Of a DNA stretch of 64,000 bases, positions 1 through 64,000 are shown piece after piece. The translations under genes were made by a program, and so were the position numbers. Source of the stretch: an uncultured Chloroflexia bacterium (GTDB lineage: Bacteria; Chloroflexota; Limnocylindria; Limnocylindrales; CSP1-4); contig CAVVNQ010000003.1 in the NCBI GenBank assembly GCA_963749705.1, positions 544,001-608,000 of the forward strand. The letters run 5' to 3'. The notes under the pieces are model-generated. The model was not told where the DNA came from, did no database searches, and worked only from the letters and a program-made list of their open reading frames with translations. Position 1 is the first letter of the stretch; each line of letters opens with the position of its first letter.

Positions 1-426
1 CAGGTCGTCGCCCGGCACCTGGCGCCGTATGGGGTCACGGCGGCGTTCGAGCCAGGCGACCTGGTCATGAAGGACACCGGGATCCTGCTGGGCGAGGTCG
101 TCAGCGTCGAGCGACGAGGTGCCACGGTCTTCGTCGGCCTGGACATCGGCTGGAACGTCAACTGCGCCTGGTTCATCTACCGCTACGCACAGGAGATCGT
201 GCCCGTGCGCGAGCCGCTGCGGGACCGGACCCGGCGGGTGACCGTGGCCGGGCACATCAACGAGGCGGGCGACGTGTTCGCCGAGGACTACCCGTTCCCC
301 GACGTGGCCGAGGGAGAGCCCGTGGCCATCCTCAACGCCGGTGGGTATCTTCAGGCGATGTCGATGACGCACTGCCTGCGGCCGATGGGCAGCGCGGTCT
401 ATCTCGAGCGGGAGACGCAGCCGTGA
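1..426 (+). CDS. Orn/DAP/Arg decarboxylase family protein, C-terminal part (5' end outside window)
   Basis: Frame 1 is open from base 1 (QVVARHLAPYGVTAAFEPGDLVMK). It has an EPG motif, VAGHINEAGD and a C-terminal AILNAGGY..AMS, typical of group IV PLP decarboxylases. Confidence 0.75.
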   Translation, partial: QVVARHLAPYGVTAAFEPGDLVMKDTGILLGEVVSVERRGATVFVGLDIGWNVNCAWFIYRYAQEIVPVREPLRDRTRRVTVAGHINEAGDVFAEDYPFPDVAEGEPVAILNAGGYLQAMSMTHCLRPMGSAVYLERETQP

Positions 427-1239
427 CCGACTTCGAAGGGTTCGTGCCCGTGCCCGGCGGCCGGATCTGGGCCCAGGCGTCCGGCAGCGGACCGGGGGTG
501 GTGCTCGTCCACGCCGGGATCGCGGATGCGCGGATGTGGGACCCGCAGTGGGACGCGCTGGCTGCGCAGCATCGCGTGGTCCGCTACGAGACGCGCGGCT
601 TCGGGCGGACCGAGACCGACGACGTCGAGTTCTCCGACCGCGCCGACCTCCTGGCCGTGATGGGCGCGGTCGATGTCGATAGCGCGGCCGTCGTCGGCTG
701 CTCCCGGGGTGGGCAGATCGCCGTCGACGCGGCCATCGAGCACCCGGATCTGTTCGACGCCCTCGTCTGGGTGTGCGGTGGGCTGAGCGGGCTGGAGATC
801 GAGGAGACGCCCGAGGAGCGTGCGCTGGGCGAACGCGAGGAAGCCCTGTACGAGGCCCACGACTGGGCGGGCCAGGCCGACCTCGACGTCGAGATCTGGG
901 TCGACGGCGTCGGGCAGCCTGCGGGTCGTGCCCCGGAGCGCGTCCGGCGGCTGGTGCGCCAGATGTGCCTTGACACGTCGCTCCAGGAGAAGGTCGAAGG
1001 ACGTCCGATCCGGCTGGATCCGCCGGCCGTGGGGCGGCTCGATGAGATCCGGGTGCCGTTGCTCGCCATCGTCGGCGAGCTGGACCTGCCCTCGGTCTCG
1101 ATCGCCGCCGACGCCCTGGTCGACGGGGTGGCCGGTGCGCGCCGGATCGATGTCCCCGGGCGTTGCCCACCTGCCCAGCCTCGAGCGGCCGGAGTGGTTC
1201 ACCGAGACGCTGCTGGCGTTCCTCGCCGAGACCGCCTGA
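423..1239 (+). CDS. Alpha/beta hydrolase (apparent single-base frameshift near 1158)
   Basis: Motifs VVLVHAG, RGFGRT and nucleophile GCSRGG, plus IVGELD. The catalytic His segment GVAHLPSLERPE lies in the alternative frame, which ends at 1239. Confidence 0.85.
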
Positions 1240-1242
1240 CGC

Positions 1243-1770
1243 TCAGCCCGCGGCCGTCGGTCCTGCGGCCGGCGGTCCCGCGGCTTCGGGCCCCAGCCGG
1301 CCCCAGCTCGAGGCCCGCGTGACCACGATCCTGATCAGGGGCCGCGCTTCGAGCCGATGCCGCCGGTACTGCGGGTACTTGGCGCGCAGCGCCCGGATCG
1401 CGGCATCGCGCTCGTCGGCCGCCGCCCCGTCGGGCACCAGGATCTGCGCGCGACCCTCCAGGCGCACCCAGCCCAGGCGCGACCAGTCCTCGTCCCAGCG
1501 ATCGACCAGCAGCCGGGCGACGTCCCGCGCCAGGAGGTCGCGGACGCGGGCCAGCGCGAGGGGATCGGCGAGCCGCTTGGGCTTCTCGTCGAGCGGCGTG
1601 TACAGGCGAGGCGGCTGCGGCAGGTCGGGATCGGCGCCCCCCAGCAGGACGAAGCACACGGGGATGAGCCGCGGCCGGCCCTGCGGGTCGACGGTCGCCA
1701 GCGTGGCACGCCGCGCTGCGGCCACGAACGACCAGGCATCGCCGGCCAGGATCTCCACCGGATCGGACAT
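1243..1770 (-). CDS. PPOX-class F420-dependent oxidoreductase-like protein (Rv0121 type)
   Basis: Sequence segments [48 protein letters not shown] and [11 protein letters not shown] at 1770 is preceded by a CATACT -10 box. Confidence 0.8.
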
Positions 1771-1806
1771 CCCCGCAGTATGGTCCGGCGCGGGTAGGAT
1801 GCCGGG

Positions 1807-2663
1807 GTGACGAGTCCCGGACAGCCCACGCCGCGCGAGGCCGCGCGGACGAGGATGACGACGTATCGCGCCGGACGCGTCGAGGTGCGCGACGATCGCC
1901 TCGCGGGCGAGGAGCCGATGGCGATCCGCGCCTGCGGCCCGGGGCAGCTGCCGGTGGACGTCGCGGTCACGATGCGGACGCCCGGTCACGAGGCCGAGCT
2001 CGCCGTCGGGTTCCTGCGCACGGAGGGCCTGATCGACGACGTCTCGAGCATCGAGCGCGTCACCACCGGCGACCCTGCCGTCCACGCACAGCCGGACGAC
2101 GAGCAGACCGTCCACCTGGTCCACGCGTTCGACGCGAGCCGGGTGGCGGAGCGCCACTTCGTGGCCACGGCGTCCTGCGGGATCTGCGGCAAGGCGTCGC
2201 TGGACGAGGTCGAGGTTCGCTGCGCGGCAATCCCGGATGGGCCCGTGATCGGGGCCGCCGTGCTGCTCGCCCTGCCACACGCCCTGCGCGAGGCGCAGTC
2301 GGTGTTCGAGGCGACGGGCGGCCTCCACGCCGCGGGGCTGTTCGAGCCGTCGGGCGCCCTGGTCGCGATGCGGGAGGACGTGGGCCGCCACAACGCCCTG
2401 GACAAGCTCATCGGCAGCCAGCTCCTGGCCGGGTCACGCCGTCGCTCAACGGCAGGGTCGTCCTCGTCTCGGGCCGGTTGAGCTTCGAGCTCGTCCAGAA
2501 GGCGGCCGTCGCGGGCGTTCCCATCCTCGCGGCCGTCTCGGCGCCCACCGATCTCGCGGTCGAGGCGGCGGAGCGACTGGGCGTGACCCTGGTCGGGTTC
2601 CTTCGCGGCGACGGCTTCAACGTGTACGCCCGCCCGGACCGGGTATCGGTCGGGCGGGCGTAA
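1807..2663 (+). CDS. fdhD: Formate dehydrogenase accessory sulfurtransferase FdhD (apparent frameshift at ~2432)
   Basis: Motifs EEP, TMRTPG..ELAVGFL.TEG, SCGICGK, TGGLHAA and [11 protein letters not shown]. After a missing G the reading continues [11 protein letters not shown]...VSAPT...TLVGFLR. Confidence 0.92.
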
Positions 2664-2702
2664 CGCTCCTCCCTCGGGTTGGAATTGTCCGGGGGTCGTG
2701 GG

Positions 2703-4239
2703 TCAGCGGTGCTCGAGCTCGCGATCGAACTGGCGCTTGAGGAGCCACAGGAACACGATCCCGGCCAGGATGAAGGCGAGGACGATCACCATCGCCTGGC
2801 GTCGGAAGACGCTCTCGTCGATCTTGGCCGTGGCCAGCTCCTGGGCCGCCTCCGCCCGTGCCTTCGCATCGGTGGACAGCTCGGCGACGAGCTTGAGCTT
2901 CGTGGTGTGCACGGATGCCTGCGCCTGGATCAGGCTCGTCTTGGCGCCGACCAGCCCCACCTCGGCATCCGAGGTGATCATGCCCAGCCGGGAGGCCTCC
3001 TCGATCTTTGCGCTGGCATCGTCGTAGGCCTGCTCGGCCGAGGTGACGGCGGTCGAGATCCCCTGGATCTGGGCGTAGATCTGCGAGTCGGGGTGATGGC
3101 AGGTGTCGCACCGCCGATCCGGCTCGCTCGCGAACCGGTTGAGCTGGAGCCGCAGCTGGTGGGTCACCAGGTCGTGGCACGTCGAGCAGTCGTAGTCGGG
3201 CGGCGTCGGGTGGAAGAACAGCTGCGAGCTGGGCTGCGACACATCGTGCGTTCCATGGCACGTCCAGCACTGCGGTGCCGCGGCCTGGAGCTCGGAATGG
3301 CGGCTCTGCTGATACAGCTCCTCGGTCGCGGTATGGCACTTGCCGCACACCTGGACGACCGTCGCCGATGTCGGCGGCTTCGCATCATGCGAGCCGTGGC
3401 AGGACGCGCAGCTGGGAGCCCGGACGTCCTTGTTCTCGAGCAGCGCCACGCCGTGGACGCTCTTGGAGTAGATCTCGTACTGGTCGGTGGGGATGCCGTA
3501 GGGCTGCATCCGCGCGGGATCCGCGTGGCAGGACGCGCACAGGTCGGGGACGTTCAGGGCGTACACCTTCGCCGTCGGGTCGGAGACCTTCTTCACGTCG
3601 TGCGAGCCATGGCAGTCGATGCAGATCGCGACCCGCGTGTCGGCGGCCGTCGCGAGCCGCTGGCCGTGGACGCTCGACCAGTACTTGGCGTACTCATCCG
3701 TGGGCAGGCCCGTGCCGCGCATTCGTTCGACGTTCGCGTGGCAGCTGGCACACACGCCGACGGCGTCCATTCGATCGGGGGCGCCGACGAACCCGTTCGA
3801 GGCGTCCATGGCCACCGTGATCTGGTCGGAGCGGGGATCGCCGCCGTGGCAGTCCGCGCACGTCACGCCCGCGGCTGCGTGGGCGCTCGTCTGCCACGCG
3901 GCCGCGATGGCCGCCTGCTTGTCGTTGACTGCACTGTGGCAGTCGTAGCAGCCGTTGGCGCCGCCGCCCTCGGGATGGGCGATGATCGCCGGAACGGGCG
4001 GCGGCGAGACGAGCGGGAGCTCGGACGGCTCGGGTGTCGCCCCGAACAGGGGGTTCAGGGTCGCGGATGCGGATGGGGTCGGCGTCGCCGTATCCGACGA
4101 CGCTGCCGGGCTGGGACTCTCGGCCACCGCCGACCAGGCGAAGGCGAACCACAGGATCACGGCCGCGCCGATCACGGGCGCGACCCGCAGCACGCGGCGA
4201 ATCGTCGTGGCTCGGGCGGGGTTCGGCCGCATGGGTGTC

Positions 4240-4256
<17 letters not shown>
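2703..4256 (-). CDS. Membrane-anchored decaheme cytochrome c (third gene of the Rieske/cyt b operon)
   Basis: 10 CxxCH motifs counted (CYDCH, CADCH, CASCH, CIDCH, CASCH, CASCH, CGKCH, CWTCH, CSTCH, CDTCH). N-terminal signal/TM, Pro-rich linker, helical stalk and C-terminal TM. Confidence 0.9.
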
Positions 4257-5331
<1,075 letters not shown>

Positions 5332-5332
5332 C

Positions 5333-5803
5333 TCAGGATTCCGTGAGGTAGATCTGGTCGCCCTCGACCGACACCGTCACGGGCGGCAGCGGGGCCGGCG
5401 GCGGACCCGACACGACGGCTCCCGTCGCCGGGTTGAAGTGCCCGTCGTGGCAGGGGCACTGGATGGCGCCGATCAGGTCGTTCCAGGCGACCACGCAACC
5501 GAGGTGGGTGCAGATGGCCGAATAGGCCTTCACGCCCTGATCGGTGTTGACCACGATCGCCGGCTTGCTGCCGACGGCGACGACCTTGCCGGCGCCGGGC
5601 GGGATGTCCGCCGTCGTGCCGACCAGGGTCTTGCCACCCCCGGCGGCCCGGCCGCTGCTCGACGGGACCAGGAAGCCGACGATGGGGGTGAGGATCATCG
5701 CCGCGGTGGACACCACGGTGAGCCCGCCAAGCCAGCGCAGGAACGCGCGTCGCGTCGGTCCGGCCGGCTTCGCCGGCGGCGCGCCGCTGGTCCCAGGCTC
5801 CAT
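5333..5803 (-). CDS. Rieske 2Fe-2S subunit, Tat-exported
   Basis: TRRAFL twin-Arg motif plus TM; CTHLGC and CPCHDG boxes; purine-rich SD before ATG 5803. Confidence 0.92.
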   Translation of the reverse strand: MEPGTSGAPPAKPAGPTRRAFLRWLGGLTVVSTAAMILTPIVGFLVPSSSGRAAGGGKTLVGTTADIPPGAGKVVAVGSKPAIVVNTDQGVKAYSAICTHLGCVVAWNDLIGAIQCPCHDGHFNPATGAVVSGPPPAPLPPVTVSVEGDQIYLTES

Positions 5804-6069
5804 CCCTTCCCTCCGATGCGGGCCATACGGCCCGTTCGACCTCGACCGATGGCCTGCATTGTGTGTGCTGGGGCATGGCCCAACCAAGGTGCGGATGGAT
5901 ATAGAAAAGGCATAGGCGGCCGCTCAGGAGCCGGCCTCGCGGCCCCGGCCTGGTCGGTAAGGCGGCCCCGGCGTGGTCGACAAGGCGGCCCTCTGCCGGG
6001 TCGGGGCCGCGGGATCGCGGGTGCGCGGGGGGCCGTGGACGACGCGCGGGTGCGCCAGGGACGCGGCGG

Positions 6070-6642
6070 TCAGGACGCCGGCGGCAGCGGCGTGTCCGTC
6101 CCGGGGCCAACCCCGCCGAACGTCGTGTCGACCGCCGCGCGGACCTGGATCATGGTGCTGCCGTCCTGGAGCATCCGCTGCGCGAGGTTCGCCGTCTTCA
6201 CGCACACGTCGCAATACGACGCGTGCTCCTCGTACACGTAGCTGCCGCGGACCTCGCGCCGCTGGAAGAAGCAGTCGAGGTTGCTCCGGTGGTCGATGGC
6301 CATGCAGCCGCAGTGGCACGGCAGCCACTGGAGGACGTCGGGCCGTGCCAGCGCATACGCATAGGCCGCCTGCCAGTCACCCGGCAGCGCCGTCACGTAG
6401 TCGGGTCGGGCCTGCCACGCTGCCGCCACCTCATCCGCGGTCGGCATGTGCATGTCGCCCAGCGGCACGACGGCGTCGGCCGGATGTCCCGTCGCCATCG
6501 GCGCATCGGTCATGGTCGGGTCCGCCCCCGAGCATCCGGCCATCCCGCCAGCCAGGGCGAGCACCAGGATCAGCAGGGGCATGCCCAGCGCGCCCGCTCG
6601 GCGCGCCTGGGAGGGTCGCGAAGGGTTGGCTCGGGTGGTCAT
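6070..6642 (-). CDS. PCYCGC-motif lipoprotein
   Basis: Signal peptide with MAGC lipobox; LPCHCGC...HRSNLDCF...EEHASYCDVC. Confidence 0.8.
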   Translation of the reverse strand: MTTRANPSRPSQARRAGALGMPLLILVLALAGGMAGCSGADPTMTDAPMATGHPADAVVPLGDMHMPTADEVAAAWQARPDYVTALPGDWQAAYAYALARPDVLQWLPCHCGCMAIDHRSNLDCFFQRREVRGSYVYEEHASYCDVCVKTANLAQRMLQDGSTMIQVRAAVDTTFGGVGPGTDTPLPPAS

Positions 6643-6662
6643 GGTGTCTCGCTCCCGATTGC

Positions 6663-8447
6663 TCAGCGCCGGGCCGTAAGTGGCCACGAGATGCCGTCCG
6701 GTGCGCCCAGCCCGGTCGCCGGCGCCGGTTGGAAGTACGGGGTCGTGACGGGCAGCACCGGTTCGCGATGGCACCGCGCGCAGTACACGGGCTGGTGGCA
6801 GTAGGCGCACGCGGTGTTGCCCTGGCGACGGATCACCGCCGCGTGGTTGGTCAGCATCTCGTCGTGGTCGACCGTGACCGCGCCCGTCGAGTGACAGTTC
6901 ACGCAGAAGTCACGCGCATGGCACTCGCCGCAGGTCGTGCCGCCCGGGTCGGTGCTCGTGGCCACGTTCTTGTGACTGAACACGTACAGCGGCTGGTCGT
7001 GCGTCGCCGGCGGCTCGCCGAGCGGCAGGCTCGCGATCGCGGGTCCGATCTGCGGGAAGGTGTGGCAGGTGTCGCAGGTGGACGGAATCGTCTTCGTGGT
7101 GACCCTTCCGTCGACGACGAGGAAGTGGCCGCCGTCGTGACATCGGAAGCAGCCCGGGAAGTCCATGTGGCCGAGGTTGTCCGGGTAGGTCCGCGCCGAC
7201 ACCTTCATCTCGGGCGTTGCGGTCAGCCGGTACAGCACCTTGATCTCGTCGACCGCCGCGTTGATCTGGGCGGCCTTGGTCTGGAACACCAGCGGGTACT
7301 GCTGCTGGTAGAAACCCTCGAGGCGGTCCGCTTCGGCGTCCGCCGACGCCAGGTTCGGGTACCCGGCCGACAGGATCCGCATCCCCTCGCGCTTGATATA
7401 CGGCAGCGTCGGGTCGATCGCGCCGGTCGACAGCTGGTAGTCGAGCCCGGTTCGCGGGTTGGGGATCGCGTGGCCGGCGCGGTTGTGGCAGTCGTAGCAG
7501 GTCATCGTCGTCAGCCGCTCGGCGGCCTTGATCGCATCGATGTCCGGCTGGACATCCTCGCTGACCTTGATCTTGTCCTGCGAGATGAACTCGTCGACGG
7601 TCCCGTCCTCGGTCGTCGCCGCGACGTAGTCGATCGTCGTCGCGCGCGGGTCCGCGCTCGCATAGGTGACGTTGCGCAGCACGTGCCAGTGAACGCTGCG
7701 GTCCACGTTGAACACGTCGCCGCCGCCGGGACGGATCAGGAGACCGACCAACTGGCGGGTGTTCGCCTCGTCCTCGGCGAACTGGGTCCGGGTCTTCAGC
7801 GAGGCAAGGGCCTCGCGGCTCACGGTGTGGCAGCCCGCGCAGGTGTCGGATGCTGCCGGCAGCTCGGAGTGGTCAGGGGGCGGGATCGGCTCCGGGAAGG
7901 TGCCCAGCACGACCTCGACCAGCTGCCGCGTGCCGTTCAGCTTGGCCTTGATCCAGCCGGCGATCCCCGGCTCGACATGGCATTCGGCGCAGGCCACGTC
8001 GCGGTGCGGGCCGGCCTCGTAGGCGGCCAGCTCCGGCTCCATCGCATGACAGCGACCACAGAAGTCGGCCGTCTCGGTCCAGTGGAGGAGCGACACCGCA
8101 GAGAAGGTTGCGACGCCACCCAGGCCGGCCAGCACGAGCAGGAGGGCGAACAGCCCGCCGCGCGAGCGCGGGAGCCGCAGCCGCCGGCCACGCAGGTAGA
8201 ACCGCGACCGGTGCTCCGGCGCAGGCGCCTCGGCTGACGGCGGCTCCGCGGACCCGGTGCTCTCGGCGGCGGTCGATGACTCGTCGTTGGTCGCTGCCAC
8301 ATCGGCGGTCGCCGCTGCCTCGTCGGCGGTCTGCGTCGCCGGCGCAGGTCCCTCGTGGACGGCCTCCCCTGCCGGCCCGTCGGCTGGTGCATCGCCGGTC
8401 GCGGACCGGTCCGCGCCGGCATCGGGCTGCTCCGGGAGGTCGCTCAT
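6663..8447 (-). CDS. NapC/NirT-domain (ImcH-like) membrane decaheme cytochrome c, putative quinol oxidase
   Basis: N-terminal TM followed by TETADFCGRCH..M and H..V.CAECH......GWIKAKLNG (NapC/NirT signature). Also CYDCHNRAGH and YPDNLGH..FPGCFRCH; 10 CxxCH in total. Confidence 0.88.
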   Translation of the reverse strand: MSDLPEQPDAGADRSATGDAPADGPAGEAVHEGPAPATQTADEAAATADVAATNDESSTAAESTGSAEPPSAEAPAPEHRSRFYLRGRRLRLPRSRGGLFALLLVLAGLGGVATFSAVSLLHWTETADFCGRCHAMEPELAAYEAGPHRDVACAECHVEPGIAGWIKAKLNGTRQLVEVVLGTFPEPIPPPDHSELPAASDTCAGCHTVSREALASLKTRTQFAEDEANTRQLVGLLIRPGGGDVFNVDRSVHWHVLRNVTYASADPRATTIDYVAATTEDGTVDEFISQDKIKVSEDVQPDIDAIKAAERLTTMTCYDCHNRAGHAIPNPRTGLDYQLSTGAIDPTLPYIKREGMRILSAGYPNLASADAEADRLEGFYQQQYPLVFQTKAAQINAAVDEIKVLYRLTATPEMKVSARTYPDNLGHMDFPGCFRCHDGGHFLVVDGRVTTKTIPSTCDTCHTFPQIGPAIASLPLGEPPATHDQPLYVFSHKNVATSTDPGGTTCGECHARDFCVNCHSTGAVTVDHDEMLTNHAAVIRRQGNTACAYCHQPVYCARCHREPVLPVTTPYFQPAPATGLGAPDGISWPLTARR

Positions 8448-8454
8448 CGGGATG

Positions 8455-9051
8455 TCAGTTCAGGATTGCCGCGATGGCGCGGTCCATGTCGTCCGGGTGC
8501 ATCGCCCCGATCCGGATCTCGCGGATCCGGCCGTCCGCCCCGATGAAGAAATGGGTCGGGATGCCCATCGTGCGGTACGTGCCGGCGATGACGGTGTTCT
8601 GGTCCACCGCGATCGGGAACGTCAGGCCGGCGCGCTCGGCATAGCCCTGAACGTCGCCGGCAGGCTCGCTGATGAACACGCCCAGCACCACGAGCCCCTG
8701 CGCCTGGTACTTCTCGTAGGCCGCCTCGACGTCGGGCGCCTCCGACCGGCAATCGGGGCACCACGACGCGCCGAAGGTGAGCCACACCGGCTTACCGGCG
8801 TAGTCGGACAGCGAGACCTTCGTGCCGTCGTAGGTCATGCCGGTGAAGTCGGGCGGCTGGGCGCCGATGGCGGGGCCGGCTGCCGCCGCGTTGCCGCCAA
8901 GGTCGACCTGGGTGACCCCGTCGTTACCGGTTCCACCCATGACGAACGCGATCGCGGCGATGATCACGGCCGTCATCCCGATCACGACGACGGTCTGCAA
9001 CCGTCCCGGAACGCGCCCGGCCGGCCGGGCCGTGAGGCCTGCTGCGCTCAT
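8455..9051 (-). CDS. resA: ResA/TlpA-like membrane-anchored thiol-disulfide oxidoreductase
   Basis: TM anchor, FGASWCPDCRSEAP and cis-Pro motif GIPTHFFI; sits in the maturation operon. Confidence 0.85.
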   Translation of the reverse strand: MSAAGLTARPAGRVPGRLQTVVVIGMTAVIIAAIAFVMGGTGNDGVTQVDLGGNAAAAGPAIGAQPPDFTGMTYDGTKVSLSDYAGKPVWLTFGASWCPDCRSEAPDVEAAYEKYQAQGLVVLGVFISEPAGDVQGYAERAGLTFPIAVDQNTVIAGTYRTMGIPTHFFIGADGRIREIRIGAMHPDDMDRAIAAILN

Positions 9052-9079
9052 CTCGCTCGATCCCTTCTCTCGGCCCGGA

Positions 9080-9964
9080 TCAGCCGAGGCCGGAGTAGCT
9101 GTGGAGCCCGCCGAAGAACAGGTTCCCGAAGTAGGTGAACAGCGTGGCCGCGAAGCCGAGCACGAGCAGCCATGCCGCGCGATTGCCCCGCCAGCCGCGC
9201 ATCACGCGGGCGTGGAGGTAGGCGCCGTAGATCAGCCACGTGACGAGGGAGGCGGTCTCCTTGGGATCCCAGCTCCAGTAGGTGCCCCATGCCGTGTCCG
9301 CCCAGACCGCGCCCAGGATGATCGTCAACGTCAGGAACGGGAACCCGACGACGACCGCGCGATATCCGATCTCGTCCAGCACCTGCGGCTTGGGCAGGCC
9401 CCAGCGGCCACCCTCGGGCTGGATCAGGTAGAGCAGCGAGGCCGCGAACGCGATCGAGAAGCTGCCGTAGGCGACGATGGCGACGGCGACGTGGACGGTG
9501 AGCAGGAGGTTGTTCTGGAGGGCCGGGACGAGGGGCTCGATCTCGGCCGGGATCGTCGCCGCGTAGCCCATCATCGCGAGCGCGACGGGGAGCGCGACCA
9601 GCGCCAGGATGCGCTGGTGGTAGCGGCGCTCGAACCACATGTAGGCGGCGAGGATCCCGAACGCGAACGCCATCGAGAACTCGTACATGTTGGCGAACGG
9701 CCCGTGGCCGGTGGCAACGGTCCGGAACGCCATGCTCGCGAGGAGCGCGACGACCGCAAGCCAGCCGAGGATCGTGGCGTAGCGCCCGATCGCGGCCGTC
9801 CGTGGCCCGGAGATGAAGCCCATCGCGCCGCCCGGGACCGTCATGCCGGCGGTCTGCAGGCGGGCGGCCCGGAGGCCGGACACCGCGTAGAGCAGGTAGG
9901 CGAGCGTCGCGAGCCCCGTGCTCAGCATCGCCGCCACGAAGGCGTATTCGGACATCTTGGCCAT
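9080..9964 (-). CDS. ccsA: System II cytochrome c synthase CcsA/ResC
   Basis: WWD domain WGTYWSWDPKET, conserved His residues, multiple TMs. Confidence 0.93.
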   Translation of the reverse strand: MAKMSEYAFVAAMLSTGLATLAYLLYAVSGLRAARLQTAGMTVPGGAMGFISGPRTAAIGRYATILGWLAVVALLASMAFRTVATGHGPFANMYEFSMAFAFGILAAYMWFERRYHQRILALVALPVALAMMGYAATIPAEIEPLVPALQNNLLLTVHVAVAIVAYGSFSIAFAASLLYLIQPEGGRWGLPKPQVLDEIGYRAVVVGFPFLTLTIILGAVWADTAWGTYWSWDPKETASLVTWLIYGAYLHARVMRGWRGNRAAWLLVLGFAATLFTYFGNLFFGGLHSYSGLG

Positions 9965-9977
9965 GGCCAGGTCTCCC

Positions 9978-11444
9978 TCAGCTTCGCGCCGGCGCCTGGA
10001 GCGCCTGGCGGACGGTAGTGACAAGGGTTTCGAACTCGGTTGCCAGGGTTGCCTCCCGGTTGCCCAGGCTTGCCAGCCCCAGCACGGCCCCGCCATTGGG
10101 GCGGGCCGTGATCCTGGCCCACACGCGCTTGTGCGGGATGGTGAAGCGGATCACGAAGCCGACGAACAGCAGCAGCGCCCCCAGCCACACGAGGGTCACG
10201 CCCGGATCGCGGGCCACGCTCAGGCCGGTGAACTGGCTCTCCCGATCGAAGGTGACGGTGAGCCCGCCCACGGTTCCGGCGCTGCCCTGGTCGAGCACGA
10301 CCGTGTCGACCTCGGTGCCCGTCTCGGCGGTGTACAGGTCCAGCTCCATCTGGCCGGGCTTGACCTTCGGATCGCCGTTGCCGAGGGTGCCGATCACCCA
10401 GCCGACATACTGCGTGCCGGGGATGCTGAACGAGCCGATCGGCCGGTCGTCCGCGGTCGTCCGCCAGGCAAGCGGCACGCCCTCGGACACGAGCGTGTTG
10501 CCCTTGTCGTCCTTGACGGTCATCACCGCGGCGGACCCGAAGAATGCCTGGTAGAAGGTCGTGTCGCCGTACCGCAGCGGGTCGTTGACGCGGATGGTGT
10601 GCCGCGCGACCTCGGTCCCGTCCTTGTACAGGACGACATCGCTCGCGTAGTCCTCCGGGGCCCCGGTTGCGACGTAGTACGTATCCGTGAAGTCGAGCAG
10701 CTGGATGCTCAGCCCGTCTTCGGCCGCGACCGGGAGGGTCGCGCCCTCGGCGATGGTGAACCCGCTGTCCCGGTAGCCGAAGGTCGAGCCGACGATGGCG
10801 CCGGCGAGGATCACGACCAGCGACAGGTGGCCGATGAGCCCGGCGAACGGCGCCCAGCGGAACCGGTCCGCGTACAGGTGGATGGTGCCGTCGTCGGCGA
10901 CGATCGTCCGGTAGTGCTTGTTCCTCAGCAGGCCCTGGACGATCGCGAGCGTCTCGGCGGGGCCGTGGCGGACGACGATCACCTCGTGCTCCGGCGCGTG
11001 CTCGAAGAACCCGGGTCCGACGTCGACGCGCGGCTTGATGGCGGTGCGGATCATGCCCGGAATCCGGTGCACGGAGCAGGCGACGAGGCTGATCGTGAGC
11101 GCCGCGACGGTGAGCCGGAAGATGACCGAGTTGAAGATCTGGAACAGCTGGAGGCTGTCCATCAGGCCGGTCAGACCGCCGAATCGGGGCCGGATCTCGT
11201 TGAGCCAGTCCGCCTTCGCGGCCGGGTCGGTGAGGACGCCCGGAGGGGCCTGGATCACCAGCGACCCGATGACGCCGAGAACGGCCAGGACCAGGATCAG
11301 GACCATCGCCACGCGCATCGACGTCAGGAAGTGCCATAGTCCTTCCAGCCCCGCGTCGACGCGGTCCATGATGGTCGGACCCGCCGCCCCGCCAGCCGGG
11401 ACGGCTGCGGGAGGAAGGGGCCGGGAACGCACCTCGTGTGCCAT
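9978..11444 (-). CDS. resB: System II cytochrome c biogenesis protein ResB/CcsB
   Basis: FLTSMRVAMVLILVLAVLGVIGSLVIQ, LIGHLSLVVILAG, IRVNDPLRYG..FYQ and RDPGVTLVWLG. Confidence 0.92.
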   Translation of the reverse strand: MAHEVRSRPLPPAAVPAGGAAGPTIMDRVDAGLEGLWHFLTSMRVAMVLILVLAVLGVIGSLVIQAPPGVLTDPAAKADWLNEIRPRFGGLTGLMDSLQLFQIFNSVIFRLTVAALTISLVACSVHRIPGMIRTAIKPRVDVGPGFFEHAPEHEVIVVRHGPAETLAIVQGLLRNKHYRTIVADDGTIHLYADRFRWAPFAGLIGHLSLVVILAGAIVGSTFGYRDSGFTIAEGATLPVAAEDGLSIQLLDFTDTYYVATGAPEDYASDVVLYKDGTEVARHTIRVNDPLRYGDTTFYQAFFGSAAVMTVKDDKGNTLVSEGVPLAWRTTADDRPIGSFSIPGTQYVGWVIGTLGNGDPKVKPGQMELDLYTAETGTEVDTVVLDQGSAGTVGGLTVTFDRESQFTGLSVARDPGVTLVWLGALLLFVGFVIRFTIPHKRVWARITARPNGGAVLGLASLGNREATLATEFETLVTTVRQALQAPARS

Positions 11445-11547
11445 GACCGACGACCTCCTCAGGCGCCGGAGGGCGACGCGAGGGTCGCCGGCCGGCTGGG
11501 ATTGGTGTTGGGATCGCGAGCGCCGATGGCCACGAGCAGCGGGCCGA

Positions 11548-12714
11548 TCATGGCTGCGTGCTCGGTGCCGCGGAGGCCGCCGGCGAGGCGTCGTCGGCTG
11601 CGCTCGGTGATGGCGCCGCGCTGGCCGCCGCTGAGGCGGCCGGCAGCATCGACGATGCGGCAAGCGAGTCCAGGTGCTGCTGGACGGTATCGGCGAGCTG
11701 GGAGCCGGGATCCAGCTCGACCACGAGGCCCCATTCCCGCTGGACCCCGGCCCAATCGGGCGTGGCCTGGTTGAGGAACAGGAACCCGAGGTCGTAGTGG
11801 GCCTCGACGTTCTTGGGATCGATCGTGACAACCTGGTCCCAGGCGTCCTGCGCGGCCGGGAGGTCGCCCAGGTTGAAGCTTGCTGCGCCGCGCGCAAGCA
11901 AGGCCCCGACGTTCTTCGGATCGAGCGCGAGCAGCTTGTCCAGCCATGTGCCCGCGCTGGCGTAGTCCTCGCCCGCGTAGAACTCGTCCGCGAGCGCGAG
12001 CATCGTTGCCGTGTCGGTCGGGTCTGCCTGGATCTTCTCCATCAGCGCCGCCACCTTGGCCTGGTCGACCACCGGTGCGGATGCGGCGGCCGAGTCCGGG
12101 CTCGCGGTGCCGGCACCCGGGTTGACCCCTGCGCCGTTCAGGTTGTAGCCGATGAACAGGAGCCCGGCCGCGGCCGCGATGCCAACCGCGCCGAGGACCA
12201 GCTTCTTCCAGATCCCGCCCGCGGCTGCTGGCGGCGCGACGGTCGCGACAGCCGCGCCGGACCGCACCTGCGCCGGACGGGCCTTGCGCTTGCGATCGGG
12301 GCCCATGTCCGAGTGGGCGCTGGGCGTCACCGAGGCGTACAGGGCCTCGAAGTCGTCGTCGGCGTCGCTCGTTTCGTCGTCGACGTCTGGCACCGCCTCG
12401 GGAAGGGGGTCCCGGCGGGCCGGAGGTGTCGCCGGCCCGCCGGGTTCGACCCGCGGCGGCCTCGTCGGGCTCCTGAGGGCTGAGCCCCCGAAGCCGACTG
12501 GGTCGGTCAAATGGAGGTACGCGGCGTCGAGCGCCGCGGACTGCGAGTGGGCCCAGCCGCGGACGGCGGACGGGGCGGATGCGAGGTAGTCGCTCACCGC
12601 CTGGTGAACGCGGTCGACGTCTTCGGGGGACGCGCTCGGCGGCAGGCCGAGCTCCGCGAGCAGCTCGTTCTCGGCGGCTGCTCGGCCGGTGGCGGGCAGG
12701 CCCGGGGCGCTCAT
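11548..12714 (-). CDS. Membrane-anchored TPR protein with a degenerate J-domain-like N-terminus
   Basis: N-terminal LGLPPSASPEDV...LDAAYLHLTDP, low-complexity linker, one TM, then TPR repeats (DPKNVGALLARG, DPKNVEAHYDLG). Confidence 0.75.
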   Translation of the reverse strand: MSAPGLPATGRAAAENELLAELGLPPSASPEDVDRVHQAVSDYLASAPSAVRGWAHSQSAALDAAYLHLTDPVGFGGSALRSPTRPPRVEPGGPATPPARRDPLPEAVPDVDDETSDADDDFEALYASVTPSAHSDMGPDRKRKARPAQVRSGAAVATVAPPAAAGGIWKKLVLGAVGIAAAAGLLFIGYNLNGAGVNPGAGTASPDSAAASAPVVDQAKVAALMEKIQADPTDTATMLALADEFYAGEDYASAGTWLDKLLALDPKNVGALLARGAASFNLGDLPAAQDAWDQVVTIDPKNVEAHYDLGFLFLNQATPDWAGVQREWGLVVELDPGSQLADTVQQHLDSLAASSMLPAASAAASAAPSPSAADDASPAASAAPSTQP

Positions 12715-12947
12715 GCCTGGCCACCCGTGAGACGCGCGCAACGATCGTTGCGCAGTAGCTGCCGGATCATCGTGAATGCCCTCATTGCGCGCCGCGGGGG
12801 ACCGCGGCCTGACACCTGTGTGAATTGTCCGGGTCAGGCCCCTGCCAGCCCATCCACCGGGCCGCACATTTCGACCGGGACCCGGGAGGGCTATTGGGTG
12901 GAGAGATCAGGCCGGGCCTGTACCCGTCGATACATCCGGAGGCCGGG

Positions 12948-13970
12948 TCACGGGGCGGGGACGGTCGCCCCGTCGTGACCTACGCCGTGGCAGGTCAGGG
13001 TGCATGTCCCGGTCGTCGCGTCGTAGCTGATCGGCAGGCCGCCGTAGGCGACCACGTCCGGCGCGAACTTCACCAGGCCGCGGGTGTCGTCGCTCGTGCC
13101 GTGCAGGTTGTAGTGGCACTCGGCACACAGGGCGTTTCCCTGGCCGTCGCCCGGCACGGTGATATCGGTGCCGGCGCTGCCGGAGCTGTAGCCGTCGATG
13201 CTCCGGAGGTGGAAGCCGTGGCCCGGGAAGTTGGTGCCGGTCGATGTCCCGGTGGTGTCCTCGATCGCGGTCTCCTGGGCGCCCGAGTGGCACGAGAAGC
13301 ACAGGCTGAAGTCGGCCGCCCGGTAGGCCTCGCCGGTGGATCGCAGCGGGCTGGTCCGGTAGGCGCTTGGGAGCAACGAGGAGTCGGACGCGCTGTGCGA
13401 GGCATGGCAGGCTGCGCACGTATCGCTCGTGAGCCCGCTGATCACGTGCGGCGACGTGGGATCCACGTTGATATCCAGATCGGCGAACGGGGCGACCAGG
13501 CGGACCTCCGGCGAGGGCGAGACCTCCGGCGAGGGCGAGACCTCCGGCGAGGGCGACGGACCGAGGGAAGGATCCGGGGATCCCGTTGGCACCTCGCTGG
13601 GCGGGACGTCAACGCTTGCGCTGGGGGTCGGGGACGCGCCCGGTGTGGCGGATGCGGACGGGTCCACCGACGGTGACGGCGCAGCGCTTGGCGAGGGTTC
13701 CGCGGACGGGCTGGGGGATTCGGACGCCGGTGGGGGCGAGCCGGGCGTCGGTGACGCCGAGGGCGTGGGCGACGCCGACGGCGTCGGGGTGGCGGCGGGC
13801 GCCGATGCCGAGGGCGTGGGGGTGGCGGCGGGCGCCGATGCCGAGGGATCCGGCGACGGGTCGGTGGCGGAGACGGCCGGCACCGCCGGCGCAAACGTGG
13901 CCAGCACGGCGGCGGCCACCAGCCACGCTCCGAAGAGCGGGCCGGCGCGGCGAGTGAGCCCTGCGTTCAT
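12948..13970 (-). CDS. Secreted multiheme cytochrome c with a long Pro/Ser/Thr linker (3 CxxCH + 1 CxxxCH)
   Basis: Signal peptide, ~120 aa PST-rich region, then CAACHASH, CFSCH, CAECHYNLH and CTLTCH. Confidence 0.85.
   Translation of the reverse strand: MNAGLTRRAGPLFGAWLVAAAVLATFAPAVPAVSATDPSPDPSASAPAATPTPSASAPAATPTPSASPTPSASPTPGSPPPASESPSPSAEPSPSAAPSPSVDPSASATPGASPTPSASVDVPPSEVPTGSPDPSLGPSPSPEVSPSPEVSPSPEVRLVAPFADLDINVDPTSPHVISGLTSDTCAACHASHSASDSSLLPSAYRTSPLRSTGEAYRAADFSLCFSCHSGAQETAIEDTTGTSTGTNFPGHGFHLRSIDGYSSGSAGTDITVPGDGQGNALCAECHYNLHGTSDDTRGLVKFAPDVVAYGGLPISYDATTGTCTLTCHGVGHDGATVPAP
13503..13556. repeat. Three exact 18-bp tandem repeats within the linker coding region (SPSPEV x3)
   Basis: GACCTCCGGCGAGGGCGA repeated three times. 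Confidence 0.9.
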
Positions 13971-14143
13971 GCTCGTGGGACGTTCTCTCGTATCGGAGCC
14001 AATTCGGATCTCATGGCCGGCGGCGGACCCGACAGCCCGTTCATCGTGACGAAGACCAACCAGGTGCCCGGTGGCGCATCAGCCCCGGCACAGTGGCTGC
14101 TCTCCGTCGAGATGAAGTCGGCGATCGCGACCTCGGGGGTTGC

Positions 14144-14175
14144 CCCGGCGGCCCGGTTGAACCGTGGCCGCCGGG
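14144..14175 (-). terminator. Strong GC stem-loop immediately 3' of the hexaheme gene
   Basis: CCCGGCGGCC / GGCCGCCGGG 10-bp stem with an inner CGGTT/AACCG extension; no U-tract. Confidence 0.6.
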
Positions 14176-14194
14176 AGCGTTCGAGTACGGTTGG

Positions 14195-15535
14195 CTAGTT
14201 GCCCGGGGTGGGCAGCGGGCCGAGGTAGGTGCCGTCCGCCAGAGTCCCCGTCGGGTCGTGGCAGAGCTGGCAGGTGCCGCGGTTGTCCGCCTTGAGCAGG
14301 CGGCTGTCACCGGAGGTGGCAACACTGCCGTTCGGGCCGACGTTGGTGGGCTTGGGCGGGACCGCATGGTTCGGGTCCACGTAGTTGAGGGAGTTGGTGC
14401 CCGTCATGAGGGCGTTGGAGCCATGGGACACATGGCACTGCTCGCACCCGACGCGGGTCGTCCCGTGCTTGTACATGAATGTGGAGTCCGCGCTGTTCGC
14501 GACGAGCGAGGACACCTGATTGCCACCCGGCGTGTAGTCGCTGACGCCGCCGGTCACGGTCGTGCTATAGCCGTTGTAGCGCGTGTGGCACTGGATGCAC
14601 CACGCGGTCATGAGGCCGGTGGTGTTGGCCGGGGCCACGCCGCCGTTGGCGGCCGCGTTCGTGGCGGTGACGCCGTTCCAGGCGGTGTTCATGGGGTCTT
14701 TCGGCGGGAGAGGCGTCAGGTACCAGAGGTCTGCGCCGGTGGGATCCCAGTGGTAGCGCCAGTAGTCACCGGTGTCGGTGGTCACGATATTCGCCGCGGA
14801 GCCATTGGCATCGGTGCCGTCGGTGGCCGGCTTGATCGTGTAGTTGTGGGTCCCGGTCGTGGTCGTGTCAACAATCTCGACCGCGCTCGTCGACAGGACG
14901 AACTGGGCTGCGGGCGAAGGAGCCGTCGCAACAGCGCTGGGCTTCGTCTGCAGAATTCGGTACTGGCCATTGCCGTGCGGGTTGTGGCACGAGGCGCACT
15001 CGAGGGTAACCGTGGCACCGGTGCCGCTGTTGACGGCTCCGTTGCCCCAGACCGTGCCAGTGCCCCAGCCGGCGTTGTAGATGCCACCCGTGCCGCCGTG
15101 GGTCGAGGTGACCTTCTGCGCGGTGGCCAGCGGCTGGATGTGGCTGTTGTAGCTGTGCGAGGCCTCGTCGATGAGGACCTTTGCCGCGTTGCTCGAATCG
15201 ATCAGCGCGTACTGGAACCCGCCGCCCCGGAGGGCGCCGAGGACGGGAGCGGTCTTGGCCGTCGCTGAGTACTGGACGCCGTCAATGACGTCCGTGGTGG
15301 CCTTGCTGCCGTCGTGGCAGTTCAGGCACAGCTCCGGCTGGTCGTTGTTGAGCAGACCCGCGGCGGTCGCCGTGTGGGCCCGATGGCATCCCGCGCACGA
15401 ATCGGCGGTCAGCCCGGCGGTCCCGTTGTTGGTGGCCATCTGATGGGGGCCACCGTCGGCGAACGCTGGAATCGCGGCAACGAACAGCCAGAGGATACCT
15501 ATCGCACCGAGAAGTGCGAACTTCCTCACTGTCAT
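14195..15535 (-). CDS. OmcS-like secreted hexaheme cytochrome c (candidate nanowire subunit)
   Basis: Strong SD (AAAGGAGGT) and Sec signal ending AFA. Six CxxCH motifs in OmcS-like order: CAGCHRAH, CLNCH, GGGF, CASCHNPHG..YRIL, MTAWCIQCH, CEQCHVSHGS, RGTCQLCH. Confidence 0.85.
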   Translation of the reverse strand: MTVRKFALLGAIGILWLFVAAIPAFADGGPHQMATNNGTAGLTADSCAGCHRAHTATAAGLLNNDQPELCLNCHDGSKATTDVIDGVQYSATAKTAPVLGALRGGGFQYALIDSSNAAKVLIDEASHSYNSHIQPLATAQKVTSTHGGTGGIYNAGWGTGTVWGNGAVNSGTGATVTLECASCHNPHGNGQYRILQTKPSAVATAPSPAAQFVLSTSAVEIVDTTTTGTHNYTIKPATDGTDANGSAANIVTTDTGDYWRYHWDPTGADLWYLTPLPPKDPMNTAWNGVTATNAAANGGVAPANTTGLMTAWCIQCHTRYNGYSTTVTGGVSDYTPGGNQVSSLVANSADSTFMYKHGTTRVGCEQCHVSHGSNALMTGTNSLNYVDPNHAVPPKPTNVGPNGSVATSGDSRLLKADNRGTCQLCHDPTGTLADGTYLGPLPTPGN

Positions 15536-15620
15536 TACCTCCTTTGTGGACTGGATGAGCACTGCCTGCGCTGCAGGCGACGTTGTCGTCCTGACCTCCA
15601 CCTCCGTCTCCCTGCACATG

Positions 15621-16676
15621 TCAGTAACTCCACACCTGGAGCCGGTCGTTGCCCCAGTCCGCGACGTACACGCGCCCCCGGGCATCGATGGCGAGCCCGT
15701 TCGGGTAAGAGAACGCGCCGTCGCCGGCGCCCTTCTGTCCGAACGTGTTCACGTAGCCGGGGCCGCGATCGCCGGATGTCATGGGTGCGTAGGCCTGGAT
15801 GGTCGATGCACTCGAGTCCACGACCAGGATCCGGCCGTGGTCGTCGATCCCGATCCCAACTGGAAGGCCCAGGTTGCCGACCGCGTCCCCGCGCTCCACG
15901 ATGCCAACCTGGGCACCGGATGCGTCGAAGACGAGCAGCCGCCCGTTGGCGGTGTCGGTGACGTACACGGTGCCGTTCGCGTCCACCGCGATGCCGTTGG
16001 GGTGGTTCATCCCTGCGCCCGCGCCGAAGTCCCGGACCAGCTTGCCGTCCGAACCGAACACGTGGATCACCACGGGGTCGGCGCTCACGTCGGCGATGTA
16101 GACGTTGCCGGCCTGGTCGAAACCGATCCCCAGGGGCTGCCAGTTCGCGAGCCCCGCGCCCTGGTCGAAGATCCGGAGGTACGTGCCATCCGCGGCGTAG
16201 ACCACGACCGCGCCGTTGAACCGGTCGGTTGCCCAGAAATCGCCGGTCGCCGGGTCGGTGGCCACGAATAGCTGATGGGCCTGCACGATCAGGTCGGCCG
16301 GGGGCTTGAGGACCGCGAGCTGCCCACCCTGGCGGTCCATCATCACCGTGTCCAGGGAGGTGCCTGTCTGGGTTACCACGATCCGCGTGCCGTCAGCGCT
16401 CACGGCGACCGCCTGCGGCTTGCTCAGATCGTAGAAGGATCCTTGGTACGCCGGCATCGGCGGCTCGACGAAGGGAACCGGGATGTTGGTGATCGGCTGG
16501 CGGAACAGGAGGTACCAGATCGACAGGGACCCCATGATCGCGAGCAGGGCGAGGAGGAACAGGAGCAGGAACTTCTTGCGTCGGTTGTCCTCGCGCTCCT
16601 CGACCGGTGCTTCCGGCGGGGTCGAAGGCTGGGCATCACCGGAGAGCGCTCCAAGCGACAGGTCGGGTGTGGTCAT
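15621..16676 (-). CDS. Membrane-anchored NHL-repeat beta-propeller protein
   Basis: N-terminal TM; repeats P.GIAVD..G.VYV.D..N.R (HPNGIAVDANGTVYVTDTANGRL, YPNGLAIDARGRVYVADWGNDRL). Confidence 0.9.
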   Translation of the reverse strand: MTTPDLSLGALSGDAQPSTPPEAPVEEREDNRRKKFLLLFLLALLAIMGSLSIWYLLFRQPITNIPVPFVEPPMPAYQGSFYDLSKPQAVAVSADGTRIVVTQTGTSLDTVMMDRQGGQLAVLKPPADLIVQAHQLFVATDPATGDFWATDRFNGAVVVYAADGTYLRIFDQGAGLANWQPLGIGFDQAGNVYIADVSADPVVIHVFGSDGKLVRDFGAGAGMNHPNGIAVDANGTVYVTDTANGRLLVFDASGAQVGIVERGDAVGNLGLPVGIGIDDHGRILVVDSSASTIQAYAPMTSGDRGPGYVNTFGQKGAGDGAFSYPNGLAIDARGRVYVADWGNDRLQVWSY

Positions 16677-16677
16677 C

Positions 16678-17661
16678 TCAGTTGTTGCCTCCGGCAGTGG
16701 GGGACGCGACCTCGGAGGGTGCTGCCACGTCGCCCGCGCCGAGGCTGCTGAGGCCGATCTGCGCGGACTGGTTCGTGGGGTCGATCGCGAGCACCTGGCG
16801 GTAGTAGGACGTCGCCGCGGTGTTGTCGCCGCTCTGGGACGCGATGAGCGCGAGACCGATGAGCGCGTCGGTCTTCATGGCGCCCGTCGTGAGCGGCTTG
16901 AGCGCCGCCGTCGCCTCATCGGGGCGGCCCTGGCAGAAGGCGACCATGGCACTTGCCCATGCGACGCCATCCGGCTGTTGGAGGGCCGTGTAGGAGACGG
17001 CGAGCTCCTGGTACGGCTCGAACCAGCCGGTCGGCACGAAGGCGACGGAGAGCCTGAGCGCACTGACCGCCTTCGTCGGGTCACCTGTCTTGTTGAGGGC
17101 CTGGCCAAGCAGGTACAGGGCGTCTGCATCGGCTCCGTTGATGGCGACTGCCTTCTCGAGCGTGGTCGCCGCGTCGGCGGCCAGGCCTTGCTGCAGCTGG
17201 ACGAGGCCGAGCTCGTAATAGGCATGCTCGAGCTGCGGGTCCGAGCTTGCGAACTCGCCCGCTGCGGCTTGGTCGATGAACGCGTTGAGGTCAGTGGCGG
17301 CCGCGTCAGGCTGGCCGATCTCAACGTAGGCGATCGCCCTGCCGAGCAGCGCGGGTCGATCCGCCGGGTCGATCTTGAGCGCCTCGGTGAACTGGGTGAT
17401 CCCGTCGTCATAGCGCTTGGCGCTCACGTAGGCGGCGGCGAGATAGTCGCGTGCCTGGAGATCGTTGGGGTTTGCCTGGACGGCGGCCTCCGCCGCCGCG
17501 ACCGTGCGATCCGAAACGGACCCACCGGTGTCGACATGCCGGTCGCTCCAGTAGACGAACACCATCACGGGGACCCCGATCAGCAGGATCAGCGCCGCGA
17601 TCAGGATCAGCCGGTTGAGGGTTCTGGTGGAGATGGTCGTGGGACGTGCGACTCTCATCAT
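16678..17661 (-). CDS. Membrane-anchored TPR protein
   Basis: N-terminal TM followed by multiple TPRs (NPNDLQARDYLA, HAYYELG, DALYLLG); start codon approximate. Confidence 0.85.
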   Translation of the reverse strand: MMRVARPTTISTRTLNRLILIAALILLIGVPVMVFVYWSDRHVDTGGSVSDRTVAAAEAAVQANPNDLQARDYLAAAYVSAKRYDDGITQFTEALKIDPADRPALLGRAIAYVEIGQPDAAATDLNAFIDQAAAGEFASSDPQLEHAYYELGLVQLQQGLAADAATTLEKAVAINGADADALYLLGQALNKTGDPTKAVSALRLSVAFVPTGWFEPYQELAVSYTALQQPDGVAWASAMVAFCQGRPDEATAALKPLTTGAMKTDALIGLALIASQSGDNTAATSYYRQVLAIDPTNQSAQIGLSSLGAGDVAAPSEVASPTAGGNN

Positions 17662-17837
17662 TGCTGCCATTCCTTGCGGTGGACGCGCGGCCGGACACCC
17701 GGCCATCAAAGGACGCCGAGGCCTGAGCCCGGCTCCCCGTCCATGTTCGGGCGCGCGAGGGCGAGTTCCCATCCGTCGGGGGATAGAACTGCGATACAGG
17801 GCGTGGTGCGCACGCAACGGTGGTCGTGTATCGAGTG

Positions 17838-17874
17838 GCCCCCGAAGGTCCCAAGGACCCGGGCCGGATGTCCC
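17838..17874. promoter_or_regulatory. Tandem GGG(A/C)C-N4-G(G/T)CCC palindromic boxes upstream of the TPR-NHL-hexaheme operon
   Basis: GGGCCGGATGTCCC (17861-17874) abuts GGTCCCAAGGACCC (17847-17860). They resemble DosR/DevR-type (NarL family) boxes. Confidence 0.4.
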
Positions 17875-17921
17875 GTCCCGTCAGACGCGGGGCGCGCCCG
17901 GCCTCCAGGATGGAGGGCCGG

Positions 17922-18452
17922 TCAGAGGCTCTCGCGCGGCGTCCGGAAGCTCGATGGCACGTCCACCTCGATCACGTCGCCCACCAGCCTGAGCGGGAAC
18001 CGGTCCAGGGGGCGCGGCGGCGGACCCGATACGACCTTGCCGTCGATGTCGAACACGCCATCGTGGCAGGCACACTTGAACTCGTGATCGGCGTCAGCCC
18101 AGCGGTAGATGCACAGCGCGTGCGTGCAGCGCGGGTCGAACGCGGTGATGTCGCCGCCGGCGCGCCTGACGAGCCAGGCGGACGCGGCCACCGCCTGGCC
18201 GCCGGTGTCGAGCGTGAACGGGACCTCGGTCGGCACCCCCACCTCGAGCGACGCGGGATCGACGTCCAGGGTCACCGTGATCGGGGGACCGGCGCAGGCC
18301 TCGAGCAGGACGCCGAGGCCGCCGCCCGCGGCGATCGCACCGGCGCCCATCAGGAGCAGCACCCGACGGCGGGGAACGGGCGTCGTCAGCGGATCGATGG
18401 GGCGGCGCCCGGCGTTGCCCGGCAGCGTCGGGATGTGGCGCTGATCTCCCAT
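17922..18452 (-). CDS. Second Rieske 2Fe-2S protein (Tat lipoprotein)
   Basis: PRRRVLLL twin-Arg motif, LEAC lipobox, CTHALC and CACHDG boxes. Confidence 0.88.
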   Translation of the reverse strand: MGDQRHIPTLPGNAGRRPIDPLTTPVPRRRVLLLMGAGAIAAGGGLGVLLEACAGPPITVTLDVDPASLEVGVPTEVPFTLDTGGQAVAASAWLVRRAGGDITAFDPRCTHALCIYRWADADHEFKCACHDGVFDIDGKVVSGPPPRPLDRFPLRLVGDVIEVDVPSSFRTPRESL

Positions 18453-18462
18453 GCGGGAGAGC

Positions 18463-18888
18463 CTAGCCCGGAATGACGACGGTGCGCAGCCCGCGGTCGG
18501 GCTCGGTGGGACGATCCCGTTCGGGGCCCGGGTCGGCGATGTCGGCCCGCTGGCCGGTGACCGCGCTCCGGATCGCCGCCATGAAGTCGTCCGGCCGGCT
18601 GCTCAGGGTCTCGCGCCGCAGGCTCCAGGCGCAGGTGGTCGTGATGTCGACGTCGAGCACGACGGCGCAATGCGAGCGTCGCATCACCTCGGCCGCATCG
18701 AGCGACCCGCCTTCCTCGACCACGATGATCCCCGGCTCGCGGGCGATCGCCGCGTCCACCGCTCCGACATTGGCGCCGTCCACGGCGTCCACCGCCAGGC
18801 CGGGCTCGGCGGCGAGCATCCGTTCGAGGCCTTCGCCCATCAGCGGATGGCTGTAGACGACGAGGACGCGCACCGGTTCAGGCGACAC
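18463..18888 (-). CDS. Degenerate stand-alone receiver-like protein
   Basis: VRVLVVYSHPLMGEGLERMLAAEPG resembles a REC N-terminus but lacks the acidic DD pair; SD GAGGAG before GTG. Confidence 0.55.
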   Translation of the reverse strand: MSPEPVRVLVVYSHPLMGEGLERMLAAEPGLAVDAVDGANVGAVDAAIAREPGIIVVEEGGSLDAAEVMRRSHCAVVLDVDITTTCAWSLRRETLSSRPDDFMAAIRSAVTGQRADIADPGPERDRPTEPDRGLRTVVIPG

Positions 18889-19050
18889 CAGGGCTCCTCG
18901 TGGAATCCGTGGGCCGCGGATGCGACCCGTGGGAGAGATGCTAGGGGTGGCCGGCGGCAAGGCCAATCCCTCGCCCGGCACAGCCTGCTCCCCGGGGTTC
19001 TGTATCCGACGGGATAGCCGGCCGCGTCGCGCCGCGGGTCCCAGTCCCGC

Positions 19051-19761
19051 TCAGCCGAGCCGCGGGTCCTGGTCGCGCTTCGGCTCGCTGCCCGCGAACC
19101 CCCGACGGACCGCATAGGCCGCCGCCTGGACGCGGTTGGTCAGGTGCAGCTTCTCGAGCGCGTTGTGCACGTGGTTCTTGACCGTCCCCTCGGTGATCGT
19201 GAGCTGGTTCGCGATCTCCTTGTTGGACAGCCCGTCGGCGACCAGCTCCAGGATCTCCGACTCGCGCCGGGTGAGCACGCTGTCCTGCGCTGCCGGCGAC
19301 GGCTGGCCGCGGACGGGGATGCCGCCGGTCCGGAGCGCCGTGAGCAGCTTGGTGGCGACCGCGGGTGCGATCGGGGCCTCGCCGCGCATCACGCCGCGGA
19401 GATCCTCGAACAGCTGCTCGGGGCGGACGTTCTTGAGCAGGTAGCCGTTGGCCCCGGCCTTGATCGACTCGAACAGGTCGTCATCGTCCTCGGACACCGT
19501 GAGCATCACGATCGGCGTCGAGATCCCGGCCTGGCGGATCGCGTTGACGCCGTCGACACCCGAGGCACCCGGCATGTTCACGTCCATGACCACCAGGTCG
19601 GGGCGCAGGGCGCGGACCTTGTCCAGCGCGTCGCGGCCGTTCTCCCCCTCGCCCACGACGGTCATGTCGAACTGGGCGCTGATCAGCGTCGCGAGCGCTC
19701 TCCGGAACAGCGGCTGGTCATCGACGAGCAGCACCCTGAGACGCGGCGGAGTGTGTTCCAC
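19051..19761 (-). CDS. NarL/LuxR-family response regulator
   Basis: LLVDDQPLFR, VVMDVNMP and GYLLK; HTH LTRRESEILELVADGLSNKEIA...TVKNHV. Confidence 0.93.
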   Translation of the reverse strand: MEHTPPRLRVLLVDDQPLFRRALATLISAQFDMTVVGEGENGRDALDKVRALRPDLVVMDVNMPGASGVDGVNAIRQAGISTPIVMLTVSEDDDDLFESIKAGANGYLLKNVRPEQLFEDLRGVMRGEAPIAPAVATKLLTALRTGGIPVRGQPSPAAQDSVLTRRESEILELVADGLSNKEIANQLTITEGTVKNHVHNALEKLHLTNRVQAAAYAVRRGFAGSEPKRDQDPRLG

Positions 19762-21523
19762 GGGAGCTCTCTGCTTCGAGGTGGACGATGATCCTGGTCC
19801 CCTGCTTCGGGGCAGTATGCACAACAAGGGTGCCACCGATCTGTTCCACCCGCTCCCGCATGGACGCGAGCCCGAAGCCGCCGTCCATGGACCCGGCCAC
19901 GGTGCCCAGGTCGAAGCCGACGCCGTCGTCCTCGATCGTAAGCGTGGTCGCCGCGGTGGCGCACTCCATCCGGACCTGGACGTGGGTCGCCCGCGAGTGC
20001 TTGCGGGTGTTGGTCAGCGCCTCCTGCACGACGCGCAGCAGCTGGACCTCGCTGCGAGGCGTCAGCGAGGCGCGGGTGTCGCCATCGCAGGTGAGGGTGG
20101 CCGCGATCCCGGTCTGCCGGCTGTACTTGCGCAGGTACTCCCGCAGGGAGCCCTCGAGCCCCGTCTCCTCGCGAACGGTCTCGCGCAGCCCCAGGATCGC
20201 CTCGCGCACGTCCTGGTAGGCCTCGTCGGCGGTGTCGGCGATCTGCGACAGCTCGGCGGCCATGGTGTAGCTCGCCTCATCCTTGGCCCGGCCCTCGAGC
20301 GCGCGCAGCTGCAGGTGGATCACGCCCAGCACCTGGGCCAGGCTGTCGTGCAGCTCGCGTGCGATCCGGTCACGCTCGGCATGGATCGTCCACTGCTCCT
20401 CGGCTTCGTGGAGACGGGCCGTCCGAACGGCGATGGTCGCCATGTCGGCCAGTGCGCCCAGCAGCGTCCGCTCGGCCTCGTTGAACGCCTGCCCCGCGCG
20501 GACCACGCACAGCTCGCCCAGGATCCCGTCAGGCCCGCGCAGCGGTCGCGCCGCCCACGTCCGGTTCGCGTCGACCGCGAGCAGCGGGCACTCGGGGTTG
20601 CGCGGGTGGATGGCGCCCGTCGCGCGGTGGACGATCAGGCAGACGCTGCCGTCGTCCGCGATCGCCATGCGCCCCTGGCCGCCGGAAGACCCCGCACGGG
20701 TGGTGTCGGTGAGGCATACGACGGCGCGATCCGCACCCAGCAGCTCCCGCGCATGACCGGAGATCGCGTCGAGGACGTCGTGCAGGTCAGCCCGGCGAGT
20801 GAGCTGGAGCGCGACCTCGTACAGCGCGGCGCGCTCCCGTTCCCGGCGATGCAGATCCGCGACCGTGAGTGCGAGCTGCGCGGCGCCCGCGATCTCGCCC
20901 GTGATGTCGGCGAGCGCGGCGGGCGAGATGTCGGGATCGACCGCCGGATGGATCACGACGCGCAGGTGTCCGATCCGGTCGCGTCCCCGGATCAGCGGCA
21001 GGTCCAGGACGCCGGTGTCGAGCTCCGCCCGGCGCGTGAACGAGGGCGTGTCCTGCTCCGGGTCTGCCGGCGCATCGAGCAGCGGGGCGAGCCAGCTGAG
21101 GCCCGTCGCAAGCGGGTCCGGCCGGCGGATCGTCAACGGGTCGCCGCCCGGGGTCAGGATCGAGACCGTGCCGGCGATGGCGCCGGTCTGCGTGATGAGC
21201 CGGTCGAGCGCCTGCCCGAGCAGGTTCGGCAGGGCGAGGCCGCCCCGGACGGCGGAGCTCACCGCGTGGGTGACGGTGAGGTCCTTGTTCCGGGCCAGCA
21301 GCTGCTTCTGGGTGCGGTCGAGGTAGATCGAGACGAAGGTCGCAAAGATGACGATCGCGCCGCCCATGATCATCGCGGACAGCACGTGGGCGTCGTCGCC
21401 GGTGACCGTGCGATCGAGGAACAGGAACCGGACCACCTCGAAGGCCCAGACGAACACGACGGGCACGATCATCGTCGCCCACTTGAGGCGGTTGAGATCG
21501 CGTGCGCCCTGGGGTTCGCTCAT
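19718..21523 (-). CDS. Sensor histidine kinase (2 TM, GAF, HisKA_3)
   Basis: ERDRIARELHDSLAQ, QEALTNTRKHS, DDGVGF and GFGLASMRER. Confidence 0.92.
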   Translation of the reverse strand: MSEPQGARDLNRLKWATMIVPVVFVWAFEVVRFLFLDRTVTGDDAHVLSAMIMGGAIVIFATFVSIYLDRTQKQLLARNKDLTVTHAVSSAVRGGLALPNLLGQALDRLITQTGAIAGTVSILTPGGDPLTIRRPDPLATGLSWLAPLLDAPADPEQDTPSFTRRAELDTGVLDLPLIRGRDRIGHLRVVIHPAVDPDISPAALADITGEIAGAAQLALTVADLHRRERERAALYEVALQLTRRADLHDVLDAISGHARELLGADRAVVCLTDTTRAGSSGGQGRMAIADDGSVCLIVHRATGAIHPRNPECPLLAVDANRTWAARPLRGPDGILGELCVVRAGQAFNEAERTLLGALADMATIAVRTARLHEAEEQWTIHAERDRIARELHDSLAQVLGVIHLQLRALEGRAKDEASYTMAAELSQIADTADEAYQDVREAILGLRETVREETGLEGSLREYLRKYSRQTGIAATLTCDGDTRASLTPRSEVQLLRVVQEALTNTRKHSRATHVQVRMECATAATTLTIEDDGVGFDLGTVAGSMDGGFGLASMRERVEQIGGTLVVHTAPKQGTRIIVHLEAESSRGTHSAASQGAARR

Positions 21524-21640
21524 GGGTCCGACTGTGCCGTTCGATACATGCGGTGGCGAAGGGCCGTCCGGCCCGTGCATGGAGGGACCCATCGGCACCC
21601 AACCGCGTGACCCGGACCGGGCCGGCCGCGGCGGTGCGCG

Positions 21641-22732
21641 CTACGCGGGTCCGGCGTCCTCCGCCGGCGCCGCCTCGCCCGCCGCTTGCGCCGTGCTCGG
21701 CCAGCCCTCCGCGTCACCCCTGGGGCGGACCTGGACGAACTCGAACCCGAACCGGCCCTTGACGCACAGGTGCCCGCTGGTGACCGACGACTCGAGCGGG
21801 GAGGTCACCTTGACGATCGAGTTGTCCTGGACGTGGAGCGAGAGCGTGCACCCGACGCCGCAGTACGGGCAGATCGTGTCGGTCGTGGTCTGGGCGGTCT
21901 CGTCCCAGGTTCCCGCCTGCCGCATCTCGTGCTCCGACCGGAACATGAGTGCGCCGGTCGGGCAGACGCCGATGCAGTTGCCGCAGTACACGCATGCGGA
22001 CTCGGGAAGCGGAACGTCGAACTCGGTCGAGATCCGGGCATCGAACCCGCGGCCCGCGACCGAGATCGCGAACGTGTTCTGGGCATCCTCGCCGCACGCC
22101 TCGACGCACTTGTAGCAAAGGATGCAGCGGGCGTAGTCGCGGACGTACAGGTCGTTGTCGACCTTGACCGGCTGGGCGACGGTCTCGGCCGCGGGTGCGT
22201 CCCCGGCGGGAGCGTGGTGGTGTCCCGGGGCCCGGGCGTCGCGCTCTCCGGCGGCCGCGGGTGCCGCGGCCGGGCCGAACCGCTCGGGGTGCGCCCCGTA
22301 CCGGCGGGCGTAGCGGGCGAGGTCGCCATCGGGTGCCTCGGGTCCGGCCAGCGAGAGGTCGACCGAGGAGCCGAGCAGCTCCAGGACCATCCGGCGCGCT
22401 TCGCGGACGCGCTCGCTGTCGGTCTGGACCTCCATCCCCGGCTCGACCTTGCGCGAGCACGCCGGGACGAGGACGCGCGAGCCGGCGACCTCCACCACGC
22501 ACACCCGGCAGACGTTGACCGGCGCGAGCGTCTCCAGGTAGCACAGCGTCGGCGTGTCGATGCCCACCGACCGGGCGGCCTCGAGGATCGTGGAGCCGGC
22601 CGGGACGGTCACGCCGGCGCCGTCGATCGACAGCTCGACGGCCGGAACGTCGGGTGCCGGCGGTGGCTCGGGCGGCCGCGAGGGACGCGCCGGCGGCTCG
22701 AAGAAGATGCGGGCGACGTCGTCGACGCTCAT
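21641..22732 (-). CDS. Fe-S subunit of formate dehydrogenase (2Fe-2S, 2x4Fe-4S and the Mo-proximal 4Fe-4S domain)
   Basis: PTLC...CRVCVVE...PAC; CILCYKCVEAC; CVYCGNCIGVCP; C-terminal CPYCGVGC...LCVKGRFG. Confidence 0.9.
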   Translation of the reverse strand: MSVDDVARIFFEPPARPSRPPEPPPAPDVPAVELSIDGAGVTVPAGSTILEAARSVGIDTPTLCYLETLAPVNVCRVCVVEVAGSRVLVPACSRKVEPGMEVQTDSERVREARRMVLELLGSSVDLSLAGPEAPDGDLARYARRYGAHPERFGPAAAPAAAGERDARAPGHHHAPAGDAPAAETVAQPVKVDNDLYVRDYARCILCYKCVEACGEDAQNTFAISVAGRGFDARISTEFDVPLPESACVYCGNCIGVCPTGALMFRSEHEMRQAGTWDETAQTTTDTICPYCGVGCTLSLHVQDNSIVKVTSPLESSVTSGHLCVKGRFGFEFVQVRPRGDAEGWPSTAQAAGEAAPAEDAGPA

Positions 22733-24684
22733 CGGGCTCCCCCCATGGCGGCTGGGGCATCGTCGAAGCGGACGAGGCCGGCGCGGAACGCACTCTCGAT
22801 CGCCGAGGACGCGGTCTGGCCGAGGCCGCAGATCGAGGCGTCGCGCATCGCGCGCGAGAGATCCGCGAACAGCTCCGCCTCCTGCGCGTAGGATCCCAGC
22901 GGTGCGCCGGCGGCGAGGCGGGCGAGCAGCTCCTCCTGGCGGACGGTGCCCACCCGGCACGGGACGCACTGGCCACACGACTCGTCGCGGAAGAACGCCG
23001 CGATCCGTCGCAGCGCGCCGACGAGGTCTGCCGCCTCGTCGAACACCATCACCACGCCCGAGCCCAGGGTCACGCCCGCCTCCCGGGTGCCCTCGAACGT
23101 GAGCGGCGTGTCGAGCCGGTCCGGGCCGACGAACGCCCCCGCCGCTCCGCCCAGGAGCACCGCCTGGATCGCGCGGCCGTGCGGGACCCCGCCGGCGAGC
23201 TCGATCAGCTGCCGCAGGGTCGCCCCGAACGGCAGCTCGTAGACGCCGGGCCGGGCCACGTTGCCCGACACGCAGAACAGCTTGGGACCGGTCGAGCCCT
23301 CGGTGCCGATCGCCGCGTAGGCGTCAGCGCCGAGGCGCAGGATCAGCGGGACGTTGACCAGGGTCTCGACGTTGTTGACGGCCGTCGGCCGCCCGAACAG
23401 GCCGACCTCGACGGGGAACGGCGGCTTGTTGCGAGGCTCGGGACGTCCGCCCTCGATCGACTCGAACAGCGCCGTCTCCTCGCCCGCGATGTAGGCGCCG
23501 GCGCCGATCCGAAGCTCGATGTCGAACGCCCAGCCGCTGCCGGCCACATCCCCGCCCAGCATGCCCGCTGCACGCACCTCGGCCAGCGCATGCTCCAGGC
23601 GCTGCCGCGCGAGCGGGTACTCGCCGCGCAGGTAGAGATAGCCCCGCGACGCGCCTACGGCGAGCCCGGCGATCGTCATCGCCTCGAGCAGGGCGAACGG
23701 GTCCTCCTCGAGGATCACGCGGTCCTTGAACGTCCCGGGCTCCGACTCGTCGGCGTTGCACACCACGTAGCGGGGCGTCACCGGCTGCGCGGCGACGGCG
23801 GCCCACTTCCGGCCGGTCGGGAACGCGGCGCCGCCGCGACCCACGAGCCTCGCGTTGGTCACCTCCGTGATCACGGCATCGGGTCCGACGGCCATCGCCC
23901 GGGCGAGCGCCTCGTAGCCGCCCGCGGCCCGGTACGCATCGAGCGAGGTCGGGTCGACGCGACCGACGCGGGCGAGCAGCTGGAGGCCGTCCTCGCCTGC
24001 CTGAGGCGCCAGCCCGCGAACCCATTCGACCGGGTCGGCTCGCGCATCGCCCAGCTCCGTCGCGACGCGGCCCCCGCCCTCGCGGGCGACCCCGACGGCC
24101 CAGTCCAGCGTCTCGAGCAGCCCGCCGCCGTCCTCGATCTCGCCCACGACCATCGCCCCGGCCGTCTCGCCGGCAACGGTCAGCAGCGCCGCCGTTCCGC
24201 GCTCGCACTGCCCCAGGCACGGGCTGCGCAGCCACGTCGCGTTGCCATCGCCGATGGGGGCACCGGGTGGACCGGCGAGACGCTCGAGCTCGGCGCACAC
24301 GGCCTCGGCGCCGGCGAGCCGGCAGGCGATGTCGTCGCACACGTGGGCGACCACGGGCGGCCGCGGCGTCGTGGACAGCAGCGAGTAGAACGACGCGACG
24401 CCGTACGCGTCCGCGGGCGGCACGGTGAGGCGCCTCGAGATGTGGTTGAGGGCGCCCCGGCTCACCCAGCCCGCCTGTCCGGCGGCGGCTTCGAGCGCCG
24501 GGAGGAGGAGGTCGCGGCGCGCCCTCGCCTGGTGACCCCCGCGGGCGACGTGGCCGTCGAGACCGGTATCCCGCGCACCGCCGGACCAGCCGTCGCGGGC
24601 GGGCCCGATCTCCGGGTCGAGGACAGCATCGATCGCGGCCCGCTCCTCGGGGCTCGCGGCGGGACCGACGACGTGGAGGTCCAT
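22729..24684 (-). CDS. NuoE-NuoF fusion diaphorase subunit (FdsG/FdsB-like)
   Basis: VCDDIAC...CLGQC (2Fe-2S); GRGGAAFPTG, CNADESEPGTFKDR, GAGAYIAGEETAL and ESCGQCVPCRVG...SICGLG. Confidence 0.92.
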   Translation of the reverse strand: MDLHVVGPAASPEERAAIDAVLDPEIGPARDGWSGGARDTGLDGHVARGGHQARARRDLLLPALEAAAGQAGWVSRGALNHISRRLTVPPADAYGVASFYSLLSTTPRPPVVAHVCDDIACRLAGAEAVCAELERLAGPPGAPIGDGNATWLRSPCLGQCERGTAALLTVAGETAGAMVVGEIEDGGGLLETLDWAVGVAREGGGRVATELGDARADPVEWVRGLAPQAGEDGLQLLARVGRVDPTSLDAYRAAGGYEALARAMAVGPDAVITEVTNARLVGRGGAAFPTGRKWAAVAAQPVTPRYVVCNADESEPGTFKDRVILEEDPFALLEAMTIAGLAVGASRGYLYLRGEYPLARQRLEHALAEVRAAGMLGGDVAGSGWAFDIELRIGAGAYIAGEETALFESIEGGRPEPRNKPPFPVEVGLFGRPTAVNNVETLVNVPLILRLGADAYAAIGTEGSTGPKLFCVSGNVARPGVYELPFGATLRQLIELAGGVPHGRAIQAVLLGGAAGAFVGPDRLDTPLTFEGTREAGVTLGSGVVMVFDEAADLVGALRRIAAFFRDESCGQCVPCRVGTVRQEELLARLAAGAPLGSYAQEAELFADLSRAMRDASICGLGQTASSAIESAFRAGLVRFDDAPAAMGGAR

Positions 24685-24799
24685 GGTTCCCGAGTGTAGT
24701 GCGGTCGGTCGTGTCCCGGATTCCCGCCGCGCGGCGGAGCGCGGCCGAATGCGCCGCGGTGTGGCCGGCCGGATCGGCTGCCGCAACACGGTCCCGCGT

Positions 24800-25435
24800 T
24801 CAAACGGGCGGGAGGTCCAGCCAGCCCTCGCGCAGCGCCCGGGTCGCCAGCTCGGTTCGCGACGCGATCCCGAAGCGCTCGAACAGCCGGGCGAGGTGCG
24901 TCTCCACGGTCTTGGCGCCGATCGAGAGCGCGACGGCGATCTCGTCGTTGGACCGGCCTTCGATGACCAGGGCCACGACATCGAGCTCGCGACGCGAGAG
25001 CCGCGCGCGGTCGGCCGCCCGCGGACGGACCCCGAACGCGAGCCCGCCGGCGGCCGCGCGCCGGATCGCGTCGAGCAGCTCGCTCATCGGTGCGGTCTTG
25101 AGCACGAAACCGGCCGCGCCGAGCCGCAGGGCCGCCTCGGCGTACTGGGGGTAGTCGTATGCGGTGAGCACCACGATCGCGGGCCGCGGTCGGTCGGTGC
25201 GCGCATCGTTGAGCAGGTTGAGCCCGCTGTCGGTCCCCAGCCGGATGTCGAGCAGGACGACGTCGACATCGGTGCCCGCGATCAGCGCGCGCGCCTCCGC
25301 GAGCGAGCCCGCGGTTCCCACGATCGAGAGCCCGACCTGCTTCGCGAGGATGGCCGCCGTCCCTTCGCGCACCACCGGGTGGTCGTCGATGACCATGACC
25401 CGGATCGGCCTGACGGGGTCACCCGCGTCGGTCAC
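24800..25435 (-). CDS. NarL/LuxR-family response regulator
   Basis: VIDDHPVVREG, LLDIRL and LSRRELDVVALVIEGRSNDEIA; GTGA overlap with the kinase stop. Confidence 0.9.
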   Translation of the reverse strand: MTDAGDPVRPIRVMVIDDHPVVREGTAAILAKQVGLSIVGTAGSLAEARALIAGTDVDVVLLDIRLGTDSGLNLLNDARTDRPRPAIVVLTAYDYPQYAEAALRLGAAGFVLKTAPMSELLDAIRRAAAGGLAFGVRPRAADRARLSRRELDVVALVIEGRSNDEIAVALSIGAKTVETHLARLFERFGIASRTELATRALREGWLDLPPV

Positions 25436-27156
25436 CGCGCTCGCCATTCGAGCCCGACGTGCGTGCCGCCCTTGGGCCACCGGCGGATGTCGAGGATCGC
25501 GCCGATGCCCTCGGCCCGCTGCTGCATGTTGAGGAGGCCGAAGTGGCCCTCTCGCTCGGCACGGTCCCCGGCGTCGGATGCGATCCCGGCGCCCTCGTCG
25601 TCGATCGTCAGCGAGGCGATTCCCTGGCTCGACCGGTACCGGACGGTGATCGGCGGCCGCCCGTGCTTGACGGCGTTGGACAGCGCCTCCTGGGCAACCC
25701 GGAAGAAGGCGAGCTCCACGTCCGCCGGTGGTCGCGTCCCGTCCGCTCGCTCGAGGCGGACCTCGCCGCCGGCGAGCCGCTCGATCCGCAGCACCAGCCA
25801 GTCGAGCGCCGGCCCCACGCCGAGGTCATCGAGGATGGGCAGGCGCAGGTCGCCGCAGATCGCCCGCAGCCGGTCCGAAACGGTCCGCGCGATGTCCGCA
25901 CCCTCGGTGTCGCCGGCCGCGTCGAGCCGGCGGACGAGCAGCGTCAGCTCCTGGAGGGCATCGTCGTGGATGTCCGCCGCCACCCGCGCCCGCTCGGCCT
26001 CGGTGGCCGCGACGACGAGGTCGCGCTGGAGCTGCGCGCGGCTCGCGAGCCTGGCCAGCGGACGCACGGTGAACCGGCCCGCCAGCGCGATCGCCGCGAT
26101 CCACAGCAGGAACACGATCAGGTACGAGGAGGACGCGGTCAGCAGGGCGATCACCGGCGTGACGCCGGCGAGCGCGAGCTCCGTGGATTGCAGGAGCCGG
26201 CCGCTGGCCGCCGCCTCGCCGCCGGCGGCGACGGGCGCGCGCGACGCCCCCGGCAGCAGGGGTCCCGCGGCGATGAACCCCGGGATGGCGACGATCCCGG
26301 CTGCCAGCAGGGCCGTGGGCAGCTCGAGGCCCGGTGCGGCCGGGTTCGCGGCGCTCGCGAGGCCGGTCACGATCGCTGCGACGGCGCAGGTCGCGGTCCC
26401 GGTCACGGCCATGGAGCGGTCCTGCGGGTCGTCGATCCGCGCGAGCAGCGCGGCCGCGAGCGGCAGCAGGGTCGCGGGCAGCAGCACCGCGAGCAGGACC
26501 CCCGCGGCCGGCATCCACACGCGCGTCAGCGGCTGCACCAGGAACGGGCCCGCGGTGGCCAGGGCGAGGGGCAGGCCGAGATCGCGGAGCGAGGCGCCGG
26601 CGCGGCCGGTGACCATCCACCAGGCGGTCGCGAACAGGACGCCGATCCCGAACACGACCAGCAGGATCGAGTCCCGGAGGCGGTTCTGGCCGTCGTCGCC
26701 GATGAACGCCGTGTACCCCTGGTTGTCGGGGCTCCACGTCGCGAGGTCGCCGGCCCTGATGGCGGTCAGGTCCGTCACCGGCGCGTTGGCCAGCGACTGG
26801 AGCACGTCCTCGGGCAGGCCGAGCGAGACCGGAAGCGCCGGATCCCACGTGTACGAGGGTTCCGGAATGTCGCCCGTCACCGGGTCCGGGGTCGCTTCGG
26901 TCGTCGCGTAGACCGGCTCCGGCATCCGGATCAGCTGCCGGTCGTTGAGCATGATCGCGACCATGCCCGGCTCGATCCCGTACCTCGCGGCCGGACCGGC
27001 CGGATCGACCGTCCACACGACCACGCGTCCGTCCGACACGATCAGCTGGAGCCCGGGCCCGTTCCTGGCGATCACCGGCGTCAGCAGGCCGATGACGACG
27101 GCGACCAGGCCGATGACGATGGCCGCCCGCTCGATCCGTGCCCGTGTGATGGCCAT
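25432..27156 (-). CDS. Multi-TM sensor histidine kinase with a PDZ-like extracellular domain
   Basis: VDPAGPAARYGIEPG (PDZ-like), many TMs, ERARVAADIHDDALQ, QEALSNAVKH and GHFGLLNM. Confidence 0.88.
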   Translation of the reverse strand: MAITRARIERAAIVIGLVAVVIGLLTPVIARNGPGLQLIVSDGRVVVWTVDPAGPAARYGIEPGMVAIMLNDRQLIRMPEPVYATTEATPDPVTGDIPEPSYTWDPALPVSLGLPEDVLQSLANAPVTDLTAIRAGDLATWSPDNQGYTAFIGDDGQNRLRDSILLVVFGIGVLFATAWWMVTGRAGASLRDLGLPLALATAGPFLVQPLTRVWMPAAGVLLAVLLPATLLPLAAALLARIDDPQDRSMAVTGTATCAVAAIVTGLASAANPAAPGLELPTALLAAGIVAIPGFIAAGPLLPGASRAPVAAGGEAAASGRLLQSTELALAGVTPVIALLTASSSYLIVFLLWIAAIALAGRFTVRPLARLASRAQLQRDLVVAATEAERARVAADIHDDALQELTLLVRRLDAAGDTEGADIARTVSDRLRAICGDLRLPILDDLGVGPALDWLVLRIERLAGGEVRLERADGTRPPADVELAFFRVAQEALSNAVKHGRPPITVRYRSSQGIASLTIDDEGAGIASDAGDRAEREGHFGLLNMQQRAEGIGAILDIRRWPKGGTHVGLEWRAR

Positions 27157-27286
27157 GGCCCGACGGTAGCACCGGGTCGGGGCGCCCGAGGTCCGGGAGA
27201 TCCCGGAACGCTCGTCCGTCGTCCGACGGGTTCGCAGCCGTTGCGGTCATCATCATGCTGGCTTCATGCAGCAAGTCAGGGGGCGC

Positions 27287-28158
<872 letters not shown>

Positions 28159-28162
<4 letters not shown>

Positions 28163-29100
28163 CGCGGCTGGACGTGCGGCTCACGCTGCGCCTGTACCGG
28201 TTCGAGATCATCACCTTCGGGACGTTGGTCGGGTTGCTCGCGATCGCCGCCGTGGTGACGGCGGACATGCTGGACGCGACGGGCTACGGCGCGAGCTGCT
28301 GGACGGGCATCGGGACACCCGACTGCGAGTCGATGGGCCGCGCATTCTGGGCGCTCCAGCAGCCACGCGTGCCGCTGATCCACGCGTGCCTGGTCGCGCT
28401 GCCGTACCTGCTCGCCGCACTGGTGGGTGCGCCGCTGGTCGCCCGGGAGCTGGAGCGCGGGACGACGCGCCTGGCCTGGTCGCTCGCTCCATCCCGGGTT
28501 GGCTGGCTGGTCAGCCGGGTCGTGCCGATCGCGGTCATCACGCTCGTGCCGGCGCTGGTGGCCGGGCTGGCCCTCGACCGTCTCTTGGCCGCCGTCACGC
28601 CGGGCACGGACGTGGCCAACGCATTCGACGCGTTCGGTGATCGCGGTGTCGTCCTGGCGGCCAGGGTGATGTTCGTGTTCGCCGTGGGCGTGCCCATCGG
28701 CGCGATCGTTGGGCGGATGCTGCCGGCGCTGATCGTGGCCATGGTGGTCGGTGCGGTGGGAATCGCCGGTGGCTCGTATGTCCACAGCCGGATCCTCGCG
28801 TCGGAGGCGGTCTGGGTCGACACGGCGTCAGGATCCGGCGCCCCCGGCGACCTGTTCTTCGACCAGCGGATCCGGACCCCGGACGGCGCGATGGTGACCT
28901 GGGACGAGCTGTTCTCGCTGGTCCCCCAGCCGGAGGATGGATCGGACTGGCCGCCGCCCGGCTACACGTTCGTGGCCCTGGTGGTTCCCGGCACGCGCTA
29001 CGGGTTCGTCGAGCTGCGCGAGGTCGGGGCGCTCGCCGGCGCCAGCCTGGTCGCGCTCGGGCTCGCCGCGTTCACCGTCCGGCGCCGGCGGCCCGGCTGA
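28159..29100 (+). CDS. ABC-2 type permease
   Basis: GAPLVARELERGTTRLAWS motif and several TMs; GTGA overlap with the ATPase gene. Confidence 0.85.
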
Positions 29101-29127
29101 GGGGCGCCTCGACGGGATGACGGCCGT

Positions 29128-29204
29128 GCCCGCCTCCCGACGGACGGGATGCGCGCCTCCCGACGGATGGGATGCCCGCCTCCCGACGGCACCCGATGCC
29201 CGCC
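29128..29204. repeat. Intergenic ~23-bp tandem repeat (3 copies plus a partial)
   Basis: GCCCGCCTCCCGACGGACGGGAT / GCGCGCCTCCCGACGGATGGGAT / GCCCGCCTCCCGACGGCACCCGAT / GCCCGCC. Confidence 0.85.
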
Positions 29205-29212
29205 CCCGCGCG

Positions 29213-29566
29213 TCAGGCGCTGCCCGTGGTTCCCCAGCCCGTGTACTCGCCCCCGTGCTCGGCGGCGAACGCGCCGAGCTGCTCGCGGATGGCGGTGATC
29301 CGCTCGAGCGTCACGACCATCGGGAACGCGACCCGCACCGCCCAGCTGCGGCCCATCAGGCTCGGGTTGAGCCGCACCGTCCCGCCGCTGCTGGCGAGCT
29401 TGGCCACGACCTGACGCGCCGATCGCTCGTCGGGAAGCGTCAGGAAGTGCTCGACGGTCATCGGGCGCGACATGTCGACACCGGCCGCGACCAGCTTCGC
29501 GATGAGCTGTGCGTCGCCGTCACCCGCGTCGTCGGGGGCGCCGAACAGCCTGCGGATCATGCTCAC
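29213..29566 (-). CDS. RraB-domain (ribonuclease E inhibitor-like) protein
   Basis: GVDMSRPMTVEHF and C-terminal AAEHGGEYTGW; overlaps the fdhA stop. Confidence 0.65.
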   Translation of the reverse strand: MSMIRRLFGAPDDAGDGDAQLIAKLVAAGVDMSRPMTVEHFLTLPDERSARQVVAKLASSGGTVRLNPSLMGRSWAVRVAFPMVVTLERITAIREQLGAFAAEHGGEYTGWGTTGSA

Positions 29567-31506
29567 GCGGGGCCGCCGGGGGCGCTCGGTGCGGGGTCCC
29601 GTGACGCGACCTTCTCGACCCGGATCGCGGTGGCCTTGAACTCGGCGGTACCGGATCGGGGATCGGTGGCATCGATGGTCAGCAGGTTGGTCGCCACGTC
29701 GTCCTGGAAGTGGAAGGTCATGAACGCGAGCCCGGGTCGCAGCGCAGGATCGGTCCGGACGGGTACCTCGACCCGGCCGCGTCGTGAGATCGCGCGGACG
29801 CGCTCGCCATCCGCCAGGCCGAGCCGGGCGATGTCCTCCGGTGACAGGTCAAGCGTCTCGCCACGCCGCCGAGGGTACCGGTAGCCGCCCGACTGCACAC
29901 CCGTGTTGTACGAGTCGAGGTGGCGCCCGGTGGTCAGGCGGATCGGGAAGTCGTCGTCGAGACGGTCGACCGGCGGGTCGTGCTCGACCGGGACGAACGG
30001 CGCCCGGTTGCCGGGAACGGGGTCCTCCCACAGCCGGGAGTGGAGGAACAGCTCGCCCGGGTGGCCCTCGTCATAGCACGGCCACTGCAGCCCGCCCTCG
30101 GCCTCGAGCCTCGCGTAGCTCATCCCGTGGAATGCCTGCGCCAGCGCTCGGACCTCGTTCCACACGGCCTCGGGGTCCGGATCACCCCAGTCCGCCCCCA
30201 TGCGCCGGGCGATCTCGAAGATGATCCACAGGTCGTCGCGGGCCTCGCCCGGCGGCGTCAGCGCCCGGTGGACGCGCTGGACCCGGCGCTCGCTGTTGGT
30301 GACCGTGCCCTCGCTCTCGGCCCATGCCGCAGCCGCCGGCAGCACGACGTCGGCGATCTCGGCCGTCCCGGTCAGGAAGATGTCCTGCACGACCAGGAGG
30401 TCGAGACCCCGCAGGCGGCGTTCGGTGAGATGTCGGTCCGCCTCCGACTGCATCGGGTTCTCGCCGATCACGTACAGCGCGGTCAGCTCGCCGCGATCCA
30501 TCGCCAGGAACATGTCGGACAGGTGCCAGCCGCGCTTCGGCGGCACGCGCACACCCCACAGCTGGTCGCACCGCTGGCGCGGCTCGTCCTGCTCCACGTG
30601 CTGGAAGCCGACCAGGCGGTCCGGCAGGGCGCCCATGTCGCCGCCACCCTGGACGTTGTTCTGGCCCCGGAGCGGGTTGAGGCCGCTGCCGTACTTCCCG
30701 ACGTGTCCGGTCAGCAGCGACAGGTTGATCAGCGCGAGCACGTTGTCGACCGCGTTGTGGTGCTCGGTGATCCCCAGCGTCCAGCAGATCATCGCGCGGC
30801 CCGCGCTGGCGTACGCGTGCGCCGCCTCGCGGATCGCCGCTGCGGGGACGCCGGTCTCGCGCTCCGCGAGCTCCAGCGTGTACGGCTCCACCGCGGCTCG
30901 GTAGGCGTCGAACCCGGACGTCGCCCGGTTGATGAACTCCGTGTCGGCGAGCCCTGCCGCGATGATCTCGCGGCCCATCGCGTTGGCCAGCGCGATGTCG
31001 GAGCCGACGTCGAGGCCGAGCCACAGGTCCGCCCACTCGGCGCTCGAGGTGCGGCGGGGGTCGATCGAGATCAGCCGCGCACCCCGACGCACCCCCTTGA
31101 GGAGGTGGTGGAAGAAGATCGGATGCGTCTCCCGGGCATTGCTGCCCCACAGGAGCACGAGATCCGTGTCCTCGACCTCACGATATGAGCTGGTACCGCC
31201 ACCAGCGCCGAACACGGTCGCCAGACCGGCGACAGATGGGGCGTGTCAGGTGCGGTTGCAGCTGTCGATGTTGTTGCTGCCCAGGACGGCCCGGGAGAGC
31301 TTCTGGGCCGCGAAGTTGACCTCGTTGGTCGACTTGCTGCAGCTGAAGATCCCGTATGTCCCGGAGCCGTGCGCCGCGCCCGCCGCCCGGAGCCCGGCGA
31401 CCGTCCGGTCCAGCGCCTCGTCCCACGTCGCGGGGCGGAGGACACCGGTGGCTCGATCGCCGTCGCGCACGAGCGGCGTGGTCAGGCGGACGTACTCCTT
31501 CGGCAC
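29563..31506 (-). CDS. fdhA: Selenocysteine-containing formate dehydrogenase catalytic (Mo/W-bisPGD) subunit
   Basis: The two track ORFs are in one frame, joined by TGA at 31246-31248 in SNNIDSCNRT-U-HAPSVAGL (active-site Cys/Sec-His). Also LRGQNNVQG, EGTVTNSERRVQ and LTTGR. Confidence 0.93.
31217..31233 (-). promoter_or_regulatory. Bacterial SECIS hairpin
   Basis: GTCGCC-GGTCT-GGCGAC stem-loop begins 12 nt after the UGA; GGU in the loop as in fdhF-type SECIS. Confidence 0.85.
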
Positions 31507-31594
31507 TGGCGTGACCTCGGGTAGGGAGTCCGATGCGCCGAGTGTAGATCCGACGGCAATGGCGGTGCGTCAGCGGGCCTCGGCGGAGCGCGGG

Positions 31595-32260
31595 TCAGTC
31601 ACCCGGCCGCTGGCCATAGTCGAGGAGCCGGTCGCGCACCCGGGCGATCTCGGCGTCGTCGAGGACCTCGGGCGTACCCAGCTGGAGCGCGCGCCGCCAG
31701 ACGCCGCACAGCCACTCCACGTCCGTGACGAGCGATGCCGCCGTCACGAGGTCAGGTCCGACGGCCACGGCCCCGTGGTTGGCCATCAGGCAGGCGAGAC
31801 CGGACGCTCCCAGCGTGGCGACGACGGCCCGGACGAGCTCGTCGGTGCCATACGTCGCGTACGGCGCGCACGGGAGCGTCGACGCGCCGAAACGGGCGAC
31901 AGCGAAACGGGCGACCACGTAGTGGATCGCCGGCACCGCCCGGCGCAGCGCCGCGGCCGCCGTCGCCTCCGGCGAATGCGTATGGACCACCGCGCCCACG
32001 TCGGGTCGGCGGTGCAGCGCAAGGTGGAGGCGCCACTCGCTGGTCGGGAGGCGGGATCCGGCGTCGAGCGGCGTGCCGTCGGCGTCGAGCAGGACGCCAT
32101 CGTCCGGCTCCATGCGGCTCGCGGGGATGCCGGTCGGGGTGACGAGGATGCCCCGGCCCACCCGCAGGCTCAGATTGCCCGACGCGTTGTGGTTGAGACC
32201 GGACGCCTCGAGCCGCCGCGCGGTTTCGACCAGGACACAACGCGCCTCAGCCTCGTCCAC
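31595..32260 (-). CDS. Class II aldolase (FucA/Ald2-like)
   Basis: SGNLSLR, PTSEWRLH, VHTHS and MANHG. Confidence 0.88.
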   Translation of the reverse strand: MDEAEARCVLVETARRLEASGLNHNASGNLSLRVGRGILVTPTGIPASRMEPDDGVLLDADGTPLDAGSRLPTSEWRLHLALHRRPDVGAVVHTHSPEATAAAALRRAVPAIHYVVARFAVARFGASTLPCAPYATYGTDELVRAVVATLGASGLACLMANHGAVAVGPDLVTAASLVTDVEWLCGVWRRALQLGTPEVLDDAEIARVRDRLLDYGQRPGD

Positions 32261-33284
32261 CGAGGACCTCCGGGAGCTGCGCCGCGTCGAGCAGGCCGCG
32301 GTCCGTCAGGTACCCGTCGATCAGACGGGCCGGGGTCACGTCGAACCCCCAGTTGCGGGCGCGGGTCCCGGCGGGGGCGATCGGGGCGCCGTTCACGTTC
32401 AGGACCTCCGCCTCGTCGCGCTCCTCGATCGGGATCGCGTCGCCCGATGGGGCGCCGGGGTCGAACGTGGACGCGGGCGCGGCCACGAGGAACGGCACCC
32501 CGGCGTCGCGGGCGGCCAACGCCTTGAGCACGGTCCCGATCTTGTTGGCGACGTCGCCATTGGCCGCGATCCGGTCGGCGCCCACGAGCACGATGTCGAC
32601 CACGCCGCTCCGGAGCAGGTGACCGGCGGCGTTGTCGACCACCAGGGTGTGCTCGACGCCGCCCTGGGCGAGCTCCCAGGTCGTGAGCGCGGCGCCCTGG
32701 TTGCGGGGTCTCGTCTCGGAGACCCACACGTGGACCGGGACGCCGGCCTCGCTGGAGACGTACACCGGAGCCAGCGCCGATCCCCACTCGACGCACGCCA
32801 GCCAGCCCGCGTTGCAGTGGGTGAGGACCTGGACCGGTCGCCCGGTCCGTTCGTGGATCGCGCGCAGGAGCGGGAGCCCGGCCTCGCCGATCCGCCGGCT
32901 GCCGGCGGCGTCCTCGTCGGCGATCGCCTGGGCGAGCCGGCGCGCCGCGCCGGCGCGCGCATCGGCGGGCAGGGGCGCCAGGGTGTCGCCCATCCGGTCC
33001 AGCGCCCACCGGAGGTTGACGGCCGTGGGCCGGGTGGCGGCCAGCTTCGTCCGCGCCTCGCCGAGCGATTCCGGATCCTCGCGCATCGCGAGCGCGACGC
33101 CGTGCGCGGCTGCCACGCCGATCAGGGGCGCACCGCGGATCTGCATGGTCGCGATCCCCGCCACCGCATCATCGAGCGTCCGCCAGGTCGCGGTGACGGC
33201 CGCCCCGGGCAGCCGCCGCTGGTCGACCACCACCACCGGCGCGTCGTCGTCGTCGTCCTGCCACCAGATCGAGCGCGTGAACAC
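32247..33284 (-). CDS. mtnA: S-methyl-5-thioribose-1-phosphate isomerase
   Basis: DQRRLP, MQIRGAP, TRPTAVNL, THCNAG, ETRPRNQG, GADRIAANGDVANKIGT and FDVTP. Confidence 0.93.
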   Translation of the reverse strand: MFTRSIWWQDDDDDAPVVVVDQRRLPGAAVTATWRTLDDAVAGIATMQIRGAPLIGVAAAHGVALAMREDPESLGEARTKLAATRPTAVNLRWALDRMGDTLAPLPADARAGAARRLAQAIADEDAAGSRRIGEAGLPLLRAIHERTGRPVQVLTHCNAGWLACVEWGSALAPVYVSSEAGVPVHVWVSETRPRNQGAALTTWELAQGGVEHTLVVDNAAGHLLRSGVVDIVLVGADRIAANGDVANKIGTVLKALAARDAGVPFLVAAPASTFDPGAPSGDAIPIEERDEAEVLNVNGAPIAPAGTRARNWGFDVTPARLIDGYLTDRGLLDAAQLPEVLGGRG

Positions 33285-33467
33285 GGATCGCAGCGTACTC
33301 CGCGCGACCCGTCGTGACGGTCCGGGCTGCGCCCGCGAGCCGCGCGGGCGCTCACCAGCTCGCCCGCCGCCCGCGGAGCGAGACAGCCTGCCGCGACAGC
33401 CATATCCAGCGTCTAGGCTGTCGCCCGACGCACCCGCATTGGGTTGGAGATCCGTGTCCCAGGTCGA

Positions 33468-34657
<1,190 letters not shown>

Positions 34658-34661
<4 letters not shown>

Positions 34662-35845
34662 GCGATCCGGGTCCGGTCATGCGTCGGGGACGGCCGATGA
34701 GCCGCCGAATGATCCTGAGGGGAATGGCCGGCGTCGGCGGTGCCGCGGTGTTCGGCCCGGTCCTGGCCGCCTGCTCCGGCAGCAGCCCGACGCCGTCACC
34801 CGCGACGTCATCCGCCCCAGAGGCCTCGACCGCCGCGTCCGCGGCACCGACCCCCGAACCGACCGCGACGCCCCAGCCCACGCCCGAGGGCGAGCTGTTC
34901 GTCTACAACTGGGCCGACTACATCGGTGAGGACACGATCTCCAAGTTCCAGGACAAGTACGGGATCTCGGTCAAGTACGACTTCTTCGACAGCGCCGAGA
35001 CCATGACCGCCAAGATCGCGACCGGGAACAGCGGCTACGACGTCACGTTCCCCACCTCGACGTACATCAAGGGGTTCGTCGACCAGGGGTTCATCCAGCC
35101 CCTGGACCTGAGCCTGATCCCCAATGCATCCAACCTGGGCGCCGAGTGGAAGGATCCGGGCTACGACCCGGGCAACCAGCACTCGATGCCGTACATGTGG
35201 TGGACGACCGGCGTCGCCTACGACACCGCGAAGGTCGACCAGGAGCTCACCTCGTGGTCCGCCCTGTGGGACGCGAAGTGGAAGGGCAAGATGGCGATGC
35301 TCGACGACGTTCGCGAGGTGTTCGCCGCCGCCCTCATCCGGCTGGGCTACGACATCAACACCACGGACGACGCCAAGCTCGACGAGGCGCTCGCGATGCT
35401 CCAGCAGCAGAAGCCGCTGCTGCGGACGTACACCACGGACGACATCGGCGTCCTCTCGACGGGAGACGTGTGGGTGATGCACGCCTGGGGAGCGGACGTC
35501 TACCAGGTCCAGTCGGAGCGAGACACGGTCGTCTACTACATCCCCGAGGAGGGCGGCGTCCGCGGCTCGGACACGATGGTGCTGCTCGCCAACGCGCCCC
35601 ACCCGGTGGCCGCGAACCTGTTCATCAACTTCATGCTCGATGCCGAGGTCAGCGCCGCGAACACGAACTACATCGGCTACATGGGCCCCAACGAGGCGGC
35701 CAAGGCGTTCATCTCCCCGGACATCCTGGGCGACCCGACGGTCAACCCGGACGCGGCGCTGGTGGCCAAGCTCCAGGAGATCCTCGACCTCGGCGCCGAC
35801 GAGGAGAAGTACACCTCCCGGTACACGCAGCTGCGCGCCGGCTGA
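34658..35845 (+). CDS. potD: PotD/PotF-like substrate-binding Tat lipoprotein
   Basis: SRRMILRG...LAAC; YNWADYI, PYMWWTTG and YYIPEEGG. Confidence 0.85.
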
Positions 35846-35887
35846 CGCCGGCCACGGCGCGGCTCACGACGACGGCGAGGACACCGG

Positions 35888-36733
35888 GTGCGGCGCGCCT
35901 GGCTGCGTGACACGATCCTGCTCGGGCCGGGCATGGCGTGGCTGGTCCTGTTCTTCGCCGTGCCCCTCGCCATCATCTTCGTCGTCAGCCTCGGGACCCG
36001 CGACCAGTACGGTGGCGTCCTGTTCGACCACCTGGGCTTCCAGAACTACGGGCGCGCGCTCGAGCCGGACTTCCTGCCCACCGTCGCCAACTCGTTCAAG
36101 TACTCGATCCTGACCACGGTCTTCTCGATCGTCATCGCCTACCCGATCGCGTACTGGATCAGCCGCTACGGCGGGCGCCGCAAGGCCCTGCTGATCGTCC
36201 TGGTGATGCTCCCGTTCTGGACGAGCTGGGTGATCCGGACGTACGCCTGGATGATCATCCTGCGCGACAACGGGGTCGTGAACAGCATCCTCGAGGTGAT
36301 CGGGCTGCCGGGCCCGATCCAGCTGCTCAACACGGACCTGGCCGTGGTCCTGGGCATGACGTACGGCTTCCTGCCGTTCGCGATCCTGCCGCTCTACGTG
36401 TCGATCGATCGCCTCGACCCGGCCCTCGTCCACGCGGCCCGCGATCTGTACGCGAACGGGCGGGCCGCGTTCCTCCACGTGACGCTGCCGCTCACGATGC
36501 CGGGCATCATCGCGGCCGCCCTGCTCACCTTCATCCCCGCCATCGGTGACTTCGTCACCCCCGACCTGCTGGGTGGCGCCCAGACGACGACGATCGCCAA
36601 GATCGTCCAGACCCTGTTCCTGTCGGCCCGCGACTGGCCGTTCGGGGCGGCCCTCGGGTTCCTGCTGATCGTGGTCACGATCGTCGGGACGGTCGGCGGG
36701 CTGCGGTTCCTGCGCCGCGAGGTCATCGGCTGA
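35888..36733 (+). CDS. potB: PotB-like ABC permease
   Basis: LPFWTSWVIRTYAW and AARDLYA...VTLPLTMPG. Confidence 0.85.
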   Translation: MRRAWLRDTILLGPGMAWLVLFFAVPLAIIFVVSLGTRDQYGGVLFDHLGFQNYGRALEPDFLPTVANSFKYSILTTVFSIVIAYPIAYWISRYGGRRKALLIVLVMLPFWTSWVIRTYAWMIILRDNGVVNSILEVIGLPGPIQLLNTDLAVVLGMTYGFLPFAILPLYVSIDRLDPALVHAARDLYANGRAAFLHVTLPLTMPGIIAAALLTFIPAIGDFVTPDLLGGAQTTTIAKIVQTLFLSARDWPFGAALGFLLIVVTIVGTVGGLRFLRREVIG

Positions 36734-37539
36734 TGCGTGCGGAGCGCAATCCGTTCCTGACCGTCTACGCCTGGATCGTCTACCTGTTCCTGTTCGCGCC
36801 GATCGTGATCCTGATCCTGTTCAGCTTCAACGACTCCAAGCGCAACTTCGCGTGGCGCGGGTTCACGCTCAAGTGGTACCCGGAGCTGTTCGCGAACGAG
36901 GCGCTCCTGGGGGCGCTGTGGGTGACGCTCCAGGTGGCCCTGATCGCGGTGGTCGTGACGACGATCCTGGGCACGCTGCTCGGCCTGGGGCTTGCCCGGC
37001 TCCGGACGAACCCGACGGCGGCTGCATTGTCGGACACCCTGATCCTGCTGCCGATGGTGACCCCGGAGGTCGTCATGGGCATCAGCCTGCTGCTGTTCTT
37101 CGCCCTGCTGTTCAACGCCAACGGCTCAATCTGGCAGATCGCGATCGCCCACATCGCGTTCTCGATCAGCTACGTCGCGATCATCGTGCGGGCCCGGGCG
37201 GTCTCGCTCGATCCGCGGATGGAGGAGGCTGCGCGCGACCTCGGGGCCACGCCGCGAGTGGCCTTCCTGCGCGTCACGCTGCCGCTGATGATGCCCGCGG
37301 TGGCGGCGGGCGCGCTCGTCTCGTTCGCGCTCTCGTTCGACGACCTGATCATCACCTCGTTCAACGCCGGCGTGGGGTCGTCGACCCTGCCGCTGTACAT
37401 CTACTCACGGATCCGGTTCGGCGTGACGCCCGAGATCAACGCGATCTCGACCATCGTCGTCGTGACCACCGGCGTGATGGTCCTCGTGGCCACGCAGATC
37501 GGCGCCCGGCGCGAGCGGCGGCGCCAGGCACAGGAGTAG
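36733..37539 (+). CDS. potC: PotC-like ABC permease
   Basis: GFTLKWY, EEAARDLGA, FALSFDD and GVTPEINAIST. Confidence 0.85.
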   Translation: MRAERNPFLTVYAWIVYLFLFAPIVILILFSFNDSKRNFAWRGFTLKWYPELFANEALLGALWVTLQVALIAVVVTTILGTLLGLGLARLRTNPTAAALSDTLILLPMVTPEVVMGISLLLFFALLFNANGSIWQIAIAHIAFSISYVAIIVRARAVSLDPRMEEAARDLGATPRVAFLRVTLPLMMPAVAAGALVSFALSFDDLIITSFNAGVGSSTLPLYIYSRIRFGVTPEINAISTIVVVTTGVMVLVATQIGARRERRRQAQE

Positions 37540-37629
37540 CGCGTCCCGACCAGCAAGGAGCCCGGCCATGGCCATCTCGGACGCGCCCAAGCCCGCAAGC
37601 CCGCGACTCGCCCGCATGGAGGCACGCGT

Positions 37630-39138
37630 GTGAGCACGCTGCTGCGCGTCCTGGCCGACGGCGACTGGGCGACGATCCACGAGCAGACGCTGGCCGTGCT
37701 GGCGCGGACCGGGATGCGGGTCGACTCCGGGCGTGCCCGCCGGATCCTGGCCGCCGCCGGCGCGAGCGTCGACGATGGTGCCGCGCGGGTCCGCTTCCCG
37801 CGCGCGCTGGTGGAAGCGTCGCTGTCCGCCGCACCCCGGCAGCTCTCGCTCGGCGGCCGGCGGCCCGGCTTCGCCCTGCCGATGAACGCGGGCGAATGCA
37901 CGCTCATGCCCGACGGCGAATCGACCGCGGTGTTCGACACGGCCACGGGGATCCGGCGCCAGTCCACCCGTGAGGACTGGGAGGCGGCGACCGCGCTGAT
38001 CGACACGATCGACGAGGTCGGGGTGTACTGGCGCGTGGTGACCGCCGGTCTCGAGGGCAGCGGGCCCGGCCCGGCGGTGGCGCACTGGATCGCCACGCTC
38101 CGACGGTTCTCCAAGCACGTCCAGGACGTCGCCGCCAGCGAGGCCGAGGCACGCTGGCTGCTGGAGGTGCTGGGCACCGTGTTCGGCGGCCGTGCGGTCG
38201 TCCGTCGCGACCATCCGTTCTCGCTCCTGTTCTGCCCCGTGTCGCCGCTGGGCATGGAGGCGGAGTTCACCGACGCGATCCTCGAGACCGCGGGCTGGGA
38301 CATCCCGGTCGCGGTGATGCCGATGCCGATGATGGGCTCGTCGGCGCCAACCGGACTGCGGTCCACCATTGTCCTCGGCAACGCCGAGGTGCTCGGTACG
38401 CTGTGCCTGGTCCAGGCGTCGGCGCCGGGCACGCCGTTCATCTATGCCCCCGCGCTTGCGGTGATGGACCCGCGATCGGGACGCTGGGGCGGCGGCGCGG
38501 TGGAGCATGCGTTGCTGGGGGCCGCGACCACCGAGATGGCCCGCGGCTACGGCCTGCCCGTCACGGCCTCGAACGGCGGGACGGACCACTGGGTGCCCGG
38601 GATCCAGGCGGCGTACGAACGGACGCTCAACTGGAGCCTGCCGGTCCTGTCGTGGCCGGACATCCTGGTCGGCCCCGGGTCGCTGGGCGGCGCATCCACG
38701 CTGTGCCTGGAGCAGCTGGTGATCGATGTCGAGGTGTACCGGGCCTGCCGCCGGCTGCACGAGGGGATCGGCGGCGGTCGCGGCGAGGACGACGTGGTCG
38801 CGGCCATCGAGGAGGTCGGCCCGATGGGCGACTTCCTCAGCCGGACCGCGACGCGCGACGCCGCTCGGGGCGGGGAATGGATGATCCCGCGCCTCGGCTC
38901 GCACGACACGTTCGAGCGATGGGACGCGGCCGGCCGCCCGGACATCGTCGACGAGGCTCGAGAGACCGTGGCCGCCGCGCTGGCCGGCCACGTCCCGCTG
39001 CCCATGGACGAGGCCGTCGTCGTCGAGCTCGGACGGATCGAGGCGCGGGCACGCGCGGCAACATCAGGGTCGGCGGGGTCGGTCCCGGCGTCGTCGGTCC
39101 GGGCGAGGGCATCCACGCGGGATCGGGCCGCGGAGTGA
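37630..39138 (+). CDS. Trimethylamine methyltransferase (MttB) superfamily protein, non-pyrrolysine
   Basis: IHEQTLAVLARTG, CPVSPL, GSSAPTGL.S...GNAEVL, PGTPFIY, YGLP and EQLVIDVE. The true start may be 37568 via a frameshift. Confidence 0.88.
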   Translation: MSTLLRVLADGDWATIHEQTLAVLARTGMRVDSGRARRILAAAGASVDDGAARVRFPRALVEASLSAAPRQLSLGGRRPGFALPMNAGECTLMPDGESTAVFDTATGIRRQSTREDWEAATALIDTIDEVGVYWRVVTAGLEGSGPGPAVAHWIATLRRFSKHVQDVAASEAEARWLLEVLGTVFGGRAVVRRDHPFSLLFCPVSPLGMEAEFTDAILETAGWDIPVAVMPMPMMGSSAPTGLRSTIVLGNAEVLGTLCLVQASAPGTPFIYAPALAVMDPRSGRWGGGAVEHALLGAATTEMARGYGLPVTASNGGTDHWVPGIQAAYERTLNWSLPVLSWPDILVGPGSLGGASTLCLEQLVIDVEVYRACRRLHEGIGGGRGEDDVVAAIEEVGPMGDFLSRTATRDAARGGEWMIPRLGSHDTFERWDAAGRPDIVDEARETVAAALAGHVPLPMDEAVVVELGRIEARARAATSGSAGSVPASSVRARASTRDRAAE

Positions 39139-39146
39139 GGTGATCG

Positions 39147-40583
39147 ATGCGCTACGAGGCACGGTTCCTGAGCGATGCGGAGCAGGCACGGGTCCACGAG
39201 ACGTCGTTGCGGATCCTGGCGGAGGTCGGCGTCCGGGTGCATGGCGACGTGGCGCCACGCTTGCTCGCGGCGGCCGGGGCAGAGGTTGATGCGGAGACGG
39301 GGACCGCGCGGATCCCCTCGGGGCTCGTGGATGCGGCGCTGGCCCGCGCCCCGCGCGCGTTCACCCTCGGGGCGCGCAACCCGGCGCTTGACTACCCGCT
39401 GCCATCGGCCGTCACCCGGTTCGCGATGGATGGCACGGCTGCGTTCACCCAGGACTTCGCGACCGGCGAACGGCGGTACGGCGCCCGGCAGGACATCGTG
39501 GACGCGATGCGGATCCTCCAGGCGTGCGACCTGGCGGTCATGGGCTGGCCGCCGGTCGCGGCCTCGGACCGGCCCGTCGGCTCGCGGCCGGTCCACGAGT
39601 TCGTGGCGATGCTCGGTGCGTCCTCGATGCACGGCCAGCACGAGCTCCATCGGCGTGATCAGGCGCCCTTCCTGGCCGCCGCGCTGACCTCGATCGCGGG
39701 CGGCGAGGACCGCGTCCGGGAGCGCCACGAGGCGTCCGTCGTCTACTGCCCGGTCGCCCCGCTCGTCCATGACGGCGAGATGCTCGACGCGTACCTGGAC
39801 CTGGGGGCGCTCGACGTCCCGGTGATGGTGATGCCGATGCCCGTGCCCGGGACCACCGGACCGGCGGCGGTGCTGGGCAACATCGCGCTGGCCAACGCAG
39901 AGGCGCTGTCCGCGTTCGTCATCTTCCAGGTGGCCAACCCCGGGCGGCCGATGGTCTACAGCAGCGCGGTGGGGTCGATGGACTTCCGGACGGGGAACTT
40001 CCTGGCCGGCACGCCCGAGATGGGCATCCAGTCAGCCGCGCTCACCACGATGGGCCGCTTCTACGGGTTGCCGACCGCCGGCGCCGGCTGTGCGTCCGAT
40101 GCCCACGAGCCGGGCCCCGAGGCCTGCATCGAGAAGCTGATCACGATGCTCCCGTCGGTGTCGGCGGGGGCCGACATCGTGGTCGGCTACGGCGAGATCG
40201 ACGGCGACCAGACGCTGCTGCTGGAGCAGGTTCTGGTCGACAACGAGCTCGCCCACCTCGCGCTCCGCCTGGTCGACGGGGTGGACGGACGTGACGGCGC
40301 CGAGCTGTTCGACGACGTGGTCGAGGTCGGACCGGGCGGCAACTTCCTGACCCTCGAGGCGACCCGACGCGCGGCGCGGAGCGGCGAGTTCTACGAGCCG
40401 TCGCTGATCGGACGCACGCCCTGGGAGTCGTGGCAGGGGCTCGGGCGGCCGTCGATGTACGGACGGGCTCGCGAGCGGGTCCGGGAGATCCTCGACGCTC
40501 CGATGGTCGACCCGCTGCCGGATCCGATCGTCGCGGAGCTCGACCGGATCCTCGCGGAGGCGGACCTGGCGCTCAACGACTAG
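39147..40583 (+). CDS. MttB superfamily methyltransferase, non-pyrrolysine
   Basis: VHETSLRILAEVG, CPVAPL, GTTGPA...NAEALS, MDFRTG, FYGLP and VGPGGNFL. Confidence 0.88.
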   Translation: MRYEARFLSDAEQARVHETSLRILAEVGVRVHGDVAPRLLAAAGAEVDAETGTARIPSGLVDAALARAPRAFTLGARNPALDYPLPSAVTRFAMDGTAAFTQDFATGERRYGARQDIVDAMRILQACDLAVMGWPPVAASDRPVGSRPVHEFVAMLGASSMHGQHELHRRDQAPFLAAALTSIAGGEDRVRERHEASVVYCPVAPLVHDGEMLDAYLDLGALDVPVMVMPMPVPGTTGPAAVLGNIALANAEALSAFVIFQVANPGRPMVYSSAVGSMDFRTGNFLAGTPEMGIQSAALTTMGRFYGLPTAGAGCASDAHEPGPEACIEKLITMLPSVSAGADIVVGYGEIDGDQTLLLEQVLVDNELAHLALRLVDGVDGRDGAELFDDVVEVGPGGNFLTLEATRRAARSGEFYEPSLIGRTPWESWQGLGRPSMYGRARERVREILDAPMVDPLPDPIVAELDRILAEADLALND

Positions 40584-40622
40584 CCTCGGCGGGCTCGACG
40601 AGCACCAGGCCACGACCCCGGA

Positions 40623-41688
40623 TCAGCGAAGCGCGACGCCCTCGCCGGCTTCCACGTGGCCGACCCGCCAGGCGTCGACACCGGCAGCGGCGAGGTCCGC
40701 CTCAACGGCCGCCAGCCGGTCCGCCGGGATCGCGGCCAGCAACCCACCCGAGGTCTGCGGGTCGTGGGCGAGTGCGACGAGCCGCCGGGCTCACGCCGTC
40801 CGCGATCGACAGCGACGGCGCCGTGAACCGGCGGTTGTGCCCGGCGCCGTCGGTCTCGTGGCCGCCAAGCGCCAGCTCGAGCGCGCCATCGAGCACCGGC
40901 AGGGCGGCCGCATCGAACACCAGCCTTGCCCCGCTGGCCCGCGCCATCTCCAGCCCATGGCCCAGGAGCCCGAACCCGGTCACGTCGGTCGCGCCCCGGA
41001 TCTCGTGCCGGACCAGCACCTCGGACGCCGCCCGGTTGAGGGTCCGCATCTGGGCGATCGCCGCGGCCAGCTCCGCGTCGCTGGTCCGACCCTGCCGGCG
41101 GCCGCTGACCAGCAGCCCGGTTCCCAGCCGCTTGGTCAGCAGCAGCACGTCACCGGGATCTGCCCCGCCCTTGCGGAACAGGTGGTCCGGGTGGGCGGCG
41201 CCGATCACCGCCAGCCCGTACTTCGGCTCCGCGTCCCGGATCGTGTGCCCGCCGGCGAGGATCCCGCCCGCCTCGCGGACCTTGCCGGCGGCCGCCTCGA
41301 ACACGGCGGCGAGGGCCGCCTTCGGGAAGTCCTCGGGAAACGCCGCGATCGACAGCGCGAACAGGACCCGCCCGCCCATCGCGAACACGTCGGACAGCGC
41401 GTTGGCCGCGGCGATCTCGCCGTACGCCACCGGGTCGTCCACGAGCGGCGGGAAGAAGTCGAGCGTGCCCAGGATCGCGAGATCGTCGGACACCCGGTAG
41501 GCGGCGGCGTCGTCGGGCGGCTCGAGGCCGGCCAGGAGCGCGGGATCGGCGGCACCTGCGCCCGCGCCCAGCCCGGCGAGCGCCTCGGCGAGCAGGTCGG
41601 CACCGAGCTTCGCGGCACAGCCACCGCAATCGGTCATCTCGGTCAGGCGGATGCGGCGGGCGGCGTCGGGGCGGGATGCGGTGGACAT
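40623..41688 (-). CDS. selD: Selenophosphate synthetase (Cys form; apparent frameshift near 40782)
   Basis: CGGCAAKL, DDAA, TLDFFPP, NALSDVFAMGG, GGHT and TDVTGFGLLGH. The DPQTSGGLL motif continues in the shifted frame to TGA at 40623. Confidence 0.93.
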
Positions 41689-41813
41689 GGCTCGATCATA
41701 CGGGCGCCGGGGCCGACTCCCGACGATGGCCGCCGGCGCATCGCTCGATCCGCGGGGCTCCGGCCGGACCGGCGGCGCGTCCGCACCTCCGGCGCACCAT
41801 AATCGGCCGGCGG

Positions 41814-41910
41814 GGGAGCGGAGGGGTCCCGGTGGGCTCCCCGGTCTTCAAAACCGGTGGCGCGGCGCCCGGCGTCGCGCGGTGGGTTCGACTCCCATGC
41901 GCTCCCGCCA
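41814..41910 (+). tRNA. selC: tRNA-Sec (anticodon UCA)
   Basis: CCGGT-CTTCAAA-ACCGG anticodon arm, 6-bp D stem, long variable arm, GGTTCGACTCC T arm and encoded GCCA end; CATAAT -10 box at 41798-41803. Confidence 0.95.
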
Positions 41911-41924
41911 CCCCGACCCGGTCG

Positions 41925-43403
41925 TCAGTCGGCGAGCTCGCGGTCCGCGGCCGCCAGGATCCGGGTCAGCTCGGCCTGCTCGGCAGCACCGAGCGGCTCC
42001 GGATGGTGGTTGGCGCGGATCCAGGCGACCTTCTCGCGCGCCACCTCGACCGGATCGCGGTACCGACCCTGCGCCAGCTCGTGGGTCAGCCCGCGCTTGA
42101 GCGAGGTTCGCATGTGGGTCCGCGTGTGCTCCTCGGCCAGGAAGTGACCACCGGGGCCGACGGCGGCGATCACGTCCAGCGCGAGCGTCTCGTCGTCGAT
42201 CTCCTCGGCCAGCAGCGCATGGCGGGCCCGCTGGTAGATGTCGTGGTCGAGGATGATCCCCTCGGGGTATAGCAAGGTGTAGGTGCGGTCGAGCCCGAGA
42301 CCCGTCACGAGCTCCGGGCCCGCGAGCCCGCCCAGGAACGGGTCGAGGGCCACCTCGGCCGCCGCCTGCCACGTCCCGGCCGCCGGCGAGTCGGTGCCGA
42401 AGCAGGCCGCCATCGACGGCAGGCCCCAGTGGTGGGCCATCTCCACCGGCGCGTAGCGTGCTCGCGAGTCGATCCCGTACCCGACGTAGCTGCCGGTCCG
42501 TGGATCGGCCCACGCCTTCATGATCGAGTGGAACACCGGCGTGCCGGGGTAGGCGAGCTGGAGCAGGACGATCCCGGAGATGACCTCGGCGTCACCGACG
42601 ACCAGCGCCCCGGCGTTGGTGGCCGGCGCGGTCGTGCCCAGCGTGGGCATCGCCAGCACGCCGATCGGGAGCCCGGCCTCGGCCATGACCAGCGCCGATT
42701 CGAGCGCGGCGTGGTCGTGGGCGAGGGGCGCGATCGAGCACACCAGGTTGGACAGGACGGGGCGCTCGCGGAGGGCCTCGTGCGAACCGGCGAGGACCGT
42801 CGCCATCTCGACCGCGTAGCGAGCCGCGGCATCGCCCATGACCATGCCCTGGAAGTGCTTGACCGTGTTGTTGACCGCTGCGTCGATCTCGTGGAGCTGC
42901 GAGGTCCGCCCGTGGTCCTGGGCGCTCACCGTGGGCCACATGAAGCCGATGGCGCCGAGGTAGTCGGCGATCCGGGCCATCTCCGCGACATCGGCCTTGC
43001 GCGAGGGACGCTCCTCGCGGGTGTCCCAGTCGATGGTCGCCACGCCGCAGCCGTCGGTCGTGTAGTAGCTGGTGCCATCCTCGAGGTGGAGGTCGAAGGC
43101 CGGGTTGCGCGCAGCCATCGTGAACCGCCGCGGCGCCATCGCAACGGCCCGGAGCACGAGGTCCCGCGGGAAGCGGACGATCTGCGTGGCCCGATCGACG
43201 ATCGCGCCATGGCCGGCGAGGATCTCGAGCGACCGCTCGTTGGGGAACCGGACGCCCGTTTCCTCGAGCACCCGCAGGGTCGCGTCCTGGAGGCGGTCGA
43301 GCTGCTCGTCCTCGAGGAAGGTGACCCGCCGGGACGAGCGCATCGGCTCAAGCGGCGGGGTGGGACCCCAGGTCGCGGCGGACGGATCCATCAGGCCGGT
43401 CAT
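41925..43403 (-). CDS. MttB superfamily methyltransferase, non-pyrrolysine
   Basis: LQDATLRVLEETG, CSIAPL, GTTAPAT.AG...AEVISG, YPGTPV, WGLPS and VGPGGHFL. Confidence 0.88.
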   Translation of the reverse strand: MTGLMDPSAATWGPTPPLEPMRSSRRVTFLEDEQLDRLQDATLRVLEETGVRFPNERSLEILAGHGAIVDRATQIVRFPRDLVLRAVAMAPRRFTMAARNPAFDLHLEDGTSYYTTDGCGVATIDWDTREERPSRKADVAEMARIADYLGAIGFMWPTVSAQDHGRTSQLHEIDAAVNNTVKHFQGMVMGDAAARYAVEMATVLAGSHEALRERPVLSNLVCSIAPLAHDHAALESALVMAEAGLPIGVLAMPTLGTTAPATNAGALVVGDAEVISGIVLLQLAYPGTPVFHSIMKAWADPRTGSYVGYGIDSRARYAPVEMAHHWGLPSMAACFGTDSPAAGTWQAAAEVALDPFLGGLAGPELVTGLGLDRTYTLLYPEGIILDHDIYQRARHALLAEEIDDETLALDVIAAVGPGGHFLAEEHTRTHMRTSLKRGLTHELAQGRYRDPVEVAREKVAWIRANHHPEPLGAAEQAELTRILAAADRELAD

Positions 43404-43541
43404 GGTCCACTCCCTTGCGCTGCCCCCCGCGGTCGACCGCGGACAGGCTGGGACGCCATCGCCAGTCTGCGCGTCGGGCACCGGACGGACAAGCGAGCGT
43501 CCTGCCGGGCGCGTCGCTCCCGTGCCTGCCATGATCGCCGG

Positions 43542-44915
43542 GTGAGCCCGCCGACCCGCGCCCACCCGCCCAGCGTCGACCGCGTCCTGTCCGCCGCGCG
43601 CGCGTCCGTCGCCGGTCGCGACCCGGCGGCGGTGCTCTCGATCGCGCGCGCCGTCGTGGACGAGGAGCGCGCGCGGCTTGCGGGAGCGGGGCCCGGCGCC
43701 ACGGCAAGCCCGGCGGCGGACCTCGGGCGGGAGGTCGGGGCCCGCCTCGAAGCGCTGGAGCGCGCCACTGCTCCGCAGCGGGTCATCAATGCCACGGGCG
43801 TCATCGTCCACACCAACCTCGGGCGTGCGCCGTGGCCAACGGCGGCGATCCACGCCGCGCGCGCCGCGGCCGAGGCCCCGTTGTTGCTCGAGCTGGATCC
43901 GGCCACGGGCCGGCGAGGCCGGCGATACGGCGACGCGGAGGACCATCTGGTCGCGCTCACGGGCGCCGCGGATGCGCTGGTGGTCAACAACAACGCCGCG
44001 GCGGTCGCGCTCGCGGTCGGCCTGGCGGGGCGCGGCGGCGGCGTTGCGGTGAGCCGCGGCGAGCTGGTCGAGATCGGCGGTGGCGTGCGGATCCCCGAGA
44101 TCGTCCGGCGTGCCGGCGCCCGGCTGGTCGAGGTGGGGACGACCAATCGGACCCGCGTCCGCGACTTCGAGGCGGCGCTCGCGGCGGGTTCGATCCGGGC
44201 TGTGCTTCGCGTCCATCCGTCCAACTTCCGGCAGGACGGGTTCGTGGAGACGCCGGAGCCGGCGGCGCTCGCGGCGGCCGCCCATGCACACGGCGCGATC
44301 GTCATCGACGACCTCGGCAGCGGCGCGCTGCTCGATACGGCCGCGTTCGGGCTTGCGCACGAGCCGACCCCGGCCGAGCGGCTGGCCGACGGCGCGGACC
44401 TGGTGACGTTCAGCGGCGACAAGCTCGTCGGAGGCCCGCAGGCGGGGTTCATCGTCGGTCGCGCGGACCTCGTGGAGCGGCTCCGGCGCGACCCGCTCGC
44501 CCGTGCCATGCGCCCGGACAAGGTGGTGCTCGCCGGGGTGGCCGCGACCCTTGCGCTCTACCGGGCCGGAGTGGCCGCGCGCGACGTCCCGGTTTGGCGG
44601 CAGATCGCGACGCCCGTGGAACGGCTGGAATCGCGGGCTGCGGCGATCGCGGAGACGATCCCCGGCGCGGCCGTCGGCGAGGTGGAATCGACGGTCGGCG
44701 GTGGCTCGCTGCCCGGTGAGACGCTCCCGTCGCGCGCCGTGATCGTGTCGACGTCGTCGCCTGACCGGCTCCTCGCCCGGCTGCGAGCCGGGTCTCCGGT
44801 CATCGTCGGGCGGATCGCGGACGGTGCCGTGGTCCTTGACGTGCGGACCGTGGAGCCCGAGGACGACCAGGCGCTCGCGCGTGCCCTGACCGCCGCGCTC
44901 GGCGAGCCGGGCTGA
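43542..44915 (+). CDS. selA: L-seryl-tRNA(Sec) selenium transferase
   Basis: VINATGVIVHTNLGRA, VVNNNAAA, SRGELVEIGG, EVGTTNRT, VHPSNF, DLGSG and FSGDKLVGGPQAG. Confidence 0.95.
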   Translation: MSPPTRAHPPSVDRVLSAARASVAGRDPAAVLSIARAVVDEERARLAGAGPGATASPAADLGREVGARLEALERATAPQRVINATGVIVHTNLGRAPWPTAAIHAARAAAEAPLLLELDPATGRRGRRYGDAEDHLVALTGAADALVVNNNAAAVALAVGLAGRGGGVAVSRGELVEIGGGVRIPEIVRRAGARLVEVGTTNRTRVRDFEAALAAGSIRAVLRVHPSNFRQDGFVETPEPAALAAAAHAHGAIVIDDLGSGALLDTAAFGLAHEPTPAERLADGADLVTFSGDKLVGGPQAGFIVGRADLVERLRRDPLARAMRPDKVVLAGVAATLALYRAGVAARDVPVWRQIATPVERLESRAAAIAETIPGAAVGEVESTVGGGSLPGETLPSRAVIVSTSSPDRLLARLRAGSPVIVGRIADGAVVLDVRTVEPEDDQALARALTAALGEPG

Positions 44916-44929
44916 CGCGACACGCCGCG

Positions 44930-46804
44930 ATGAGCGTCGTCATCGGCACGGCCGGCCACATCGACCACGGCAAGACCACGCTCCTGCGCGCGCTCACGGG
45001 GATCGATGCGGACCGGCTGCCCGAGGAGCGGCGCCGGGGCATGACGATCGACGTGGGATACGCGCATCTCGCGCTGCCGGACGGCGAGGTCGTCGACTTC
45101 GTGGACGTGCCCGGCCACGACCGGCTGGTCGGCAACATGCTGGTCGGCGCCGGCGAGATCGATGCCGCGCTGCTGGTCGTCGCGGCCGACGACGGACCGA
45201 ACGCCCAGACGCTGGAGCACCTCGAGCTCCTCGATGCGCTCGCGATCAGCGGCGGGATCGCCGTGGTGACGAAGGCGGACCTGGCGCCCGATGCGGATCA
45301 CCGCGCTGGGCTCATCGCCACGATCCGCGGGCTGCTCGACCGGACGGCCCTGGCCGGCGCTCCGGTGCTGGTCGCGTCGGCCACGACCGGCGAGGGGATC
45401 CCGGAGGTGCGGTCGGCGATCGGGACGCTGGCCGAGCGAGCGAGGTCTCGGGCGTTGTTCGATGGCCACCCGCGGCTCGCCATCGATCGCGTGTTCGCCG
45501 TCCGGGGTCGCGGCACCGTGGTCACCGGAAGCCTGCGTGGCGGGCCGCTCGATCGCGACATGATGCTGCGGCTGGTCCCCGGCGGTGCCGAGGTCCGGGT
45601 GCGCGAGGTCCAGGTCCGCGGCGCAGCGGTTGAGCGCGCGGTGGCGGGTCGCACGGCGCTGCTCGTCGGCGGCGTTGAGGCGGCGGCCCTTCGTCGCGGC
45701 CAGGTGTTGACGACGGACCCGGGAGTGGTGGAGACGTCGCGGGTCCTGGTGGCGGTCCGGCCGGTCGCGCGCGCCTCGGGGGCGCCCGCACCGCCGCCGG
45801 CGGATCGCGAGCGAGTGCGCCTGCACGCGGGCACCGAGCAGGCGGGCGTGCTCGTCGTGCGCGGCCCGCGCGAGGCGATCGACCTGCCGGACGCCACGGG
45901 CGTCGCACTGCTCCGGCTCGACCGGACGGTCGCGGCGGCTCCGGGGGACCGGTTCGCCCTTCGCCGGCCTTCCCCGGGTTCGACGGCCGGCGGCGGGGTG
46001 GTCCTCGATCCGCTGCCGCCGCGCGGGGTCTCGCGCCGCCGGCTCACGCCGGCGCGCGCCGCCGCGCTTGCGACGGCGCCGGTGGGGTCCGTCGAGGCAC
46101 GGGTCGACCTCCATGGGGCGTTGCGTCATGGCGGCGCCTGGGCGCTCGCTGCCGATGTCGAAGCGGCGCTGGCGGCGCGGGCCGGTGCGGTCGTTGCCGA
46201 TCACCACGCGGCGGACCCGGCCTCGGTCGGGCCGGCGGTCGCGCAGGTCCGCCAGGAGGTCGCGCGTGCGGCCCGGCGTCTGGCGACGCTCGACCGCACG
46301 GCGGCCGACGAGGTCGCGGCGGTCGTGGTCGATGCGCTGGTGGCTCGCGGCGAGGTCGCCCGCGACGGCGATCGGCTGCGCGATCCTGCGAGGGCGCCCG
46401 GATTGCCCGAGGCCACGCTGGCGGCGATGGACCGCCTCGAGGCCACGCTGGCGGTTGCCGCCCCACCCCCGCTTGCCGAGGCGGCCCGGGCCGCGGGCTG
46501 CCCGCCCGATGGGGTTCGCGCGCTCGAAGCCGCCGGCCGCCTGGTCCGGCTGGAGGACGATCTCGCGTGGTCCGGGACGACGTACCGGGAGCTGTCGCGT
46601 CGCGCGCTCGCCATGGCCGCCGAGACACCGCTCACCCCGGCCGCCTTCCGCGATGCGACCGGCACGAGCCGGCGCTACGTGCTCCTGATCCTCGAGGATC
46701 TCGACCGGCGAGGGCTGCTGCGGCGGACGGACGCCGGGCACGTCCTGGGGCCGAAGACGCTCGCGCGGCTCCGCGAGCGGGCGGCAGGCGGCCACGCGCG
46801 ATGA
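44930..46804 (+). CDS. selB: Selenocysteine-specific elongation factor
   Basis: GTAGHIDHGKT, EERRRGMTIDVG, DVPGH and IDRVF...GTVVTG; C-terminal winged helix TSRRY...LD. Confidence 0.95.
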   Translation: MSVVIGTAGHIDHGKTTLLRALTGIDADRLPEERRRGMTIDVGYAHLALPDGEVVDFVDVPGHDRLVGNMLVGAGEIDAALLVVAADDGPNAQTLEHLELLDALAISGGIAVVTKADLAPDADHRAGLIATIRGLLDRTALAGAPVLVASATTGEGIPEVRSAIGTLAERARSRALFDGHPRLAIDRVFAVRGRGTVVTGSLRGGPLDRDMMLRLVPGGAEVRVREVQVRGAAVERAVAGRTALLVGGVEAAALRRGQVLTTDPGVVETSRVLVAVRPVARASGAPAPPPADRERVRLHAGTEQAGVLVVRGPREAIDLPDATGVALLRLDRTVAAAPGDRFALRRPSPGSTAGGGVVLDPLPPRGVSRRRLTPARAAALATAPVGSVEARVDLHGALRHGGAWALAADVEAALAARAGAVVADHHAADPASVGPAVAQVRQEVARAARRLATLDRTAADEVAAVVVDALVARGEVARDGDRLRDPARAPGLPEATLAAMDRLEATLAVAAPPPLAEAARAAGCPPDGVRALEAAGRLVRLEDDLAWSGTTYRELSRRALAMAAETPLTPAAFRDATGTSRRYVLLILEDLDRRGLLRRTDAGHVLGPKTLARLRERAAGGHAR

Positions 46805-47525
46805 GCCGGCCCGATGTCGTCGCGATCGTGCTCGCGGGTGGCGCCTCATCACGTTTCGGATCGGACAAGCTTGCTGCTCAGCTGGACGGCCGGCCGCTGC
46901 TCCATTACGCGCTCGAGGCGGTGGCCGAGGTCGCGGGGTGGATCATCGTCGTTGCCTCCCCCGACACGGCGGCTCCATCGATACTGCCGGCCCTCGTGGA
47001 TCGGGTGACGATCGCCCGGGACAGCGTCGCGCACGCGGGGCCGCTGGCCGGGCTCGCGGCCGGACTGGCGGCCGAGCTCGCCGCCGAGCTCGGCGGCGAG
47101 CTCGCTGCTGTCCGCGATGAGCGTCCGCGCATCGCCCGGGAGGGGTCGCCGCGCATCGCCGCCGATGAGCGTCCGCGCATCGCCCGGGAGGGGTCGCCGC
47201 GCATCGCGCTGGTCGTGGGCGGCGACATGCCATCGCTCGTCCCGGGCGTCCTGCGGCTGCTCCTCGACTCGCTTGCCGCCGACCCAGGTCTCGCTGCGAT
47301 GACCCTCGCCGCATCGCCGGAGGCGCCGCTGCCGATGGTGGTGCGCCCGAGCGCGGTGTCGGTCGCCGTCGACGCATGTCTCGCCGCCGAGCGTCGAAGC
47401 CTGCGCGCGCTGCTCGATGCGGTGCCGTCGGCCAGGGTTCCGGAGTCGGCCTGGCGCACGCTCGATCCTGGCGGGCGGACGCTCGCGGACGTCGACCGGC
47501 CCGAGGACGTGCGCCCCGCAGGCGG

Positions 47526-47529
<4 letters not shown>
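46801..47529 (+). CDS. mobA: Molybdenum cofactor guanylyltransferase
   Basis: VLAGGASSRFGSDK, GPLAGL, GGDMP and DVDRPED. Confidence 0.88.
47115..47207. repeat. In-frame duplication with a 48-bp period inside mobA
   Basis: CGATGAGCGTCCGCGCATCGCCCGGGAGGGGTCGCCGCGCATCGC at 47115 and 47163 (DERPRIAREGSPRIA x2). Confidence 0.9.
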
Positions 47530-49190
<1,661 letters not shown>

Positions 49191-49311
49191 GCGCGAAGCA
49201 TGGCAGCGGGCGTGGTGCCGTGGAACGGCCGTTGCATGTGCCGGGGCGCTCGTCGCGTTGCACGTGCCGAGCCCCCGCGGCACGACCTCGACCGCCGGGT
49301 ACCCTGCACGG

Positions 49312-49860
49312 ATGACGACCGTTCACCTGCTCCACGCCGGCTACGCGGGCGACCGCGTGGGCTCGTCCATCGTCCTGGTCCGCGATTCCGATGCGCTGAT
49401 CGTGGTCGATCCCGGGATGGTGGCCCGCCGATCGCTGATCCTCGATCCGCTGCGCGACCTGGGCGTCGCTCCCGAGGCGGTGACCCACGTGTTCCTCAGC
49501 CACCACCACCCGGACCACACCGTCAACATCGCGCTGTTCCCCAACGCGGAGGTGGTGGACTTCTGGGCTCGCTACAGGGACGACCTGTGGCTCGACCACG
49601 ACGGCGACGGGTATCAGCTGTCGCCGCGGAGCGAGCTGTGGCTGACGCCGGGGCACACCGAGGAGGACGCGACGCTCGTCGTCCGGGCTGACGACGCGGT
49701 GTACGCGATGACCCACCTGTGGTGGCGCGAGGACCGCACGCCGCTCGAGGACCCGCTGGGCTGGGACCAGGCGCTGATCGAGCAGCACCGCGAGCGCGTG
49801 CTCGCCGCTGCCGACATCGTGATCCCGGGCCACGGCGGCCCGTTCCGGGTGGCTCGCTGA
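49312..49860 (+). CDS. Metallo-beta-lactamase fold hydrolase
   Basis: VVDPG, SHHHPDH, TPGHT and IPGHG. Confidence 0.85.
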   Translation: MTTVHLLHAGYAGDRVGSSIVLVRDSDALIVVDPGMVARRSLILDPLRDLGVAPEAVTHVFLSHHHPDHTVNIALFPNAEVVDFWARYRDDLWLDHDGDGYQLSPRSELWLTPGHTEEDATLVVRADDAVYAMTHLWWREDRTPLEDPLGWDQALIEQHRERVLAAADIVIPGHGGPFRVAR

Positions 49861-49920
49861 GGGTCGCGTTCACGGGATCGGTTGACGGCTCGCCCGATGC
49901 CGGGGTTGCCGGCTCGCCGG

Positions 49921-51558
49921 TCAGGCGGCCCTCGGTGTCTCCCCGTCGGCATCGGAATCCTCGGCACCCGGACGGAGCCCGATCCAGTTCGCGAGCGCAC
50001 CCGCCGCCAGCAATGCCGCGCACACCACGGCCGCCAGGCGAAGGGCGTCGACCGAGGCGACGTGCGCCGCGGCGGCGATCGCGGGTGGCGTCGATGCCAG
50101 CGGCGGATTGAGCGGCTGGACCATGGCGCGCAGGGAGGGATCCGATGGATCGACGCCCGGCACCGCACCGGCCAGCGCGGCGTAGAACGATCCGCTCACG
50201 ACCACGAAGATCAGCGCCGACAGCAGCGGCTGGCCGATCCGGCTGACGGCGTTGTTGATCGCCGACGCGAGCCCCGCGTTGCGCACCGGCACGGAGGACA
50301 TCAGCGTCGCCGTCAACGGCGCAACGACCAGCGAGATCCCGATCCCGAACAGGAGCACGAACGGCAGGATGTCGACGATGGTCGAGACCGGCGGCACGAA
50401 CGTCGACGGGTCGCCCAGCGCGAGCGGCCACGGTTCGGTGGTCGCCGGAACCCGGGCGAGCCACAGGAGCCCGGCGGCCATGATCAACGGGCCCGCGACG
50501 AGGAATGGCCGCACGCCGCGGCGTCCGGCCACGCTGCCGACGCGCGTCGAGAGCACCGTCAGCAGGATCCCCGATGGCAGCCCGATGACCCCGGCCGCCG
50601 TGGCCGAATAGCCGACGACTCCCTGGATGAACAGCCCCTGGAAGGTGAACGTGGTGTACAGGCCGGCATAGATCAACAGCGTCGACAGGTTGATCGTCGC
50701 GAACCGGCGGCGGCGAAACAGCTCGAGCGGCACGAGCGGGTTCGGGCGGCGCGCCATCAGGACCGGAAATGCGACCAGAGCGACGGCGCCCAAGACCAGC
50801 GAGGCCCACGCGACCGGGTCCTCCCAGCGTCGGTCCTGCCCGCGGATCGTGCCGAACGCGAGCCCACCCACGGCGACCACCGCCACGGCGGCGCCCAACC
50901 AGTCGAATCGACCCGTCGCACCCTCGGCGCGCGTCTCGGGCATGTGGCGCACGGTCGCGTGCAGCGCCACGACGACGAGTGGGACGTTGATCAGGAACGC
51001 CGCGCGCCAGCTCACGCCGTCGACCAGCAGCCCGCCGATCAACGGGCCGATCAGCGTCATCGCCGATGTCGCGGACGCCCAGATCCCGAACGCTCGCGCT
51101 CGTTCGCGTCCCTCGAACAGCGCGGTCACGATGGCCAGCGAGCCCGGGACCAGGAGTGCGCCCGCGGCGCCCTGCAGCAGGCGGAATGCGACCAGCAGCT
51201 CGAGCGACGGAGCGAGCCCGCACAGGACCGACATCGTGCCGAACCCGACCAGGCCGATGGCGAACACCCGCCGGCGGCCGTGGTAGTCGGCCAGCGCGCC
51301 CGCCAGGACGAGCAGGGCCGCCAGCGTCGCCAGGTAGCCGCTGACCGCGTACGTCTGGCCCTCGAGCGTCGACACCAGCGTTCCCGGCAGCTGCTCGCCG
51401 ATCTTGGGCAGCGCGAGGTTCATCACGGTGCCGTCGAGGAACACCATCGACGAGCCTAGGATGGCGGCGCTCATGGTCCAGCGTTGGGCCGAGGTCACTG
51501 GGTCTGCATCCTGGGATTGCGGGCGGTCGGGCAGCGGTTCGCGGAGTGTGTCAGGCAC
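49921..51558 (-). CDS. MFS transporter (DHA2/14-TM type)
   Basis: FLDGTVMNLALP, GALADYHGRRRVF and WRAAFLINVP; start approximate. Confidence 0.88.
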   Translation of the reverse strand: MPDTLREPLPDRPQSQDADPVTSAQRWTMSAAILGSSMVFLDGTVMNLALPKIGEQLPGTLVSTLEGQTYAVSGYLATLAALLVLAGALADYHGRRRVFAIGLVGFGTMSVLCGLAPSLELLVAFRLLQGAAGALLVPGSLAIVTALFEGRERARAFGIWASATSAMTLIGPLIGGLLVDGVSWRAAFLINVPLVVVALHATVRHMPETRAEGATGRFDWLGAAVAVVAVGGLAFGTIRGQDRRWEDPVAWASLVLGAVALVAFPVLMARRPNPLVPLELFRRRRFATINLSTLLIYAGLYTTFTFQGLFIQGVVGYSATAAGVIGLPSGILLTVLSTRVGSVAGRRGVRPFLVAGPLIMAAGLLWLARVPATTEPWPLALGDPSTFVPPVSTIVDILPFVLLFGIGISLVVAPLTATLMSSVPVRNAGLASAINNAVSRIGQPLLSALIFVVVSGSFYAALAGAVPGVDPSDPSLRAMVQPLNPPLASTPPAIAAAAHVASVDALRLAAVVCAALLAAGALANWIGLRPGAEDSDADGETPRAA

Positions 51559-51632
51559 GGGCTGAGGGCGTCCAGTCCGCGGCGCCCGCCGGCCGGGCTC
51601 CGAATCGTGATGCCTGCTCTATGCTGCGGCCG

Positions 51633-52355
51633 ATGCCCGGACCAGTCGCGCTCGTCGGCGCCGGAGAGTTCCTCGCCCCCATGGCCGAGTTCGATCGCGG
51701 CCTGCTGGACGCGACCGGCCGCGATCGCCCCCGCGTCGTGATCCTGCCCACCGCCTCGGCACCCGATGGCGAGGCCACGTTCAGGTCGTGGGCGGATCGT
51801 GGCGTTGCGCACTTCGCGGGGCTCGGCGCCGAGGTCGAGCCCGTCCTCGTCCGCCACGTTGCCGATGGCTACGACGCGGCCGCCCTCCAGGCGGTCGGGG
51901 AGTCGGACCTCGTCTACCTCTCGGGTGGCCATCCGCGGCACCTGCTGGCGGTGCTCCAGGGGTCGCCGCTCGGGGCCGCGCTCCGGGCAGCGCATGCGCG
52001 TGGCGCCACGGTGGCCGGGTGCTCCGCCGGAGCGATGGCCATCGCCGGACGGGCCGCGGAGTTCCGGCTGCTGCCGCGGCTCCGGGTGCCGCTGCCGTTC
52101 CCGTTGCGCTGGCCGGCTGGCCTCGCCCTGGTCGACGGGTGCGCGGTGCTGCCGCACTACGACGCCTGGCCCGAGCCCATAGCCGCCCTCGTGGCGCTCC
52201 AGGCTCCGCGCGGCGGGGTGGTGCTGGGGATCGACGAGGACACCGCGGTCGTCTGCGGCCACGGCGCGTGGCAGGTTCACGGTCGTGGGCGGGTCACGGT
52301 CTGGCGCGGTCGCCACCGTGAGCGCTTTCGCCGTGGGGACGCGTTCCGGATCTGA
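51633..52355 (+). CDS. Peptidase S51 / cyanophycinase-like protein
   Basis: ILPTAS, YLSGG, GCSAGAM, LPHYD and GIDEDTA. Confidence 0.82.
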   Translation: MPGPVALVGAGEFLAPMAEFDRGLLDATGRDRPRVVILPTASAPDGEATFRSWADRGVAHFAGLGAEVEPVLVRHVADGYDAAALQAVGESDLVYLSGGHPRHLLAVLQGSPLGAALRAAHARGATVAGCSAGAMAIAGRAAEFRLLPRLRVPLPFPLRWPAGLALVDGCAVLPHYDAWPEPIAALVALQAPRGGVVLGIDEDTAVVCGHGAWQVHGRGRVTVWRGRHRERFRRGDAFRI

Positions 52356-52863
52356 TTCCCCGCCCGTCCGTCCAGCCCGGCAGCCGTTCCTGCAGGAGCC
52401 CGTCGACACGATGGTGCTCGGCGCTCCACGACCCCCACACGGCTCGCGCCCAGCGGCCGAGGACCTCGGCGTAGTCGGTCGTGGTCGCGGCGAGCGCAAG
52501 ATCCTGGACCGTCGTCCCGGCCGCGGCCGCGGGCCCCGGGAACCGCGGCCAGTCGCGATGGCTGCGCGCGAGGAGCTGGTGCGCGTCGCGGACCTCGATG
52601 CCCGCCCAGCCGTGCTCGAGCGCCAGGTCCAGCCCGATGAGCGCGAAGGCCGTGGTGATCGCAGCCGTCCGGTCACCCGCGTGCTGGGCGGCATACGTGT
52701 CGACCAGCAGCTGGTGCCACCGTCCGAGCTCGGCGAGGTGCTCGTACTCGTAGCCCAGGACCTCGCCGTACAGATCGTGGCACGCCGCCGATGCCGTCGA
52801 GCGCGGGCTCCAGGGCTCGCCCCAGCCCGGCAGCTCGACCCCGCAGCCCGGACAGGCGACCAT
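52294..52863 (-). CDS. DUF5946-like hypothetical protein
   Basis: CPGCG...ASAAC..LY, HQLLVDTYAAQH and WARAVW. Confidence 0.7.
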   Translation of the reverse strand: MVACPGCGVELPGWGEPWSPRSTASAACHDLYGEVLGYEYEHLAELGRWHQLLVDTYAAQHAGDRTAAITTAFALIGLDLALEHGWAGIEVRDAHQLLARSHRDWPRFPGPAAAAGTTVQDLALAATTTDYAEVLGRWARAVWGSWSAEHHRVDGLLQERLPGWTDGRGIRSGTRPHGESAHGGDRARP

Positions 52864-52928
52864 CGACGGAACGGCGTCTCGCGGCAAGGGAAACCGCTCC
52901 TCCGGTGGCGGCGGGAGGCCCGGCCGCC

Positions 52929-53267
52929 TCAGTCGGGCTTGATCGCCCGGAAGCAGTCCGAGCAGTAGACCGGCTTGTCCATCCGGGGCTTGAACGGCAC
53001 CTGCGCCTGGTTGCCGCACGAGGAGCACACCGCGACGAAGTACTCGCGGGCGCCGCGGTCGTCCATCCGCTCATAGCCGCGAGGTCCGCCGTACGCGTGC
53101 ATGTCGGAGCCGCCGTCGCGGGTCGAGCGGCGGTACGCGCGGCAGGAGGCGCACCGCTTGGGCTCCGACGTGAACCCCTTCTGGATGTAGTACTCCTGGT
53201 CCGCGGCGGAGTGGATGAACTCCACTCCGCAGTCGACGCAGATGAGAGTTCGATCGACGTAGGTCAC
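52929..53267 (-). CDS. Zinc-ribbon protein (CxxC-x17-CxxC type)
   Basis: CVDCG.EF...QEYY..KGF..EPKRCASCR and CSSCG....VPFKP...PVYCSDCF; SD GGAGGAG. Confidence 0.88.
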   Translation of the reverse strand: MTYVDRTLICVDCGVEFIHSAADQEYYIQKGFTSEPKRCASCRAYRRSTRDGGSDMHAYGGPRGYERMDDRGAREYFVAVCSSCGNQAQVPFKPRMDKPVYCSDCFRAIKPD

Positions 53268-53750
53268 GAGGTGCTCCTCCCGGGCGCGCGCTCCGACGGC
53301 TCGTGGTGGGCGTCGAACCTGAGACCTCACCCGACGACGGAGGCCACGGCGGGGAGTCAGCCGGGGCCACGCGTCCCAGGTGCCGTTCTCGGAGTCCCTA
53401 GCTCGGGCCACACCGGTGTGTACGTGAACTTCAGCCTACACCGCCTCGTCGATCCGGGCGTTGCGCGGCCCTGGCGGCTGCCGGCCACGATCCAGGTGCG
53501 ATCGGCACCGGGCGCATGGCTGCGACCGTGACGGGCGACCTGTCACAATGACGCCCAAGACTCGGCATGGCGAGACGGGAGCGATGGGGGCGCCCGCCAC
53601 GCAACCGGGTCCCGGGGGCGACCGGCCCGGCCCTGAACACGTCCGAGACCACGCCAGGTGCAGGACGGGGGCTGGAAGCGGCCGCTTGCGGGGCCCGGTC
53701 GGTGTGCCGGTTGCACCGATGGCGTTGTCCCAGGGAGGCAGGCCCACCGC

Positions 53751-54926
53751 ATGCTCCGACTGCTTCATACCGCCGATGTGCACCTCGGCGCCCGGCACGC
53801 CGACCTCGGCGATGCCGCCATCGCCCAGCGCGAGCGACAGTTCGCCGCATTCAGCGCCAGCGTCGACCTCGCCCTGGCCGAGAAGGTCGACCTGTTCCTG
53901 ATCGCCGGTGACCTGTTCGACTCCAACGTCCAGCCGGGCCGCTCGGTCCAGCGCGTGGCCGCGGAGCTGGCCCGGCTGGCGAAGGCGCGCATTCGGTCGG
54001 TCCTGATCCCGGGCACCCATGACGTCTACGACCGCTCGTCGGTCTATCGAGCGTTCGACCTGGCCGCGCTCGCCGGCGTGGGCGCGGACGACGGCATGGT
54101 CACCGTGCTGACGCCGGCCCGGCCGTGGGTCCACCTGCCCTCGCTCGATGTGGTCGTCCACGGGCCCGTGTTCGCCACCAAGCGGGCACCGCACAGCCCG
54201 CTGCGCGACCTCGCGTCCGTGGCGGTGCCGCCGGCGACGTGGAAGATCGGGCTGATCCACGGGGCGATCTCGATCCCCGGGCGGACGGACCACGACGAGG
54301 TCGTGATCACCACCGACGAGATCGCCGCGAGCGGGCTCGACTACCTCGCGCTGGGCCACTGGCACGCGGCGCAGGTCGCCACGGCCGGCGGCGTGACCTA
54401 CGCCTACTCCGGCGCGCCGGAGCCCGTCGCCGTCGACCAGGACCGGGCCGGGAAGGTGCTGCTGGTCGCGCTCGAGGAGCACGAGAGCCGCCGATCGGTG
54501 ACGGTCGAGGAGCGGCAGGTTGGCAGGACCACCTTCCAGCGGCTGGAGATCGACGCGGCCACGGTCCCGTCGCAGCCCGCGCTGGTCGAGCGGTTGCTGG
54601 CGATGGCGGACGCCGACGTGGTGATGGATGTCCGGCTGATCGGCGTCCGGGCGGACGAGCTGGATCTCGATCCGGGTGAGATCGAGCGCTCCCTCGGTGG
54701 CTCGTTCCTCCGCGTCCGGATCCGCGACGCAAGCCAGCCGGCGCTGACCGAAGGCGCGCTGCCGTCGCCGGACACGATCGCGGGCGCATTCATCCGCAAC
54801 GTCGAGGGCCGCATCGCGGACCTGGAGGCGTCGGGCGACGACCTGGCCGCCCGCGAGGCGGTCGAGCTGCGGGACGTGCTCCGGCTCGGGCGCCTCCTGC
54901 TCGCGGGTCACGAGGTGACGCTGTGA
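53751..54926 (+). CDS. SbcD/Mre11-like (YhaO-type) metallophosphoesterase nuclease
   Basis: HTADVHLG, IAGDLFD, PGTHD, DYLALGHWH and YSGAPE. Confidence 0.88.
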   Translation: MLRLLHTADVHLGARHADLGDAAIAQRERQFAAFSASVDLALAEKVDLFLIAGDLFDSNVQPGRSVQRVAAELARLAKARIRSVLIPGTHDVYDRSSVYRAFDLAALAGVGADDGMVTVLTPARPWVHLPSLDVVVHGPVFATKRAPHSPLRDLASVAVPPATWKIGLIHGAISIPGRTDHDEVVITTDEIAASGLDYLALGHWHAAQVATAGGVTYAYSGAPEPVAVDQDRAGKVLLVALEEHESRRSVTVEERQVGRTTFQRLEIDAATVPSQPALVERLLAMADADVVMDVRLIGVRADELDLDPGEIERSLGGSFLRVRIRDASQPALTEGALPSPDTIAGAFIRNVEGRIADLEASGDDLAAREAVELRDVLRLGRLLLAGHEVTL

Positions 54927-57118
54927 GGATCTCGCGGATCGCGATCCACAACCTCCGCCGCTACCGCGACCAGGAGATCGAGCTGGCCCCGGGCCTGACC
55001 GTCGTCCGCGGCCCCAACGAGGCGGGCAAGTCGACGCTCCAGCGGGCGATCGAGCTTGCCCTGACCCGCAAGGTCACGAGCGCCGCCGCCGACCTCGACG
55101 GGCTCGTCCCGTGGGACGGGGACGCCGATGCGCGCACGGTGCTCGAGCTTGCCTTCACCTACGAGGACGAGGACGGCGGGATCCACGAGGGCCGCCTCGA
55201 GAAGTCGTTCCGAGGCGCGCGTGGCCAGGTGACGCTCGAGCTCGACGGCCAGTCGATCACCGATCCTGCCCGCGCCGACGAGGCGCTTGCCGAGCTGTCG
55301 GGCGTCCCGACGGAAGCCTTCTTCCGGTCCACGGCATCGGTTCGCCACCATGAGCTGGCCGGTCTCCAGCGCGACGAGGCGGCGCTCCGGGATCGCCTCC
55401 AGGCCTCCATCAGCGGTGCCGATCGCGGCACCAGCCGGGCCCGGAAGAAGCTCGATCGCGCGATCCACGATCTGGAGACCAAGGGCGCCAGGAACCCGGG
55501 CCGGCTCAAGGTCGCCGAGGACGCCGTCAACGACGTGGCCGCGAAGCTCCAGGCGGGCGAGGATGCGCTCGACCGGCTCGAGCGCGATCGCGACGCGCTC
55601 GCGGTGGCCCGCGAACGACGAGCCGAGGCCGAGACCGCGCTCAGCGAGCGGCGCTCGATGCTCGAGAAGGCGCGCCAGGCCGAGCGGCTGACCGCGGAGC
55701 GGGACGCGGCGAAGGAACGGTTCGAGCGGTATCGGACCGCAGTGATCGTGCGGGACGAGATCGAGGAGCTGGACCGGACCCATCCGTCGACCACGTCGCT
55801 GCCCGTGCTGCGCACCAACGTCGAGCGACTGCGCGGCGTGTGGACGCGGATCGAGACGCTGCGGGCGATGCTCGAGGACGAGATCCAGGTCAGCTTCGAG
55901 GTCCCACCGCAGGTCCGCTGGCAGCCGCTCTCGCGGTGGTCGATGGGTCTGGTCCTCGCCGGCGCCGCCGTCGCGGCCGTCGTGTTCGGGCTCCAGGCGG
56001 CGGACATCGTCGACCTGGGGACGCTGCCGATCATGGCCGGCGGCGTGGTCGCCGGGATCGGGCTGGTGCTCGCGATCGTCGGGATCTGGCTGCGTCGCGG
56101 GGATCGCGTCGACAAACAGCTCCGGGACGTCGAGGTCAACCGGCGGCTGCGTGGCCGGTCGGACCTCGAGCTCGAGCTCGGGCAGCGGCAGGCAGAGCAC
56201 GAGGACCTGCTCCATCGGCTGGGGCTCGTGGACCAGGCCGAGGCGGAGGCGGTGCTCCAGAAGGAGGAGGCCCATACCTCGGAGATCGAGCAGCGCCGTG
56301 CGCGGCTCGACGGGCTGGTCGGAGACGAGCCGCGCGACACGCTGCCGGGTCGCCGCGACGCTGCGGCGCTCGAGATCGATCAGAAGACGGGCGCGCTCGA
56401 GGCGTTGGGGCCGATCGCCAAGGAGCCCCGGGCCAGGGAGCGGCTCGAGGTCGAGGTGTCCGATTCCGAGCGTACGCTCGACCGCGCACGAGACGACGAG
56501 GCAACCGCACGGGCACGGGTCGAGCAGAACCCCGTCGATGCCGAGGAGGTCGCGGCCCTGGCCGAGCGGCTCGACGCCTGGAAGGAGGAGCTCGCGACGC
56601 TCCACCGGCGCGACCGGGTGTACGCGGCCACGCTTCGCGAGATCAACGCGGCCGAGCAGGCGACGATGCAGCGCGCGACCCGCTACCTCGAGCGGCGCAT
56701 GGTCGGCGACCTCGCCCGCGTCACCGGCGGCCGGTACCGGCGCGTCCGCGTGGACGACACCAACCTGGGCATCGAGGTGTTCGCGCCCGAGCGCGACGAC
56801 TGGGTGTCCGTATCGGAGCTGTCGCAGGGCACGCTCGACGTCGTCTACCTGGCCGCGAGGCTCGGCCTGGTACGGCTGGTCACCGGCGACCGCCGGCCAC
56901 CGCTCATCCTCGACGACCCGTTCGTGACCCTCGACGCCGTTCGCGCGCCACGCGCGCTCGAGCTGCTGCGCGAGATCTCGGCCGACTTCCAGGTGATCTA
57001 CCTCACCACCTCGGACCGCTATGACGGGCTCGCGGACCTGGTCGTCGAGCTCGATGGGCCGGCGGCCGTCGACCAGCATGTGGAGCCCACCGAGCTCGAA
57101 GGGGTGGCACCTGCCTGA
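54923..57118 (+). CDS. SbcC/YhaN-like SMC ATPase with an internal TM hairpin
   Basis: GPNEAGKST, coiled coils, two central hydrophobic helices, LSQGT and LILDDPFVTLD. Confidence 0.85.
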   Translation: MRISRIAIHNLRRYRDQEIELAPGLTVVRGPNEAGKSTLQRAIELALTRKVTSAAADLDGLVPWDGDADARTVLELAFTYEDEDGGIHEGRLEKSFRGARGQVTLELDGQSITDPARADEALAELSGVPTEAFFRSTASVRHHELAGLQRDEAALRDRLQASISGADRGTSRARKKLDRAIHDLETKGARNPGRLKVAEDAVNDVAAKLQAGEDALDRLERDRDALAVARERRAEAETALSERRSMLEKARQAERLTAERDAAKERFERYRTAVIVRDEIEELDRTHPSTTSLPVLRTNVERLRGVWTRIETLRAMLEDEIQVSFEVPPQVRWQPLSRWSMGLVLAGAAVAAVVFGLQAADIVDLGTLPIMAGGVVAGIGLVLAIVGIWLRRGDRVDKQLRDVEVNRRLRGRSDLELELGQRQAEHEDLLHRLGLVDQAEAEAVLQKEEAHTSEIEQRRARLDGLVGDEPRDTLPGRRDAAALEIDQKTGALEALGPIAKEPRARERLEVEVSDSERTLDRARDDEATARARVEQNPVDAEEVAALAERLDAWKEELATLHRRDRVYAATLREINAAEQATMQRATRYLERRMVGDLARVTGGRYRRVRVDDTNLGIEVFAPERDDWVSVSELSQGTLDVVYLAARLGLVRLVTGDRRPPLILDDPFVTLDAVRAPRALELLREISADFQVIYLTTSDRYDGLADLVVELDGPAAVDQHVEPTELEGVAPA

Positions 57119-57980
57119 CGCCTTCGGGCCGGGCTCGACGGTCGTCGTCCTCGGCCTGCTGTCCGCCCTGGCCTGGGGGTCCGGTGACTTCGGGGGCGGG
57201 ATGCTCAGCCGCCGCGCCCCCCTGTTCGGCATCGTCATCGGGACCCAGGCGATCGGGCTGGTCGCCGCCCTGGCGCTCGCCGTGGTCCGCGGCGAACCCG
57301 TGCCGCAGGGAGCCGACCTTGCATGGACGGTTGCGGGCGGCCTTGCCGGCGTCGTCGGGATCACGTCCCTGTACCGGGGCCTCGCGGTCGGCCGGATGGG
57401 CGTGGTCGCGCCCACCACGGGCGTGCTCGCGGCCGTGGTGCCGGTCGGCGTCGGGTTCGTGCTCGAGGGCGTCCCGCGTCCCGAGGCGATCGTGGGGATC
57501 GTCCTTGCGCTGGTCGCCGTGGTCCTGGTCACCAGCGCGCCCGGCCATGCGACGGACCGGCCCTCGGGGATCCGCTGGGCGCTGATGGCCGGGTTCGCGA
57601 TCGGCGCGTTCAACGTGTGCGTCGGCCAGCTGTCCGGTGCGGGAGCGTTCGGCCCGCTGGTGGTCATGCGGCTGCTCCAGGTGGCGATCCTCGCCGCGCT
57701 GATCGTCGCCTGGCGCCAGCCGTGGCGGCTCGATGCCTCGATCGGCTGGCGCCTGGTGGTCGTCGGCCTGCTGGACATGACCGGCAACGCCGCGTTCATC
57801 CTCGCCACCCAGTCCGGACAGCTGGCGATCGCCGCGGTCCTGTCGTCGCTGTATCCGGTCGTCACCGTCGTGCTGGCGATCGCGGTCGTGCGGGAGCGAC
57901 TCGCCCGGCGCCACGTCGCCGGGATCGCGCTGACGGCCATCGCGATCGCGTTGATCGCGGCGGGCACCGCTACGCTGTGA
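57111..57980 (+). CDS. EamA/DMT family transporter
   Basis: LSALAWGSGDFGGG, GRMGVVAP and SSLYPVVTV; start approximate. Confidence 0.82.
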   Translation: MPDAFGPGSTVVVLGLLSALAWGSGDFGGGMLSRRAPLFGIVIGTQAIGLVAALALAVVRGEPVPQGADLAWTVAGGLAGVVGITSLYRGLAVGRMGVVAPTTGVLAAVVPVGVGFVLEGVPRPEAIVGIVLALVAVVLVTSAPGHATDRPSGIRWALMAGFAIGAFNVCVGQLSGAGAFGPLVVMRLLQVAILAALIVAWRQPWRLDASIGWRLVVVGLLDMTGNAAFILATQSGQLAIAAVLSSLYPVVTVVLAIAVVRERLARRHVAGIALTAIAIALIAAGTATL

Positions 57981-58026
57981 CCATGCGAGCCGTCGCCCAC
58001 GGCGGCCTGCCGCGCCGAGGAGCCCC

Positions 58027-58338
58027 ATGACCGAACAAGCCCAAGCCCCCTGGATCGAGACGGTCTGGCTCGTGGAGGCGACCTACGCCCCCGACGCCGC
58101 CGAGACCCGGGTCCCGTTCCGCGCCCGCCACATGGCCCGCATGGCCGAGCTCAAGGCCGCGGGCGTGATCGTCGAGGTCGGCGCGTTCACGGACGTCTCG
58201 GCATCGATCGTGATCGTCCGCGCCGCGTCCGAGGACGAGGCGATCGAGATCTGCCGCCAGGACATCTACACGCAGAACGGTGTCTGGGTCGAGATGCGAG
58301 CGAGGCCGTTCGGGATCGTGCGGCTCGGCGGCGGCTGA
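58027..58338 (+). CDS. YciI family protein
   Basis: R.PFRARH, GAFTD and DIYTQNGVW; SD GAGGAG. Confidence 0.75.
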   Translation: MTEQAQAPWIETVWLVEATYAPDAAETRVPFRARHMARMAELKAAGVIVEVGAFTDVSASIVIVRAASEDEAIEICRQDIYTQNGVWVEMRARPFGIVRLGGG

Positions 58339-58346
58339 GACGGGCC

Positions 58347-58877
58347 TCAGCGCCGGGCCCGGACCACGGTCGCGGTGTCCAGCTCCGCTGGGTGCGTGAG
58401 CCGGACGACGAGCGCGAACCCCTCGTGGCGGAGACGGTCATCGGGCGCGCGCCGCAGGTCCCCGAGCTGGCGGTGGACCGCCGCCTCGGGCACGATCCGG
58501 TCGGGTCGCCCCGCATTGCGCTCGAGCACCACGGCCGGCGGCATGTCGAGCACGATCGCGACGGCCGGCAGCCCCGCCTCGCCTGCTCGCTCGAGCAGCG
58601 CCCGTCGCGCCCGCGCCTGGACGCTCGTGGCATCGACCACGGTGAGCAGGCCGGCCCCCAGCCGCACGCCGAGCCTGCGATGGAGCGCCTCGAACGCCGG
58701 GCCGGTCGCCCGCTGGTCCGCGGCGTCGCCGGCGATCAGCGCCCGCAGCTCGTCCGAGGACAGGACCTCGTCCCGGGCGAACCAGCGGGCCGCGAACGTG
58801 GACTTGCCCGCGCCGGCGGCGCCGACCAGGACGACCAGGCAGGGATCCGGGATCGTGATCACGGGGTCGCGGTGCAT
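58347..58877 (-). CDS. AAA_33 P-loop kinase (polynucleotide-kinase-like)
   Basis: LVVLVGAAGAGKSTFA, SSDELR, VVDATS and ERNAGR. Confidence 0.82.
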   Translation of the reverse strand: MHRDPVITIPDPCLVVLVGAAGAGKSTFAARWFARDEVLSSDELRALIAGDAADQRATGPAFEALHRRLGVRLGAGLLTVVDATSVQARARRALLERAGEAGLPAVAIVLDMPPAVVLERNAGRPDRIVPEAAVHRQLGDLRRAPDDRLRHEGFALVVRLTHPAELDTATVVRARR

Positions 58878-58963
58878 CCGTGGATGATGCCCCTCGACCA
58901 TCGATGCGCGCGGTGCGCCGCCGTCGACGCCGGCTGTGGAGCCCGTCCTGTACCGTCCGCGTG

Positions 58964-60220
58964 ATGTCCACGCAATCGCGAGCACCCCAGGACTGGCGAG
59001 TCATCGTCGGCGTGTTCTGGATCACCCAGCTGATCGAGGGCATGGGCGTGAGCCAGGTGTTCGCGCTGCTGCCCGCCTACCTCCGCGACCTCGGCGTCCC
59101 GGAGACGGAGCGCCTCCCGTTCGTGGGCCTGTACAGCTCGCTGATGTTCGTGGTCGGCCTGCCGCTGGTGCCGCTGTGGGGCGTATGGGCCGACAAGATC
59201 AGCCGCAAGGCCGTGATCGTGCGCAGCGCGCTCGTCGAGGCGGTCGTGTTCGCGATGGCCGCCCTGGCGCGCGAGCCGTGGCAGCTGGCGCTGGCCGTGC
59301 TCCTGATCGGGTTCCAGCTCGGCAACACCGGGGTGATGCTGGCGGGCATCCGGGACGTCAGCCCGCGCCGGCGGCTGGGCACGACGATCGCGCTGTTCGG
59401 TGCGGCCGGCCCGATCGGGTTCGCGGCCGGTCCGACGCTCGCCGGCCTGCTCATCGATGGGTTCGGCTGGGCCATCCCGAGCGTGTTCGGGCTGTCGGCG
59501 GCGCTGTCGGTGGGGACCGCGCTGCTGGTGGGCCTCGGAACCCGCGAGGTGCGACCCGAGGTGATCCCCGTGGGTCCGGTCCTGCGGCTGGCGTTCGGGG
59601 CGGTGCGCGGCGTGTTTGCCGACCCGGCCGTCCGTCGGGTGTTCGTGATCTACGGGGTCGTGTTCCTGGCCAACCAGATGTCCCGTCCGTACACGCCGGT
59701 CCTCGTCGAGGACCTGGTCGGGACCGGCGCCGGGCTTGCAACCGGGATCGCGCTCGTGATGGGCGTGGCGTCGCTGGTGGGGGCGATCGCCTCGCCGGGC
59801 GCCGGCTGGCTGGGCGACCAGGTGGGGTTCCGGCCGGTGCTCATCGCGGCGCTGATCGCCGGCGGCGGGGCCAGCATCCTGATGCCCGTCGTCCCGGAGC
59901 TGGGCGCGTTGGTCGTGGTGGCCGTCGTGCTCGGTGCGGCCGTTGCGACCACCGGCGCGATGGTGTTCGCCATGCTCGCGAGCGACGTGCCGGCGGAGCG
60001 CCGCTCGGCCACCCTGAACCTCGTGTACCTGCCGCTGTACGTGGCGGGGATCCTGGGCCCGGCGATCGGCGGCGGGCTGGCCGCGGCCGGCGGCGCCGGC
60101 GGCCCGTTCGTTGCCGGCGGGATCGTGTTCCTCGCCGGGGCCGCCGTGCTCGGGCTGCGCGGGACGGGGCGCGACCACGCCCAGCCGGCGACGACGGCCG
60201 AGCCGACCGGCGTCCCGTAG
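58964..60220 (+). CDS. MFS transporter (12-TM)
   Basis: WGVWADKISRK and GWLGDQVGFR motif A copies. Confidence 0.88.
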   Translation: MSTQSRAPQDWRVIVGVFWITQLIEGMGVSQVFALLPAYLRDLGVPETERLPFVGLYSSLMFVVGLPLVPLWGVWADKISRKAVIVRSALVEAVVFAMAALAREPWQLALAVLLIGFQLGNTGVMLAGIRDVSPRRRLGTTIALFGAAGPIGFAAGPTLAGLLIDGFGWAIPSVFGLSAALSVGTALLVGLGTREVRPEVIPVGPVLRLAFGAVRGVFADPAVRRVFVIYGVVFLANQMSRPYTPVLVEDLVGTGAGLATGIALVMGVASLVGAIASPGAGWLGDQVGFRPVLIAALIAGGGASILMPVVPELGALVVVAVVLGAAVATTGAMVFAMLASDVPAERRSATLNLVYLPLYVAGILGPAIGGGLAAAGGAGGPFVAGGIVFLAGAAVLGLRGTGRDHAQPATTAEPTGVP

Positions 60221-60250
60221 CGTCCCGATCCCCGGATCGACGGGTCGGCG

Positions 60251-62566
60251 TCAACCGTCGGCGATCGCCGGATCCTCGGGGGTGTCCGCGACCCGGGCGG
60301 ACGCGATGGCCGCGGCCAGTCGGTCCGCGAAGTCCGTCGCCAGCTCGCGCTCGACGAGCACGGTGACGCGATCCCCGACCTGGAGCACGGTCGCTGACGT
60401 GGGGGCGAAGCGGAGCCCCTCGCGCCGGACCATGATCGGCAGCGCCAGCGTCGGCCAGGGCAGGTCGGCGATCGGGACGCCGACGGGCGCGTCGTCCGAC
60501 GTGAACTCGAGATCGAGGATGCGGAAGCCGCCCAGCCACGACGGGCCCACGTGGCGCTCGATCGAACCCGTGGGTCGCACCCCGGCGACCGCAGGACCCG
60601 CGGGCGCCCCGGCATCGCTGCCGGCCGGGGGTCCGCCGAGCGGTGCGCCGCCGAGCGGTGCGCCGCCGACCGGGGCACTGCCGGGGCTCCTGCCCGCGCC
60701 GCCTCCGTTGTAGGCGCGCAGGACGTCCCGATGCGTCAGCCAGCCGACCACACGTCCGTCGCCGGCATCGAGCACCGGCACGCCGGCAGTCCCGTGGGCC
60801 AGCAGCTGCTCGAGGGCTTCCTCGAGCGTCTCGTCGGCGCCAACCGCCGGCACGTGCTCGGCAAGCTCGCCCGCGGTCATGTCCAGCGAGTTCGTCCGCA
60901 TCTGCTGCTCGGCACCGTCTGCGGTGACGATCCCGCTGTACACGCCGGCCTCGTCCACGACGGGCAGCGATTCGACGCCCGCCGCGATCAGCCGGTCGAC
61001 GACCTCGCCCAGGGGTGCGGCCGTTGACACCGGCTCGGGAACCGGGCGCATCGCGTCACGCACCGTGATCAGGTCCATGACGCTGGCCGCCCGTCCGCGC
61101 CGGACATCGATGCCCCGCCGCCGGAGCTTGAGCGTGTAGATCGTCTCGGGCGTCAGCAGCGCCGACAACCCGGCCGAGACCGCGATCGCCGTCATCAGCG
61201 GCAGGATCACCGTGTAGTCGCCGGTCAGCTCGAACAGGATCAGGACCGACGTGATCGGCGCGTGGGCCGCCGCCGCGAACACGGCGCCCATGCCCACCAG
61301 GCCGTAGGCGCCGGCCGGCGCGACCATGCCCGGGAACAGCGAGTTGACGACCACGCCGAAGGCCGTGCCCAGCATGCCGCCGATGAACAGGGATGGGGCG
61401 AACACGCCGCCCGAGCCGCCGATCCCGATGGTGAGGCTGGTCGCGATCACCTTGCCGACGAGCAGCAGCAGAAGGAGCTCGAGCGCGTCGTGACCGCCGA
61501 TGGCCTGCTCCAGCGGCGCGTAGCCGACGCCGTACAGCTGTGGCAGCGCCAGCAGCAGCAGCCCCAGGGCGAGCCCGCCCGCGACCGGGCGCAGCCACTC
61601 CGGCCGCGGCTCCCACAGCCGGTCGATGACATCCTCCATGCCATACAGCACCCGGCTGAACCCGATCCCTACGCCTGCCGCCACGAGGCCCAGCGTCGCG
61701 TACAGCGGGTACTCCCAGGCGTTGACGATCGTGAACGGCGGCAACGGCAGGAAGGAGCTGGACCCGAACGCGGCCCGGCTGACCACGTCAGCTGTGACCG
61801 ACGCCAGCACGACCGACCCGAACGACCGGATCTCGAAGTCGCGGAGGATCAGCTCGAGCGCGAAGAACACCCCTGCGATCGGGGCGTTGAACGTGGCCGA
61901 GATGCCACCGGCAGCGCCGCAGGCGACGAGCAGCCGGAGGCTCGATTCGCCGACTCGGAGGGTCTGGCCGATGGCCGAGCCCAGCGCCGAGCCGATCTGG
62001 ACGATCGGGCCCTCGCGGCCGACCGATCCCCCCGAGCCCAGGCAGATCGCCGACGCGAGCGACTTGACGATCGCGACGCGTGGCCGGATCCGCCCGCCCC
62101 GCTCCGCGACCGCGAGCATGACCTCCGGGACGCCGTGGCCGCGCGCCTCGCGCGCGAAGCGATCGATCAGGGGGCCGTACAGCAGGCCACCCACCACGGG
62201 CACGGCCACGATGAACCAGATGCCCAGGAACGGCAGGTCCGGGTGCGTCGGCCGACTGACGGCGCCGTAATCGGACTGCCCCGTGAACACCACCGTGAAC
62301 GCGCCGATGAGCCAGCGGAAGGCGATCGCGCCCAGGCCCGCGCCCAGACCGGTGAGCACCGCGAGGGTGACCAGCCCGGCCGGCCCGCGCTGGAGCGTGT
62401 CCCGTGCGCGGCCGATCGGGTCCCGCGGCACGCGCAACCAGCCAGGCCGGCCGGCGCTCGCCCGGGAACGGGCTTCGGGGACCGCTCGCGCCAGGGACCG
62501 GGTGAGGGCAGCCCGACGCTCCAGAATGGGTGAGCGGAGGTCAGCGTCGAGCACGCTGTCAAGCAT
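60251..62566 (-). CDS. ClC chloride channel/antiporter with CBS pair and TrkA-C domain
   Basis: GHGVPEV, GSVGREGP, FNAPIAG and GGVFAPSL; CBS domains and a C-terminal RCK_C-like segment; start uncertain. Confidence 0.88.
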   Translation of the reverse strand: MLDSVLDADLRSPILERRAALTRSLARAVPEARSRASAGRPGWLRVPRDPIGRARDTLQRGPAGLVTLAVLTGLGAGLGAIAFRWLIGAFTVVFTGQSDYGAVSRPTHPDLPFLGIWFIVAVPVVGGLLYGPLIDRFAREARGHGVPEVMLAVAERGGRIRPRVAIVKSLASAICLGSGGSVGREGPIVQIGSALGSAIGQTLRVGESSLRLLVACGAAGGISATFNAPIAGVFFALELILRDFEIRSFGSVVLASVTADVVSRAAFGSSSFLPLPPFTIVNAWEYPLYATLGLVAAGVGIGFSRVLYGMEDVIDRLWEPRPEWLRPVAGGLALGLLLLALPQLYGVGYAPLEQAIGGHDALELLLLLLVGKVIATSLTIGIGGSGGVFAPSLFIGGMLGTAFGVVVNSLFPGMVAPAGAYGLVGMGAVFAAAAHAPITSVLILFELTGDYTVILPLMTAIAVSAGLSALLTPETIYTLKLRRRGIDVRRGRAASVMDLITVRDAMRPVPEPVSTAAPLGEVVDRLIAAGVESLPVVDEAGVYSGIVTADGAEQQMRTNSLDMTAGELAEHVPAVGADETLEEALEQLLAHGTAGVPVLDAGDGRVVGWLTHRDVLRAYNGGGAGRSPGSAPVGGAPLGGAPLGGPPAGSDAGAPAGPAVAGVRPTGSIERHVGPSWLGGFRILDLEFTSDDAPVGVPIADLPWPTLALPIMVRREGLRFAPTSATVLQVGDRVTVLVERELATDFADRLAAAIASARVADTPEDPAIADG

Positions 62567-62737
62567 ACCGAATAGTTGCCTGCTGGCTATCATTTGACCG
62601 GCCGGCCCGGCGGGGCAGGGCATCGGCGTCCTGCCAAGGGTCCACGGACCAGCTCCGCGCCGGCGGCTGCCCGGCGAGCGTCCTGCCCCCGCACCACGTG
62701 GGTTACGATCGATCGATGGAAACCGGAGGTCCTCCAG

Positions 62738-63730
62738 GTGCCGAACCTGCCGCTGCGGCCGTTGCGCCGTGCCGCGCGGCCGAGTGGCGCCGCGACCGGG
62801 ACGAACCCCGAGGCTCGCGGACCTGACGTCATCGCCGCGGCCGGCGTCCGCTGGCTGACCCTGGAGCACCCGCGCGAGGCGGACCGTGCGTGGCTCGAGC
62901 AGGAGTTCGGCTTCCACCCGCTGGCGATCGAGGACGTCGCCTCCCGCAACCAGCGCCCCAAGCTCGATGCCTACGATGACTACCTGTTCATCGTTCTCCA
63001 CTTCCCGGTGTTCGACAAGCGCAGCGGGCGACTGCTCACCGCAGAGCTGGACCTGTTCGTCGGACCGGACTACCTGATCACCCTGACCGACCAGACGATC
63101 CCGCCCCTGGCCGCGATGTTCGAGCGCTATCGCGAGCGCGAGGAGGTCCGCGACCCGGTGTTCGCAAAGGGCACCGGCTACCTCCTGTACCGGATCGTCG
63201 ACACCTGTGTCGATGCCTCGTTTCCGATGCTGCGCAAGATGGGCGCCAAGCTGGACAAGCTCGAGGACGACATCTTCGAGGGCCGGTCGGCCGAGATCGT
63301 GCGCGACCTGTCCGAGGTCAAGCAGGAGATCATCAACTTCCGGCGCGTCGTCCGGCCGATGCGCGCCGTGCTGCGCGATCTCGAGCGCACCAAGCAGCGC
63401 TACCTGGCCGAGGACCTGGACATCTACTTCGACGACATCACCGATGCGGCGGAGCGGATCTGGGACGTGCTCGAGAACTACAAGGAGGTCGCCGAGGCGC
63501 TCGAGGATTCGAACGAATCGGTGCTCTCACACCGGCTCAACCAGAGCCTGCGCGTGCTGACGGCGTTCAGCGTCGCGATGCTGCCGCTCACGCTGCTGGC
63601 GAGCATCGGCGGGATGAACGTCGACCTTCCCGGGGATGGCAGCCTGTCCGAGTTCTGGGCGATCATCGCGGTGATGGCGGTGACCCTCGTCGGGGTGCTG
63701 CTGTTCTTCCGCCGGCGCGGCTACCTGTAG
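62738..63730 (+). CDS. corA: Magnesium transporter CorA family
   Basis: FHPLAIED...QRPKLD and GMN motif (GGMNV); SD GGAGGT before GTG. Confidence 0.9.
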   Translation: MPNLPLRPLRRAARPSGAATGTNPEARGPDVIAAAGVRWLTLEHPREADRAWLEQEFGFHPLAIEDVASRNQRPKLDAYDDYLFIVLHFPVFDKRSGRLLTAELDLFVGPDYLITLTDQTIPPLAAMFERYREREEVRDPVFAKGTGYLLYRIVDTCVDASFPMLRKMGAKLDKLEDDIFEGRSAEIVRDLSEVKQEIINFRRVVRPMRAVLRDLERTKQRYLAEDLDIYFDDITDAAERIWDVLENYKEVAEALEDSNESVLSHRLNQSLRVLTAFSVAMLPLTLLASIGGMNVDLPGDGSLSEFWAIIAVMAVTLVGVLLFFRRRGYL

Positions 63731-63770
63731 CCGCCGGCCGGCCTGCGCCCTCCACCGACCGACCCGAGCG

Positions 63771-64000
63771 CTACGCCTCGGGCAGCGGTCGCTCGGCGGG
63801 ACCGATGTAGCGCACGGTCGGGCGGATCAGCCGGTTCGCGGCGCCCTGCTCGATCGCGTGGGCGGTCCAGCCCGCGTGACGCGCGAGCGCGAATGTGGCG
63901 GGAAACAGGTCCGGCGTGAGCCCAACGCCCATCAGCACCGGCGCGGCGTAGTACTCGACGTTGGTCTTGAGCGGGCGGTCCGGGTACTTCTCGGCGAGGA
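63771..64000 (-). CDS. Citrate synthase family protein, C-terminal fragment
   Basis: Minus-strand translation LKTNVEYYAA...FPATFALARHAGWTAHAIEQ...RLIRPTVRYIGP. Confidence 0.88.
   Translation of the reverse strand, partial: LAEKYPDRPLKTNVEYYAAPVLMGVGLTPDLFPATFALARHAGWTAHAIEQGAANRLIRPTVRYIGPAERPLPEA

Follow-up and report, generated by a model that had tools for sequence, protein, structure and literature searches.

In the 64,000-nucleotide stretch of DNA that was analysed (the window), which comes from an uncultured soil bacterium of the Limnocylindria (Chloroflexota), one gene encodes a hexahaem c-type cytochrome, which we regard, with modest confidence, as a Sec-exported remote homologue of OmcS that would self-assemble head to tail into an electron-carrying polymer. 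In the literature surveyed, the solved cytochrome nanowires belong to diderm bacteria, Geobacter and Desulfuromonas among them, and to archaea. The present protein can be placed with OmcS and CwcA in kind and makes a good candidate for a nanowire, known from its sequence and from haem-free models. The original prediction, made from the DNA letters, had described an OmcS-like hexahaem protein and interpreted it as a candidate polymerising nanowire subunit. The description was confirmed by six CxxCH motifs, six further histidines and a remote match to OmcS, and the interpretation is supported by the OmcS profile match and by the docking of two copies, the filament still being a prediction. The features of the locus are collected in Table 1.

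Table 1. The hexahaem gene and its neighbours in the window. Occurrence is given as the number of related loci out of 75.
Feature	Position	Strand	Basis or remark	Occurrence
Hexahaem c-type cytochrome gene	14195..15535	-	Translation; six CxxCH; Pfam Paired_CXXCH_1	
Signal peptide, residues 1-26	15458..15535	-	AFA/D cleavage site, sequence features	
Shine-Dalgarno AAGGAGGT	15537..15544	-	Kept in relatives	
G+C-rich stem-loop	14144..14175	-	10-bp stem without mismatches, about 20 nt past the stop; lacks a U tract	
NHL-repeat beta-propeller, one N-terminal membrane anchor	15621..16676	-	Pfam NHL E 6e-28; hydrophobic segment 33-51	68/75 (adjoining the hexahaem gene)
Membrane-anchored TPR protein	16678..17817	-	Pfam TPR families; hydrophobic segment 62-80	65/75
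Tetrahaem cytochrome	12948..13970	-	3 CxxCH + 1 CxxxCH	66/75
Second TPR protein	11548..12867	-	Weakly like CcmH/CycH TPR domain	66/75
System II cytochrome c maturation genes	8455..11897	-	Pfam AhpC-TSA/Redoxin, Cytochrom_C_asm, ResB	
ResA-like thioredoxin	8455-9051	-		51/75
CcsA/ResC	9080-10096	-		53/75
ResB	9978-11897	-	Putative start	54/75
Membrane-anchored decahaem with NapC/NirT N-terminal domain	6663..8447	-	Pfam Cytochrom_NNT E 1.9e-10	50/75
Rieske protein	17922-18452	-		46/75
172-aa protein	18463-18981	-	Function unassigned	58/75
LuxR-type response regulator	19051-19836	-		56/75
GAF histidine kinase	19718-21598	-		56/75
Rieske + cytochrome b + membrane decahaem c (bc-type complex)	2703..5887	-	Distal end of same-strand cluster	

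The open reading frame ends with a TAG at 14195-14197 and encodes 446 amino acids when read from the ATG at 15535. As had been claimed, its translation shows a cleavable signal, no anchor, about 420 mature residues and six CxxCH motifs. The signal region, MTVRKFALLGAIGILWLFVAAIPAFA followed by DGGPH, is laid out like a Sec signal (n, h and c regions, A-x-A site), and cleavage after residue 26, as read from the sequence, leaves a hexahaem chain of 420 amino acids. The residues A26, D27, G29 and H31 around the cleavage site are invariant in 34 relatives. In an AlphaFold2 model built on these 34 sequences, residues 2-26 formed a helix, at a model pLDDT of only 36.7. As there is no cysteine at +1, a lipobox is absent, and neither a hydrophobic tail at the C-terminus nor an LPXTG motif occurs. 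In the genome of origin the gene is single-copy without a paralogue (1 match among 8 candidates scored).

The near-perfect Shine-Dalgarno sequence noted earlier is present and conserved, but AAGGAGGT ends only 1 base ahead of the ATG and its GGAGG 2 bases ahead. Since a GTG at 15529 stands at an 8-base spacing and is the sole start in more distant relatives, translation probably begins there, giving a precursor of 444 amino acids.

The six CxxCH motifs start at C47, C70, C180, C313, C364 and C422 (precursor numbering), and exactly six were counted in 224 of the 267 proteins formed by the query and the homologues found. Pfam PF09699 (Paired_CXXCH_1) matched four stretches of the protein with 74.4 bits against a gathering cut-off of 20.6, and TIGR01905 with 63.8 bits against 25.2. 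Six further histidines, H31, H54, H146, H187, H357 and H371, are invariant in the 34 relatives; in a more diverse set of 123, each is still invariant or kept in at least 90% of the sequences. Together with the motif histidines this makes twelve for six haems, a number that fits bis-His ligation, and all six haems are probably ligated in this way.

The relation to OmcS was visible only with a deep profile. OmcS was missed in PDB searches with the single sequence and with the 34-sequence profile, whereas a profile of 123 sequences matched OmcS chain 6ef8_A with an E-value of 1.1e-6 (31 bits). The match spans profile positions 141-321 and 6ef8_A residues 96-344; it is colinear over haem motifs 3-5 and weakly so over motifs 1-2. 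In the HMMER alignment, the OmcS segments ECEGCHTMHNS and SSCLNCHQHAG lie opposite SCAGCHRAHTA and ELCLNCHDGSK, LHCSSCHDPHG--KYR lies opposite LECASCHNPHGNGQYR, and MSEWCANCHT and NCLSCHRAHAS lie opposite MTAWCIQCHT and GCEQCHVSHGS. The motif order of OmcS given in the original prediction is therefore borne out by the alignment for haem motifs 1-5, but the haem-6 motif R..C..CH falls outside it. The accompanying claim of an equivalent for each distal histidine is borne out as regards their order along the chain. At the level of single residues the alignment leaves a gap, since the family's histidine in the stretch from haem motif 4 to motif 5 has no aligned partner and an OmcS histidine sits in an insertion at that place. 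The same profile also matched the nanowire cytochromes OmcE (7tfs, E 6.8e-5) and 9yuq_N (E 2.9e-4). Because the single sequence and the 34-sequence profile find no OmcS, we conclude from these comparisons that the protein is a remote homologue of OmcS and not a close member.

The monomer was modelled with AlphaFold2 on the 123 sequences, replacing the run on 34. OmcS was the best and nearly the only structural neighbour of this model. In Foldseek the TM-score was 0.23 and the rmsd 18 A. On superposition 209 residues were aligned, and only about half of the residues superpose. The structural match keeps the same order from one end of the chain to the other (model 3-403 against OmcS 1-407), with 27-28% identity at the aligned positions, and the predicted fold is in this respect OmcS-like. 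A family-specific, length-variable middle insert at about residues 175-280 of the mature chain is without an OmcS counterpart, and the relatives range in length from 311 to 874 amino acids.

When two copies were modelled together, they docked head to tail with ipSAE values of 0.63, 0.62 and 0.59, against 0.00 for the best of three controls. At least 96% of the contacts were in common between the runs, and the partner pLDDT was at least 85. In the calibration, the mark was reached by 20 of 30 proteins solved as same-chain pairs and by 1 of 23 solved as single chains, and the method itself warns that up to 19 in 100 single-chain proteins may reach it. The contact is heterologous, with the N-terminus on the C-terminus: residues 89-93, 105, 137-138, 294, 317-331, 341, 353-362 and 390-413 of the first mature chain face residues 7-35 and 159-164 of the second. 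Such an asymmetric contact cannot close after two subunits, and a predicted interface of this heterologous type is exactly what an open-ended polymer needs. The dimer model supports self-binding, and it may also echo the solved OmcS filament from the memory of the predictor.

The second histidine of CAGCHRAH (H54 of the precursor, H28 of the mature chain) is placed against partner residues 326-327 and 362, near the haem-5 motif C338-H342. In the 123-sequence profile alignment it stands at residue 16 of 6ef8_A, which we take to be the residue that ligates haem 5 of the neighbouring OmcS subunit. The original prediction had named this histidine as the counterpart of the cross-subunit ligand of OmcS. 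Its alignment and its position beside the partner's haem-5 motif agree with this, but since the models hold no haems, we infer the ligation from proximity only. Excluding the haem cysteines and histidines and the six further histidines, conservation was higher at the interface residues (0.56) than elsewhere (0.39), and none of 20,000 permutations reached as high a value, a test that is confounded by the closeness of the interface to the haem motifs. The two ends of the chain lie outside the haem core and are nevertheless conserved.

It is also possible, though we consider it the less probable course, that the protein belongs to the OmcS superfamily and does not polymerise. It would then work singly or as a small oligomer, placed in the wall or at the cell surface, and pass electrons between the membrane decahaem and acceptors, soluble or solid, or on to the tetrahaem encoded next door. 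The remoteness of the OmcS homology and the middle insert fit such a protein, as do the single chains that pass the two-copy mark; many multihaem cytochromes work as monomers, and a dimer prediction cannot separate a closed dimer-like contact from a filament. We know of no filaments formed by OmcS paralogues such as OmcT. Against this stand the asymmetry of the predicted interface, the conserved CHRAH histidine beside the neighbour's haem-5 motif and the conservation of the two termini, which favour head-to-tail polymerisation.

We think it improbable that the OmcS likeness is convergent or generic, which would make the protein an unrelated paired-CXXCH cytochrome of the MtrA/DmsE type, threaded in or associated with another protein. 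MtrA scored level with OmcS in the 123-sequence profile search (E 9.3e-7, via the paired-CXXCH motif), so part of the profile signal is generic to multihaem proteins. Besides Paired_CXXCH_1, the curated families gave weak matches to the decahaems DmsE and GSU2203, and the nearest ESM Atlas clusters, which serve as leads only, are all named 'paired CXXCH / cytochrome c3', come from several phyla and include none named OmcS. However, the MtrA matches are short repeated CxxCH...CxxCH stretches, whereas the OmcS match runs colinearly along the whole chain. DmsE (TIGR03508) reached 49.7 bits with a cut-off of 192.2 and GSU2203 48 with a cut-off of 325. The MtrA/DmsE proteins (PDB 6R2Q chain A) carry ten haems, not six, and are threaded through porins in diderms, whereas neither a porin-like gene nor Omp85 was found in the present genome. 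A catalytic enzyme such as a reductase of nitrogen, sulfur or metal species is very improbable and was rejected: the operon does encode Rieske proteins and a cytochrome of the NapC/NirT type, and such proteins are found with respiratory enzymes too, but with twelve conserved histidines an open catalytic site is not obvious, neither CxxCK nor any other mark of five-coordinate haem is present, and no nitrite, hydroxylamine or sulfite reductase family reached its cut-off in the curated family search.

The hexahaem gene lies in a conserved operon that recurs in Limnocylindria and Actinomycetota (Table 1). The NHL propeller gene is directly upstream, and in the Actinomycetota-labelled records it was found with the adjacent TPR gene in all 18 tabulated. 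The tetrahaem cytochrome has a signal or anchor and then a Pro/Ser/Ala-rich linker of about 130 amino acids ahead of its haem domain; its C-terminal domain gave no informative PDB match, only one at chance level (E 1.5). The NapC-type decahaem has ten CxxCH motifs and one hydrophobic segment, and is by its sequence a candidate quinol dehydrogenase feeding the chain. The bc-type genes are more loosely linked, with cytochrome b in 12 of the 75 loci, many of which end before that point.

The sequence features, the remote homology and likeness in fold to OmcS, the predicted asymmetric self-contact and the conservation of the operon are results of the analysis. How the haems are ligated, how long the polymer is, where it lies, what its partners are and what it does for the cell we infer from them, and the following course is proposed. 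After export, the haems would be attached by the co-encoded System II machinery (ResA/ResB/CcsA), and the subunits would then join head to tail. The N-terminal segment with the second CAGCHRAH histidine would pack on the next subunit, against its haem-5/haem-6 region and its conserved C-terminal tail, and this histidine would probably fill the axial position left open at haem 5 of the neighbour. With six haems per subunit, one continuous haem chain would run along the polymer, which would conduct electrons across the cell wall or past it. At the membrane, the quinol pool may supply the electrons through the NapC/NirT-type decahaem, possibly by way of the linker-tethered tetrahaem, and the membrane-anchored NHL propeller and TPR proteins may be assembly or anchoring factors. 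The flow could be in either direction, outwards to Fe/Mn oxides or humics, or inwards.

OmcS of Geobacter sulfurreducens (PDB 6EF8/6NEF) is likewise a secreted hexahaem chain of about 400-420 amino acids, the subunit of a nanowire; its six CxxCH follow one another as in the present protein, and it too has twelve histidines. The motifs CxxCHxxH, CLNCH, L.C.SCH.PHG..YR, WC..CHT and C..CH.xH.S are common to both. In the account of Filman et al. (2019, PMC6584659), OmcS haem 5 takes one axial histidine from the adjoining molecule, and the predicted head-to-tail contact likewise sets the CxxCHxxH histidine by the neighbour's haem-5 motif. An NHL-repeat gene lies next door in both organisms, which in Geobacter is GSU2505 adjoining omcS, as given in PMC9070056. 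The two differ in that about half of the chain was not superposed, in the middle insert and in the present host, where BamA and LpxC were not detected. The neighbours differ as well, being here the System II set, the linker-tethered tetrahaem and the NapC-type decahaem. The companion genes of OmcS are described as the Geobacter osc operon (PMC13194489). OmcE-type tetrahaem nanowires (7TFS; Desulfuromonas soudanensis bundle 9YUQ) were matched weakly by the profile over one paired-CxxCH stretch; according to PMC9473688 they use a histidine from the neighbouring subunit, as OmcS does.

Also alike, by description only, is CwcA of Thermincola (Tfer_0075). As reported in PMC7911101, it is a hexahaem protein of a Gram-positive host with 18% identity to OmcS, it works downstream of a membrane decahaem, and a homology model proposes a wall-spanning stacked polymer in which haem 5 is ligated by the next subunit. 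A hexahaem remotely like OmcS, an apparent lack of an outer membrane and a membrane decahaem recur here. However, the CwcA host belongs to the Bacillota and not to the Chloroflexota, and polymerisation of CwcA is itself proposed from a model. No Thermincola record was among the best 80 of more than 300 matching loci. In the literature on bacteria without an outer membrane, the CwcA model was the only wire proposal found. Our search found no description of the hexahaem family or of an OmcS-like protein of Limnocylindria, although published homologue lists may include such proteins.

In the host genome, which is 88% complete, no Omp85/BamA and no LpxC were found. The bacterium seems to be without an outer membrane, so that there would be none to cross and a diderm setting is probably absent. 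The family has more than 2,148 proteins when clustered at 90% and 945 representatives when clustered at 50%, and occurs in Limnocylindria, other Chloroflexota and Actinomycetota, groups that are common in soils and sediments. Its distribution is patchy: of 401 Chloroflexota genomes sampled 14 have it, and in the host's own family 7 of 23 besides the genome of the window. We tentatively suggest, as a possibility that we would not put at even odds, a monoderm-type cytochrome nanowire system across Terrabacteria, in which a wall-crossing OmcS-related polymer, NHL/TPR assembly or anchoring, feeding by a NapC-type decahaem and a dedicated System II are encoded in one regulated operon. If so, Chloroflexota and Actinomycetota that abound in soils and sediments would have cytochrome wires as one of their traits, and the OmcS fold would either predate the split of diderms and monoderms or have moved between these lineages. 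Polymerisation would explain how electrons pass through the thick wall of such bacteria, more organisms would be expected to reduce or oxidise minerals, and a new wire scaffold would be at hand. The idea is directly testable, since the cultured strain Intrasporangium sp. DVR carries the operon (37% identity, E 4e-48).

The original prediction had also taken the Shine-Dalgarno sequence, visibly more A/T-rich codons and the 3' hairpin to fit an abundant structural protein. The remark on the codons was true of the raw composition only. The G+C content of the hexahaem gene, 0.671, is the lowest of the 15 cluster genes (0.675-0.736 in the others), but its GC3 of 0.88 is within the 0.83-0.96 of the neighbours. 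The deficit lies at codon position 1 (GC 0.58) and comes from the amino-acid mix, with 13.6% Thr, 7.4% Asn and 6.7% Ser, and is thus no evidence of an expression-linked codon bias. High expression was therefore rejected as a conclusion from codon usage.

For transcription, 10 of the 20 sequencing runs listed were RNA libraries, and three metatranscriptome runs of one sediment study (X2, X3 and X8) gave contigs at least 93% alike on the hexahaem gene. In X2, ResB/CcsA and further genes of the cluster were likewise covered by contigs free of mismatches. The summed contig word depth peaked on the hexahaem gene with 108 and 73 in X2, 117 and 195 in X3, and 27 and 35 in X8, against about 0-30 on the flanking genes in X2 and less in X3 and X8, while the DNA run X1 was flat at about 11. 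Contig depth cannot rank genes, the runs were chosen via the hexahaem gene and RNA libraries may hold DNA, so these depths are at most a hint that the gene is transcribed, and the uncovered stretches in X8 carry no information.

Consensus scans of 12800-17900 found no promoter, and no terminator after the hexahaem gene. The 3' hairpin noted earlier was confirmed as a perfect 10-bp G+C stem with arms at 14144-14153 and 14166-14175, and it is possibly an mRNA 3' stabiliser or a partial terminator. Among 17 relatives that were folded, 4 had an interrupted frame, and 12 of the 13 with an intact frame carry a strong stem-loop of other sequence at the same place, within 90 nt of the stop.

The hexahaem gene lies within a long cluster on the minus strand, whose features are collected in the table. 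Neighbours were identified by tblastn, in the same order and orientation, at 75 related loci, whose titles nearly all name MAGs of Chloroflexota or Limnocylindria. When the search was widened with short-form members, more than 300 loci matched, and 19 of the best 80 were Actinomycetota-titled. Neighbours were then tabulated for 26 of the 78 new loci, namely those not titled Limnocylindria, 18 of which were Actinomycetota-titled. The two-component system of the cluster suggests conditional expression.

Features of the hexahaem cluster and number of loci at which each neighbour was found; many misses among the 75 related loci are contigs ending early
Feature	Position	Strand	Related loci	Actinomycetota-titled loci	Remark
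GAF histidine kinase and LuxR-type response regulator
172-aa protein					function unknown
Rieske protein
Upstream TPR protein	16678-17817		65/75	18/18	membrane-anchored
NHL propeller			68/75	18/18	membrane-anchored, upstream of hexahaem
Hexahaem	14195-15535	-			coordinates of the original prediction
Stem-loop	14144-14175				3' of the hexahaem stop; perfect 10-bp G+C stem, no U tract
Tetrahaem	12948-13970	-	66/75	11/18	behind a ~130-aa Pro/Ser/Ala-rich repeat linker
Second TPR protein			66/75	17/18
ResB			54/75	15/18	System II cytochrome c maturation
CcsA			53/75		System II cytochrome c maturation
ResA			51/75		System II cytochrome c maturation
Membrane decahaem with NapC/NirT domain			50/75
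PCYCGC-motif protein (PF13798)	6070-6810	-			function unknown; between the NapC-type decahaem and Rieske/cytochrome b
Rieske, cytochrome b and membrane-anchored decahaem cytochrome c	2703-5887	-

The PCYCGC protein was present at 11 of the 75 related loci. The adjoining Rieske, cytochrome b and decahaem genes resemble an unusual bc-type complex whose c subunit is a multihaem protein.

The hexahaem protein carries a typical Sec signal at residues 1-26, ending in AFA before DGGPH, and no lipobox, C-terminal anchor or sortase motif was seen when the sequence was inspected by eye. Thr, Gly, Ala, Asn and Ser are abundant in the mature chain of 420 residues. In two-copy predictions with A2, an alignment of 123 diverse family members, ipSAE values of 0.63, 0.62 and 0.59 were obtained, and the best of the three controls scored 0.00; at least 96% of the contacts were common to the runs and the partner pLDDT was at least 85. 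In the calibration of this test, 20 of 30 proteins whose solved structures are pairs of one chain passed the mark, as did 1 of 23 proteins solved as single chains, counts that are rough here since A2 was user-built, and a pass may echo the memory of a solved complex of like kind, here partly OmcS. The geometry of the predicted interface is more telling than the score. In these haem-free models the two copies docked head to tail and asymmetrically: copy 1 contributes its C-terminal half (in mature numbering mainly 317-331, 341, 353-362 and 390-413) and copy 2 its N-terminus (7-35) together with 159-164. Since this contact is heterologous, it could be repeated indefinitely. H28, which is H54 of the precursor and the second histidine of CAGCHRAH, abuts residues 326-327 and 362 in the partner copy, and these adjoin H331 and the haem-5 motif C338-H342. 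In OmcS, the Geobacter nanowire cytochrome (6ef8_A), 11 of the 12 axial histidines come from the same subunit and haem 5 takes one from its neighbour (PMC6584659). Across the predicted interface, the haem-1 motif lies opposite the haem-6 motif and the conserved C-terminal tail (412-413) clasps residues 13-16 of the partner. With the haem ligands excluded, conservation was 0.56 in the interface and 0.39 elsewhere, and none of 20,000 permutations was as high, a difference that is confounded by the proximity of the haem motifs.

We propose that the protein forms an electron wire through the wall, a chain of steps to which we give slightly better than even chances. Once exported, the apoprotein would be fitted with six haems by the System II machinery encoded in the cluster. 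Subunits would next assemble head to tail, with the N-terminal histidine completing haem 5 of the neighbour, and the resulting haem chain would conduct electrons away from the membrane, across the wall and perhaps further. Electrons would come from the quinol pool and enter via the NapC-type decahaem, possibly through the tethered tetrahaem; flow in either direction is compatible with the proposed wire. The NHL propeller and the TPR proteins, with one membrane anchor each, are candidate assembly or anchoring factors. The OmcS assembly machinery is said to have been described by Shen et al. in 2025 as 'widespread and ancient'. Its osc operon is cited in PMC13194489, and the Geobacter NHL-repeat gene GSU2505, which adjoins omcS, is suggested to be necessary for OmcS (PMC9070056). 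Alternatively, the protein could be a non-polymerising relay cytochrome. This is less likely than the polymer: although a protein solved as a single chain also reached the mark in the calibration, the predicted asymmetric head-to-tail contact argues for the polymer.

From the A2 profile and the predicted fold we conclude that the hexahaem protein and OmcS are remotely homologous, and assignment of the former as a bis-His hexahaem of the OmcS superfamily is very likely. Curated libraries matched only the generic Paired_CXXCH_1, plus sub-threshold decahaem families. Among PDB sequences, phmmer with the single protein and the profile of an earlier 34-sequence alignment found MtrA alone, weakly and via paired CxxCH stretches, and OmcS was absent from these matches. 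The family comprises at least 2,148 matching proteins among 7,997 candidates scored, and in the 50% library 945 representatives pass E <= 1e-3; its members are 311-874 aa long and have exactly six CxxCH in 224 of the 267 examined. The A2 profile matched 6ef8_A at E 1.1e-6 (31 bits), colinearly across haem motifs 3, 4 and 5 and with a weak additional stretch over motifs 1 and 2, and the OmcS flanking residues named in the original prediction agree with this alignment. Residue 16 of 6ef8_A, aligned with H54, is a histidine, which we take to be the ligand donated to haem 5 of the neighbouring OmcS subunit. Weak matches were obtained to the nanowire cytochrome OmcE (7tfs) and to 9yuq_N, an OmcE bundle of D. 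soudanensis (PMC13712944). With the 34-sequence alignment AlphaFold2 gave an unusable model (pLDDT 36.7), and with A2 a confident monomer (pLDDT 87.6, pTM 0.89). Foldseek against the PDB returned 6ef8_A at the top (E 3.9e-3, 413 columns; runner-up E 1.6), at a TM-score of just 0.23. Because the OmcS fold has no structural neighbours except its own homologues, as reported in PMC9473688, this isolated full-length match is meaningful. The likeness to OmcS might instead be convergent in an MtrA-like multihaem protein, a reading that is unlikely; the A2 profile does match MtrA at E 9.3e-7. About half of the chain is common to OmcS, and the family-specific middle region varies in length. Taken together, the profile search and the oligomer prediction, both proposed with the original interpretation as a nanowire subunit, support it as a candidate.

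The six CxxCH motifs lie at C47, C70, C180, C313, C364 and C422 of the precursor, and the earlier description of a signal-bearing, anchorless hexahaem protein was confirmed. Six further histidines (H31, H54, H146, H187, H357 and H371) are invariant in 34 relatives; in the 123 diverse relatives each is either invariant or conserved to at least 90%. Twelve histidines for six haems are consistent with all-bis-His ligation and no obvious catalytic site, and an enzyme is very improbable.

The longest frame of the gene reaches 15685, an extension that is disfavoured because it would overlap the upstream NHL gene. A perfect Shine-Dalgarno sequence, AAGGAGGT, was found at 15544-15537, just 5' of the ATG at 15535 with a gap of 1 base. 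Since the spacer to the GTG at 15529 is 8 bases and this start is the sole one in more distant relatives, translation probably begins at 15529; the choice has no downstream consequence. The predicted 3' hairpin was likewise present, and a stem-loop of different sequence occupies the same position in 12 of 13 intact-frame relatives (17 folded). The gene is A/T-richer, as had been noted (G+C 0.671), but not by expression-linked codon bias: its GC3 of 0.88 is ordinary within the cluster, and the deficit comes from codon position 1 and hence from amino-acid composition. In four MAG loci the frame ends early (L012, 181 codons; L019, 310; L071, 83; L074, 147), which may reflect frameshifts or assembly errors, and the short proteins P0047, P0050 and P0058 on megabase contigs may have the same origin.

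In Chloroflexota the distribution is patchy: of 401 genomes sampled, 14 have the gene at E <= 1e-20; in its own family the gene occurs in 7 of 23 genomes besides the window's genome. This genome has one copy, whereas in three relatives the full-length gene is present twice, side by side (G088:C41:2394-5061, G253:C1:307107-309707 and G245:C38:1197-3781), recalling the Geobacter omcS/omcT tandem. The module TPR-NHL-hexahaem-(tetrahaem)-TPR-ResB-CcsA-ResA-NapC occurs in Actinomycetota-titled records. A cultured carrier is Intrasporangium sp. DVR (locus L108:6001-7122), with a homologue of 37% identity (E 4e-48) in which every one of the twelve histidines is retained. Neither Omp85/BamA (PF01103) nor LpxC (PF03331) was matched in the window's genome (3.6 Mb, 88% complete), and as controls the two were matched in diderm reference genomes, 7 and 4 of the 14 respectively. 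The result agrees with a cell envelope that lacks an outer membrane, although in an incomplete genome a missing match is no proof of absence.

OmcS is the closest solved relative. The closest concept is Thermincola CwcA, a likeness by description, and the hexahaem protein may belong to one family with CwcA or OmcT. CwcA is a hexahaem protein of a Gram-positive host with 18% identity to OmcS; it proved insoluble when expressed, and a model portrays it as a polymer that spans the wall, haem 5 being ligated between subunits (PMC7911101). In the literature searched nothing was found on the hexahaem family in Limnocylindria or Actinomycetota; such homologues may already be listed elsewhere. What appears new is a candidate wire related to OmcS that occurs in monoderm-type bacteria and belongs to a conserved operon of its own.

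Transcription of the hexahaem gene is a lead from one sediment study, in which metatranscriptome contigs cover the gene and one run also covers other cluster genes. Summed contig depth peaks at the hexahaem gene and the DNA run is flat; contig depth cannot rank genes, and the runs were picked via this gene. One DNA run has an 18-base deletion at 13503 in the tetrahaem linker, so that the linker length differs between strains. Also near the cluster, at 21641-24981 (-) and 29563-31215 (-), are genes for iron-sulfur proteins resembling NuoE/NuoF and NuoG/formate dehydrogenase and for a molybdopterin oxidoreductase; a separate two-component system flanks each group.
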